A DNA stretch of 64,000 bases from Candidatus Dormiibacterota bacterium. GTDB lineage: Bacteria; Chloroflexota; Dormibacteria; Aeolococcales; Aeolococcaceae. Positions 1 through 64,000 of the stretch are shown here, piece after piece. Below the pieces are notes generated by a model that was not told where the DNA came from, did no database searches, and saw only the letters and a program-made list of their open reading frames with translations. Both the position numbers and the translations under genes were made by a program. The first letter of the stretch is position 1. Every line of letters begins with the position of its first letter. The stretch lies in contig CAVVVH010000006.1 in NCBI GenBank assembly GCA_963751755.1, positions 91,224 through 155,223 of the forward strand, written 5' to 3'.

Positions 1-291
1 AGGAGTCCAAGCTGCTCGCCTTCCTCGGCTCCAAGGCCAACAACTCCACCGTGCTCCCGTCCCTCGACCAGGGACTTCTCCAGGGACCCGACCACCACGG
101 GTGGCGCGCTGGAGATGACCAACGGTGGCAACCCGCAGCCGATCTTCCGCATCTGCCTGGCCAACCCCAATCGGGTGGGTCGTCGTGCGTCGGCAACGGC
201 TTCACCACGCCAGGGCCCGGATTCGACACCCGCGTCGTTCAGCTCCGGCCAGGGTGACATGGACGTGCTCGCCGCCTGGTTGGGGGCCTAG
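1..291 (+). CDS. C-terminal end of an upstream gene, probably an MCE family protein (partial, frameshifted)
   Basis: Open frame from base 3 (ESKLLAFLGSKANNSTVLPSLDQG...) with Cys/Gly/Pro tail; TAG lies just before the ATG at 294, the same tight packing as the following MCE genes. Confidence 0.5.
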   Translation, partial: RSPSCSPSSAPRPTTPPCSRPSTRDFSRDPTTTGGALEMTNGGNPQPIFRICLANPNRVGRRASATASPRQGPDSTPASFSSGQGDMDVLAAWLGA

Positions 292-293
292 CG

Positions 294-1382
294 ATGCGCA
301 GCCGCTGGAACCTGCCGATCTGGATCCTGTACGCGGCGTTCTGCCTGCTCGTGCTCGGCTTCATCGTGCGCGGGCTGCAGTTCGGCGTGCCCTGGAGCCA
401 CCCGTACCAGGTGACCGCGACGTTCACTGACGCCGACAGCATCCTCGCCAACAACGAGGTGTTCATGAACGGCACCAAGGTCGGGTACGTCAAGTCGGTG
501 ACGCGTCACCGGCGGGCATGCCCAGGTGCAGATGGTCTTCGACAACACCAACGCGCATGCCGCTGCACACCGGACGCCACCGCGCAGGTCCGCAAGAAGA
601 ATCTCCTCGGCGAGACGTACATCGACCTGACCCGGGGCAGCGACAGCGGCCAGATCCAGTCGGGCGGCGACATCCCCGTCGACCACACCGTGCCGATCAC
701 CGAGATCGACCAGGTGCTCGCGGTGTTCGACCCCGCCACCGTCCAGCGCGTGCAGCTGCTCATCAACGCGCTCGGCGAGGGCACCACCAACAACGGCGAC
801 CGGATGAACAGCTCGGCCGGCTCGCTCAACACCCTGGTCAGCGCGCTGAACGGCCCGGCCGTCGAGCTCTCCGTGCGCAAGCAGCAGGTCAACGACATCG
901 TGCTCGAGCTGCAGAAGTTCTACACCGTGCTGGCCAACCAGCGCGAGCAGGTGCGTCAGGAGTTCGGCACCTGGGCCGCGGTGATGCAGCAGCTCGCCAA
1001 CCAGGAGCAGTCGATCGGCGGCACCGTGCAGCAGGCGGACACGCTGCTGCAGAACCTCGACGTGCTTGTCACCGGCCAGCAGGGCAGCAATCTAGCGCGA
1101 CACTCAACCAGCTGCCGGACACGCTGACCCAGCTCAACGCGTTCCTCGACCAGAGCACAGGCATCCTCGGCAACCTGGCCCATTACCGCACCGCCATCCA
1201 CGACGTCTTCCCGCACCTGGGCAGCTCGTTCTGCGGACACGGACCCGAACAACAACAACCAGCACTTCTGGTCGGTGTTCTCGGTGACCTGCCAGCGGGC
1301 AGACTGCACGAACACCGCCTCGCAGACCACCCCCAACTCCAGCGCGCCCAACGCAAGCTGGGCAGCGGCGATGGGGGGCTGA
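294..1382 (+). CDS. MCE/MlaD family protein (frameshifted)
   Basis: N-terminal TM, then ATFTDADSILANNEVFMNGTKVGYVKSV and AQVRKKNLLGETYIDL (MlaD motifs), then a helical region. Confidence 0.88.
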
Positions 1383-1383
1383 G

Positions 1384-2738
1384 ATGGACCGCACCCGCAC
1401 CTACCTCAACGCCGGCATCCTGGCCGCGTTCACCATCTTCTGCATCCTGGTGATGGAGTTCCTGGCCATCAACATCGGCCAGCCCAACCCGCTGTCGTTG
1501 AACGACTACACCGTGCACGCCGTCTTCGCCGACGCCGACGGCATCCCCACCGCGGCCGACGTGCGTGTCAGCGGCGTCGGGGTCGGCAAGGTCACCGTCG
1601 ATCTCGCACGATCCGAAGAGCCCCGGCTACAGCGTGGTCACCATCCAGATCACCGATACACACGCCGTGCCGCTGTACAGCAACGGGTTCGCCAAGGTTC
1701 GTCCGAAGACCCTGCTCGGCGAGAAGTACATCGACCTCTCGATCGGGTCGGCAGCCAGCGCCGAGGCCATCTCCTCCGGCGGTTACCTCCCGGTCGCCGA
1801 GACCGGCAAGGACGTATCCAACGACGAGATCTTCAACGCCTTCGACAGCACCACCCGCGCCCAGCAGCAGCAGGTGCTCGCCGCGCTCGACAGCGCCACC
1901 AAGGGACGTCCCGGTGACATCCAGGCCATCCTTCCCCAGCTGCAGCAGGTGGTGGCCAACCTGACCCCTGTCGCGCAGGTGTACGAGAAGGACCAGCCGC
2001 AGACCGACGACATCTTCGTGCAGCTCAACACCATCATGCAGGCGCTCGCGGACGAGCACCAGCAGCTCGCCGGCTTCCTCGCCAACGGCAACGTGGCGCT
2101 CGGCGCGATCGCCCAGAAGGACCAGGCGCTGGTGGCCACCCTCCAGGAGCGCCAGCAACGTCGCCACCGAGCTGAACACCGCGATGAACCCGACCATCGA
2201 CGCGCAGCGCAAGGCGCTCGACAAGCTGTCGGCGACCCTGGCATCGGAGAACAACCTTCTCTTCGACATCGTCGGGCCCAAGTGCAACGGCCACACGCTG
2301 TGGCATCGACACGGTCATCGCCGGCACGCTCAACGGCCAGGTGGCGTACCCCAACGACCAGCTCAACGTCACCTCGCCCAACGGTGAGGGCACCACCGGT
2401 CGCTGGGACTCGATGTTCTCCGAGCCCGGGTACGCCGGCTCCACGGCGGGACAGACGTCCACCGGGGCCAGCACCTGCAGCGTCGCACGGTCCACCAACA
2501 GCAGCCGCCAAGCACGGGCACGTGCGCGCTCAACATCGTGCTGTCGTTCCACTGCGACACGGTCGCTCAGACGCTGGCCGGGTTCCTCGCCGCCCTGCCG
2601 ACCACCGGCCCGGTGACGGCGAAGACCATCAAGGCCGCGTGCGAAGCCGCCACGGGCCACACCTTCCCCGCGTCCACCTCGGTGCCCGGGGCCCCGGGCC
2701 TCAACTCCACCTCCTATCTCGCGGGGTTCTTCGGATGA
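1384..2738 (+). CDS. MCE/MlaD family protein (frameshifted)
   Basis: TM, AVFADADGIPTAADVRVSGVGVGKV, VRPKTLLGEKYIDL, helical region, Cys-containing tail. Confidence 0.88.
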
Positions 2739-3833
2739 TCGTGAGAATCGTCCGGCTGCTCGCGTCGTCGAAGGGTCTCTTCGTGGCGGCCGTCGTCACC
2801 GGTGCCATCTCTGGACTCGGCCTGTCGTTCGGCGGCGCGTCGCACACCGTGCTCGCTCAGTTCAGCAACGTCAACGGGCTGACCGGTGGCAACGAGGTGC
2901 GCATCGGCGGCATCGAGGTCGGCACCGTGCAGTCGCTCGACGTCAAGGTCGACGCGCAGACCGGCGTCCAGTTCGCGCAGGTGTCCTTCACCGTCGACAG
3001 TGCGCACTGGCCACTCCGCGAGGGGACCACCGTTGCGGTGCGGCCGAAGGGCGTGCTCAGCAACGTCTACGTCGACGTCGAGCCGGGCTCGCCGAGCGCG
3101 CCATCGACTGGGCGACCAGCCACAGTTCGACGTCAACCACACCAGCAGCCCGGTCAACCTCGACGAGCTCTCCAACATCTTCGACCCCAGCGTGCGGACG
3201 TCGATCCGCACCCAGCTCCAGGAGGGGTCATCGTCTTCGGGGGCACCGGGCATCGGTGATCTCAACAAGACGATCGCCAACCTCAATCCGCTGACCGCGG
3301 ACGCGGTCCCGATCACCGCGGTCCTCGGGCAGCGCTCACCGGAGCTCGACCGCCTCAACTTCGAGTTCGACAAGATCAGCGGCGACCTCGCGCGCGAGGA
3401 CGCCAGCCTGCGCGGACTGCTGGTCAACGGCAACCAGTTCCTCGGCGTGCTCGCCACCCACGAGGTATCGCTTCAGGGCACGCTCGTACATGCGGCGGGC
3501 ACGCTGGCCTCGATCGACCAGGGGCTGCGCGGCGAGGAGAGCAACCTGGCGACGATCTTCCAGAAGGGCCCGAACGCGCTCAACCAGGCGAAGATCGTCG
3601 GCCGACCTGCTGGCGCCGCTGATCTCCAACGTCGATCCGTACATCGCCGACCTCGACGTGCTGCTTCACGAGTTCCTCACGGCCACCGGGTACACCTTGT
3701 CCGCACCGACACCGACCAACAACGCGTACGGAGGCCTGCTCGACATGCTGCGCGTCGACGGGTCGCTGCCGCTGCCGGGCCACACCGCCAAGTGGCGTGC
3801 GGCGGCACCCCCTCGAACCCGGGGTCCTGCTGA
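2735..3833 (+). CDS. MCE/MlaD family protein (frameshifted)
   Basis: ATGA overlap with previous gene; AQFSNVNGLTGGNEVRIGGIEVGTV and VRPKGVLSNVYVDV. Confidence 0.88.
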
Positions 3834-5168
3834 TGAGCGGAACAGGCCGCCGCGGCGGCTTCAACCCCCTGATCGCCGGTTTCATCGCCGGGGCGGCAAT
3901 GGCGCTCGTGCTGGGCCTGCTGGTCAACATCAACCTCAACCTGGCGGCGCCGTGGACGACCACGCACACCCTCACCGCGCAGGTGACCGACGTCGACGGG
4001 ATCAGCGTCAGCAGCGACGTGCGCATCGCCGGCCGCGCCGTCGGTCAGATCACCGCAGTCACCTCGCAGGGGAACTTCAGCACGGTCACCTTCCACGTCG
4101 ACGACGGGGACTGGCCGCTGCCCGGGGACACCTCGGCATCGATCCGTCTGGCGACGCTGCTCGGACAGAAGTACCTTCAGCTCACGCCGGGCACCGACCG
4201 GTCACATCCGTTCGGCGACAACGCCACCATCGCGCTGAAGGCCACCAAGCCCGTGGTGGACTTCGACCAGATCCTCAACACCTTCAACCAGCCCACCCGC
4301 GATTCGATCAAGAGCCTGATCAAGACCGCGGCGTCGGCAGTCCAGGGCCAGGAGGGCACGCTGCAGCAGCTCCTGCCCGACCTCCGCGACCTCTCGGTGC
4401 ACAGCGTGGCCCCCACCGGCGAGCTGGTCACCCGCAACGCGGAGATCAACAACATCCTCATCAACCTCGGCACCACCGCGGACCAGCTCAACCAGAGCGG
4501 CAACGACCTCGTGGGTGTCATCGACAACATGAACACCATCACCGGAGCGCTGGCCAGCAACCAGAGCGCGCTCGAGGGGTACATCACCAACACCAACTCG
4601 CTCAACCAGGTCACCAACTCGGTGCTGAGCAACGGGCACGACGCGGAGTTCAACGCGGGCCTGAAGCGGCTGGGCAGCTTCGCCACACAGCTCGACCAGC
4701 TCATGACTCACGCTGGTGCCGGAGACGTTCCACTTCGCCAACGACGCAGCCCGTCCACGCACCAGCTCGTCTACCAGGATGCCGTCAACCTGGTCTTCCA
4801 GATCGGCGCCGCGACTGCGCAGAGCGACAAGTCGGGGTTCTTCCTCCGCCAGTACGCCAATGGCGCCGACCCGTGCGGGCTGATCGGTCCCACCTGCGTG
4901 GCCACGGCCCTGCCGCCCACCGCGGCGCCCGCCGCCAGCACCACGCTGCCGAAGTGCCTGCCCGGCCTGCCGTGTCTCCCGCTCCCGCCTCTGCCCAAGA
5001 TCACCCTGCCGCCCGTGCCCACGCTGCCACCCATCCTGCCGACACCGCGGTCCGGCCCCACGCCGCCCGCGCCCACACCCACGTTGCCGATCTGCCTCCC
5101 ACCGCTCTGCGCCCAGCAGGCGAGTGACCAGGTCGTCGATGCCGCTGGCATTGTGGGGATGGCTGTGA
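3833..5168 (+). CDS. MCE/MlaD family protein with Pro/Thr-rich tail
   Basis: AQVTDVDGISVSSDVRIAGRAVGQI and IRLATLLGQKYLQL; probable stop TGA 5166-5168 in a GTGA overlap (needs one indel). Confidence 0.85.
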
Positions 5169-6427
5169 GAAAGCAACCACGCGTCCGTCCCTTCTGGAGC
5201 GGGCTGGTCGCCGCCATCGTCCTGGTCGTGGCGATGGTCGCAGTGGTGATCGGCGGGATTCCCGGGGGCCCGGGCATCTCCCTGCCGTGGAACCACACGA
5301 TGGTGCTTCACGTGCAGCTTGCCAACGCGGACGGTCTGTCGCCGCATGCCAGCGTTGACGTCGCCGGCGTCAAGGTCGGCGAGGTGCACGACGTCACATC
5401 GCAGGGTGACATCGCGGTGGCGACGCTGAACATCGACCCGCAGTACGGTGACATCCACAACGACGCCCAGGTGCTGCTGCGACCGCACGGCCTGTTCGGC
5501 CCCAAGTACATCGAGATCACGCCAGGGACCAGCTCCGGACAGACCCTGGCCAGCGGCGACACCATCAACGTGCGCAACAGCGTGCAGCCGGTCGATCTGG
5601 ACCAGGTGCTGCAGGCTCTCCAGGCGCCGGAGGCGCAGAACCTGCGCACAGCGATCGTGGAGTTCGGCAAGGCGTCAGCCGGCCAGGGCGACGACGTCAA
5701 CCACCTGCTGGCCGCAGCCAACACCCTGACCCAGACACTGCAGACCCCGCTGCTCACCCTCGACAACGTGTCCACCAACTTCAACGACTTCATCATCAAG
5801 AACGAGTCGTTCAACGCCAGCTTCGCGCAGGCGCCTCTCGACCAGCTCGTGGCGGCCAGCAACACGACCCTGGCGGCTTTCGCCGCCAACTCGGTCCAGC
5901 TCGGCTCGCTGCTCGACCACGCGGACAGCACCCTGACCACGCTCGACGCGTGCGCTGAGCGGCCAGGGCACGCAACATCAAGCAGACCATCGAGCTGCTC
6001 GGCAAGCCGGGCGGCACCATCGACAAGCTCAACACCTTCAACGGTCTGCTCGGACTGTTCGCGGCCAACCTCACCGGCAAGGAGGCGGCTCCCGGGCAGA
6101 AGGCCAGCGACGTCACCCAGGGCATCATCGACGCCATCGAGAACATCAAGTCAGCGTTCTCGTCGTACGACTGCTGCGATCACGGTCACCAAGTTGAGCG
6201 CGTGCCCCGAGCAGGACAAGGAGTACTACCTACGCGTCCAGGTCGTTCAACCTGGCCGGCAGCGACAGGCGCTGCAGAACCTCTGCAATCTGCCGATCCC
6301 TCCGGGCATCCTTCCCAAGCCGCCGGTCCCTCTACCATGCACCGTGCCTGCCAACGCCCAGAGTCGTCCCGGCTCAGACGTCGTGGCCGGCGAGTACGCC
6401 AACCTGGGCGCGTTGATCGGCTCCTGA
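5165..6427 (+). CDS. MCE/MlaD family protein
   Basis: New TM (WSGLVAAIVLVVAMVAVVIGG), VQLANADGLSPHASVDVAGVKVGEV, LRPHGLFGPKYIEI. Confidence 0.88.
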   Translation: MRKQPRVRPFWSGLVAAIVLVVAMVAVVIGGIPGGPGISLPWNHTMVLHVQLANADGLSPHASVDVAGVKVGEVHDVTSQGDIAVATLNIDPQYGDIHNDAQVLLRPHGLFGPKYIEITPGTSSGQTLASGDTINVRNSVQPVDLDQVLQALQAPEAQNLRTAIVEFGKASAGQGDDVNHLLAAANTLTQTLQTPLLTLDNVSTNFNDFIIKNESFNASFAQAPLDQLVAASNTTLAAFAANSVQLGSLLDHADSTLTTLDACAERPGHATSSRPSSCSASRAAPSTSSTPSTVCSDCSRPTSPARRRLPGRRPATSPRASSTPSRTSSQRSRRTTAAITVTKLSACPEQDKEYYLRVQVVQPGRQRQALQNLCNLPIPPGILPKPPVPLPCTVPANAQSRPGSDVVAGEYANLGALIGS

Positions 6428-6549
6428 CCGACCCGCGGCGAAGCACGCTTCCACATCGGGCGCCTGCACAAATTCGTCGCTCCAGTCCATCATGGCCGGG
6501 TCGGCGCCCGGTCGCCGCTCGCTAGACAGTTGCGCTGAACGGAGGCAGA

Positions 6550-9500
6550 GTGCTGCGACGACTCGCCGGGACCGATGGCGCGCCATCCGCTGATGGTGCT
6601 GCTCATCGCGCTGTTGACGTGCGCGGGCCTGGCGACCGGCTTCGTTCGCTTCGGTGTCGATGCCGGCCAGTCGCTGCTGGTGGGCAGCAACTCATCGGCC
6701 GGCCAGGCCAACCAGAAGTTCACCACCGAGCTTTGGCACCGACCCCATCGTGGTGGTGCTGACCGCGGGCAATCCCACCGCTCCCTATCTCGAGAAGAAC
6801 CTGCAGCGCCTCACCGCGCTCGAGCAGGACCTCGCTCACGACCCCCGGGTGGCGCAGGTGCTCGGCCCCGGGACGGTGGCCAACTCTGCGCTGTCGGCGA
6901 CGACGGCGGAGGTGAGCAAGGTGCTCACCGAGTACCCGACCTTCGTCGCCGAGACCGCGTACCTCGCCGCCCGCCAGAAGGGTCAGAACGACGCCACGAC
7001 GCTGCAGAAGGAGTTCCAGACCAACGTCACCAACGCGCAGCAGCTGCTCGCGTCTGTTCGTCGCCCGCGCCGCCGCCGACGCGCACCAGGCTCGCCAGGC
7101 GTACGCGCAGAAGCCGATCCCAGCCGGCGACCGGATCCTCGACAGCCAGGAGAAGGCGGCCGAGGCGGCCGTGGTCAACGACGCGCTGCCGCCGCTCTTC
7201 GCCGAGTACCTCGCCGGGCCTGGCAACACCGCTGACACCGCGTCGCGCGCGCACGTTCTTCGACCGGCTCACCGCCGCGTTCGGGGACTGCGACAGCTCG
7301 ATCGCCCAGCTGCTGGGGATCAGCCCGACGTGTCAGATCTACCTGGCGCGCATCCTGCTCGACCTGCCCAACTGTCCCACCGAGGCAGCCGTGCAGGCCG
7401 CCGGAGCGCAGGGCAACGAGAGCTGTTCTGCTCGCCGAAGAGCGCGTGGGCCGCGGTCCTGCCCCCCCCGTCCACCAACGCCAACGCGCGCACATCGTCG
7501 CCCGCGAGGTCATCACCGTCAGGCTCACCGCCGCGGCCGCGGCGGATCGCACGTCGGTCCTCGCCGTCCGCCAGAAGATCAGCGACCAGCTGACCAGCGG
7601 CATCGCCACCGATGCGTTCACCAAGGGCTTCACCGCTGCGCAGCTGACCCAGCTCAAGCAACTCGGTCCGCTGGCACCGTCCGACTGCGGCGGCGCCACA
7701 CAGCAGCAGAACGCCAGCTGCTTCACCAAGTACCACGACCATCCCTTCCAGTTCATCATCGCCGGCGCGCCGCTGCTCACCTACGGCGTCGTCGACTCGA
7801 TGAGCGAGACGCTGCTCATCCTGCTGCCCGTGGTCATGGTGCTGATGGCCATCCTCCTGGTGGTGACCTTCCGCGTGCGCGGACGTCTGTGGCCGCTGCT
7901 CGCCGCTGCGGGCGCCACGGCCGCGACCGTCGGGCTCTCGCTGTGGGTGGGGATCCCGGTGACGCCGGCGGTGCTGGCGGGCGTGCCGGTGCTCGTCGGG
8001 CTCGCCGTCGACTACGCCGTGCAGCTCGTGGCCCGCTACGACGAGGCGCGGCGGCTCGGATCCGATCGCGAAGCCGCCATCCAGGAGGCGATGCTGCGCA
8101 GCGGGCCGGCGACGTTCACCGCCGCGGTGGCGACGCTGGCTGGATTCGGCACGCTGATGGTGTTCGCCGGCATCGACGCCGGACCACTGGTGGCGATCCC
8201 GCTGGTCGCCGAGTTCGCGCTGGTCCTGTTCGTCGGGGTCATCGTTTCGTGGCTGGCGGCGTTGTTCATCGCGCTGCCGGCCGCGGCGCTGTGGGGCCGC
8301 GATCGTCGACGCCCGCCTCGGCGCCGGCCGGCCCCGCGAAGGCGGAGCGCACCGTGGCGATCGCCTCGGCGTGGCGCGGCGCGGTGGTGCCGGCGGTGAT
8401 CGTCGCGCTCGTCGGGTGGGTGCTGCTGCCGCGCGTGCCCGTGCAGACCCAGGTGGACCAGCTGCTCGCCGCGTCGCTGCCCCAGCTGCAGGACGTCAAC
8501 ACCGTGCGCGACCAGACCGGCTACGGCAACGAGATCGACATCTACCTGCAGGGGCAGGTGGGCGGGCCGTACAACCAGCCGGGGACACCCGGCAACGTCA
8601 CCTGGCAGTGCGAGATCTCGCAGGGGATCCGCAGCCTGCACGCCGACCAGGTGGCGCTGGCCACGTCCATCGCTGACTTCTTCATCGCCGCGTCGTCGTC
8701 GGCGACGCCCTCGGTGAACGCGCCGTGCGTCGCAGCCCCGGCGGGCACGAGTGGCGGCACGACGCCCTCGCCGGGAGCCAGCGCGAGCCCAACCCCATCG
8801 GCGAGCGCGTCCGCGTCACCGTCGCCGTCCGCGAGCGCCGTCCGCCTCTGCCTCCGCGTCGCCCGCGAGCTTCCGCGACAGCAGCCCGCAGGTCTTCCTT
8901 GCCGCCACCGCTGTCGCCAGCCAGACCGCCGCCGCATCCGCGTCACCATCGGCGTCCACATCACCGTCGGCGAGCGCGTCCGCAAGCGGCACGCCGGCCC
9001 CGAGCACCGTCGCTCCTCGACAGACCAAGACGCAGACCTCCTTCCTCTGCGACCTCCGCCTGCTGCCGGCGCTGGCACGCAACCTCGTGCAGGACATCCC
9101 CACCAGCACGCAGCCCTGCCCGGCGATCGACAAGTACCTGAACAGCTGGCTCACCGCCGACACCACGCCGATCGACCCCACCTCCGCGCGCATCGTCGTC
9201 GGCGTGCAGAGCACCTCGATCGCGGATGAGGCGCGACTCATCGACAGCATCCGCAACGAGATCGCCAACCCGCCCAACGGGATGACGGCCGCGCCCGCCG
9301 GTATCGCCGCGCTGGCGGCGCAGGCATACGACAACATCGTCGCCCGCAGCCTCCTCCTCAACCTGCTGCCGCTGGTGGTGGTGTTCCTCGCGCTGCTCGC
9401 GATCGAGCGCAACCTGCGCCGCGCCGTCCTGCCGCTGCTCCCGACCGCGATCGCCGCGGGCTGGGCGCCGCTCATCCTGCTGCTGCTCGGGCTGCTCCCG

Positions 9501-10271
9501 GGCAACCTGGGCAAGACGCTGGGCTCGTTCAACCCGCTGACCGTCGTGCTCGGCGCGCTGGTGATCGCACTCGCCACGGAGTTCGGCGTGGTCCTGCTGC
9601 GCCGCTTCGACGAGGAGTGCGCCAAGGGGATGCACCCTGACGACGCCGCGGCGGCTGCACTCGCGGTCACCGGCAAGGCGATCCGGGTGTCCGCGCTCAC
9701 CCTCGGCGCGCGGCTTCGCGGTGCTGGCGGTGAGCGCGCTGTTCCCGCACGGCCTGCCGCTGCTCGGCGCCTTCGGCCTCACCGTGCTCATCGACCTCGG
9801 CCTGGCCGTGGCCGCGGTGTTCGGGATCATGCTGCCGGTGGCGGTGGCGATCGAGCGGGCGCGCTACGAGCCCGCGCGGGCGGCGGTCCAACCCGCGACC
9901 CCCTCGCCCGCACCCTCGGCGGCAGCGTCCCGGCGCCGTCCGGCCCCCCGAGGCAGAGGTGATCACCCAGCAGACGCCTGCAGCCACGCCGCGCCCCGAG
10001 ACCGAGGCGGACCGGCGCCGGCGTGGCACCTGCATCCACCACTCCCGCCTCGTCCAGCGCAGAGCCGGCCGCTGCTCCCAAGCCGGCGGGCGGAACCTAC
10101 CGTCGCCGCGGGGTGAGCGGCAGGCGCCGGCAGCCGGGCGGCGTCGACGAGATCCCCGCGGAGGAGACGCCGACGTCGCAAGCGGAGACGCCGAAGGCGG
10201 CCGCGCCGCCCCGGCGTCAGCGGGCGTCGCCGGCGCGGTCCCGCCAGGGCCCGCCGAAGGACGCCGGCTGA
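6550..10271 (+). CDS. MMPL/RND family transporter with large Cys-containing extracytoplasmic loops (frameshifted)
   Basis: RBS GGAGG at 6541; two TM blocks with VGLAVDYAVQLVARYDE and IALATEFGVVLLRRFDEE (RND TM4/TM10-type motifs); Ser/Ala/Pro linker; disordered C-tail. Confidence 0.82.
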
Positions 10272-10296
10272 CCGAGAACAGCCGCGCGACAGCTGC

Positions 10297-10864
10297 TCAG
10301 ACGGCGCCGAGCGAGTGCAGGACGCTGAGCACGATCACCAGCAGCAGCAGCGCACCGCTGAGCGCCGCGTAGGGGAGCAGCGCGATGGCCACCGCGCTGA
10401 GACCGGGCAGGTCATACACGGCGCGCACCGCGACGGCGTTGAGCGCGACGAACCAGCACACGACCGGCAATGCCAGCAGACCGACGGCGATCGACAGGGC
10501 ATCGCCGCCCCAGTGGGTGCTCGCCGCCTGCACGACGGCGATCGCCGCGTACAGCACGAGCACCGGGAAGGTGAGACCCACTGACCGCAAGCAGCTCGCG
10601 ACGTCGTGGCGGATACCCCATCAGTCGCGCCCCCGCGCTCACCAGCAGGGCCGACACCAGCCAGAACACCACCAGCAACACGGGAACGACGATCGACAGG
10701 ATGAGCGCCGCCGAGCCGCCGTTGCCGATCACGACGGCGGCGAGCTCGAGGCCCAGGCACAGGATTCCGGTGACCACGACGGTGGCGGCGCCCGCGCCCA
10801 GGCGCGGCGCCGCGGCCGCCGCGCCGAGCGCACGGCGCGGGTGGGTCACCAGCAGGGCCAGCAT
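10297..10864 (-). CDS. Yip1-like membrane protein
   Basis: LLVTHPRRAL start, about five TM segments, AVRAVYDLPGLSAVAIALLP. Confidence 0.6.
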
Positions 10865-10936
10865 GCGCCGCCACTGTAGGCCGGGGCTGCAAATCGCCCG
10901 TCGAGCGAGGCCGGCACGACCGTGTCGAAGCTGCGG

Positions 10937-10975
10937 TATACTGACTAAGGTCAATCTGACCTAAACCCTCAGGAG
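10937..10975 (+). promoter_or_regulatory. nadA promoter: -10 TATACT, NrtR-type palindromic operator, RBS AGGAG
   Basis: TATACT 10937-10942; TAAGGTCA-ATC-TGACCTAA 10946-10964 with a GT-N7-AC core; AGGAG 10971-10975. Confidence 0.8.
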
Positions 10976-10983
10976 AGAGCCCG

Positions 10984-11961
10984 GTGCTCGCCGTCCGACC
11001 CCTTTCGCAGGCCGCGGTCGACCCCGGGCTCCCCGAGCGCATCGACCGCCTTCGCCGCCGGCGCAACGCGGTGATCCTCGCCCACAACTACCAGCTGCCC
11101 GAGGTCCAGGACGTCGCCGACTTCGTCGGCGACTCGCTCGGCCTCTCCCAGGAGGCGGCGAGGACGGACGCCGACGTCATCGTCTTCTGCGGGGTCCACT
11201 TCATGGCCGAGACAGCGGCGATCCTCTCTCCGGACCGGACCGTCCTGCTGCCCGACCTGAAGGCGGGCTGCTCGCTCGCCGACACGATCACCGCCGACCA
11301 GCTGCGCGCGTGGAAGGCCGAGCACCCCGGCGCCGTGGTGGTGTCGTACGTCAACACCACCGCCGAGGTGAAGGCCGAGTCGGACTACTGCTGCACGTCG
11401 TCCAACGCGGCGGCGATCGTCAACAGCATCCCGGAGGACCGCGAGATCCTCTTCTGCCCCGACATGTTCCTCGGCGCCCACGTCGAGCGCGTCACCGGCC
11501 GGCGCATGCACATCTGGATGGGCGAGTGCCACGTGCACGCCGGCATCGACCCGGCGCACCTCGACGCCGCCCGCCGCGAGCACCCCGACGCCGAGCTGCT
11601 CATCCACCCGGAGTGCGGGTGCACCACGTCAACGCTGTACCGCTCGTCCTCGGGCGATCTGCCGGGCGCCACCACGGTGGTCTCGTCGACCGAGGGCATG
11701 GTGCGGCGCGCCGCCACGTCGCCGGCCTCGACGTTCATCGTCGCCACCGAGGTGGGCATCCTCCACCGCATGGAGAAGCTGGCCCCGAGCAAGCGCTTCC
11801 TGCCGGCGACGCCGGGCGCGGTCTGCCCCTTCATGAAGATGATCACGCTGCCCAAGGTGGAGGCGGCGCTGGAGACGCTGTCGCCGCGCGTCACCGTCGC
11901 GCCGGACATCGCGGCCAGGGCGCGCCGCGCCATCGACCGGATGCTCGCCGTCCCGGTCTGA
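10984..11961 (+). CDS. nadA: Quinolinate synthase A
   Basis: ILAHNYQ, FCGVHFMAETA, AGCSLA, GECHVH, HPEC, CPFMK; the three Fe-S Cys are present. Confidence 0.97.
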   Translation: MLAVRPLSQAAVDPGLPERIDRLRRRRNAVILAHNYQLPEVQDVADFVGDSLGLSQEAARTDADVIVFCGVHFMAETAAILSPDRTVLLPDLKAGCSLADTITADQLRAWKAEHPGAVVVSYVNTTAEVKAESDYCCTSSNAAAIVNSIPEDREILFCPDMFLGAHVERVTGRRMHIWMGECHVHAGIDPAHLDAARREHPDAELLIHPECGCTTSTLYRSSSGDLPGATTVVSSTEGMVRRAATSPASTFIVATEVGILHRMEKLAPSKRFLPATPGAVCPFMKMITLPKVEAALETLSPRVTVAPDIAARARRAIDRMLAVPV

Positions 11962-11993
11962 GCCGGACGGACGCCGCGGACACAGGGACGGCG

Positions 11994-13502
11994 ATGAGCG
12001 CGCCGCGTGTCCTGGCCATCGACCAGGGGACGTCGGGCACCACGTGCCTGGTGGTGGGGGTCGACGGCGAGGTCCACAGCCGAGCCCACGTCGAGGTCGC
12101 CGTCCGTTACCCGCGCGACGGCTGGGTCGAGCAGGACGCCGAGGAGCTGTGGCGGTCGGTGCTCGCAGCCGCACGCAGCGCGATCGACGCCGCCGGCGAG
12201 CCCGGCCCCGGTCGCCGTGGGGGTCACCAACCAGCGCGAGACCCTGGTGGTGTTCGAGCGCGACGGCATGCGGCCGGTGGCGCCCGCCATCGTGTGGCAG
12301 TGCCGGCGCAGCGCCGCGCTCTGCGCGGAGCATCGCGCGCGAGGCGAGGAGGATCAGCTCCGCAAGCGCACCGGCTTGCTGCTCGACCCGTACTTCACCG
12401 CCACCAAGCTGGAGTGGCTGCTCGCCGAGCAGCCCGAGCTGCGCGCGCGGGCGGAGCGCGGCGAGCTGTGCGCAGGCACCGTCGACACGTGGTTGATCGC
12501 GCGCCTGACGGGCGGTGCCGCGCTGGTGACGGACGCCAGCAACGCCAGCCGCACGCTGCTGTACGACCTCACGCGGGGCGAGTTCGACGACGGTCTGTGC
12601 GCGCAGTTCGGGGTGCCGCGGCAGCTGCTGCCGGAGGTGCGCGACAGTGCGGGCAGGGTCGCCATGACCGACCCCGCGTCGTTCCTCGGCCTGCGGCTGC
12701 CGGTGAGCGGCATCGCCGGCGACCAGCAGGCCGCGCTCTTCGGCCAGGCGTGCCTGCGCGCAGGGATGAGCAAGAACACCTACGGCACCGGGTCCTTCGT
12801 GCTCGTCAACACCGGGACCGCGGTGCCTGCGCCCGTGCACGGCCTGCTCGGCACCGTGGCCTGGCGACTCGGGGGCACCGACACGTTCGCGCTGGAGGGC
12901 AGCATCTTCGTCACCGGCGCGGGACTGAAGTGGCTGCGCGACGGGCTCGGGTTGATCACGGCCACGGACGAGGCGGGACCCCTGTTCGACTCCGTTCCTG
13001 ACAGCAATGGCTGTATCTTCGTGCCCGCGCTGTCGGGCCTGGGCGCGCCGTACTGGGACCCGGACGCGCGCGGCGCGCTGCTCGGCCTCACCGCCGGCGT
13101 GAACTCGCGCGCACGTGGTACGGGCGGTGGTCGAGGCGATGGCCTACCGCACCCGCGACGTCATCGAAGCAGTCGAACAGGGCGCAGGGATCGAGCTCGA
13201 GGAGCTGCGGGTCGACGGCGGCGCCAGCGTCATGGACGGCCTCTGCCAGTTCCAGGCGGACCTTCTCGGCCTCCCGGTGACCCGAGCGGCATCAGCCGAG
13301 ACCACCGCGCTGGGCGCAGCGATGCTGGCGGCAGTGGGGGAGGGCCTCATCGACATGCCCGACGGTGTCGAGGCAGGCCCACCAATCCGGCCGCCGCTTC
13401 GAACCAGCCACCCCAGGCCAACGCCCGCAAGCAGAATACGAAGCCTGGAAAAGAGCGGTAGCGCGCGTCCGAACCAACACAGAACGCCGCAAAGAAAGCT
13501 GA
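11994..13502 (+). CDS. glpK: Glycerol kinase (frameshifted)
   Basis: [82 protein letters not shown]. Confidence 0.93.
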
Positions 13503-13523
13503 GCATCCCAAAGGCACAAGGAC

Positions 13524-13682
13524 GTCGCGGAGGCGACAGCGGCGCGCGAGGCGCGCCGAAGAGTGGGGTGTGCAGGGTCGAATTCACTTCGACCCTGCGA
13601 GGGGCGAGGACCTGTTTCGCCCCTGAAAGAACGCATCGCATTCTTTGCCCCAGCCGCGCGAATGCGCGCCGGGGGCAAAGAA
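13524..13682. repeat. Tandem cluster of five GC-rich inverted repeats (REP/MITE-like or structured RNA)
   Basis: Stems at 13524-13537, 13541-13557, 13572-13598 (11 bp), 13600-13624 and 13641-13682 (11 bp). Confidence 0.55.
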
Positions 13683-13708
13683 AAGACCGGAGGGCGAACC
13701 CCCCGGCC
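13677..13708 (-). terminator. Rho-independent terminator
   Basis: GGCCGGGGGG-TTCG-CCCTCCGGTC followed by TTTTCTTT on the minus strand. Confidence 0.75.
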
Positions 13709-13757
13709 TTTCAGGAAGGGAATGAGTTTCCTGTTTGGGGGCGACTTTCGTCGCCGA
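13677..13757 (-). ncRNA. Candidate ~80-nt small regulatory RNA with three stem-loops
   Basis: Minus strand: -10 TAGATT (13768-13763); GGCGAC-GAAA-GTCGCC; CAGGAA-ACTCATTCCC-TTCCTG; intrinsic terminator with UUCG loop and U-tract. Confidence 0.6.
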
Positions 13758-13789
13758 CCACCAATCTATCGTCCGGCCCGCCGAAATGC

Positions 13790-13828
13790 AGTAAACGTCC
13801 GGTCAAGGTTTGTAAAGGGTTGTAAAGG
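13790..13828. promoter_or_regulatory. Tandem direct repeats, candidate OmpR/PhoB-family binding site
   Basis: GTAAAC 13791, GTCAAG 13802, GTAAAG 13812, GTAAAG 13822 (11/10/10 bp spacing); includes GTAAA-N5-GTAAA. Confidence 0.55.
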
Positions 13829-13895
13829 AGCAGCCAGCGGGCCCTCACCCCGTAATGACCCCCGGTCCGGTTGGCCTTGCGTATGCTCGGAACCC

Positions 13896-14479
13896 TTGCC
13901 GAAGGCAGCCCGCCACCCGATCCTCTACGACGTCGAGCGCTGGCGCAAGTACCGCACCTGGCTGCTCCTGCCGGCGACCGTCTTCGCCCTCACGGCGGTG
14001 TTCCTGACCGTGCTCAAGCCCACCTCGGGGGGCGCCTTCGGCTACGCGCTGATCGCCGCCTGCCTGTACGCCGTGGCCAGCTCGCTGTGGACCCGGCAGC
14101 ACTTCACCTACCTCTCCTGTGAGGACGACCAGCTGGTCGTCCACGCCCTGGCGGCGACCCGGCGCCTGGGCAGCGAGGACATCGATCGCGCCAAGCTGGT
14201 CCGCCTCAGCGCGGTCTTCCACCGCCCCGAGCGCCGCCGCCTGCTGCCCCGCCCGACGGAGCGCTGGCTGGCCACCGAGGCGATCTCGGTGCGCCTGCGC
14301 GACGGCGTCGACCTGCGCGCCCTGCGCCGCGTGGCCGGGCCGCGCTGCGTCGTCGACGACCTGCTGGTGGTGCCGGTCGTCGACGCCGGCGGGCTGTTCG
14401 CCGAGGTCAACAGCACGTCTGCCCACCGCGGCCGGTGGTGGCCGCCGCCGGGCAGCGACGCCGGGCCCGGCGCCGGTGA
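13896..14479 (+). CDS. Hypothetical membrane protein (two TMs plus a soluble, possibly PH-like, domain)
   Basis: TATGCT 13882-13887 then in-frame TTG; two hydrophobic helices; typical codon bias; end approximate. Confidence 0.6.
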
Positions 14480-16388
14480 CGCTGCGAGGACCGGCCCGCT
14501 GGTGGCGCGGACCGCGCCGTGCGCCGCGCGACCCGCGTGACGACGGCGGCGAACCGCTGGTGCGCGCCGGCCTGCGCGGCTTCCTCGCGCTCGAGCGCCG
14601 CGACGTCCTGGCCGTGGTCGCGCTGGTGGTGTTCTCACTGTTCCTGCGCTTCGCCAGCCCCATCCTGCCCGACTTCCTCTCCGGGAGCGGGGGCGTCAAC
14701 ATCTCCGGCGTCGGGGCGGCATCATCGAACAACAGCCCGCCGCCGGAGTGCACCGACGTGCCGGTCGGACCCGCGGGCAAGGACACCGCGGGCACGTCGG
14801 TCAATCACACCGACATCAAGCAGTGCGGGTTCATCTTCGACGAGATCTACTTCCCGGTCGACGCCGCCAAGGACCTCCGGCAGCCCGCCGAGTCGTACTT
14901 CGACCCCGAGCCACCGCTCGCCAAGCTGCTGATGGCGCCGCCGATCGCCACCATGGGTTTCACGACGTGGTCGTGGCGGGTGAGCACGGCGATCTTCGGC
15001 AGCCTGCTCGTCGGGATCATCTACCTGATCGCGCTGCGCCTGCGGCGTGACCGCTGGTTCGCCACCGCGGCGGCGCTCTTCGTCTCCCTGGACGGGCTCG
15101 CGTTCGTCGAGGCGCGCACTGGTGTCATCGACATCATCGCCATCTTCTTCGTCGCGCTCTTCTACTACGTGTTCCTGTTGCACTGGCAGGCCCGAACGCG
15201 GCGGCAGTGGCGCGCAACCCTGTACATCATGGCGCTGGTCGCCGGGCTTGCGTTCGCTGCCAAGCTCACCGCGCTGGCGCCGCTGGTGGTGGCGGCGGCG
15301 CTCCTTGCCGGCCGCGGGCTCTCACCGTGGCTGGCGGCCATCGTCCCGGCGGTGCGTCGCATCGCCGGACCGCGCCGGCACGAGGTGAACATGTGGCGCG
15401 CCGCGGCGGGCCGTTTCGCGCTGGTCCAGTACACGGTTGCCGTGCTCATCGGCGGTGCCGTGTTCTGCGCCTCGTTCTCTCGCTACCTGACGATCCCGCA
15501 CAACGACGTGTACAAGTTCACCGCCTGCAGTCCTGGCACCACGGGTCTCACCGGCACGGCGGACACCATCCAGGTGCCCACCATGAAGGTGGGCTCGGCG
15601 ACGGTGCCCAACCCCGTCCAGGCGGTCGCCGACATCGCCGACATCATGAGCGCGGGCCTGCAGTACCACGAGCAGGAGTGCCACAGCCATCCGTACGCGT
15701 CACGCTGGTACACCTGGCCGGTGATGTACCACCCCGTGCTCTTCTACTACGTGCAGACACCGTCGGCCGTCACCGACAACCCGACGGTCTCGTCGATCAC
15801 CGACATGGGCAACCCTGCCGTCTGGTGGCTCTCCATCCCTGCGCTGCTCGCGCTGGTGTGGCGGCTCAGCCGCGGCCCGCCGTGGTGGCGGCTGCTCGTC
15901 GGGTTGGTGGGCACGGTGTCGCTGGCCACCATGATCATCACGTTCCACGCCGCGCAGCAGCCCGACACCGTGAGCGTGCGCGTGTCGCCCGGCGTGCCGT
16001 TCACCGTGGCCTTCATCGGGGTGGTCGTCTTCGCTGCGCTGATCACCCTGAGCGCGGTGGTGTCGCGACGCTTCGTCCCGGCGTTCATCGTGCTCGGCTA
16101 CATCACGTCCTGGATGCTCTGGGTGGTGGGCAACGAACGCCGCGTGCTGTTCTTCTACCACGCGCTCGGCATGCTCATCTTCGCCGCGCTGGCGCTCGCC
16201 TACGTGCTCGCCGGTCTGCGCAACACCGTCGTGCAGCGTGCGCGGCCGGCAACTCTCGCTGGCGCCGGTGACCTGGGCCGCGACCGCTCCTGGTCGTGGC
16301 CGGTTTCGTCTTCTTCTACCCGGTCTGGACGGCGGTCCCGATGCCCAGCTCGGACCACCAGATGCGCCTCTGGGTCGACGCCTGGTGA
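14476..16388 (+). CDS. Protein O-mannosyltransferase (GT39/PMT family)
   Basis: FIFDEIYF, EPPLAKLL, WSWR, HPYASRWYTWP, MGNPAVWW, RVLFFYH, FFYPVWT C-terminus. Confidence 0.88.
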
Positions 16389-18587
16389 GCTCCGTCTGGC
16401 TGGCGGCGGCGGCTCTGCTGTTCGTCGCCGGCACCGTCACGGCAGGGTCGCTGCCGCGGGTGGACCTTCGCTTCGAGGAGCGCGTGCTGACCGGGATGGT
16501 CGTCACCGTGCTGGTGGGCAGCGCGGTCACCTACGTGGTCACTCTCGTCGCCGGTCTCGGCGTCGGCAGCGTGCTCGGCGGCCGCCGCGCTGACGGCGGC
16601 GGGGTTCGGGGCGCTGACGTGGCGCTCCCGGCACGCCGCCATGACGAGGTGGAGAGAGGAGTGGGGGCAGCTCATGTCACCCGACCAGCGCCGTCACCGC
16701 GTCGGTCTCGGCGCCGTCGCGGTGGCGGCGCTGCTCGTGTTCTCGTTGCTCTTCGCGCACACGCTCGGCACCGATGCCGACGGCAACCTCAACGCCGGCT
16801 TCCAGACGGTGTGGGCCGACTGGTCCCAGCACCTCACCACCATGAGCAGCTTCGCCGTCGCGCACAACCTGCCCCCGCAGAACCCGCTCTTCAGCGGCCA
16901 GGACCTCCGCTATCCCTTCCTTCCCGACTTCCAGTCGGCCACGCTGGTGACGCTCGGTGCCTCGCCGGCCGTCGCTCTCGCGCTGCCCGGCGCGCTGCTC
17001 GCGGTGTGCATCACGCTTCTGGTCGTGGCGCTCGCGGTGCGACTCGGAGCGGGCCTGGCGGTGGGTGCGCTCGCGGCTGCGATCTGCATGATCGGCGGCG
17101 GCCTGGGCTTCTCCGGCATCCTCGCCGACGCCTGCCTGCACCACGGCTTCAGCGCGGCGCAGTGCAGCTGGTCGGGGCTGGCCGCGCACCCCGGCGACAT
17201 CCCCGCGATCATCGCCGGCACCTTTCACGACCTGCCCGGCCTGGTGGCGGCGCAGCCGCGCGCCTACGACGGCCTGCTGACCACGGCCTCGACGCAGCCG
17301 CTGCCCAACCAGCAGTGGTACACGCCGCTGTTCGCCTGGTGGTTGCCGCAGCGCAGCATCCTCTACGGCTTCTCCGGCGCGCTGGTGGCCCTGGTCCTCC
17401 TCCTCGCCGCGGTGCGCACGCGGCGGCGCGGCTACGAGACGTTCGCGCTGGCAGGCCTGCTCTTGGGTCTCATGCCGCTCATCCACATCCACACGCTGAT
17501 CGCGATGGCCATCGTCGGCGCGGTGCTCGCCACCCAGTGGCGCCACCGCGGCTGGCTGGTGACGCTCGCGGTCGCCTGCGTGGTCGCCGCGCCGCGCCTG
17601 GTCACTCTGGTGGGCGGGCCCCATGGGTCGGCTGCGGACGCCAACCTGTTTCCCACCGTCGAACCGGGGTGGATGTACCTTCCCGGGGCAGCGCGGCCGG
17701 TGCTGTCGGTGACAGCGCTGGTGGGCGGCGTCGGCGGCTTGATCCGCGCGCTGCTGACGCCGCAGTACTGGGGCTTCTGGGTCGAGAACACCGGCGTCGC
17801 GGTGCCCCTGTGTGCGCTGGTGGCTGTCGCGCTGGCACTGGCGCGTGTGCCGGGTCGCACCGGTGCCGTCGCGCAGCGTGTCCGTGCGATGTTCGCGCCC
17901 GACCTGGTGCGCGTGGCCATGGCCTTCTGCGTGGTGTTCGTGGTCGCCAACCTCGTCGTCTTCCAGTCATGGGAGTGGGACAACACCAAGCTGTTCGCCT
18001 ACTGGTACCTCGGCGCCGCGTTGCTCCTCAGCACGCTGGTGGTGCGCTGGTGGCGGCGTTGGTGGCGGGGCGTCGCGGCCGCGGCCGTGGCCACCAGCGT
18101 GCTCCTCACCGGGCTGCTCGTGATGGCCCGGCTGCTGCCGTGGACGCCTGCGGTGGACGCCGTGGGCGGTCCGTACTCGACGGCGACCGCCGCTGACGTG
18201 CAGCTGGCGGCCACAGTCGCGGCGGCCACACCGTCCAACGCGGTCTTCCTCACCGAAGGCAAGCCCAACGACCCCGTGCTCACCCTGGCAGGGCGCACCG
18301 GCGTGATGGGCTACTACGGCTGGTTGTGGAGCTACGGAACCGATTTCGGGCAGCGCCCTCAGGACGTGCGCACCATGCTCGAGGGATGCCAGGCGCAGGC
18401 ACGCTCGGACTGCGCCGTCTTCGGCCTCCTGCGCACCTACCACGTGGCGTACGCTGAGATCGACGACAGGGTCACCGACGCCGGCATCTTCGACGCGCAG
18501 GTCGCCGTCGGTTGGTGGGCCCAGCAGGGATTCCCGGTGGTGGCTCGCAGCGACCACGTCACTGTGTACGACGTGCGCGGGACGTGA
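16385..18587 (+). CDS. Large polytopic membrane protein, probable GT-C glycosyltransferase (frameshifted)
   Basis: WADWSQH, PPQNPLFSG...YPFLPDF, WWLPQRS, WEWDNTK, AVFLT...LAGR..VMGY.GWLWSYG. Confidence 0.65.
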
Positions 18588-18626
18588 GCGTGTCTCACGA
18601 CTAGCGGTTCGGCGAGACTAGCCACG

Positions 18627-19795
18627 ATGCGATTGACACGGCGCACGGGCGTGACGAGCCTACTGCTCGTAGTTGTCCTGTCGGTGGCTCTGGGCCTGCG
18701 TCTGAACGGCTACACGTCCGACCCTGCGCCGGGGGCCAACTACGACGGGCTGGGCTGGGCGTGGCAGGGCCAGTCGCTGATCCTCCAGCACGTGCCCCAC
18801 GCGTGGTCCTGGCAGACCAGTTATCACCCCTCGAGCTTCGTGACTGAACCCAACGGCATTCACCTTCCCCTCGTGTCGCCCTACTTCGACCATCCGCCGC
18901 TCTTTGGCCTCCTGGTCGGCGGATCAGCGGTGATTGCCGGCGAGCAGACGCAGGCGAGCGTGACGGAGGGGGTCATCCGCCTGGTGCCTATCGCGCTCTC
19001 CTTGGTAACCATCGTGCTCCTCTACGTCCTTGTCCGCCGGGTCACTGGCAAGGACTGGATCGCGTTGATGGCGGCGGCAGCGTTCGCTGTCTCTCCTGCG
19101 ATGGTGCTCACTGGCAGGCTGGTGGAGAGTGAAGCGCTTCTCACACCCCTGCTTCTCGCAGCCGTGATCCTCGCACTGCGCGTTCGTGATGGGGCGGGGC
19201 GACGGTACATCGCCGGGCTGGTCCTGGTCTGCCTGATCTCACCGCTCGTGAAAGAGCCAGGGGTCATCGTCGCCGTCGTGGCCTCCGCCATTCTGCTCAC
19301 CTCGTCGAGGCGGCGCCTGTGGGCACTCCCTTTGGTCGGCATGACCTTCGGCGTCGGCTTGTACCTCGTCTATGCCGCGTCCCTCGACTGGAGTCTGTTC
19401 ATCGCCACGGCTCTAGCGGAAGGCAAGGACCGCCATCCATCCGTCGCGGGCTTCTCCAACTACTTCATCAGCAGCGACGCCGGGCTGGGTATCCGTGTAC
19501 CGTGACCGACCCGGTGTGGTACGCCGGGTGGGTTGCGCTCAGCTATCTCGGTGCAAGAAGCCGGGCGTGGCGTCCGTTGGCGCTGGCTGCAGTCGTCTAC
19601 GCTGCGCTCATCGTCTCGTCAGCCTCGGGTGAGTGGATGCGATGGATCGGCTGGTATCGGATACCCGACGAGCCGTTTCTCTATGCCGCGGCGGCTGGGC
19701 TGTGCGCGGAAGTCCTGCACAGTGCATGGATACGGCTGGGTCCCATGAGCTCCGGGGGGCGCGATGGTGGGCTGGCACCACACTCGATAGCCTGA
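18627..19795 (+). CDS. ArnT/GT39-like GT-C glycosyltransferase (frameshifted, atypical codon usage)
   Basis: YFDHPPLFGLL, RLVPIALS, RLVESE, VKEPG; multiple TMs. Confidence 0.7.
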
Positions 19796-19898
19796 TGATC
19801 CCTCGCGCCCTCGGAGCGGCGACGGCAGGTGCCACCCCAGCATCGGCGTCATCGATGGCGTTCGGCCACGTCGTCTTCGCCGCGGGAGGATGGGTGGG

Positions 19899-20729
19899 AT
19901 GATCATCGACGCCCACGTCCACATCCTCCCCGACCGGGTTCGCGACAACCTCGTCGAGGTGGCCGCGAGTGACCCGTGGTTCGCCACCTGCCACGCGCGC
20001 GGTGAGCGAACCGCCTCGGCGGAGTCGCTGCTGGCGGCGATGGACGAGCACGGCGTGGATCGCGCGGTGTGCTTCGGCTGGCCGTTTGCCGATGCCGCGA
20101 CGTGCGCCGAGGCGAACGACTACGTGGCGGCCGCGGTGCGCCGTCATCCCGACCGGCTGGTGGGATTCGGCATCGTCCAGCCACTCCACCCCGGCGCTGC
20201 AGCCGAGGTGACGCGGTGCGCACGACTGGGCCTGGCCGGGATCGGCGAGATGAACGCCGACGCCCAGGGCTGGGAGCTCCTCGACGAGGCGGTGCAGCCT
20301 GTGGTCCGGGCCTGCGTCGACGCCGGGATGCCCTGGAACCTGCACTGCAGCGAGCCGGTCGGGCGCCAGTACCCGGGACGGGGATCGTCGACCCCGGACC
20401 GGGTCATGGCGTTCGCCGAGCGCAACGCCGAGCTGACGCTCATCTGCGCTCACCTCGGCGGCGGGCTGCCGCTGTACGCGCACATCCCCGAGGTGCGCCG
20501 CGCCTGCGAGCGGCTCCACTTCGACACCGCCGCGCAGCCCTTCGTGTACGAGGCCTCGGTGTACCGCGCGCTGGTCGACGGTGTCGGCGCAGAGCGCGTT
20601 CTCCTGGGCAGCGACCACCCTCTCCTCGACGTGCCGCGGTACAGCGCGGCGCTGAGCGAGGCGGGCGTCAGCGAGGCGGCGCGAGCGCTCATCACCGGTG
20701 GCAACGCGGCCCGGCTCCTCCACCTCTGA
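19899..20729 (+). CDS. Amidohydrolase_2 family metal-dependent hydrolase
   Basis: IIDAHVH, GIGE, LHCSEPVG..YPG, AHLGGG, FDTAA, GSDHP. Confidence 0.9.
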   Translation: MIIDAHVHILPDRVRDNLVEVAASDPWFATCHARGERTASAESLLAAMDEHGVDRAVCFGWPFADAATCAEANDYVAAAVRRHPDRLVGFGIVQPLHPGAAAEVTRCARLGLAGIGEMNADAQGWELLDEAVQPVVRACVDAGMPWNLHCSEPVGRQYPGRGSSTPDRVMAFAERNAELTLICAHLGGGLPLYAHIPEVRRACERLHFDTAAQPFVYEASVYRALVDGVGAERVLLGSDHPLLDVPRYSAALSEAGVSEAARALITGGNAARLLHL

Positions 20730-20898
20730 GTGGGTGGTGGCCGTCGTCACCATCCCGTCGCCGGTTGGTGGATCGGTTCGTTGTCGCGGTGGCCGCAGAG
20801 TCAGCGGCGGCGGAGTGTCCGGCGCCCGCCAGCCGGACGCTCTGCTTTTTCTTTGCCCAGGGACGCGCAGCCGGGCTGCCGCTAGGCACACTTGGGGT

Positions 20899-22174
20899 GT
20901 GTTCACGCCTGAGACCCTCGAGGTCGCCATGGTCTCGTTCGAAGGGCCTGACCAGTACAGCCAGGCCGGCGGGCTCGGGGTTCGCGCCAAGGAGATGTGC
21001 CGCGCGTTCGCCGCCTTGGGCTTCGCCACCACGCTGTACTTCGTCGGCGACCCGGACAGGCCTCACGACGAGGTCGTCGACGGCCTGCGGCTGGTGCGCA
21101 TCTGCCAGTCGGTGAGCGCCGCGCACCCGGCCGGTGTGTACGACGGCGAGCACGCCAAGATCGAGGCGATGTGGCAGGAGCTGCCCGCCCTGCTCGTCGA
21201 GACGTCGGTGCGCCGCTGCCGCGGCGGCCGGCAGGACGCTCGCCATCCTCTGCGAGGAGTGGCAGACCGCCGACTTCGTCGAGATGCTCGACCGCCATCT
21301 TCGCCAGCTCGGCATGCGCGACCGCTGCGTCATCCTCTGGAACGCCAACAACCACTTCGGCTTCGACAACATGGACTGGCGCGCGCTGGACCGCGCCGCG
21401 ACGGTGACCACCGTGAGCCGCTACATGAAGCACCTGATGTGGCCGCACGGGGTCAACCCGATGGTCATCCCCAACGGCATCCCGGTCGAGTCGCTGCAGC
21501 CCGTCGACCCCGCCGGCGTCGCGCTCATCGCCGAGGCCGCGGGCACACCGTGCCTCACCTTCAAGATCGGCCGCTTCAGCCCCGACAAGCGATGGCACCA
21601 GAGCCTCGACGCCATCGCCGAGCTGCGCGCGCACGGCCTGCCCGCGCGCCTGCTGATGCGCGGCGGCATCGAGCACTTCGGCCACGGCGTGCTCGGCCAC
21701 GCCCGCCAGCTCGGGCTGCCGGTCACCGACTGGAACGAGCCCATCGAGGGGCCGCGGGACATCGCCCGCTCGCTGGTGGAGACGGGCGCCGCGGCGGTGG
21801 TCAACCTGCGCCGCTTCCTCCCCGAGTCCGTGCTCCCGGCGATCTCCGCGGCGTCGACCGCGGTGCTCGCCAACTCCGGCCACGAGCCCTTCGGGCTGGT
21901 CGGCCTGGAGGCGATGGCGGCCGGCGGCGTCGCGGTGGTCGGCGCCACCGGCGAGGAGTACGCGCGCCCGTACGGCAACGCCATCGTCGTCGAGACCGCC
22001 GAGGGCACCGAGCTGGCCAGCGCGCTCGCCGGGCTCGTGGAGCGCCCCGAGCTCTCCACGCGCTTGCGCGAGGCGGCCCGCCGCGACGCCGCCGACTTCG
22101 TGTGGCCGGAGATCATCGACGGCTTCCTCGAGCGGATGCGCTACGTGGCGGCGCGGCAGCATGTCGCGGTCTGA
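20899..22174 (+). CDS. GT4 family glycosyltransferase (frameshifted)
   Basis: SFEGPDQYSQAGGLG, TTVSRYMK, IPNGI, GRFSPDK, HEPFGLVGLEAMAAG. Confidence 0.87.
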
Positions 22175-22207
22175 CCCCGCTGCGCGACGGGCTCGCCGGC
22201 GATCGAG

Positions 22208-22643
22208 GTGCGGGAGGTCGAGCTGGCCGACATCACCGACCTGCGCGGCGCGCGTGCTGCGCAGCCACATGCCCGGCGCGCCGGCCACCGCGCCGAGCGA
22301 CGGCAACGCCGACGTCGTTGCACCTCGGCGCCTTCCGCGACGGCCGGCTGGTGGGGGTGGTCACGGCCTTCGCTGAGGAGGCACCGGGCAACCCGCGGGT
22401 GGCCGGCCGCAGCGCTTCCGCTTCATGGCCGTGGAGCCGTCGGAGCAGGGCACCGGAGCGGGCACGGCGCTCATGCGCGAGCTGATGGCGCGGGCCCGCG
22501 CGCGCGGCGCCCGCCTGCTCTGGGCGCACGGCCGCGACAGCGCGCTGGACTTCTACGCCAGGCTCGACTTCGCCGTCGTCGGCGAGGGCTTCGACGACCC
22601 CACCTCCCACCTGCCCCACCACGTCGTCGTCCGCGAGCTGTGA
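22208..22643 (+). CDS. GNAT N-acetyltransferase (frameshifted)
   Basis: HLGAFRDGRLVGV, MAVEPSEQGTGAG, LWAHGR..ALDFYARLDF. Confidence 0.8.
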
Positions 22644-22690
22644 GGCCGCGTCCGGGCTCGTCTACCGCGACCAGCGGATAGGATGCGACC

Positions 22691-22846
22691 GTGGACGAGC
22701 GCCGGCTGACCGCGATCGCAGGCGAGCTCGGCCTCACCGTGGACGAGCTGCGCGAGGCGCAGGCGGGGCTGTCGCCCGGGCTTCCGGACGCCATCCTCGG
22801 CGGCCTGATCCGCTTCGAGGACGCGCTGTTCGAGCTCTCGCAGTGA
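22691..22846 (+). CDS. 51-aa protein, putative antitoxin-like partner of the downstream Doc-like protein
   Basis: MDERRLTAIAGELGLTVDELREAQAGLSPGLPDAILGGLIRFEDALFELSQ; TAGGAT-N6-GTG start; GTGA overlap with the next gene; below the ORF-track length cutoff. Confidence 0.6.
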   Translation: MDERRLTAIAGELGLTVDELREAQAGLSPGLPDAILGGLIRFEDALFELSQ

Positions 22847-23217
22847 CCGCGCCGCTGCAGGCCGGCGACGTGGCCTTCATCCACCGCGTCGCCGCGAGCC
22901 GGTTCGCCGGGGGCGACGCCGGGCACCGTTGATCGAGCTGCCGTCGACGACGCGGTGGCCGCCGCCGCCGAGGGCACCGCGTTCGTCCGCGCGGCCACGC
23001 TCGCCGCCGTGCTGCTGCAGCGCCGCGCGTTCAGCACCGCGCCGCTGCAGACCGCCCTGCTCGTCCTGCACTGCGCGACTGAGCCTCGACGGCTTCAGCC
23101 TGGTGGCCCCGCAGGGGGTGCTCGCGGGGATGATCCGCAGCCTGGCGAAGGACGGCGACGCGGCCGAGCGTGGCTCGCTGGCTGGAGGATCGCGCCGTGC
23201 CCGCCGCCTCGGGCTGA
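22843..23217 (+). CDS. Doc/Fic-fold protein with degenerate catalytic motif (frameshifted)
   Basis: VAFIHR...FVRAATLAAVLLQRRAFSTAPLQTALLVL...LDGFSL...ARWLEDR follows the Doc pattern, but HPFxDGNKR is replaced by RAFSTAPLQ. Confidence 0.6.
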
Positions 23218-23298
23218 GGCCGGCCGCGCCGGCCGTCGCGGCCGGCCTGGCGCCCGGTCGTGCGCTCGCGGACATGGCCCGTATGATGGGCAGCGACA

Positions 23299-25852
23299 AT
23301 GAACTCGTCGCTCGGCCGGCTCGGGCATCAAGGCGGTGGTCATGGCCGGCGGAGAGGGCTCGCGCCTCCGTCCGCTCACCAGCCAGTACCCCAAGCCGCT
23401 CGTCCCGGTGGCCGGGACCCCGGTCATCGAGCACATCCTCCGGCTGCTGCGCGACCACGGCATCACCCAGGTGATCCTCACCCTGCAGTACCTGGGCGCC
23501 GAGATCCGCAACCGCCTCGGCGACGGCTCCGACCTCGACATGGAGATCGAGTACGTCGTCGAGGACCGCCCGCTGGGCACGGCGGGGAGCGTCCGCAACG
23601 CCGCCCACCTGCTCGACGACACCTTCCTGGTCATCAGCGGCGACGCCCTCACCGACATCGACCTCACCTGGGTGCATCGCCGAGCACCGGCGGCGCCAGA
23701 GCCACGCCAGCATCGTGCTCAAGAGCGTGCCCAACCCGCTCGAGTACGGCGTGGTGGTCACCGAGGCCGACGGCAGGGTGCAACCGCTTCCTCGAGAAGC
23801 CGTCGTGGGGCGAGGTGTTCAGCGACCACGCCAACACCGGCATCTACGTCATCGAGCCGTCCGTGCTGGAGCACATCGAGCCCGACGTCGTCCGTCGACT
23901 GGTCGCAGGACGTCTTCCCGCGGATGCTGCGCCGCAAGGAGCCGCTCTACGGGATCGTCGCCGAGGGCTACTGGTGCGACATCGGCTCCATCCAGTCGTA
24001 CATGCAGGCCAACTGGGACGCGCTCGAGGGCCACGTGCGCTGCCACATCCCGGGTCGCCGCGAGGGCAACGTCTGGATCGGCGACGGCGTCGAGTTCGGC
24101 ATCGGCGTGCAGCTCGAGGGCCCGGCGTTCATCGGCGACGAGGTCAAGCTCAAGGCGGGCGCCTTCATCAACGGCCACGCCGTCATCGACAAGTACGCGA
24201 TCATCGACGACAACGCCAAGGTCTCCAACACGGTGATCTGGCCGCACTCCTACATCGGCGAGAACTGCCGCCTGCGCCAGAGCATCGTCTGCCGCAACGT
24301 CACCATCAAGAACGGCAGCCTGCTCGAGGAGAACACCGTCATCGGTGACGACTGCGTCATCGGGCACGGGTCGCGGATCCGCTCCGGGCGTGAAGATCTG
24401 GCCGCACAAGGAGGTGGAGCCCGGCTCGACCGTCAACGAGTCGGTGATCTGGGCGGGCGAGTGGCGCCGCGGCCTCTTCTCCTCCTACGGCATGGGCGGC
24501 CTCATCAACGTCGAGCTCACCCCCGAGTTCTGCGCGCGGCTGGGCGCCGCGTTCGCCGCCACCCTGCCGCGCAGCGCCACCATCGCGGTGGCCCGCGACC
24601 ACGCGCGCAGCTCGCGGATGATCAAGCGGGCCATGGTCTCCGGCCTGATCAGCGCCGGCGCCACCGTGCGCGACCTCAACGAGCTGCCGGTGCCGATCAC
24701 GCAGTTCGCCACCCGCGGCGGCCACTGCGACGCCGGCGTCCACGTGCTCGTGTCGCCGCTCGACCAGCGCAGCGCCGACATCCGCTTCTTCGACGGCGAC
24801 GGCCTGCAGATCGACAAGCGCGCCGAGCGCAAGTTCGAGAACCTCTTCTTCCGCGAGGACTTCCGGCGCGCCGCCTTCTACGAGATGGGCGACATCGAGC
24901 ACGTCGACCCGCACGGCGACTACTGCCGGCACCTGATGGACAGCGTCGACGCCGCCGCCATCCGCGCGGCCGGCTTCCGCGTGCTCATCGACTACGACTA
25001 CAGCCAGGCGTCGACGGTGCTGCCCGGCATCCTCGACGACCTCGGCGTCACCGCCATCCCGCTCAACGCCGGGCTCAACGAGCAGCCCCACCACCAGCGC
25101 GTCCCCGACGAGACCGCGCTGGTCAGCCGCACCGTCAACGCCGACGTCGGCTGCATGATCAGCCCCACCGCGCGAGCGCATCACCTTCATCGACGACGAG
25201 GGCACGGTGATGACGCCGTACGAGACGTTCGGCATCCTGGTCACGCTGGTGGATGAAGACCCACCCCGGCATCGTGCTGGCGCCGGCGAGCACACCGCAG
25301 TGGATCGCCTCGCTGGTCGAGGAGGCCGGCGGCACGTTCACGCCGACGCCGGGCGAGGCGTCGGCCGTGCTGCGCGCCTCCGCCGCGCCGAGCACGTGCC
25401 TCGCCGCCGACGGCGAGGGCGGCTTCATCTGGCCGTACTTCTTCGGCGCCTACGACGCCATGTACACGCTGGTCAAGCTGCTCGAGATGCGCGCCGTGTT
25501 CCAGGTGCCGCTGAGCGAGATGCGCCGCGCAGCTGCCGCGTGTCGACGTACATCACCGCCACGGAGTTCTGCCCGTGGGAGGCCAAGGGAAAGGTGATGC
25601 GCCGCCTCCTCGAGGACCACGACGGGCGCGAGGTGGACCTCGTCGACGGCCTCAAGGTGTTCGTCGACGGCGGCTTCGTGCTGGTGCGCCCCGACCCCGA
25701 CGAGCCCGCGTACCACGTGGTCGCCAGCGTCGACGACGAGGCGACCGGCAGGCGCCTGGTCGCCGAGTACCTCGACCGGGTCCGCGCCGCGCAGGGGTCG
25801 AACGGGCACGGCGGCAGCTGGTGGCGGTGCTGGAGACGTCCCGACCACCTGA
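23299..25852 (+). CDS. Mannose-1-phosphate guanylyltransferase/phosphomannomutase-like fusion (frameshifted)
   Basis: [48 protein letters not shown], hexapeptide repeats, KIWPHK, PGM-like domains, [11 protein letters not shown]. Confidence 0.9.
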
Positions 25853-25855
25853 GGC

Positions 25856-28089
25856 TCAGGCGGCCTCGTTCTCCGCCGGCAGCGGGCAGGCGCTGGGCCC
25901 AGCGCGGCGCCCACCAGTTGGCCCTGCCGAGGAGGCGCATCAGCGCCGGGACCACGAGCGCGCGCACCAGGGTGGCGTCGGCGAGGACGGCGACCGCCAT
26001 GCCGATGCCCGTCGCCTTGATGGTGACCACGCGCGCGAGGCCGAAGGCGAGGAAGACGGTGATCATGATCGCCGCGGCGCCGGTCACCAGGCGGCCGCTG
26101 CGCTCCAGGCCCTCGGCGACGGCGGCGCGGTTGTCGTGCGTCCTGCGCCACGCCTCCTGCATGCGGGTGAGCAGGAAGACCTCGTAGTCCATGGACAGCC
26201 CGAACACCACGCAGAAGAGCAGCACCGGCAGGGTGGGATCGATGGCGCTCGGGGTGACGTTGAGCAGGCTCGACAGGTGGCCGTCCTGGAAGATCCAGAC
26301 CATCGCGCCGAAGGCCGCGCTCAGCGACAGGAGGTTCATCAGCACCGCCTTGATGCGGCAGGATCACCGAGCGCAGCAGCAGGAACAGCACCACGATGGT
26401 GGTGAGCATCGCGAAGCCCACCGCCCACGGCGTCTGCTGGACGATGTAGTTGACGAAGTCGATGTCGAACGCGGTGTCGCCGGTCACCACGACGGTGGCG
26501 CCGGGAACGCTGTCATCGGCGCGGATGGTGCGCACCAGCGCGTGCGCGGCGTCGCTCGCCGGCAGCGCCGGGGTCACCGCGTCGAGCACCGCGATGCTGC
26601 TGCCCGACGGTGCGCGTCACCTCGTCGCGGACCGCGGGCGGGAAGCGACGACACGCCGCCGGCGTAGAGGCGCTGGTACCCGGCCACGCTCAGCGTCGGG
26701 TCGATGTCGACATAGCTGCGCACCGCCGCCACCCCGGGCGTCGCCGCCAGGCGGCGGCTCAAGCTGTCGGCGACGGCGACGTTGGCCGCTGACAGCGGGG
26801 AGCCGCTGTCGAACTGCACCACCACCTCGACGATGTTGCTGCCCTGGCTCGGGAACGCCGAGGCGAGCAGCTCAGCGCCCTGCCGCGCCTCGGCGTCGGC
26901 GGGCAGCTGGGTGACGTCGGTGCTGGCGAGGTGCAGGTGCAGGAACGGCGCGCCGGCGGCGAGCAGCACGGCGACCGTCGGGACCAGCACGGTGACGGGG
27001 CGGCGCATCACCGCCACCGCGACGCGGTGCCACATACCCTGCCCGAATGGGCGCGGGCGCAGCACCGGCACGGCGAGCCGGTTGATGCGCGGACCGAGCA
27101 CCGCCAGCAGGGCGGGGAGGAAGGTGAGGCCGAGCAGCACCGAGATGGCCACCACGATCGCCCCGCAGATGCCCATCGACACCAGGAACGTGCCGCGGTA
27201 GAAGAGCATCGCGGCGAGCCCGATGGCCACGGTCAGGCCGCTGAAGGCGATCGCGCGTCCCGCGGTGCCCATCGCGACCGCCACCGCGTCGTCGACCGTG
27301 CGGCCGCTGGCGAGCTCCTCACGGAAGCGGCTGACGATGAACAGCGAGTAGTCGATCGCGATGCCGAGCCCGATGAGCGTGACGATGTTGACCGCGTACG
27401 TCGACACGTCCATGACGTGGGCGAGGGAGCAGGGCGGCACCCACGCCGGCGGTCACCGACAGCAGGCCGATGGCCAGGCACACCAGGGCGCCCACGCCGG
27501 TGCCGAACACGACGAGGAGGAGGAGCGAGAGCGACCACCGAGGAGCCGATCTCCGCCTTCTGGAGGTCGGCGGCGAGCAGGCTGTCGAACGCGTACGCGA
27601 GGGCTGGGTCACCGGTCACCGCGACGGTCATCGGCGGCGGCGGGTGGATCTCCGCGCGGAGCTCGCCGAAGTGCGTGCGCGCGTCGGTGAAGCCGATGTT
27701 GAGCGAGACGATCGGCGAGCACGCGGTGGCCGTCGCCGGACACCATCTGCGCCGCGGTGGCGGCCGGCGGCGGTGTACGGCGGTGCGGATCCCGGCGACG
27801 CGGCGGTCGGCGGCCAGCGGCGCCAGGGCGCGGCTCACCTCCTGCCGGAAGCCGCTGTCGGCGGAGGAGCGCGCGGTGTCGGTGAGGATGACCGTGAAGG
27901 TCACACCGCCCTTGGGCAGCTGGCTCGACATGAGCGAGAACCCGCGGCCGGACTCGAAGTCGAAGCTGTTGGAGTTCTGCGGCTCCCCACCGTTGGCGAT
28001 GGCGATGCCGGACGAGGACGAAGCCCGACCACGGAGAGCGCCAGCACGAGGCGGCGGTGCGCGTACACGAAGCGTCCCCACCGATGCAC
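25856..28089 (-). CDS. MMPL family transporter (frameshifted)
   Basis: GLGIAIDYSLFIVSRFREE, FGLSMDYEVFLLTR, LADATLVRALVVPA, NWWAP. Confidence 0.9.
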
Positions 28090-28180
28090 GCGCGCGAGTA
28101 TATCGACGCGTTCGCGTGCCACACCGACGAGGCGGTGGCCGTCAACGCGAGCGGTCCGGGCCGACTATCATTCCGCCGCA

Positions 28181-28437
28181 ATGGCAGAGGCCCTACCGGG
28201 GCGACGCGACGGCGCGGCAGCGGCAGACTCGGACTACCTCCGCCACGTCTGCCACGAGTTGCGTCAGCCGTTGGTCGTCGCGGTCGGGCTACGTGTCGAT
28301 GCTCGAGGACGGTTCGTTCGGCGAGCTCCCGCCCGAGGTGATCGGCGGTGCTGCACACGGTCGCCGGCCGCCTCGACGCCATGAACGCCATCATCGACGG
28401 CATGGCCGGGACGCCCCAGCCGCCGGCCGAGGGCTAG
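28181..28437 (+). CDS. Stand-alone HisKA (DHp) domain mini-protein, ~85 aa (frameshifted)
   Basis: YLRHVCHELRQPLVVAVGYVSMLEDGSFGELP...LDAMNAIIDGM; no sensor or HATPase domain; flanked by minus-strand genes. Confidence 0.7.
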
Positions 28438-28450
28438 GCTGCGCCGCTGC

Positions 28451-29421
28451 TCAGACAGACGCTGCGGGGACCGGCGGCCGCAGCCAGCTCGCGCTGCACC
28501 ACCTCGGCGAGCGCCTCGATGAACGTCGGGTCGGTGTTGGGCATCGCGATGCGGTGGAAGCGGAGCCCGGCGGCGCGCGCCTGCTCGGCGGCCGCGACGT
28601 CGATGTCGTAGAGGATCTCGAGGTGGTCGGCGACGAACTGCACCGGGACCACCAGGACGTCGCGCGCCCCGGACTTGCGGATGCCGGGCAGCACGTCGGT
28701 GAGGTCGGGCTTCAGCCACTCCTCGGGGGTGTGGCCGGCGCTCTGGAACGCGAACACCCAGCGCGCCGCGGCCAGGCCGACCCGCTCGGCGACGGCGGCG
28801 ATGGTCTCGTTCACCTGCGCCATGTAGCCGGGGTCGCGCTCCACGACGCGGCGCGGCAGGCTGTGCGCGGTGAAGACGACGCCGACCCGGGCGCGGTCGG
28901 CGGCGTCGAACGTGCTGCAGCGCTGTCCACGACGCGTGCGGCCAGCGAGGCGACCCACGAGCCGGTGGTGTGCCACGCGCCGGCGAGCCGGACGGGCAGC
29001 GCCGGCGCCACCTCCGCCACCGCCGCGTCGAGCGCGCGCTGGTAGCCGGTCAGGATCAGCGGCGAGTACTGCGGGGCCAGCACGATGGCGATGACGCGCG
29101 ACACACCCTCGCCGGCGAGGGCGCGCAGCGAGCTCGCTGATCCAGCGGGCTGCGAGTGCAGCATCCCCGCGGACACCACGAAGCGGCGCTCACCCGGGCC
29201 GGTCGTCGAGCCGCCGCTCAAGGGCCGCCGCCTGCGCGAGCGTGATGTCGATGAGCGGCGAGCGGCCGATGACGTCGAACCGGCGCGTGAACTCCTCGAC
29301 GAGCTCGGCGGACGGCTCACCGCCGCCGCGCACGCTGCGCAGGTAGGCGGGAACATCGGCGGACGTCACGGCCGAACCGAAGGTCATCAGCAGCACGCCG
29401 ACGCGGTCCCGCGCTGCTCAC
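28451..29421 (-). CDS. hemH: Ferrochelatase (frameshifted)
   Basis: [33 protein letters not shown]...[18 protein letters not shown]; end approximate. Confidence 0.92.
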
Positions 29422-30485
29422 GCGCGCCTCCGACGGTGCGCTCGTGCACCAGGTCGACGATCCGCCGCAGCGTGTCGGCCGGCGTGTCGGCGAGCACCCC
29501 GTGGCCGAGGTTGAAGATGTGCCCGCGCCGCCCGCCGGCCTCGGCGAGCACGCGGCTCGGCCTCGCGCTCGACCACCGGCCACGGGGCCAGGCACACGGT
29601 GGGATCGAGGTTGCCCTGGATGGCGAGGTCGCCGATGCGTGACCACGCCTCGCCGAGCGGCAGCCGCCAGTCGACGGACATGGCGTCGGACCCCGCTCCG
29701 GCCATCTCCTCGAGGAGGTGGGCGGTGCCGGTGCCGAAATGGATGGTCGGCACCGCGCCGGCCAGCGCCGTGAAGATCCTGCGGACGTAGGGGAGCACGT
29801 ACTCGCGGTACTGGGCCGCGCTGAGCACGCCGATCCACGAGTCGAAGAGCTGCACCGCCTGCACGCCCGCGGCCACCTGGGCGCGCAGGTAGCGGATGGT
29901 CACCTCGGTGAGCGTCTCCATCAGCTCGTGCCACAGCGCGGGCTGGCCGAGCATCAGCGCCTTGCTGCGCGCGAAGTCCTTGGTGGGGCGGCCCTCGATG
30001 AGGTAGGAGGCCACCGTGAACGGAGCGCCGGCGAAGCCGAGGACCGCGGTGCGACCGTCGAGCTCGCGGCGGATCAGTCGGATCGCCTCGAACAGCTCCG
30101 GTGTCGCCTCCTCGGCGTCGACGATGCGCAGCGCGTGCACCGCGGCGGCGTCACGCACCGGCTCGTGGATGACCGGGCCCAGGCCGGGGTCGATGCTGAA
30201 CGGCACGCCCATGCCGAAGAGCGGCAGCATGATGTCGGCGTACAGCACCGCCGCGTCGACGCCGAACTCCTCGACGGGCATCAGCGTGACCCTCGCGCAC
30301 AGCTCGGGGGTGCGCGTCATGGTGAGGATGTCGTACGTCTCACGCAGCTCGCGGTACGCGGCGAGGCACCGGCCCGCCTGGCGCATGAACCACACCGGGG
30401 TGCGGTCCACGGGCTGGCGGCGGGCGGCCGCCAGGAAGCGCGTCGCCCCGGTCATGGCGAGCGGGGACGCGGGAGCGGTGGTCAC
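29418..30485 (-). CDS. hemE: Uroporphyrinogen decarboxylase
   Basis: [45 protein letters not shown]. Confidence 0.95.
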
Positions 30486-30535
30486 GGATCGAGGGTACCG
30501 AACGGGGAGCGCGAGTCGGCCTGGCGCGGCGAGGA

Positions 30536-31989
<1,454 letters not shown>

Positions 31990-31993
<4 letters not shown>

Positions 31994-34029
31994 GCGGGCT
32001 GGCCCGACAGGACGCGCACGAGGTCATCGCCGTAGCGGGCCAGCTTGGCCTGGCCGATGCCCGGTATCGCAAGGAGCTCTGCGGCGTTGGCCGGAGCGCT
32101 CCGCGCCAGCTCGCGCAGGGTGCGATCGCCGAACACCACGAACGCGGGCACGTCCTCGGCGACGGCAACCTCGCGCCGCCAGGTGCGGAGGAGCTCGAAG
32201 CGGGCTTGCGCGTCGCCGTCGAGCGCCTCGTCGGTGCGCGCGCCGCTGCGGAGCGGTCGCTGCACCGCGCCCACAACCTCGATCTCCACCTCGACGTCCT
32301 TGTCGCCGTTGAGCGCGGAGCGGCCGAGCTGGGTCAGCGACAGCACCGGCCGCTCCCCGCTGCTTCGCGCCGCGTAGCCGTCCTCGACCAGCGTGGCGAG
32401 CAACTCACGGATTGCCTCGACGGTCCACGTGCGCAGCGCGCCGAAGAAGGCTGCGTCCTTCACCCAGGCGCGCTGCTGGGTCCACGCATCGTCCGAGCCG
32501 CGCAGCAGCGCGGCCAACCGCGACGCCCCGAGGTGGCCGTCGAAACGGGCAACACAGCCGAGCGCGGCGGTGAGGTCGGCGGTGGCCACCGACACGCGCG
32601 CGCGGCGCGGCTGCAGGCAGTTGTCGCAGGACTCGCACGTCCGTGGCGCGCCCTCCTCGCCGAAATAGTCCGCGATGCGCGCGTGACGGCACCCCGAGCT
32701 GCGCGCGTAGTCCATCACCTGGTGGAGTCGCGCGTATGCATGATCACGCAGGACGGTCTGTGCGTCGAAGTCGGTTGGCGCGGCGCGCAGCCGGCTGATG
32801 TCGCCACCATCGAGCAGCGCTCCGGCGCGACGCAGCAGGTCCAGGGACGCGCGGACCACGTGGCGCTCGCGCGAGGGCAGGCGCTGCTCCCAGTCGTCGA
32901 GATCCCAGCGCCCCTCGCGGAGCACCTCGCGGTACACGTCGCGGACCGCGTCCCGCTCGGGGTACGCCTGCTCGATGAAGAAGGCCTGCAGGTCGCGGTC
33001 GGCGGGGCTGTACAGCAGCGTGCAGTCCGCGCGCTCGCCGTCACGGCCCGCGCGCCCCGCCTCCTGGTAGTACTGCTCGATGCTGCCGGGGAAATCGAGG
33101 TGGATGACGCTGCGGATGTCCGGTAGATCGATCCCCATGCCGAACGCCGAGGTGGCGGCGACGACGTCGATGTCGCCGTCGATGAAGCCGGTGTGGGCCC
33201 GCGCGCGCGCGGCCGCGTCGAGGTCGCCGTGGTACGGAGCGGCGCGGAACCCGTTGTCGCGCAGCAACGCGGCGATCTCCTCGGTGGCTCGGACGCGCCC
33301 GCAGTACACGATGGCGCGGCCGGGAAGCGCGCGCAGCGCCGCCAGGACAGCAGCGCGCTTCTGCTGCTGGCCGCGGCAGCGCGTCACGCACAGGCGCAGC
33401 TCTGGGCGCACGAAGCCGGTGACGCGCACCGCCGGGTCGCGCATGCCGAGCGACTCGACGATGTCGTGGCGCACGCGCGGCGTCGCAGTCGCGGTGAACG
33501 CGCCGATCGGGGGCCGCCCGCACAAGGCCGCGGCGTCGCGGAGCCGGCGGTAGTCGGGCCGGAAGTCGTGCCCCCAGCTGGAGATGCAGTGGGCCTCGTC
33601 GATGGCCAGCCGGGTGACGCGCAGGCCACTCAGGGCGGCGGTGAAGGAGGCGACGCCGAAGCGCTCGGGGGTGACGTAGAGGAAGCGCAACTCGCCGGAG
33701 CGGGCCTCGGCGAGCGTGGCCTCCTGCGTTGACCGGTCCACTTGGGAGTGCAGCGCGGCGGCGGTGACCCCGAGCGAGCGCAGCCGCGCCACCTGGTCGT
33801 TCATCAGCGCGATCAGCGGGGAGACCACCAGAGTGAGACCGCCGCCGACGATGCCCGGCACCCAGTACCCGATGCTCTTCCCCGAGCCGGTGGGGGCGAC
33901 CAGGAGGAGGTCGCTCCCCGCCTCCGCGGCCGCGACGATCTCGCCCTGGCCGGGGCGGAAGTCGCTGAACCCGAAAACCCGCTGGAGGACGTCCGCCGCC
34001 GCTTGGCTGGGCGCCGCGCCCGCGGTCAC
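31990..34029 (-). CDS. recQ: RecQ family DNA helicase with RQC and HRDC domains
   Basis: PTGSGKS, SPLIALMNDQV, DEAHCISSWGHDFRPDY, AFGMGID, YYQEAGRAGRDG, CR...CESCDNC, HRDC tail. Confidence 0.93.
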
Positions 34030-34125
34030 GCCGGGACCGAGCCCATCGGCCCGCGAGCGGCGAGCAGTGTCATCGCGCCGAGGGTAGCAGGAGCCTGCGG
34101 ACGGTCCGCGGACGGCCGCCGGCCG

Positions 34126-34404
34126 TCAGTCGACGCCGATGTCGAACGCCGCAGCCTCGTCACCCCGCCCGTAGGAACGGATGGCGACGTGGGTGTTGGT
34201 GCGGGTGATGCCCGGCAGGGTGGTGATCCGCTCCGTGACGAGCGTGGCCAGCGCGTCGAGGTCGGGGACCCTGACGATGGCGACGAAGTCCGCCGAGCCG
34301 GTGGTTGTGTACACCTCGGCGACGCCCTCGGTGTCGGCGAGCCCGCGGGCCACGTCGTGGATGTGGGCGGGCTCGCAGAGCACCAGCAGGAAGGCGGTGA
34401 CCAC
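34126..34404 (-). CDS. Lrp/AsnC ligand-binding domain protein (no HTH)
   Basis: MVTAFLLV...EGVAEVYTTTG..D......V...PGITRTNT. Confidence 0.85.
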   Translation of the reverse strand: MVTAFLLVLCEPAHIHDVARGLADTEGVAEVYTTTGSADFVAIVRVPDLDALATLVTERITTLPGITRTNTHVAIRSYGRGDEAAAFDIGVD

Positions 34405-34526
34405 CGGCCGAGCCTAGCAGGAGCCGCCGTCCCAGCTGGGACGCTGCCAGCCGGCGATTGCGCGAAACGTCTGGCTCGCGGAGAATGCCGAGTCGCCCGT
34501 CGAGGCGCCCAACCAAGGAGCGGCAG

Positions 34527-36146
34527 ATGAACAGCACGATGCAGCCGTACCAGCTGACGGTCACCTCGCTGATGACCCGCGGGGCGCAGCTGTTCGCGAA
34601 CAGCGAGGTGATCACCTGGCAGGGCGACACCGCGCGCCACACCCGGTACGCCGAGGTCGCCGAGCGCGCTGCACGTCTCGCCAACGTGCTGGCCGGGATG
34701 GGCGTGCAGCCGGGCGACCGGGTGGGCACGCTGGCGTGGAACAACCAGGAGCACCTCGAGGCGTACCTGGCGATCCCGTGCATGGGAGCTGTGCTGCACA
34801 CGCTCAACCTGCGTCTGACGCCGCAGCAGCTGGTTCACATCGTCAACGACGCCAAGGACAAGGTGATCATCGTGGACGGGTCGTTGGTGCCTCTCCTGGC
34901 CGCGATCCGTGAGCACGTCCCCACCGTCGAGCACGTCATCGTGGTTGGGGAGGGCGACACGGAGAAGCTCGGCGACCACGTGAGGTACGAGGACGCGATC
35001 TCCAGCCAATCCACGCAGTACGATTGGCCGGAGATCGACGAAGAGTCGGCCGCAGCGATGTGCTACACGACCGGCACCACCGGCGACCCCAAGGGTGTTG
35101 TGTACAGCCACAGGTCGATCTGGCTGCACTGCTTCGGGGTCTGGGGCGCGTTCCGGCTGGACGAGTCCGAGCGGCTCCTGATGATCGTGCCGATGTTCCA
35201 CGTCAACGCGTGGGGCATCCCGTACGTTGCGTGGATGCTCGGCTGCACCCTGCTGCTGCCGGATCGCTTTCTGCAGCCGGAGCCTCTGTGCGCGTTCATC
35301 AAAGCCGAACAGCCCAGCTTCACCGGCGGTGTCCCCACCATCTTCACCGGCATGCTGCAGTACGCGCAGGCCACCAACGCCGACCTCTCGTCGATCAAGC
35401 GCGCCATCTGCGGTGGCTCCGCGGTGCCGCGCGCGCTCATCGAGGCCTTCCGCGACAACCTGAACATCGAGCTCATCCAGGCGTGGGGCATGACCGAGAC
35501 CAGCCCGCTCGGGTGCATTGCGTTCCCGCCCGCGGGCATCGCGCCTGAGGAGGAGATGGACTGGCGCGCCAAGACAGGCCGGGCCATGCCTGGCGTTGAG
35601 CTCCGCATCGTCGGCGAGGACGGCAACGAGGTGCCGTGGGACGGCACCTCGGTGGGGGAGCTCGAGGCGCGCGGGCCTTGGATCACCGGCTCGTACTACG
35701 GGGTCGAGGCGCCCGAGCGCTTCCACGACGGCTGGCTGCGCACCGGTGACGTCGGCGTCTTCGACGAGCGTGGCTACCTGCAGATCACCGACCGCTCGAA
35801 GGACGTCATCAAATCCGGCGGTGAGTGGATCTCCTCCGTGGAGCTCGAGAATCACCTCGCTGCCCACCCCGCGGTCGCGGAGGCCGCCGTCGTGGGCGTC
35901 GCCGACGACAAGTGGGAGGAGCGCCCGCTGGCGGCCGTGGTGCTCAAGGCGGGCCAGGCTGCGGGCCCGGAGGATCTGCGCACCTTCCTCGACGGCAAGG
36001 TGGCACGCTGGTGGCTGCCCGAGCGCTGGACCTTCCTCGACGAGCTGCCCAAGACCAGCGTGGGCAAGCAGGACAAGAAGGTGATCCGCCAGCTCTACAT
36101 CGACGGCAAGCTCGAGGTCCAGGAGATCGGCAAGGCCGCACGCTGA
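34527..36146 (+). CDS. Long-chain fatty acid-CoA ligase
   Basis: YTTGTTGDPKGV, WGMTETSP, GWLRTGD, DRSKDVIKSGGEWIS, PKTSVGK; RBS AAGGAG. Confidence 0.93.
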   Translation: MNSTMQPYQLTVTSLMTRGAQLFANSEVITWQGDTARHTRYAEVAERAARLANVLAGMGVQPGDRVGTLAWNNQEHLEAYLAIPCMGAVLHTLNLRLTPQQLVHIVNDAKDKVIIVDGSLVPLLAAIREHVPTVEHVIVVGEGDTEKLGDHVRYEDAISSQSTQYDWPEIDEESAAAMCYTTGTTGDPKGVVYSHRSIWLHCFGVWGAFRLDESERLLMIVPMFHVNAWGIPYVAWMLGCTLLLPDRFLQPEPLCAFIKAEQPSFTGGVPTIFTGMLQYAQATNADLSSIKRAICGGSAVPRALIEAFRDNLNIELIQAWGMTETSPLGCIAFPPAGIAPEEEMDWRAKTGRAMPGVELRIVGEDGNEVPWDGTSVGELEARGPWITGSYYGVEAPERFHDGWLRTGDVGVFDERGYLQITDRSKDVIKSGGEWISSVELENHLAAHPAVAEAAVVGVADDKWEERPLAAVVLKAGQAAGPEDLRTFLDGKVARWWLPERWTFLDELPKTSVGKQDKKVIRQLYIDGKLEVQEIGKAAR

Positions 36147-36187
36147 CCGTGGGCGCGCGTCGCGCGACGGTACACTGGGCCCAGGGT

Positions 36188-36259
36188 GCGGGAGTAACTC
36201 AACGGTAGAGTGCAACCTTCCCAAGGTTGAAGTTGCGGGTTCGAGCCCCGTCTCCCGCT
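36188..36259 (+). tRNA. tRNA-Gly (CCC)
   Basis: Acceptor stem GCGGGAG/CTCCCGC, anticodon arm CAACC-TTCCCAA-GGTTG, T-loop GGTTCGAG; upstream -10 TACACT at 36171; CCA not fully encoded. Confidence 0.96.
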
Positions 36260-36291
36260 CCGCGGTCCATCAGACGTTCATGATGCGACCA

Positions 36292-36934
36292 CACCGCGCC
36301 TGGGATGATCAAATCATGACGCCCCGGCGATCGTCGTCGGTGCTCCATCCGGCCCCGGTCAAGTCGAGATGTGAATAGCCTTCAGCTCGACCGGTGTGCC
36401 AGCACGAATGCTGTTCGGGATCTCAGCGATACGATCCACATGCCCAACCAACTCGCGCAGCGTCTCAGGTGGAGCATTGCCCGAGATCTCGACTTCGTAG
36501 CCCACCACCGTCGAAACAGCCGGTGAACCGATGAAGTCGCCGGTCACCCTGACGACCACTCGATCGAGGGCGACGCCCATCGCAGCAGCCTCTCGGAACA
36601 GGTCGTTCGAGACGCAACCCGCAACGGCGAGATACAACAATTGACCACCGTTGAAGCCGCGTCCGCCACCACCCGCTTCGACAGGTCGATCGACGACGAG
36701 CGTAAAAGGACCGGCAGCACCCACTGCGGTCACCTGCCCAGACACATTGCGAATCTCGACGTCGAAGCTCACGGGACCGCGCGATTCTAGGCTGACCGCT
36801 CGGAACGGTGTGCAGACCGCCCCGCCATCTACGTGAGACGCGATTCTTTCCAGTCGTGGCAGGGCCGTCAACAAACAGGCACCAGACCACCTGGCGGGCG
36901 GCGGTGTCGCCGACCGGACTGCACCGCGCCTGGG
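36292..36934. repeat. 13-bp direct repeat pair flanking the osmC-family gene
   Basis: CACCGCGCCTGGG at 36292-36304 and at 36922-36934. Confidence 0.55.
36359..36772 (-). CDS. OsmC family protein
   Basis: VDRP..AGGGGRGFNGGQLLYLAVAGC; lower GC than the flanks. Confidence 0.85.
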   Translation of the reverse strand: MSFDVEIRNVSGQVTAVGAAGPFTLVVDRPVEAGGGGRGFNGGQLLYLAVAGCVSNDLFREAAAMGVALDRVVVRVTGDFIGSPAVSTVVGYEVEISGNAPPETLRELVGHVDRIAEIPNSIRAGTPVELKAIHIST

Positions 36935-36953
36935 GATCTACTGTTGCGCCCTG

Positions 36954-37190
36954 ATGGACGACCCGGTCGCCTTTCCCGTCCTCGACGACTCTGAGCTCGC
37001 CCTGCTGGGCTCGCTCGGTATCCGACCGTCGGTGGTAGCGGCGAATACCTCTATCGCGAGGGAGACGCGACCTACGATTTCTTCGTCATCCTGTCCGGGG
37101 CCGCGGAGGTGGGGTTCATTCCGACGGCGAGGAGCGGACCATCACCCGGCACGGTCCCGGTCGGTTGCTCGGCGAGCACGCCTCTGAGCG
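36954..37190 (+). pseudogene. Truncated cNMP-binding N-terminus of a cNMP-domain thioredoxin-reductase-like gene
   Basis: AFPVLDDSELALL...GEYLYREGDATYDFFVILSG across frames, ending within ~240 bp at a convergent gene. Confidence 0.55.
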
Positions 37191-37238
37191 CCAGTCACCC
37201 TGGCGTCCGCAGGGGGCGGGTGAAGGTCGGGAGCTCGG

Positions 37239-39393
37239 CTACGCGCGCAGCTGGCGTCGCCTCCATTGCCGGAGCGCTCCTGCGCCGACCCCCAGCAGCA
37301 CGACGGCGACAGCCGAGTACACGGCGGTCAGTGGAAGACGGATTGCCGCCGGCTGGATGGCCGTGGCGCCGGTGCCCGGATGCTCACCAGCGACCGCGGA
37401 TGCGTGCGCGGCAGCTGGTCGTGCGCCGGCGTGTGCGGGCGCGGACTGCGCGGCGGTGGCATGCGCTGCGGTGGCGACCGCCAGCGCGCCGTCGGCGCCG
37501 AGGTACACGCGCGACGGGTGGGCGCGGTCGAAGTACACGGTGGTGACGCCGCCGACGGAGTTGGCCAGCGTCGACAGCGTTGGGTCCCTGGTGGGGGAGG
37601 TCGGCGGTGGTCAGAGCGATGCGCAGGCGATGGCCTGGCTGGAACGCCACCGACGTCGGGAACACCTCCACCCTCACCTCGGTGGGCGTTGCGCTCAGCG
37701 GCACCTGCGACGCGCGCGTGTACGGGTGCCACGGCACCACCGGCACGTTGCCGGACGCGGAGTACACCGAGCAGTCCATCACCCTGGCGCCGCAGGGCGT
37801 GGTGGTCACCGCGCGCAGCGACGCCACCAGCGAGCCGGCGGTGACGCGCGACACGGTGCCGTCCGGCAGCACGTCGCCGACCGTGACCGTCAGCGTCGTG
37901 TCCGGCCTCGTCGAGCTGATCCAGAGGTCGGCCATGATCGGGCCCGAGACCGGGTACGCCTTGCTGAACGTGGGGCTCGTGAACGTGAGCCCGGTGAGCT
38001 GCGCGCTGGTGTCGTCAGTCGGGCAGCTGCCCGCCGCCACCAGCCCCGCGGTCCACTGCGTCGTCGAGCGCGAGCACGCGCCGGTCACGGCTGCCACGGG
38101 ACGGACGCCGAGCCCGTGTCGCGCCGGGGAGTGGCGAGCGAGCCGTCGTACAGGCTCTTCGCGCCCGAGCCGGACGGCGACGCGCCGAGGTACCACGGCT
38201 GGTAGTGCTCGGCCGCGTACGGGAAGCCCGGGGTTCGGAGTGCCACTGGTTGGAGCCCTGCTGGTAGGTCTCGACGGTGGGGAAGCTGTCGACGCCGTTG
38301 CTCTTGCCCTTGAGCCAGTGATCGAACCACGCCAGCGAGAGGTTGTTGGTGGACGGGATGAGCGTGCCGTTGGCGTCGTGAACCGGCGACGAGCCGTCGT
38401 CGGCGGTGAGGTTGGTCGACGGGTTGCCGTGGTACCACGGGCCGTACAGCAGCTTCTTCTGCGTGGTGGGCAGGCCGAGTCCGCGATACAGCAGCGGCTC
38501 GCCGCGCTGGAAGAGGTCGTACTCGCCGCCCACGATGAACGTCGGCACGTGCACGTTCTGGATGCGGCTCAGCGGGTCGACGTTGCGGTAGTAGGGGCCG
38601 TCGTACGCCTGGTCGGGATAGGTCTGCAGCTGCGGCGGCAGGCTGCTCTCGTACTGACCGAGCGTGCTGTCGGCCACCGCCGGCGCGGCGAACCTGGCGA
38701 CGTCGATGAGGTGCTGCGACTCCGCGTTGAGCGCGATCGCGGGCTGCGTCGCGGCGTCGTCGCTCGGCGCGGCGCCGAGGGAGGTGACCAGGCCGAGCCA
38801 CAGCGGGATGAAGCCGGTGTCGGTGTTGCCGCCGGCGAAGGTGACGTCGCGGTAGGCGTCACCCATGGGCACGATCGGGAAGATCGCCTTGACCGCCTCC
38901 GTGCCCGGCTGCTCGACGGTGAGGAACTGGTTGATGGCGCTGTAGCTCACGCCGGCGAGGCCGATGGTGCCGTTGGAGAAGGGACGGTGCGCGGCCCACT
39001 GCACGAGCTGCGACGCCGTCCTGCTGCTCGGGTGTGCCGAACGATGTCCAGTAGCCCTCGCTCGAGCCGGTGCCGCGCACGTCGACCACGATCTCCGCGT
39101 AGCCGTGCGACGGGAAGTACGGGTTGTACTCGGCGACAGCGGTGTCGCTCTTGCGATACGGCGTCTGCACGAGGATCACCGGGCACGGGCACCCGGTGGT
39201 CGGCACGTACTCGTCGGAGTCGAGCCTGACGCCATCGCGCATGGTGATGCGCACGTCGGCTGTCTTGGTGAAGGCGGTGACCGGGTCGCGTGGTGCCCGC
39301 CGCCGCGACATGCGATGGGGAGAAGACCGCCGCGCTGGACACCAGGGTCACGGCGCCCACCAGCGCCATCAGTGCTCGACCAAGCTTGCTCAT
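37239..39393 (-). CDS. Secreted CocE/NonD family hydrolase with C-terminal sortase-like anchor (frameshifted)
   Basis: Signal peptide; ITMRDGVRL, QTPYRK, DVRGTGSSEG, GVSYSA, GPWYHG, FQPGHRLRIAL; tail LPLTA plus TM plus RRR. Confidence 0.85.
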
Positions 39394-39523
39394 GGGGGAC
39401 CTCAGCAACCGTCTGAGCGGTCCGGCGTCGCCCACGAGCTGCGCCGGCTCGCATCGCCGGCCCGCTGGCCGGCACCCGGTTAACGTCGGCCCCGCGCCCG
39501 GCCTTGCGCCGGCGGGCCGGCGC

Positions 39524-40405
39524 TCAGATCGGGCCGGCCGACCCCGATCGGGTTGGGGTAGATGAGCCCGCCCTCTCCCTCCAGCCGCGCGGCCAGCCCG
39601 GCGAGCAGCGCGAAGAGGCGCTCGCGCCGCGTCGGCTCGGGCAGGCTTTCCCACGGGCCGGCGGCGAGCCTGTCGGTGGCCTGCTCGACGGCGCCGCGCA
39701 GCTCCCGTCCGGCCGCGGTGAGCGCGCCTGACCTCGTCGAGCACGCCGCGCTCGCGCAAGGCGCTCGCCGCCCGCGGCCCACTCGTCCTCCGTCCATCCT
39801 CGGAAGCTGCGCAGTGTGCCGGCGTCGACACTCTAGCCGGCGGCGACCGCGATGCAGCAGCGCGGCGAGGCCGTCGACGTCGTGGACGGTGAGCGCGGCG
39901 ACGTGGCCGTCGAAGCGGTGCTCGCGGAGCAGCGTGCACGCGTGCCACAGGGCCAGGTGCGGCGCCTCGGGCATCGCCAGCCCGGCATGTCCGGCGAACA
40001 GTGGCCGGCCGTCGGCGCGCAGCTCGCCGGCCACCGCCGTGGCGAGCTCGCGCCGCCTCCCTCGACCTCCGTCGGAGTCCGGTCGCGTCGCCCCACAGAC
40101 GGCGCAGCGCCGCGTCGGCCACCGCCAGCGCGGGCGTCGAGCACGCGCGTCGGGCGTCGAGTAGCGGCCAGGCGTCGGGGATGGCGCGCGCGCACCATGG
40201 CCGGCTGGAAGTTGTGGAAGACGGCGGTGACGACCTCAGCGCTCACCGCGCCCATCGGCGCCGACCGAGACGCGAAGTAGCCCATCCAGCCGCCGCGCAG
40301 CCCGGCCGCCGTGTAGCTGGGTCGCGCTTCGGGAGCGAAGTACACGATCGCGTGGATCGGCTCGAACAGGGTCCAGGCCCTGCGCGACAGGCTGGTCTGC
40401 GGCAC
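39524..40405 (-). CDS. SCO6745 family protein (frameshifted)
   Basis: EPIHAIVYFAPE, YFASRSAPMG, LWHACTLLREHRFDGH. Confidence 0.8.
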
Positions 40406-40481
40406 CCGCGCAGTCTGACAAACTGGTCATGCGCGCTACCAGGGCGGGCAGCATGACCGTTGTTGCCAGGAGGAGTCGACC

Positions 40482-40774
40482 ATGGCGGGCTCGGAACCGG
40501 AGGACGACGACCCCATCGCCGAGGAGGCCAAGCGCGCCCGCGAGGATCCCGACCGGAGCCTGCTGCCGTCCAACGACGGCCTCGGGCCGGGCGCGGGTGA
40601 GACGCCCGCCGGCGGACGTCACCGCGGGGAGCGTCGAGCCGCCAGGACGCTGCGCCCGACGTCACCAGCACGCCGAGCATCGGCGCGCCGCCGCGCCGCA
40701 CCGAGCGTCCGGACTTCCGCTCCAGCCAGCTGGACGGCGCGCCCGGAAGAGGAGGACGAGCCGAGGACCGCTAG
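40482..40774 (+). CDS. Small acidic, low-complexity hypothetical protein
   Basis: RBS AGGAGG; MAGSEPEDDDPIAEEAKRAREDP; end uncertain. Confidence 0.45.
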
Positions 40775-41224
40775 GCGGCGGGTTCGGGCTCGCCGGTGCC
40801 GCCGTCGCTCGCCGCGCTGCCCGGCCGGCGTCGCCTTGGCGAAGCGCAGCGCCGCGGAGTTGATGCAGTAGCGCTGACCGGTGGGCTCGGGACCGTCCGC
40901 GAAGACGTGGCCGAGATGGCCGCCGCAGCGCCCGCAGCGCACCTCGGTGCGCGGCACGATCATCTTGAAGTCACGGTGCTTCTCGATGATCTCCGGGTCG
41001 GCGGGCGCGTAGAAGCTGGGCCAGCCGCTGCCGGAGTCGTACTTGGTGCTCGAGTCGAAGAGCTCCGCGCCGCAGCCGGCGCAGAGGTACTGGCCGGCGG
41101 CCTCGACGTGGACGTACTGGCCCGTGCCGGCGCGCTCGGTGGCGCCGCGACGGAGCACCGCGTACTGCTCAGGGGTGAGCTGGTCGCGCCATTCCTGGTC
41201 GGACTTGACGACTTTCTCGGTCAT
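40771..41224 (-). CDS. msrB: Peptide-methionine (R)-S-oxide reductase
   Basis: EWR..LTPEQY.VLR, CAGC, SGSGWPSF, CGRCGGHLGHVF.DGP, RYCINSAAL. Confidence 0.96.
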
Positions 41225-41272
41225 GCCTCAACGGTAGACGATGCCCGGTCGTCGACGGCCCTCTCGAGCGCG

Positions 41273-42497
41273 TCAGGCGCCGGAGCCGCGCCACTCCCGG
41301 CGTCGCCATGGCTCCGCGGCGAACGACGCGCGCACCGCCTCGCGCACCTGCGGCGTCGGCGATGACGTCGGCGCCGGTCAGGGCGAGCGCCGCGGCGCCG
41401 CGCAGCATCACGTCGTGGGCTGCCTCGGTGGCCGCCGCCTCGCGGAACTCGTGCGTGTGGCAGGACACGCCCTCCTCGGTGATGGCCACCTCGGGATGGA
41501 TCGTGGGACAGGCGTACGAGAGGTCGCCGACGTCGGTCGAGCCGACGCGCTCCCAGGGCGTCGGCCACCATCGGCGTCGAGCCCGACCGCCTCGAGGTGC
41601 GCGTGCCCGCGCTCGGCGAGCGACGCGGTTGGAGCGCAGGTCCTTGTACGTCTCCTCCTGCACCAGCTCGAGCGTGCACCCGGTGGCGCTCGCCGCGGCC
41701 TCGAAGATGGCGCGGAAGCGGACGTTCATCTCGTCGAGGTACGCGGCGTCGCGGGCACGCGTGAGGAACTCGCCGCTGGTGCGCTCGGGGATGATGTTGG
41801 GCGCGGTGCCGCCCTCGGCGATGAAGCCGTGCACGCGGGCGCCGTCCTTGAGCTGCTGCCGCCACAGGGAGATGCCGTTGTAGGCGTGCACGAAGGCGTC
41901 GAGCGCGTTGAGGCCCTGGTCGGGGTCGCCCGCGGCGTGCGCGGCGCGCCCGGTGAACGCCCACCTCCAGTGCGTGCAGGCCAGCGCCCACATCACCGCC
42001 ATGGTGCGGTCGGTGGGGTGGAGGATGAGCGCGGCGTCGCAGTCGTCGAAGACCCCGTCGTTGACCAGCGGGATCTTGCCGCCGCCGCCTTCCTCGGCGG
42101 GGCTGCCGACCACGCGCACGTGGCCGGCGATGCCGCTGTCGCGCAGCGCGTGCAGCAGCGCGATGCCGGCGGCCGCCGACGCGGTGCCGATGAGGTTGTG
42201 ACCGCAGGCGTGTCCGAGCCCGCGCAGCGCGTCGTACTCGCACACGAAGGCGACGCGCGGACCGCCGTCGCCGCTCTGCGCGTCGGCGATGAACGCGGTG
42301 GGCATGCCCGACACGTCGCGGCGCACATCGAACCCCTGCGACTTGAGCAGGCCGCACAGGGTCGCGCACGCGCGCGTCTCCTCGAAGGAGGTCTCAGGGT
42401 GCGAGTGGATGTCGAGCGACACGTGGCGCAGCTCGGTGCGCTGCTCGTTGAGGACCGCCTGGATGCGAGCGGCTACGGAATCGATGGCGACGGACAC
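41273..42497 (-). CDS. M20 family amidohydrolase (AbgB/PM20D2-like)
   Basis: IHSHPETSFEE, EYDAL.GLGHACGHN, PAEEGGGGK, GRAAHAA, GSTDVG. Confidence 0.9.
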
Positions 42498-42541
42498 TGC
42501 ATACCTCCCGCGCGATGGTCAGCCGGCTACTGGCGCCGACC

Positions 42542-42775
42542 TCAGGGACTGACGCCTGCGCCCGGCGGCGGTTGCGCGCCGCCCGGCGAGGAGAGGTTGC
42601 CGCCCGGCGTGGTCTGCACGGAGTGGAGCTCGATGCCGCCGGCGAAGTGGATGAGCAGCACGACCACAACGACGATGACCACGATGACCGGGACGCAGGA
42701 TGGCGAGCAGCCGCTGCGCCGAGGGTCGGGCGGCGCTGCTCGACGGGGGCGGGGGGGTCGCTGCCACGCGGTCAC
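42542..42775 (-). CDS. Small single-TM hypothetical protein
   Basis: Basic N-terminus, hydrophobic VPVIVVIVVVVVLLI, Pro/Gly tail. Confidence 0.5.
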   Translation of the reverse strand: MTAWQRPPRPRRAAPPDPRRSGCSPSCVPVIVVIVVVVVLLIHFAGGIELHSVQTTPGGNLSSPGGAQPPPGAGVSP

Positions 42776-42812
42776 ATTAGCCCACCGGCGGCCGCCGCGG
42801 TGAGCCGGCGGC

Positions 42813-43795
42813 TCAGGCTCCGTCGTACCTCTGCGCGCCCTGCGCGGAGCGTGGCGGCGACGTGCTGCGCGCAGCGACGGCTGGCGCGATCACCTCGACC
42901 GAGCCGCCCCAGCCCAGCACCCACGAGCGCATCTCCACCTCGCTGGCCACGCGCAGCCGCGCCTCGATGTCGCCGTCCGTCGCGCTCGGTGATCTCCGCG
43001 CCGCGGTGCCAGAGCGCCTCGCGGGCGCGCTCGGCGATGGCGCGGTCGAAGCGGAGCACGACGTCGTCCTGGCCGGGCGCCTGCCAGATCCCCCACGAGC
43101 CGCTCACCACCGCGTCGATGTCGAAGTCGTCGGGCACCGTGAACGTCTGCGCGAGCAGGCGCGCGCTGCGCACGCGGTCGATGCGGAACGGGCGCACCTC
43201 GCCGGAGAGGTCGTCGTGGGCGAAGATGTACAGCGTGCGGCTCTCGGCGCGCGGCTCGAGGAAGTACGGGCTGAGCACGCGGCGGGTCTCGCGCCCCTCG
43301 GCGTCGCGGTAGGCGACCTCGACGCTGCGGCGGCGCACGAAGGCGTCGACGATGACGCGCTCCACCTCGTGGCGCTCGCCGCGCGCGGGGCGTCGCTCCG
43401 ACGCGGCGATCAGACCCTGCAGGTAGCGCGTCACCACCGGCACGCTGAGCGCGCGCGCCAGCTGCGCCAGCGCCCCGATCAGCGCCGGCTCCTGCTCGGA
43501 GCGCATCTGCTGCATGGCGCGCACCGCGAGGAGCAGCTCGGTCGCCTGGTAGTGGTCGAGCTGCATCGCCGGCAGCCGGCTGCGCGAGCCGATGCGAAAG
43601 CGCCCGTCGACCTCCTCGATGTCGATGCCGGCGCTGTCGCGCAGCGTGCTGATGTAGCGCTGCACGGTCCGGGTGGTCACCTCGAGCTGGTCGGCGAGCT
43701 GGCGCGTGGTCAGGCCCGGCCTGCGTGTCCGACAGTCGCTGGAAGAGCTGGATGACCCGGAGGAACTTCTCGCCGCTCTCGTAGCGCTGGCTCAT
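42813..43795 (-). CDS. HTH-WYL-WCX transcriptional regulator (PafB/C/YafY-like; frameshifted)
   Basis: LADQLEVTTRTVQRY HTH; RRVLSPY...LYIFAHD...RPFRIDRV WYL; WVLGWG..VEVI WCX. Confidence 0.88.
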
Positions 43796-43798
43796 GCG

Positions 43799-44471
43799 TC
43801 AGGTGAGCACGTTGACCGCACGCCCGGCGACCAGCGCGACGGTGAGCAGGGAGGCGACGCACTGCACGCTCATCAGCGACTTGGCCTTGCGCGTCAGCGG
43901 CATGCGTGTCGGTGGGGCTGAACGCGGTGGCGTTGGTGAGCGAGACGTACATGTAGTCGACGAAGGTCGGGCCGCCACCCGGGCGGCGCCTTGTCGGGGG
44001 CGTTCATCTGCGGGAAGAGGAAGTCGCGGATACCGGACCTGCCGCCCAGCCGCGCCGCCGGGCCACCGCCGTCGAGCTCCCAGTACCAGAGCCCGAAGAC
44101 GATCACGTTGGTGAGGTAGATCTCGATCGCCGCCAGGATGAGGTTGCGGCCGGTGATGTGCGAGCCGCCGAGGAGCACGTTGACCAGCAGGCCGAGCGAG
44201 GCGACGTTGCCGAGGTTGGCAAGCGCGATGAGCACGATCGCGGCCATCCGGCTGCGGCCCGACTCGCCCGCGTGCCGGTGCGGCCGGGCGACGGTGAGGG
44301 GGACAAGGATGGCGCCCTCCAGGACGGGGAGCACCCAGCTGGGGCCGAGCACGAGCGAGTCCGGCAGGCTGAGGTACAGCACGATCGCGACGAGGATGGC
44401 GAGCGTCGCGGGCCAGCGCGCCTCGAGCAGTGCGCGATCGGACGGCGGGTGCCGGGGGATTCGCGCGGCAT
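43799..44471 (-). CDS. DUF1345 membrane protein
   Basis: FGLWYWELDGGGP, DFLFPQM, FVDYMYVSLTNATAFSPTD. Confidence 0.85.
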
Positions 44472-44518
44472 GCCCGCGACGATACGTGACCCTGCGCTGC
44501 GCGACCGTGCCGGGCGGG

Positions 44519-45024
44519 CTACTCGCCCTGGCAGCCGCCCGCGAGCGACGCGGAGGCGGGCAGGCGGGCGAGGATGGCGTCGGAGATGCGCCCGAGGTCG
44601 GCGACGTCGGCCTCGGACAGGCCGTCGAAGAGGTGGGCGCGGATGTGCTCGACGTGGCGGGGAGCGGCGGCAGCCAGCGCGTCGTGGCCCGCGTCGGTGA
44701 GGATCGCCAGCCAGCCGCGGCGATCGCTCGGGCAGGTGGCTCGCTCCACCCAGCCGAGCTCGACGAGCCGCTCGACGGCGTGGCTGATCCGGCTCGGTGA
44801 GCTCAGCGTGGCCTCGGCGAGCTCGTTCATCCGCAGGGTCCGCCGCGGCGCCTCGGAGAGCACCACGAGGATCTGCGTACGTGCCCGCGGCCATGCCGGC
44901 GTCGCGGGAGAGGTCGCGGTCGAGCTGGGCGAAGAGCAGCCGCGCCGCCTGGCGGAAGGAGCGCCAGGTGCGCTGCTCCTCGTCGGTCAGCCAGCGGGAC
45001 GGTTGGGGTGGTCGCGGTGGTCAC
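44519..45024 (-). CDS. MarR family transcriptional regulator (frameshifted)
   Basis: WLTDEEQRTWR, LRMNELA...SPSRISH, CPSDRRG...LT..G. Confidence 0.88.
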
Positions 45025-45048
45025 ATGAGGAAGTGTACACGAAAAAGT

Positions 45049-45109
45049 TTGACATCTCAACTTCTTGGTGATAGTCTACGCAGCAACAGTTGAGCATTCA
45101 AAAAAGGAG
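45049..45109 (+). promoter_or_regulatory. Sigma70 promoter of the yceI-family gene with two TTGA-N4-TCAA operators
   Basis: TTGACA 45049-45054, 17 bp, TAGTCT 45072-45077; TTGACATCTCAA 45049-45060; TTGAGCATTCAA 45090-45101; RBS AAGGAG. Confidence 0.8.
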
Positions 45110-45116
45110 CATCGAA

Positions 45117-45702
45117 ATGACTGTCACCGCGATCCCCACCCAGGCTCTTCCCCAGATCGACGGCTACACCGCCGGCCGCTGGGTCATCGACCCCGTCCAC
45201 TCCGACCTGTCCTTCACCGCCCGCCACCTGATGGTGAGCAAGGTCCGCGGCCACTTCCGCGACTTCGACGGTGAGGTCGTGCTCGCCGACAACCCGCTCG
45301 AGTCGCAGGTCACCGCGAACATCCGCGTCGGCCTCGATCGACACCAACAACGAGGGCCGCGACAACCACATGCGCTCCGGCGACTTCTTCGACGCCGAGA
45401 ACCACCCGACCGCGACCTACCGGTCGACCGGCGTGCGCCTCGAGGACGGCGAGTTCATCGTCGACGGCGAGCTGACCCTCCGCGGCGTCACCCGCTCGGT
45501 GCCGCTGACCGTCGAGGTCAACGGCTTCGGCCCGGACCCCATGGTCGAGGGCGGCAGCCGTGCCGGCTTCACCGCGCGCGGCCGGATCAACCGCAAGGAC
45601 TTCGACATCAACTTCGGCGGCGTCATGAACGGGGTGACCGTGGTCAGCGACCACATCGACCTCACCCTCGAGATCGAGGCCAGCCGGGCACTCCAGGCCT
45701 GA
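45117..45702 (+). CDS. YceI family protein (frameshifted)
   Basis: WVIDPVHS..F..RHLMVSKVRG.F, SIDTNNEGRDNHMRS.DFF, GELTLRGVT, INRKDF. Confidence 0.92.
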
Positions 45703-45722
45703 TCCGACACTCCCCTCACCGA

Positions 45723-45755
45723 GGCCGGCGACAGACTGCTGTCGCCGGCCCTTTT
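45723..45755 (+). terminator. Rho-independent terminator after the yceI-family gene
   Basis: GGCCGGCGACAG/CTGTCGCCGGCC stem followed by CTTTT. Confidence 0.8.
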
Positions 45756-45969
45756 CATGCTCGGCGCATGGAGCACGACCGCGCCACTCGATCGACCGGC
45801 CACCGCCCGGCCACTACCAGGGGCGGCTCACCACCGTGATCGGCGGCCTCCCGGCGCGCGCGATGCCAGCCCTGGCGCCGCGCTGGCAGCCCGCGCCCGC
45901 GCCGCGGCGGCTGGTCGTTCCGGTCGCGGCGCCGCCGCACCGGCCAGCTGGCCCTGCCGCTGGAGTCCG

Positions 45970-46805
45970 TCAGGGGATGACGTTGATCGCTGTGAGGACG
46001 CGCGCGGCGAGCTCCTCGTCGCCGTCCACCGTCGACGTCACCGCCGGCGATCGCCGCGGCGGCGTCGCGGCGGCCGGTGGCCACGCGAAGGAACACGGCG
46101 GGGGAGGCGCGAAGGTGCAGCGTCGCCTCTCCCGCGCCGGGGTCGGCGGGCACGCCCCGGCCCGCCCTCCACCCGCGCGGCGGCCGCACCGCGGCAGCGG
46201 CGGCCCGATGTCGACGGCCACGATCTCGCCCTCGGCCGCGCCGCCCTTGGCGGCGCCGCGCGGCAGCAGCATGAGCATCTCGTCGAGCACCCGTCGCCCC
46301 GACGGCGTGTCGACGACCGCCTCGAGGTCCAGGCCCAGCGCCTCGGCGATGTCGAGCTCGTGAACCACGTAGTCCCACAGACCGGGTGCCGATGAAGCGA
46401 CCCGAGCGGGACGAGCCCGCCGCGCGGGGACGGCACCTCCTCGCGCGAGCGCCGTCCTCGTCGAGGGCCGTCGAGCTGGGCGAGCCGCTCCGCGGTGGTC
46501 TCGCGGAACTCGGCGAGCACCTGCGTCGCCCGGTCCAGCCGCGGCGCCGGTCGACGAGGCGCTCGTTGAGCTCACCGAGGGGGTTGCGGACGTGGTCGGT
46601 GACGGCGCGCCTCGTGCGCCGGCTCGTCGCGGCCGAGGAACATGGCCTCGAGGGAGGCGAGGTGCGCGACCACGTCCTTGACGTCCCAGCCGGGCAGCGC
46701 GGTGGGCTTGCGCCAGCCGCTCTCGTCGAGCGGCGCGCACATCGCGTCGATGCGCGCACAGCAGCCGGCGATGGCGTCGATGGTGGACGCCTGGCTGTTG
46801 GGCAT
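45970..46805 (-). CDS. Maleylpyruvate isomerase (MDMPI/DinB-like) family protein (frameshifted)
   Basis: PTALPGWDVKDVVAHL, WDYVVHELDI, SCP2-like C-terminus. Confidence 0.8.
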
Positions 46806-46889
46806 GCCGCAGCCTAGCGCAGCGCCGCCGACCGGTCTGCGGCGACGCCGAGCCGGTGAGCGACGCACGGGTGCGGGATCATCGGCGTG

Positions 46890-49800
46890 ATGGATTCCCT
46901 GAGCCTCTTCTCGCCGGCCGCGCAGCGCTGGTTCGGGGACGCCCTCGGCGAGCCGACCGAGGTGCAGACGCGCGGCTGGCCGGAGATCGCCGCAGGTCGC
47001 AACGCGCTGCTCTGCGCGCCCACCGGCAGCGGCAAGACCCTGGCCGCCTTCCTGTGGTTCGTCGACAGCCTCGGACGTGCTCCCGAGCCGCCCGAGGCGC
47101 AGCGCTGCCGCGTGCTGTACATCTCCCCGCTCAAGGCGCTGACCGTCGACGTCGAGCGCAACCTGCGCGCGCCTCTGCGCGGCATCGCGCTGGCAGCGGA
47201 GCGCAGCGGCGAAGCGTTCCGCGAGGCACGCGCCGCGGTGCGCAGCGGCGACACGCCGTCGGTCGAGCGTCGCAACCTCGTCCGTCATCCGCCGGACATC
47301 CTCATCACCACGCCCGAAGTCGCTGTTCCTCATGCTCACCAGCGCGGCGCGCGAGTCGCTGCGCAGCGTCACGCACGGTGATCGTCGACGAGATCCACGC
47401 GCTCGCCGGCACCAAGCGCGGCGCGCACCTGGCGCTCAGCCTCGAGCGGCTGTGCGCGCTGACCGACACGCGACCCGCAGCGCATCGGCCTGTCCGCCAC
47501 CCAGCGACCGCTCAGCGAGGTCGCCCGCTTCCTCGGCGGCGTCGACCGTGACGTGGTGATCGTCGACGCCGGCGTGCGCAAGCCGATGGAGCTGACCATC
47601 GAGGTCCCGGTCGACGACATGAGCGACCTCGACCGCGGCGCCGAGCGCGGCGGTGACGCCTCCAGCGCCGCAGGCGCCGCGGCGGAGCATCTGGCCGGCG
47701 GTGACGCCCCGGCTCCTCGAGCTGATCCGCGCGCACCGGTCGACGATCGTGTTCGTCAACTCGCGCCGCCTCGCGGAGCGACTGTCAGCGGCCAGCTCAA
47801 CGACCTCGCCGGCGAGGACCTGGTGCGCGCCCACCACGGGTCGATCGCGCGCGAGCAGCGCACGGTGGTCGAGGAGATGCTCAAGGAGGGCAGGCTGCCG
47901 GCGATCATCGCCACCTCCTCGCTGGAGCTCGGCATCGACATGGGCGCCGTCGACCTGGTCGTGCAGGTGGGCTCGCCGCTCACCGTCGCCTCCGGGCTGC
48001 AGCGCATCGGCCGCGCCGGGCACAGCGTCGGCGTCGGCCTCGCGCGGCACCATCTTCCCGACCCACCGCGGCGACCTCGTCGAGGCGGCGGCGATCGCCG
48101 AGCGCATGCTCGACGGCGCCATCGAGGAGACGCGCGTGCCGCGCAACCCGCTCGACATCCTTGCGCAGCAGGTGGTGGCCATGGCGGCGCTGGACACGTG
48201 GGACGGTGGAGGACCTGCAGCGCACCATCGTGCGCGCGTACCCGTTCGCCGACCTCACGCCGCGCGCGTTCGAGGCCACGCTCGACATGCTCGACGGCCG
48301 CTACCCGTCCGAGGAGTTCGGTGAGCTGCGCGCGCGCATCGTGTGGGACCGCGTGGCGGGCACGGTCCGCGGTCGCGCCGGCGCGCAGCGACTGGCGGTG
48401 ACCAGTGGCGGCACCATCCCCGACCGCGGCCTGTACAGCGTCAACATCTTCGAGGACGGTCGCCGCGTCGGCGAGCTCGACGAGGAGATGGTGTACGAGC
48501 TGCGTGCCGGCGAGGTGTTCATCCTCGGCGCCACCAGCTGGCGCTGCGTCGACATCACGCCGCAGCAGGTGCTGGTGCTGCCCGCGCCCGGTGAGCCGGG
48601 CAAGATCGCCTTCTGGCACGGCGACTCCGTCGGTCGCCCGTTCGAGGTGGGCGCCGCGGTGGGGGCGATGGTGCGCGAGCTGCGCAGCGACGGCGAGGCG
48701 GCGGCGCTGCTGCGGCTGCGGTCGCGGGCGGGGCTCGACGAGCGCGCCGCGCGCAACCTCGTGGACCACCTCGCCGACCAGGCCGCCGCCACCGGCGCGG
48801 TCCCCGACGACCGCACCATCGTTGTGGAGCGCTTCCGCGACCAGCTCGGTGACTGGCGGCTGTGCGTGCTGACGCCGTTCGGCGCCCGCGTGCACGCGCC
48901 GTGGTCGCTGGTGGCGGCGCAGCACCTGCGCGACCTGGTCGGCTCCGACGTGCAGGCGATCCACAGCGACGACGGCTTCGCGCTGCGCATCGCCGACGTC
49001 GACCGTCTGCCCGACGCCGCCGGTGCTGTTCCTCGACCCCGACGCGGTCGCTCGCCGAGGTGACCGACCAGCTCGAGGGCAGCTCGATGTTCGCCTCGCG
49101 CTTCCGCGAGAACGCGGCGCGCGCGCTGCTGCTGCCGCGGCGCCGGCCCGGGCAGCGCACCCCGCTGTGGCAGCAGCGCCAGCGCAGCGCGGGGCTGCTC
49201 CAGGTGGTGTCGCGCCACCCCTCGTTCCCCATCCTCGTCGAGACGTACCGCGAGTGCCTGCGCGACGTCTTCGACCTCGACGCGCTCGCCGGCATCATGC
49301 GCGCGGTGCGCGCCCGGCAGATCCGCGTCGTCGAGGTGGAGACCGCGCAACCGTCGCCGGTGGCGTCGTCGCTGCTCTTCGAGTACATCGCCCAGTACAT
49401 GTACGACGGCGACGCGCCGCTCGCCGAGCGTCGCGCCCAGGCGCTCAGCCTCGACCGCGAGCTGCTCGCCGAGCTGCTCGGCAGCGACGACCTCCGCGAG
49501 CTGCTCGACGCCGACGCCATCGACGCGACCGAGCTCGAGCTGCAGCGGCTCGCACGAGTCGCGGCACCCGCGCGACGCCGACGGCGCGCTCGACGTGCTG
49601 CGGCTGGTCGGCGACCTGACGCGCGCGGAGGCGGCTGCGCGCGGGATCAGCGGCGAGTGGCTCGACGAGCTCGTTGCCGCGCGGCGCGCGCTGCCGGTGC
49701 GGCTCGCCGGGGAGGTCCGGGTCATCGCCGCAGACGACGCCGGCCGCTACCGGGACGCACTCGGCGTTGCCCTCCCGCCCGGAGTTGCCGGCGCCGACCT

Positions 49801-51270
49801 CCGTCCCACCGCCGACGCGATGGCCGCGCTGGTGCGCCGCTACGCGCGCACCCACGTGCCGTTCGTGGCCGCCGACGTGGCCGATGCGCTGGGCCGTGCC
49901 CGTGCGCCGGGGTGGTCGAGATCCTCGCCGCGCTCGCCCGCGACGGCGACCTCATCGCGGGCCACTTCCGCCCCGGCGGGGCCGACCGCGAGTACTGCCA
50001 TCCCGAGGTGCTGCAGCAGCTGCGCCGCCGCTCGCTGGCCGCGCTCCGCCGCGAGGTCGAGGCAGTGCCGGCAGCGACCGCTGGCCAGGTTCCTGCCGGC
50101 GTGGCAGGGGGTCGGCTCCGACGCGCGCGGCCACGAGCGGCTGCTCGAGGTGATCACCCAGCTGCAGGGTATGGCCGTGCCGCTGTCGGCGCTCGAGCGC
50201 GACATCCTGCCGGCGCGGATGGCATACGACGGCCGCCTCCTCGACGAGCTGATCGCGGCCGGCGAGGTGGTCTGGCAGGGGCGCGGCGCGCTGGGTCGCG
50301 ACGACGGGCGCATCGCCCTGTTCCTCCGCGGCGACGCGCCGCGCCTGCTCGCCTTCCCGAGCGACCCGCCGCAGACGGAGCTGCACGATGCCATCCGGGG
50401 GCGGCTCCGCGACCGCGGCGCCGCCTTCGTGCGCGACCTCCTCGAGGCGTGCCCGGGCACCCCGCTCGACGAGGTCGTCGACGCGCTGTACGACCTGGTG
50501 TGGTCGGGTGAGGTGACCAACGACACGCTCCAGCCGCTGCGGTTCCTCGGGCCCGGTGCGCCGTCACCCGCGGCGGCCGCTGATGCGCCTGGTGCCGCCG
50601 CGCGCCCAGGGCCGCTGGTCGATCATCGCGCCCGCCGGCGGACGCCGGCACCGAGCGCGGCATCGCCCTCGCGCAGACGCTGCTGCAGCGCCACGGTGTG
50701 CTCACCCGCGAGGCGGTCGCCGCGGAGAACGTGCCCGGCGGGTTCGCCGCGCTGTACCCGGTGCTGCGCGCCATGGAGGAGTCCGGCCGGATCCGTCGCG
50801 GCTACTTCGTGGAGGGGTGTGGCGCCGCGCAGTTCGCGCTCGCCGGGCGCGGTCGACGGGCTGCGCTCGCAGCGCGGCGCCGGCCGGCGCCGGTGTCGTG
50901 CTCGCCGCCGTCGATCCCGCCAACCCGTACGGCGCGGTGCTCCCCTGGCCGAAGCTCGCCGGACGCGCCGCGCGCGCCGCCGGCGCGTACGTCGTGCTCA
51001 ACTCGGGGGCGCTGCGGCTCTACGTCGAGCGCGGCGGCCGCTCGATGCTCAGCTGCGGCGACGTCGCCGACGAGGACATCGAGGCGCTCGCCACCGTGGC
51101 GGCGCGCGTCGGCCGCCTCGACCTCGTGACCATCGACGGCGAGCCCGCAGCCGTGCACGCGCTGGCGCCGCGCCTGCGAGCCGGCGGCTTCGTGCCCAGC
51201 CCGCGCGGGCTTGGTGGCGTACCCGCAGCGGCCGGGCCGCACACCCGCGAGGGCAGATGCCCGAGGGTGA
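46890..51270 (+). CDS. lhr: Lhr ATP-dependent helicase, long form (frameshifted)
   Basis: APTGSGKT, YISPLKAL, DEIHA..GTKRG, AHHGS, SSLELGIDMG, GGTIPDRG, WQQRQRS, RRGYFVEG, DPANPYG. Confidence 0.92.
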
Positions 51271-52010
51271 CACCATCTGGCGCGCAGCCGCACGAGCTGC
51301 AGCGGCGCCTGAGCGGCCGCGTCGTCACCGCGGCCCGTCCCGGCGGCGCTGAGCCGGCTGGTGGGCCGCACGCTGCTGCGCGTCGAGCCCGTCGGCAAGC
51401 ACCTGTACATGCACTTCAGCGACGGTGTCGTGCTGCACACCCACATGCGCATGACCGGCGCTGGCACGTGCTACACGCGCCAGGGCAGCGTCACCGGCGC
51501 GCGTCCCACCTCACCACGGCCGCGCTGGAGTTCGGCGACGTGCAGGCGGTCCTCTTCGCGGCGCCGGTCTGCGAGCTGGTCTCCGCCGACGTCGATCGGC
51601 CGCGGCCTCGGTCCCGACATCCTCGCGCCGTCGTTCGACGTCGCCGAGGTGATCGCCCGGGCGCGCGACCGCGCACGCGCCGACCATCGCGGAGGTGCTC
51701 CTCGACCAGTGCGTCTGCGCCGGGCATCGGCAACATCTTCCGGTGCGACGCGCTGTGGCACGAGCGGCGTCGACCCGTTCACGCCGGCGGCGACGCTCGA
51801 CGACGCCACCATCGCCGCCGTCTACATGCGTGCGCGTGACCTGATGCGCCGCGCGGCGGTCGCCGACCGCTTCGCGGCGCGCCACGCCGTGCACGGCCGC
51901 TCGGCACGGCCGTGCACGGCATGCGGGACGCTCATCCGCACAGCCCCGCTGGGCAGGCCGTCGCGGATCGTGTACTGGTGCCCGCGCTGCCAGGCGCGCC
52001 GTCAGCGCGG
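51257..52010 (+). CDS. nei: Fpg/Nei family DNA glycosylase (frameshifted; end uncertain)
   Basis: MPEGDT N-terminus, GKHL, HMRMTG, LLDQ...GIGNIF, C2-C2 zinc finger CTAC...WCPRCQ. Confidence 0.88.
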
Positions 52011-52709
52011 CGGGCAGCACCCAGTGCGTGATCACGATCCACTGGAGCAGCGCGGCGGCGAGCACCAGCGAGTGGAAGATCTCGTGGAACCCGAAGGTGC
52101 GCGGCCACGGGTTGGGTCGCTGGAACGCGTAGATGACCGCGCCGGCGACGTACACCGCGCCGCCCAGCGCCAGTAGGCCGACACCCGACCGGGCCGAGGT
52201 TGGCGACGAGGCGGGGGAGGAGCACCACGCCGAAACCACCGACGGCGATGTAGGGGCCGACCTCGACGGCCACCGGCGCGTCGTTCCAGAACGTGGTGAG
52301 CAGGCTGCCCGCCAGCGCGCCGCCCCACACCACCGCGAGGGTGGCGGTGCTCAGCCATCCCGAGACGGCGATCACGGCGATGGGGGTGAACGTGCCCGGC
52401 GATGAGCAGGAAGATGGTGGCGTGGTCGAGGCGGCGCAGCCAGGCCCGCGCGCGCACCGACCAGTGGCCGCGGTGGTACATGGCGCTGACGCCGAGGCAG
52501 GCGCTCAGGGTCGCGGCGTAGATGGCCGTCGAGGTGCGCGCGCTGCCCGCCGGCGCGTGCAGGATGGCCCAGGCGCCGCCGAGCAGCGAGACGGGGAAGG
52601 CCGCCTCGTGGAGCACCCCGCGGAGGCGGGGCTTGACGAAGGCGACGGCGGCACGCGCGGCGTCCGAGACCTCCTCGACGGCGTCCCCGAGCGGCGTGCT
52701 GCTGTTCAC
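52002..52709 (-). CDS. Hemolysin III/PAQR family membrane protein
   Basis: KPRLRG.LH, SAMYH, RRLDHATIF, FGFHEIFH. Confidence 0.9.
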
Positions 52710-52798
52710 AGCATTGACGATACCCCCGGGGTCCCGCGGAGAACGATGCGCGTCCCGGACACGGACGCGTGCCGCCATCGCGGCGGCGGCGCGCGCGG

Positions 52799-53493
52799 CT
52801 ACCGGGTGACGGCCATGGCCACGGCGATGATCGCGCCGGCGCTGATCGACACCACCGCCGGCGTAGATCGCCAGGTTGACCCGCGGCGAGCGCTCCTTCA
52901 CCTTCTGCAGCGCGGGCAGCCAGCTCGCCTCGGGAAGGCGGTCGCGGATGTCGTAGAGGATCGAGAACTGGCGGTCGCCGAACATGCGCAGCGGGATGCG
53001 CACCGTCCCGTCGGTGGCGTTGAAGCCGCCGGGGAGGCGCATGCGCGCGGTGGTCTGCTGGGCGCCCGCCATGGTCAGGCAGAGACCGGCGTCGGGCCGG
53101 TGCACGAGGCCCGTCACCTGCTCCCAGCCGGCGGTCAGGTGCTGCTTGCCGCGCTCGAAGGTGATCCCGTCATGGGTGAGGTTGAGGCTGCCCTTCAGCG
53201 TCACCGCGGGCACCAGCAGCAGCCCGAGCGTGACGATGACGAACGCCGCGACTGTCAGCGAGATGGTCGAGGTGGCCCCGAACCAGTTGATCCCCACGGA
53301 GTAGTCGCCGAGGTGCTCGGCGACGGCGAGCCCGGCGAAGGCCAGCGTGATCAGGGGCAGGACGGCCCAGATCGCGAAGGGGTTTCGCGAGACGGCGTAG
53401 CCGCGGGTGGGGTAGGTGAGCCTCAGCCGGCCGTTGACCGACCGGGTGAGCGGGGCCGTCGGTGGGCGTGTGGACGGGGGCGATTGTCGCCAT
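52799..53493 (-). CDS. Hypothetical membrane protein (TMs plus PH-like domain)
   Basis: GGAGG RBS; two TMs, LTHDGITF...WEQV, C-terminal TM. Confidence 0.6.
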
Positions 53494-53655
53494 GGGGGCG
53501 GTCCTCCCTGGGTGTTCTCGGCCCCCCGGCCACCCAGTGATACCACAACGTTCCGCCAAAGTGAAGCGAAAGACGCTGTTGATGCGGGTGCTTGACGCCG
53601 TTTCGCCGCCCGATCACCATGGGCTCGAGGGGCGGTTCCGCCTGCGAGGAGATCC

Positions 53656-54348
53656 ATGTTTGGCCGACGCCGCCGATCCGACCCCGCCGCCGCGGCGGCG
53701 CCCTCGACGCCGGCACACGGCCGGACACCGAGCGCTGCGCCGCCGAGGGCTGCCGGCGCCACGACGGCACCCAGTGCAGCTACGTCGACAAGCGGTCGCG
53801 CCGCTGTCCCACAGCCTGGTGCCCGGCCCACGTGGCCGACGTCGCCGGCTTCCCGTACTGCCGCCGCCACGCGTCGACGATGACCGCCATCGAGGGCGGC
53901 GAGGTGGTCGCCGGCCTTCCCGACCTCGACAACCGCGCCCCGTCGCTGGTGGGCTGGATCGCACGCGACCTCGACGCACCGATCCGCGAGGTGCTCACCC
54001 GCCTGGCCGCGCCCGAAGGGCGCCAGCCTGGTCACCGACCCCGTCCGCCTGGTGATCACGCCCGGCGGCAGCACGCGCCGCTGGGCCAAGACCTGGAAGG
54101 TGCTGGACAGCACCGCGGTGCTCAGCCGGGTGTCGATCGAGGTCGACGAGGTCGAGGACTGCCAGGTCAGCGCGCGGGTCGACAGCGAGCTGATCGGACG
54201 CGGCGTGCCCCCGTGGATCGGCAACCGCCAGGCCGGCAAGCGGCTCGACCCCGCGGCGGACGCCACCGAGCGCGCCGAGTTCTCGGCGGCGATGGCCCGG
54301 TCCATCGAGCTCGTCGTCACCGGCCAGGAGGTCCCGTTCGGCCATTGA
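53656..54348 (+). CDS. Hypothetical protein with Cys/His-rich putative zinc-binding domain (frameshifted)
   Basis: Promoter TTGACG-17-CACCAT and RBS GAGGA; CAAEGC...CSY...CPTAWCPAH...YCRRH. Confidence 0.7.
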
Positions 54349-54889
54349 GCGACGTCGCGATCGGCTGGAGCGAGGCGGCCGGCGAGCGGGAGCAGCGGGT
54401 GGACGTGGTCTGGGCGGCGTGGCGGTCGGCGTACGCGCACATCTTCAGCCGCGCCGAGATCGACGGGATCTTCGACGGCACGCTCGAGGGCGAGGGCAGC
54501 TGGGTGGCCGCTCGGGCCGCACCCGCGGGCACGCTGGCGGCGCGGCGCGGAGTGCAGGATCATCGGCCTCGCCGGGCTCGGGCTCCTGCGCAGCGGTGAC
54601 GGCGAGCTGGCGGCCTTCTACGTCCGGCCGGAGGAGCAGGGTCGCGGGGTCGGCTCAGCGCTGTGGGAGCGCTCGCGTCGCGGAGCTGCGCCGTGCGCGG
54701 CTGCGCACGCATGGAGGTGTGGACGCTGGCACGGGCGGGCGCGCGCCGCTTCTACGAGGCGCGTGGGTGCGTCGCCTTCGGCGAGGGCAGCTTCGTCGGT
54801 GGCCGGTCACCGCGAGCCGGCCGTGGGCTACGCCCTGGACATCTCCGACGGCCGCGCCGTACGCACGCTCGGCGTCGCCGACGCGGTAG
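54345..54889 (+). CDS. GNAT N-acetyltransferase (frameshifted)
   Basis: AAWRSAYAHIF, ELAAFYVRPEEQGRGVG, VWTL....ARRFYEARG. Confidence 0.78.
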
Positions 54890-55483
54890 CCGATCCGCTG
54901 GATCTCCTTGACCGCGCTGGGGTCGGGAAGGGCGTAGCCGTTGAAGAGGGTGGCCGGGATCTCCTGCCACGCCACCCGGCGCTCGGCGCGCGCGCGCTCG
55001 AACGAGTGGCGCACGTGGTCGAGGCGGAGCAGGACCATCGCGGCGATGGCGCTGACCAGCGGGCACGAGCGCGACCTTGAGCCCGGCGGCGATGTACAGC
55101 CCGCTGGCCGCGATCACGATCCCCTCGACCAGCAGGATGACCCGCCGGCTGCCGCCGCGGAGGCGGCCGAGCCGGAGCACCAGGGCGCCCTCGAAGACGG
55201 CGGCGGCGACCACCCACAGCGCCGCGGCGCTCCAGGTGGAGGCGCCCGGGCAGCACGAGGCGACCGACCCCTGGGATGGTGAGGGCGGTGGGGATGGCGG
55301 CCGAGCCTGCGACGACGCACCAGCCCGACCCCGAAGACGAGGCGCACGAGCAGGCAGACCTGGGCGACGCGCACGGCGGCCGACGCGACGAACGGGCGTC
55401 GCGGGGCGCGGGGGACGCCGAGCGGGCGCGTCGTCGGTAGGCTTGATCTGTTCACTGCAGTTGCAGCGTACGGTGGACTCCAT
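54828..55483 (-). CDS. Hypothetical membrane protein (frameshifted; ends uncertain)
   Basis: Several hydrophobic segments across frames. Confidence 0.45.
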
Positions 55484-55592
55484 CGGCAAGACGTGGCGGA
55501 CGTGTCACGGGCGATTCACGAGACGCCTGCCGCCGCCGACTGACGCCACCGATCCGTGACGCGCCGCCGTAGCTGGTACGTTGCGCTGCGCC

Positions 55593-56309
55593 GTGACCGA
55601 GAAGATGCGCGCCGTCAACAGCGCCGGTTTCGCCGCCCCCGCCGGGCTCAACGCGCTCCCCGTCGTGCTGGCCCCGGTGGCCGGACAGCTGCACGTCCTG
55701 CTGGTGCGCCGCGAGGAGGAGCCGCACGCCGGCATGTGGTCGCTCCCCGGCGGCTTCATGAGCGGCGACGAGCGTCCCGAGGAGACGGCGCAGCGCAAGC
55801 TCACCGAGAAGACCGGCGTCGGCGCCGTGTACATGGAGCAGCTGCAGACGTACGGCGACCCGGCGCGCGATCCCCGCGGCTGGATCCCCTCGGTCGCCTA
55901 CCTCGGGCTCATCGACGCCGCGGTGCTCCGCGAGGAGGAGTCCGCGGCGCGCTGGTTCCCCGTCGACGCGCTGCCGCCGCTGGCGTTCGACCACGCCGCG
56001 GTCATCGCCGACGGCGTCGAGCGCCTGCGCGGCAAGGTGTGGTGGTCGAACATCGCGGTCGGGCTCCTGCCGGAGCGCTTCACCATGCCGCAGGCGCGGC
56101 GCGTGTTCGAGGCGATCAGCGGCGTGACCTACGAACCCTCCAACTTCCGCCGCGGCCTCGAGCAGTCCGGGCTGGTGCGGGCCACCGGCCGGGTGGTCAA
56201 GAACGGTCCGGGCAGGCCGGCCGCGCTGTACGAGTTCGTCGACCGCCAGCCGGCGTGGAGCACGCGCCGCTCGCGGGTGCCGGCAACGGTGCGGACGCCG
56301 GCGGGCTGA
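55593..56309 (+). CDS. nrtR: NrtR transcriptional regulator (Nudix plus winged HTH)
   Basis: WSLPGGF...E....AQRKLTEKTG (degenerate Nudix box), EQLQTYGDPARDPR, LAFDH, FTMPQ...NFRR, GRPAALY. Confidence 0.9.
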   Translation: MTEKMRAVNSAGFAAPAGLNALPVVLAPVAGQLHVLLVRREEEPHAGMWSLPGGFMSGDERPEETAQRKLTEKTGVGAVYMEQLQTYGDPARDPRGWIPSVAYLGLIDAAVLREEESAARWFPVDALPPLAFDHAAVIADGVERLRGKVWWSNIAVGLLPERFTMPQARRVFEAISGVTYEPSNFRRGLEQSGLVRATGRVVKNGPGRPAALYEFVDRQPAWSTRRSRVPATVRTPAG

Positions 56310-56317
56310 GCCGCACG

Positions 56318-57502
56318 TCAGGCGTTGGGCCGTTCCTCGAGGGTGGCCTTCAGCGTCAGCGTCTGGCTGCCGCGACGCACGGTGCAGGTGATGGTGTCGC
56401 CCACCTTGTGCGGCTGGATGAGACCGCCGAGGGTCTGGCCCTTGTCGATGTTCGACCCCGTCGATGGCCACCAGGATGTCGCCCACCTGGAAGCCGGCCC
56501 GGGCCGCGGGCGTGCCGGCGCTGACGCGTGTGCACCAGCACCCCCGGGCCGTTGAACGGCGTGCCCTGCTCGATGGCCTCGATGCTGGTGTAGTAGCCGA
56601 TGCCGAGGAACGGGTGCTGCACCTTCTGGTGCGCGATCAGCGTCTCGGCGACGTAGCGCGCGAGGTCGGCGGGGATGCTGTAGCCGATGTTGGTGGCGTT
56701 GCCGGCGGTGGCGACGTTGACGCCGACGACGTTGCCGGCGGTGTCGGCGAGCGGGCCACCGCTGTTGCCGGGGTTGATCGAGGCGTCGGTCTGGAGCACG
56801 TCCTCGAGCGTCTCCGACGACGACCCGGCCTGGCCGCTGGCGGTGATGGTGCGGTGCAGCGCGCTGATCACGCCGACGGTCACCGAGCCCTGGTCGCCGA
56901 GCGGCGAGCCGATGGCGATGACCGGCCTGCCCGGCGGTGAGGTTCGGCGGAGGTGCCGAACGTCGCCTGCGGGAGGCGTGGTGCTCGGCACGCTGACCAC
57001 GGCGATGTCGTCGAGGCTGTCGGTGCCGACCAGCTTGGCGGTGAACTGCTCGCCGTCGGGCATGACCACGTGGAGGCTGGTGGCGCCGGTGACCACGTGG
57101 TTGTTGGTGACCAGGTAGCTGACCGAGGCGTCCTTGGCCATCACGAAGCCGCTGCCCAGGCCGCTCGACCCCTGGAGGGTGGCGATGATCGTGCCGACGG
57201 CCGGGCCGAGCCGGTTGGCGACGTCGACGGTGGCGGTGGTGGGCACCTTGGTGAGGTCGCCGTTGACGTGCACCTCGGCGACACCGGTGCCGCCCCGGTC
57301 GTGCAGCGCCGCGAAGGCGATGCCGCCGCCGACGATCAGCCCGACGAGGAGCAGCGCGATGGAGCCGAGCAGCCCGCGGCGGCGGCGCGGCGGGGGCTGC
57401 CGGCGGCGCCGGCGGCGCCCGGCCCGTCGTGGCCGGAGCCCGGGTCGGGGGCGCGCCAACCGGGCGGCGGGGGCGGCGGCGCAGGCGGGAACGATCCCTC
57501 AA
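56318..57502 (-). CDS. HtrA-like membrane serine protease with PDZ domain (frameshifted)
   Basis: GSGF, TNNHVV, DIAV, QTDASINPGNSGGPL, C-terminal PDZ. Confidence 0.9.
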   Translation of the reverse strand: MRDRSRLRRRPRRPVGAPPTRAPATTGRAPPAPPAAPAAPPPRAARLHRAAPRRADRRRRHRLRGAARPGRHRCRRGARQRRPHQGAHHRHRRRRQPARPGRRHDHRHPPGVERPGQRLRDGQGRLGQLPGHQQPRGHRRHQPPRGHARRRAVHRQAGRHRQPRRHRRGQRAEHHASRRRRSAPPPNLTAGQAGHRHRLAARRPGLGDRRRDQRAAPHHHRQRPGRVVVGDARGRAPDRRLDQPRQQRWPARRHRRQRRRRQRRHRRQRHQHRLQHPRRPRALRRRDADRAPEGAAPVPRHRLLHQHRGHRAGHAVQRPGGAGAHASAPARPRPGPASRWATSWWPSTGSNIDKGQTLGGLIQPHKVGDTITCTVRRGSQTLTLKATLEERPNA

Positions 57503-57533
57503 TCTCGTCGATGGCGCCTATTGTGGCCCGCGC

Positions 57534-58627
57534 ATGCTGGTGACCGCCCTCTCCGCCGGGACGCTGTGACCCGCCTCACCTGTGCGCTCGGACCGGACTC
57601 GGCGGGCACCCTGCTGCACCGCTTCATCGAGTCGTCGACCAGCCGGCTCGACGTCGCCGTGTACGAGGCCGGGCCCGAGCTACGGCTGGATCTTCCCGCG
57701 CGCGGTCGAGCGCGGCGTGCGCGTGCGGCTGCTCCTCGACGGGCACGGCGGCGCCAACCGGGGATGCCTCGAGGAGCTGCGCGCCGCCGCGCGAGCGCGG
57801 CGTCGTCGTGCCCTGCCGGGTGCGGCGCCACGAGGGCCTGCGCGAGGCCCACTGGAAGCTGCTCGTCGCCGACAGCGACCGGCTCGCCGTCGGCACCGGC
57901 AACCTCATCGAGCGCGACGCGCCCGCCGACCGCCACGGCCTGCTCCCGCCACGGGCGCAGCCGCTGGCGGGGACGCGGGAGTGGTGGGCCTTCGTCGACG
58001 GCGCGCCCACCCTCGCCGCCGGCGCTCGCGCGCGGATCACCGCGGCGTGGCGCGACGCCGCGCCGCCACCGCCCGTCTGGGCGGTGGAGCAGGCGCCCGA
58101 GGTGCCCGCCGGTGGGCACGCCGCACCCGAGCGTGGCGCCGCTCGAGGTGGAGGTGTCCCCGCGCCGCCTCCAGCTGGCCACCGACGCGCGGTCGGTGCG
58201 GACCGCTCATCGAGGCGCTCCTCGAGCCGCCCGCCCGCCGCTGCCTGGTGACCGTGCCCTACATCCACACCTGGGCGCACGAGGTGCGTCCGCTGCTGCA
58301 GCGCTGCGCGGAGCTGCGCCAGCAGGGGGCCGACGTGCGCGTCCTGCTCGGCGCGCCGCCCGCCGCCGGCGACGCCGCCACGCTGCGCGACCGCGGCGTG
58401 CCGGCCCGCGTCATGAACCCGCAGCGCTGCACCACCGGGCACGCCAAGGGCATGGTCGTCGACCAGCGCCGCGCTGGTCATGTCGTCGAACTGGAGCGCC
58501 GCCGGCCTCGGGGCCTCGCTCGAGGCGGCGCTGCGCATCGACAACGCCGCCGCCAGCGACGTACTTCGCCGACGCCTTCGAGCGCGACTGGGCCGTGGCC
58601 GACCCGGCATGGACGGGGCGCGGTTGA
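57534..58627 (+). CDS. Phospholipase D-like protein with two HKD motifs (frameshifted)
   Basis: HWKLLVAD...GTGN and HAKGMVVD...SSNW. Confidence 0.8.
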
Positions 58628-58655
58628 ACCCGGCGGGCCCGGGTATCCTCGGCCC

Positions 58656-61211
<2,556 letters not shown>

Positions 61212-61212
<1 letters not shown>

Positions 61213-61869
61213 TGGCCGAGGCCGTCCGCGACCTCGTCGAGCTGACCGTCGTCGTCGATCCCACCTACGACCAGAACTGCTACGTGCTCCACCGCCGCGA
61301 CAGCGACGCGGCGCTGGTCATCGATCCCGGGCCTGCAGCACCCGCGCACGCTGCAGCTGCTCGAGGACAACGGCTGGCGCTGCGAGCGGATCCTGCTCAC
61401 CCACGGCCACGGCGACCACGTCAACGGCGTCCCCGGCGATGGTCGCGGCGCATCGCTGCCCGGTGGCGCTGCATCCCGCCGACCGCGAGCAGCTGGTGAG
61501 CATGCGCTTCCTGCCCGGCATCCCCGCCGACACGCCGGACGTCGACGTCGACGAGGACCTCGCCGACGGCCAGGTGATCGCCTGGCACGGGCTCGACATC
61601 GGCGTCATCCACACGCCGGGCCACACCCGCGGCTCGGTGTGCTTCATGCTGGGCACCGACCTGGTCAGCGGCGACACGCTGTTCCACCGCGGCGTGGGCC
61701 GCGCCGACCTTCCCGGCGGCAACTGGCAGCAGCTCATGGTCAGCATCGAGCAGCGCCTCTACACGCTCGCCGCCGGACGTCGTGGTGCACCCGGGCCACG
61801 GGCCGAGCACCACCATCGGCGCAGGAGATGGCGGAGAACCCCTTCGTGGTCCACCCGCGCTACCGCTGA
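61212..61869 (+). CDS. MBL-fold metallo-hydrolase (glyoxalase II-like; frameshifted)
   Basis: NCY, IDPG, THGHGDH, HTPGHT, SGDTLF, HPGHG. Confidence 0.9.
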
Positions 61870-61874
61870 GGCGC

Positions 61875-62454
61875 TCAGTCCTCCGACGCGCTCGATGCGC
61901 CCGATCAGCTCGTTGACGATGGCGGCGGTCACACCCCACACCACGTTGCCGTCGAGCTCGTAGAAGTGCACCTCGCGCGTCAGCCCCTCGTGGGTGAGCG
62001 TGCGCACCGTGTGCGGCGCGGTCGATGAGCGCGCCCAGCTCGAGCGGGAAGAGCCGCGCCACCTCGAAGGGGTCCGGGACGGAGCTCGATGTCGCGGTCG
62101 TGCAGCCCCACCACCGGGGTGAGCCAGTTGTCGGATGTTGCGGTCAGGAATGGCGGCAACACGCCGATGACCTCGACGGCGTCGGCGGGCACGCCCGCCT
62201 CCTCGCCGGCCTCGCGCAGCGCGGTGGCCACGATGGTGGCGTCGCTCGGCTCGGCGCCGCCCCCGGGGAAGCCGATCTGCCCGGCGTGGTGGCGCAGGTG
62301 TGCGGTGCGCTCCATGAAGAGCAGCGGCAGGCCCGTCGTGCCTGGTGTCGAAGAGGAGCAGCACCGCGGCGGTGCGCCGGCTCCCCGGCGGCGCCTCGTG
62401 GACGATGCCCAGAGGGTCCATCGCGGCACGCAGGCGCTCCAGCAGGGTCCCCAT
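61875..62454 (-). CDS. Nudix hydrolase, CoA pyrophosphatase type (frameshifted)
   Basis: AAVL, HAGQIGFPGG......ATALREAGEEAG, VWGVTA. Confidence 0.88.
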
Positions 62455-62490
62455 CGAGGCACTGTAGGCGACGCCGGCGGCGCCGCAGCG

Positions 62491-62665
62491 TCAGGCCGCG
62501 GGACGCCTCACCCGGATGCGGAGGCTGGCGTCGAGGCGCGACATGGCGTCGGCGCGGCGCATCGCCTCGGCCACGACGATGGCCAGGCTCTGCTCGCGCA
62601 GGTAGCGCTGCGCCGTGTCGTTCTCGCGTGCGTCGGCGAGAGCCTGCGTCGTCCGGGGCTGCCAT
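62491..62665 (-). CDS. Small helical hypothetical protein, ~58 aa (one indel)
   Basis: RBS AGGAG; ALADARENDTAQRYLREQSLAIVVAEAMRRADAMSRLDASLRIR. Confidence 0.45.
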
Positions 62666-62786
62666 GTCCTGCTCCTGGTGTTGCCGTGGTCCCCCCCGGC
62701 TGAGCGGAACCGTACGCTTGACCGCGGTGGCGTCGGTCACGTCGTGAGCAAGCATCGGTAAATGTCGGTGAAGGAGATCTGAGGTC

Positions 62787-63088
62787 GTGCAACGCGACGT
62801 GCCAGCGCGGGGCGGGGATCGGACATCGGCGCGGCCGTGCCCTCGCTGCGGGGCCCCGCTGCGCATCTCGCACCGGGAGTACGCCGGCCGCGGGACAGAG
62901 CACGACGGTGCTGCGCTGCGTGGCGTGCGGGCACACGGTGAGCGGTCCGGCGCGCAGCGACGCGGAGCGCGCGGTCGCGCGGCCGGACGGCGTCGCGCAA
63001 GCACCGCCCCGTCGACGAGGGCCCGCCGACCAACCCGGTCATCGACCCCGAGCTGGCGGCGCGACTGCTCGAGGAGCTCGGCCCCTGA
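62787..63088 (+). CDS. Small zinc-ribbon protein (frameshifted)
   Basis: CPRCG...LRCVACGH, C-terminus PVDEGPPTNPVIDPELAARLL. Confidence 0.6.
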
Positions 63089-63089
63089 C

Positions 63090-63916
63090 TCAGGCGGACG
63101 CCCGCGCCGCCATCCTGTCCGCCGCGGCGGCTTCGTCGCTGGGAATGGCGGTCGAACCAGCCCAGCACCGCGGCGTTGATCTCGTCGCGGTCGATGTCGA
63201 CGCTCATGCCGTGCCCGCTGCGCGGAAAGGACCGGCGCACGCACCTCGCGGCTGCACACCAGGCGCCGCTCGATCTCCACGCGCGTTGGCCGGCGCGATG
63301 GTGCGGTCGCGGCCGCCGTGCAGCACGAGCACCGGCGCGCGGACCGCGGCGAGCTCGTCGCGCACCTCGCGGAGCAGGCCGGTGAACTCGTGGATCGCGC
63401 TCATCGGGCGCAGCCCGTGCGAGTACAGCTCGTCGATGGCCGTCGAGGTCGTAGAGGTCGATGTCGTCGCCCGGGCGGTGCCAGCGCATCACCCGGCGCG
63501 CCACCGGGATGGCGCGCGCGGCGATGCCCGACAGCCACACCGGTGCGGCCAGCGTGGCCACGGCGGCGACCCGGAGGTCGGTGGCGGCGAGGTGCAGCGC
63601 GATGGTGCCGCCCATCGACTGGCCGGCGACCATGACCTCGTCGCACTCGCGTGCCAGCGCGTCGAGCTCGTCGCTGCGCGGAGCGTGTCCAGTCGTGCCG
63701 CGTCGTGGCCTCGAGCGCCTCCGGGGTGGAGCCGTGCCCGGCCAGGGCCGGACCGCGGCAGCGGTAGCCATTGGCCGCGAGGTGCTCGCCGAGGCGGCGC
63801 AGCTCGGGTGGCGTCCCGGCGAAGCCGTGGAGGAGGAGCACGCCGCGACGTCCCTCGCCGAGCGTCCACGGGCGCACCACGTCGGGGTCGAACGGGTCCA
63901 GGCTGCGCGCGGTCAT
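63090..63916 (-). CDS. Alpha/beta hydrolase (carboxylesterase; frameshifted)
   Basis: LLHGFAG, AGHG, GQSMGG nucleophile elbow, HGGRD, SGH. Confidence 0.88.
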
Positions 63917-64000
63917 GGGCGGCCGAGTATATGTGCGGCCCGCGGATGCTACCGTCGCGCCCTGGTGACCGATGAGGTGATGCGCGGCGCGCTGGAGACG

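Follow-up and report, generated by a model that had tools for sequence, protein, structure and literature searches.

A predicted ribosome-binding-site-pairing small RNA with sibling copies in the class Dormibacteria

In the 64,000-nt stretch of DNA that was analyzed (hereafter, the window), an element of about 80 nt on the minus strand is best explained as a small RNA (sRNA) that pairs with ribosome-binding sites, has exported proteins as targets, and is transcribed from a response-regulator promoter. We assign this overall reading a probability of about 0.7. That the element is a real and independent regulatory RNA gene on the minus strand can be stated with considerably more confidence and is in our view very probable. 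As is general for trans-acting sRNAs, it is located between genes, here glpK and a gene which we call geneA, has a promoter and an intrinsic terminator of its own, and carries an invariant unpaired seed between covarying helices.

Dormibacterota occur in abundance in permafrost, peat, and desert soils but are uncultured, and a full-text literature search retrieved no paper mentioning an sRNA in Dormibacterota or Dormibacteraeota. With the family described here, an sRNA family would be proposed for the first time in this uncultured lineage; its comparative support, derived from sequence, is unusually good. A conserved sRNA with a recognizable seed, siblings, and an activator box provides an entry into gene regulation in Dormibacterota, and it offers a testable exported-protein regulon as well as a probe for metatranscriptomes. 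It would also add a predicted case of a chaperone-independent, C/U-rich anti-Shine-Dalgarno sRNA beyond those of the Firmicutes and Actinobacteria.

Structure and conservation of the element

A sequence-only reading of this region had described a candidate sRNA in minus orientation with a -10 box TAGATT, a 5′ hairpin with a GAAA loop, a middle hairpin, a terminator with a UUCG loop, and a U-tract. All of these features are present in the sequence (Table 1). When the 92-nt stretch considered in that reading was folded as RNA, the minus strand reached -42.5 kcal/mol (z = -4.02), a value as good as which was obtained with none of 200 shuffled sequences, whereas the plus strand of the same 92 nt reached -36.1 kcal/mol (z = -1.94), with 10 of 200 shuffles being as good. 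A terminator scan detected a site on the minus strand only, and the U-tract is likewise restricted to this strand. These results confirmed the earlier observation, including the orientation proposed for the element.

Table 1. Coordinates of the element and of its neighbors in the window
Feature	Position	Strand	Basis or remark
Predicted sRNA transcript, ~80 nt	about 13677..13757	-	5′ end (13758-13755) inferred from -10 box, 3′ end from U-tract
Four direct TTnACA-type hexamers	13790..13826: TTTACA 13826-13821, TTTACA 13816-13811, TTGACC 13806-13801, TTTACT 13795-13790	-	Sequence; starts at 13826, 13816, 13806, and 13795, spaced 10, 10, and 11 bp
-10 box TAGATT (TAnnnT class)	13763..13768	-	Sequence; 21 nt 3′ of last hexamer
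5′ hairpin GGCGAC-GAAA-GUCGCC	13740..13755	-	Sequence; structure kept, letters variable
Middle hairpin CAGGAA (13733-13728)/UUCCUG (13717-13712), loop ACUCAUUCCC	13712..13733	-	Weak; partly encloses the invariant stretch in the window's genus
Invariant stretch GAAACUCAUUCCCUUCCUGAAAG, 23 nt, C/U-rich	13708..13730	-	Invariant columns in 77-sequence alignment
Seed core CUCAUUCCCUUCCU	13713..13726	-	Inside invariant stretch
Intrinsic terminator GGCCGGGGGG-UUCG-CCCUCCGGUC	stem 13708-13699 / 13694-13685	-	Terminator scan and sequence
U-tract UUUUCUUU	13677..13684	-	Sequence; 3′ of terminator stem
nadA	10984-11961	+	Pfam
glpK-like FGGY kinase, convergent neighbor, three frames in assembly	12007..13461 and neighboring frames	+	Pfam
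geneA, divergent neighbor, ~212 aa, without Pfam family, start codon uncertain	13902..14540	+	Third-position GC
pmt, GT39 protein O-mannosyltransferase, mechanical ORF; real start probably near 14500	14119..16593	+	Pfam PMT, PMT_2, PMT_4TMC

The window belongs to a metagenome-assembled genome (G000) of 1.83 Mb in 9 contigs that is 53% complete. In a DNA search of 41 genomes, the element was found in 16 of the 18 genomes belonging to the genus and in four of the family's six other genera, where the match was confined to the 3′ half comprising seed and terminator (79 to 93% identity); a second family, represented by 16 genomes, gave no match in this search. An exact-pattern scan with CTCATTCCCTTCCT(0-2)GAAAGRCCGG, covering one genome per prokaryote species, returned 75 stretches, and a core of 24 to 26 nt was letter-identical across these 75 species genomes. 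Among the matched records, 56 of 75 were titled Candidatus Dormiibacterota, Dormibacteraeota, or Dormibacteria and one more Candidatus Amunia, while seven were designated Chloroflexi, Chloroflexota, or Chloroflexia and six stood under other names. Deduplication gave a set of 78 distinct loci, 77 of which were without N. Rows L003, L017, L020, and L173 were supplied by the unpublished genomes G012, G015, and G020, and no statement made here rests on them.

In the alignment of 77 sequences, GAA(A/G)CUCAUUCCCUUCCU..GAAAG was invariant. The 5′ region occurred in 64 distinct forms among 66 loci, nearly all of which folded singly into one hairpin of about 4 to 8 bp; 82 to 85% of the cells of this hairpin were paired, and compensatory changes were present at all six modelled pairs. 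For the terminator, 19 sequence variants were found, every one of them folding to 9 to 11 bp, with 98.9% of the stem cells paired and compensatory changes at 9 of 10 pairs. Its sense strand was more stable than the antisense strand in 69 of the 77 loci, and the T-tract was located on this strand in all 77. When 93 sequences were aligned under guidance of the covariance model, 93.2% of the cells were paired compared to 75.7% in shuffles, and compensatory (both-sided) changes occurred at 15 of 16 pairs; these pair counts lean towards structure, as the alignment was fitted to the model, and the single-sequence folds serve as an independent check. The covariation score was 0.432, compared to 0.145 in shuffles (none of 500 reached 0.432) and 0.02 to 0.12 with slid partners. 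At one terminator pair, 66 of the 93 sequences have G·U and 22 have G-C. On the opposite strand the G·U pair would be a C·A mismatch, and it therefore fits the minus strand only.

The sequence-only reading had assumed that the seed is presented in a hairpin loop. The part of this claim that stood is the pairing stretch itself, which is C/U-rich and invariant; its presentation by a hairpin loop turned out to be limited to the window's genus. The 3′ arm of the middle hairpin belongs to the invariant stretch, and the 5′ arm CAGGAA was found in this genus only, its place being taken elsewhere by UGUGAA, UUCGAA, UUUGAA, UGAAA, CGAAA, and similar sequences. In most species, the whole 23-nt stretch is predicted to be unpaired. 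The invariant "loop" sequence and the compensatory stem changes which that reading had expected of homologs next to glpK and pmt were both observed in the relatives. As judged from these alignments, variable and covarying hairpins around a fixed core represent a pattern typical of seed-type sRNAs.

Promoter, genomic neighborhood, and family range

No -35 box was present at 16 to 18 nt from the -10 box, and a scan of the region revealed no sigma-70 -35/-10 pair. A TAnnnT motif was located 21 to 22 nt 3′ of the fourth hexamer in 66 of the 77 loci by script, the variants being TACAGT (44 loci), TAGATT (9 loci), TACATT (7 loci), and others; in the remaining 11 loci, TATCGT, TACAGT, TAAGGT, TAGAGT, TATGGT, or TAATGT was recognized by eye at the equivalent place. 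The array TTgACA-N4-TTTACA-N4-TTnnnn-N5-TTTACT showed column-by-column conservation in 66 aligned promoters, and in the distant family f5 it was found again with spacers of different sequence. Promoters activated by OmpR/PhoB-type response regulators usually carry helically phased direct repeats where a -35 box would otherwise be located. In the element, direct repeats phased at 10 to 11 bp replace the -35 box, and the location of this -35-less promoter behind four phased hexamers suggests activation by an OmpR/PhoB-type response regulator. By analogy, we infer that the hexamers are a putative binding array for a winged-helix activator of this type. No response-regulator gene was present near the element within positions 1-30000 of the window. 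In the 1.83 Mb of G000 (53% complete), the array was the sole four-hexamer array with a score of at least 17/20, so that this box pointed to no further regulon members there. A two-hexamer scan of the same genome gave five unrelated sites and was uninformative.

According to Pfam and the GC plot, the order of genes along the plus strand is nadA, the glpK-like kinase, the element (on the opposite strand), geneA, pmt, and more glycosylation genes, namely, PMT_2, a GT1 glycosyltransferase, and a phosphomannomutase. geneA is always followed by pmt. Third-position GC indicated a frame change near 14450-14540, which bears on the start of pmt. The statement of the sequence-only reading that there is no ORF does not hold literally: a mechanical plus-strand ORF (13563..14540) crosses the element, but third-position GC was non-coding until about 13860 and coding only from near that position. 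A second conserved hairpin element beside the terminator was considered and rejected; it proved to be a dispersed repeat that does not belong to the sRNA.

In family f1, to which the window's genus belongs, the element and geneA-pmt, or the element and pmt by itself, are divergently oriented, and glpK or nadA is convergent with the element. In one f1 clade the first hexamer, TTGACAT, includes the pmt start codon, and transcription of pmt must therefore begin within or beyond the sRNA gene in that clade. Family f5 has the arrangement glpK(+), sRNA(+), a weak geneA homologue(+), and pmt(+), which corresponds to a reversal of the module in the same neighborhood; the element and geneA share a strand here and are about 80 nt apart, with the element upstream and the terminator at its end. 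The fact that promoter, seed, and terminator were kept through an inversion in place argues for an independent transcription unit rather than an antisense RNA or a leader.

A covariance model (R1) gave strong matches in 23 of 34 family f1 genomes and separated the family cleanly, with 64 to 99 bits for orthologues; the predicted sRNA of the window scored 93.3 bits. Weaker matches of 28 to 42 bits were obtained in 10 of 11 family f5 genomes and in a few of families f3 and f4, and genomes of genus g18 contained two to four R1 matches each, i.e., sibling copies. Most of 20 weaker matches that were inspected carry ACUCAUUCCCUUCCUGA, or ACUCAAUCCCUUCCUU in family f5, with terminators and 5′ sequences quite unlike those of the founding copy; two or three of the 20 were doubtful. 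The siblings share the seed but have other terminators and upstream regions. Both the siblings and the family f5 copies keep ACUCA(U/A)UCCCUUCCU. Two of the 20 matches, L113 and L115, were discarded, as they are mere terminators after a gene. Outside the class, R1 found no match in about 135 genomes of a 151-genome phylum sample, and all matches were within Dormibacteria. The occurrence of matches inside one class together with the sibling copies indicates a class-restricted sRNA family with siblings, which is a candidate for a new Rfam family.

A search of sequencing runs gave 20 runs, each containing under half of the words. Four runs were labelled RNA; for three of these the label is a guess, two of the three are probably DNA, and all consist of contigs. 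X19, the one true metatranscriptome among them, contributed two poor contigs, both located away from the element. The contigs of all four runs carry no strand information.

Predicted targets and proposed mechanism

The complement of the seed is (C)AGGAAGGGAAUGAG, a purine-rich Shine-Dalgarno-like block that runs into the start codon. A search for Hfq was negative in all 31 genomes analyzed and positive in the control genomes. For target prediction in G000, 1,203 gene-like ORFs, for which GC1 > GC2 was required, supplied 11,405 start candidates, and a pairing energy was calculated for each candidate. The share of signal-peptide-like N termini increased with the predicted pairing strength from 0.16 overall to 0.27 at ≤-16 (n = 212), 0.39 at ≤-20 (n = 28), and 0.75 at ≤-22 (n = 8), in a test that is rough because signal peptides were recognized by a home-made hydrophobicity rule, start codons were guessed, and the genome is 53% complete. 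With a canonical anti-Shine-Dalgarno sequence as control, the share was flat at 0.13 to 0.15. At the level of genes, the share was 0.5 for the top 10 and 0.4 for the top 20, compared to 0.14 with shuffled seeds (n = 40), which in no case reached the observed values; the values observed for the top 30 and the top 50 were reached by 3 and 2 of the 40 shuffles, respectively. The best predicted targets in G000 are exported proteins, some large and some small, that lack a Pfam family, and a Pfam search with the predicted targets L117 to L121 and L123 found no family. An earlier target list, which had been based on third-position GC alone, was rejected, as it included at least one antisense "shadow" ORF (L124).

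In five other family f1 genomes, the 10-mer CAGGAAGGGA occurred 60 times, compared to 14 occurrences of the reversed control. We examined 52 of these sites, which were new and not recognized as sRNA genes (one of the 52, L231, proved to be the antisense of a sibling). Thirteen of the 52 sites were placed as ribosome-binding sites, and 11 of these 13 precede signal-peptide or membrane N termini, with 9 of the 11 coming from a single genome (G073) and none from G016, a genome of the window's own genus. In family f2, in which no sRNA was found, the 10-mer was about as frequent per Mb (49 occurrences versus 23 of the reversed control); among 20 sites in two f2 genomes, three were placed as ribosome-binding sites, and none of the three was located before an exported protein. 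For one predicted target, orthologues were present in 9 of 41 genomes, and a GGAAGG(G)A block preceded the start in all 10 cases examined.

A 14-mer of the seed complement was also searched in 81 family genomes with at most one mismatch. Its common variant AGGAAGGGGATGAG was dismissed as a target, since, judging from its two copies in G000, it seems to lie antisense to a coding LIPFL motif. Of 15 further sites, six were starts of signal-peptide genes, four were same-sense coding sequences (LNPFL/LIPFL), two resembled sibling sRNAs, and three were unclear. As a separate observation, the best non-self pairing in G000, at C4:386884, extends over 15 bp and is also conserved in G016; a DUF1015 gene follows this site at a distance of about 120 nt, so that the pairing is off the ribosome-binding site of that gene.

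From these data we consider it fairly probable that the sRNA pairs with ribosome-binding sites. That exported proteins form its main regulon is a more tentative proposal, for which we see somewhat less than an even chance. In the mechanism we propose, a response regulator of the OmpR/PhoB type would activate the -35-less promoter via the four phased hexamers. The resulting RNA of about 80 nt would consist of a structural 5′ hairpin, the 23-nt, mostly unpaired C/U-rich stretch GAAACUCAUUCCCUUCCUGAAAG, and the intrinsic terminator, and it would act in trans without Hfq. Its sequence UCCCUUCCU(G), with or without the preceding CUCAU, is predicted to pair with Shine-Dalgarno/start regions that are rich in purines and follow the pattern (C)AGGAAGGGA(N)UG, and it might thereby block ribosome binding, chiefly on mRNAs of signal-peptide-bearing exported or surface proteins. 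Such a circuit may tune the synthesis of the secretome to the status of the envelope or of glycosylation, a link suggested by the class-wide location of the sRNA gene beside the geneA-pmt mannosylation operon.

In its most extended form, the proposal is that response-regulator-controlled, Hfq-free sibling sRNAs act class-wide as a post-transcriptional secretome brake in Dormibacteria, by which envelope or mannosylation stress leads to occlusion of a shared AGGAAGGGA-type ribosome-binding site of exported, probably O-glycosylated, surface proteins. We regard this version as speculative and rather doubtful. If true, this uncultured lineage would gain its first described regulatory RNA circuit, one that parallels the sigmaE/OmpR envelope sRNAs in a Gram-positive-type form.

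Alternative explanations and comparison with known RNAs

At 23 nt and flanked by GAAA and GAAAG, the invariant stretch exceeds typical seeds of 7 to 12 nt, and it could instead be the recognition site of a protein that the RNA binds or titrates, or the RNA could function as a sponge or decoy. This would agree with the retention of the entire ACUCAUUCCCUUCCUGA block in the siblings and with the equal frequency of the complementary 10-mer in families with and without the sRNA. It would not account for the enrichment of complementary sites at the starts of one gene class, which was absent with shuffled seeds or the anti-Shine-Dalgarno control, and whereas known titrating RNAs carry many motif repeats, there is one motif copy per RNA here. 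No candidate binding protein was identified either, and we consider this explanation unlikely. Slightly less likely still is an action in cis, in which the element would act as antisense RNA on geneA-pmt transcripts that arise by read-through or form the leader, as in the f1-like arrangement, or would be a terminator-containing leader or attenuator of geneA-pmt, as would be allowed by the arrangement in f5, where the element precedes geneA in the same orientation and ends in a terminator. The position between glpK or nadA and geneA-pmt, which is kept across the class, and the overlap of the first hexamer with the pmt start codon in one clade are in line with this idea. However, one cis mechanism cannot fit both f1 and f5, as sequence, promoter, and terminator are kept in the inversion between them, and siblings with the same seed are located elsewhere in the genome. 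In addition, no riboswitch or leader family of Rfam matched, and the start regions of geneA and pmt, when read by eye, lack complementarity to the seed.

The fixed -10 distance, the siblings, the G·U pairs compatible with a single strand only, and the invariant 23 nt between covarying hairpins would all be left unexplained if no stable RNA were formed and the block functioned at the DNA level, as a bidirectional glpK terminator combined with operator sites of the pmt promoter. For such a function speaks that the plus strand has an A-tract before the hairpin and a short T-run (TTTC) after it, so that glpK transcripts could also end there, and that the hexamers are located within the pmt upstream region; in f5, however, they are not adjacent to pmt, and we consider this explanation very unlikely. 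A coding function of the plus strand, with AGGAAGGGA as Shine-Dalgarno sequence and the ATG at 13722-13724 (the complement of the CAU in the seed) as the start codon of either a small peptide or an N-terminally extended geneA product, has a negligible probability. This ATG is in frame with the ORF 13563..14540 in the window, but the purine block abuts it with zero spacer, and third-position GC is non-coding to about 13860. The ORF starting at the ATG has just 3 to 38 codons in 72 of 78 loci, and conservation stops after MSF, which is itself within the invariant nucleotides; the short ORFs and the lack of conservation beyond MSF ruled out this reading.

For the preferred reading, an sRNA that pairs with ribosome-binding sites, the closest mechanistic parallels appear by analogy to be the chaperone-independent C-rich sRNAs RsaE/RoxS and 6C. 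The mechanistic type is thus already well known, while the RNA family itself is previously undescribed. In agreement with the assumption of the sequence-only reading that no known family is concerned, an Rfam scan of the whole window gave no family at the gathering score except one tRNA. RsaE/RoxS of the Firmicutes are reported to pair via unpaired C-rich regions (UCCC) with G-rich Shine-Dalgarno sequences and to be transcriptionally activated by a two-component response regulator (ResD/SrrA) via a conserved upstream site (PMC4409812). The Dormibacteria sRNA is predicted to resemble them in being short, Hfq-independent, trans-acting, and equipped with an intrinsic terminator. It differs by having one C/U-rich stretch, CAUUCCCUUCCU, instead of the several C-rich regions described for RsaE/RoxS (PMC4409812). 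Further differences are the phylum, the predicted exported-protein regulon as opposed to one of central or redox metabolism, and the upstream array of four phased TTnACA hexamers, and there is no match in sequence or structure.

The 6C sRNA has two hairpin loops that carry C-runs. It is described as a chaperone-independent sRNA of high-GC Actinobacteria whose C-rich single-stranded regions bind several mRNAs, with targets that include protein secretion genes and with the C-runs shown in loops (PMC6486639). The loops of the element described here are in contrast GAAA and UUCG, and its single mixed C/U stretch is unpaired in most clades; there is no Rfam 6C match, and in the searched genomes the family is restricted to the class Dormibacteria. 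The enterobacterial OmrA and OmrB are sibling sRNAs which are activated by OmpR and repress several envelope proteins via a conserved seed; they depend on Hfq, and their seed is located at the 5′ end. They follow the same logic as proposed here, with response-regulator boxes, siblings, and exported targets, but have no sequence relation to the Dormibacteria sRNA.

A permissive Rfam scan (E ≤ 10) of positions 13300-14000 gave nine chance-level matches, among which RsaE and 6C were absent. The sole sRNA family that overlapped the seed was mmgR/suhB (RF00519) of the Alphaproteobacteria, with 18.1 bits (E = 0.41) and thus below its gathering score of 41. A C/U motif (UUCCUCCCU in the model, UUCCCUUCCU here) and the terminator can be aligned; the alignment is limited to these two parts, and the phylum is an unrelated one. 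The likeness to mmgR/suhB is a resemblance in design, not homology.

Sequences flanking the sRNA terminator

A dispersed repeat of ~100 nt, for which no Rfam match was found, lies immediately 3′ of the sRNA terminator in most loci of the window's genus. Its two hairpins, GGGGCG..CGCCCC and GCAGGGUCGAA..UUCGACCCUGC, appear to covary from locus to locus in the compared sequences, and a C-rich tail comes after them. At least nine copies are present in the window's own half-complete genome, G000. In sequencing runs labelled as RNA, most of which are probably DNA and which were available as contigs only, contig depth peaks at this repeat. The window also carries a GC-rich hairpin, GCCCCCGGCGCGCAUUCGCGCGGCUGGGGC, flanked on both strands by T-runs before and A-runs after it. 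As most related loci are without it, this hairpin is an insertion particular to the window's species or to a few species.

Coordinates of the features discussed
Feature	Location	Strand	Remark
Extra hairpin	window 13647-13676	minus	between sRNA U-tract and dispersed repeat
Dispersed repeat	window 13520-13625	minus, as read	window copy
Dispersed repeat	G000:C6:11831-12113		three tandem copies
Dispersed repeat	G000:C6:179671-179786		further copy
Dispersed repeat	G000:C3:216490-216600		further copy
Dispersed repeat	G000:C3:72870-72969		further copy
Dispersed repeat	G000:C5:37153-37363		further locus
geneA	window 13902-14540; L200:1665-2297	plus (window)	~212 aa
Frame-split glpK	window 11310-13825
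Frame-split MMPL	window 7446-9959
Frame-split phosphomannomutase	window 24345-26184
Predicted target L118	G000:C3:269622-271412
Predicted target L123	G000:C1:107636-110314
Best non-self complement	G000:C4:386884-386923 (L122 ~1484-1524)	minus
Seed-complement stretch	L227 = G121:C1:1053353-1053682; L237 = G104:C1:2422278-2422607

Envelope-related surroundings and predicted targets

The entire region around the sRNA is envelope-related. Downstream of its neighbour, a glycosylation gene run (14119-26184) encodes the O-mannosyltransferase Pmt, a 648-aa protein without a Pfam family, a PMT_2-family protein, an amidohydrolase, a GT1 glycosyltransferase, and phosphomannomutase; Mce/MlaD and MMPL genes lie upstream of this run. 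The geneA protein likewise has no Pfam family and combines the N-terminal motif RHPILYDVERWRKYR with a predicted membrane segment. In the inspected loci of the window's family (f1) that have geneA, and in the distant family f5, pmt follows directly downstream. The geneA product may be a partner of the O-mannosyltransferase. The clade 2 loci of f1 have no geneA, and the f1 and f5 proteins share 22% identity (E = 7e-4).

At their C-terminal ends, the predicted targets L118 and L123 have a hydrophobic segment and then RRRRR (e.g., PEVPLSLLLPLAGAGVIVAVGIRRRRRG), an arrangement reminiscent of C-terminal sorting or anchor signals. Repeats of K, P, and T abound in L206, a small predicted target, as they do in O-glycosylated linkers.

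Several window genes are split across two or three reading frames. The FGGY_N and FGGY_C domains of glpK, for example, are spread across the ORFs 11310-13001, 12007-13461, and 13115-13825. Such splits mean either that the assembly contains indel errors or that pseudogenes are numerous, and single-base details of G000 call for caution.

Further complements to the sRNA

The best non-self complement to the sRNA in G000 comprises 15 contiguous pairs (CCUUUCAGGAAGGGA versus UCCCUUCCUGAAAGG). A DUF1015 gene lies ~120 nt downstream of this site, which does not coincide with a ribosome-binding site and is kept in two genomes of the genus (orthologous site G016:C1:153153). The site could be targeted as part of a 5′UTR, act as a sponge, or itself be a further small RNA. 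Another stretch, the non-coding-looking CCCCCUGCCGGUCAGGAAGGGAUAGGGAGAGUUUCAAA, bears the seed complement and is identical in two genomes of g18, a genus with sibling sRNA copies.
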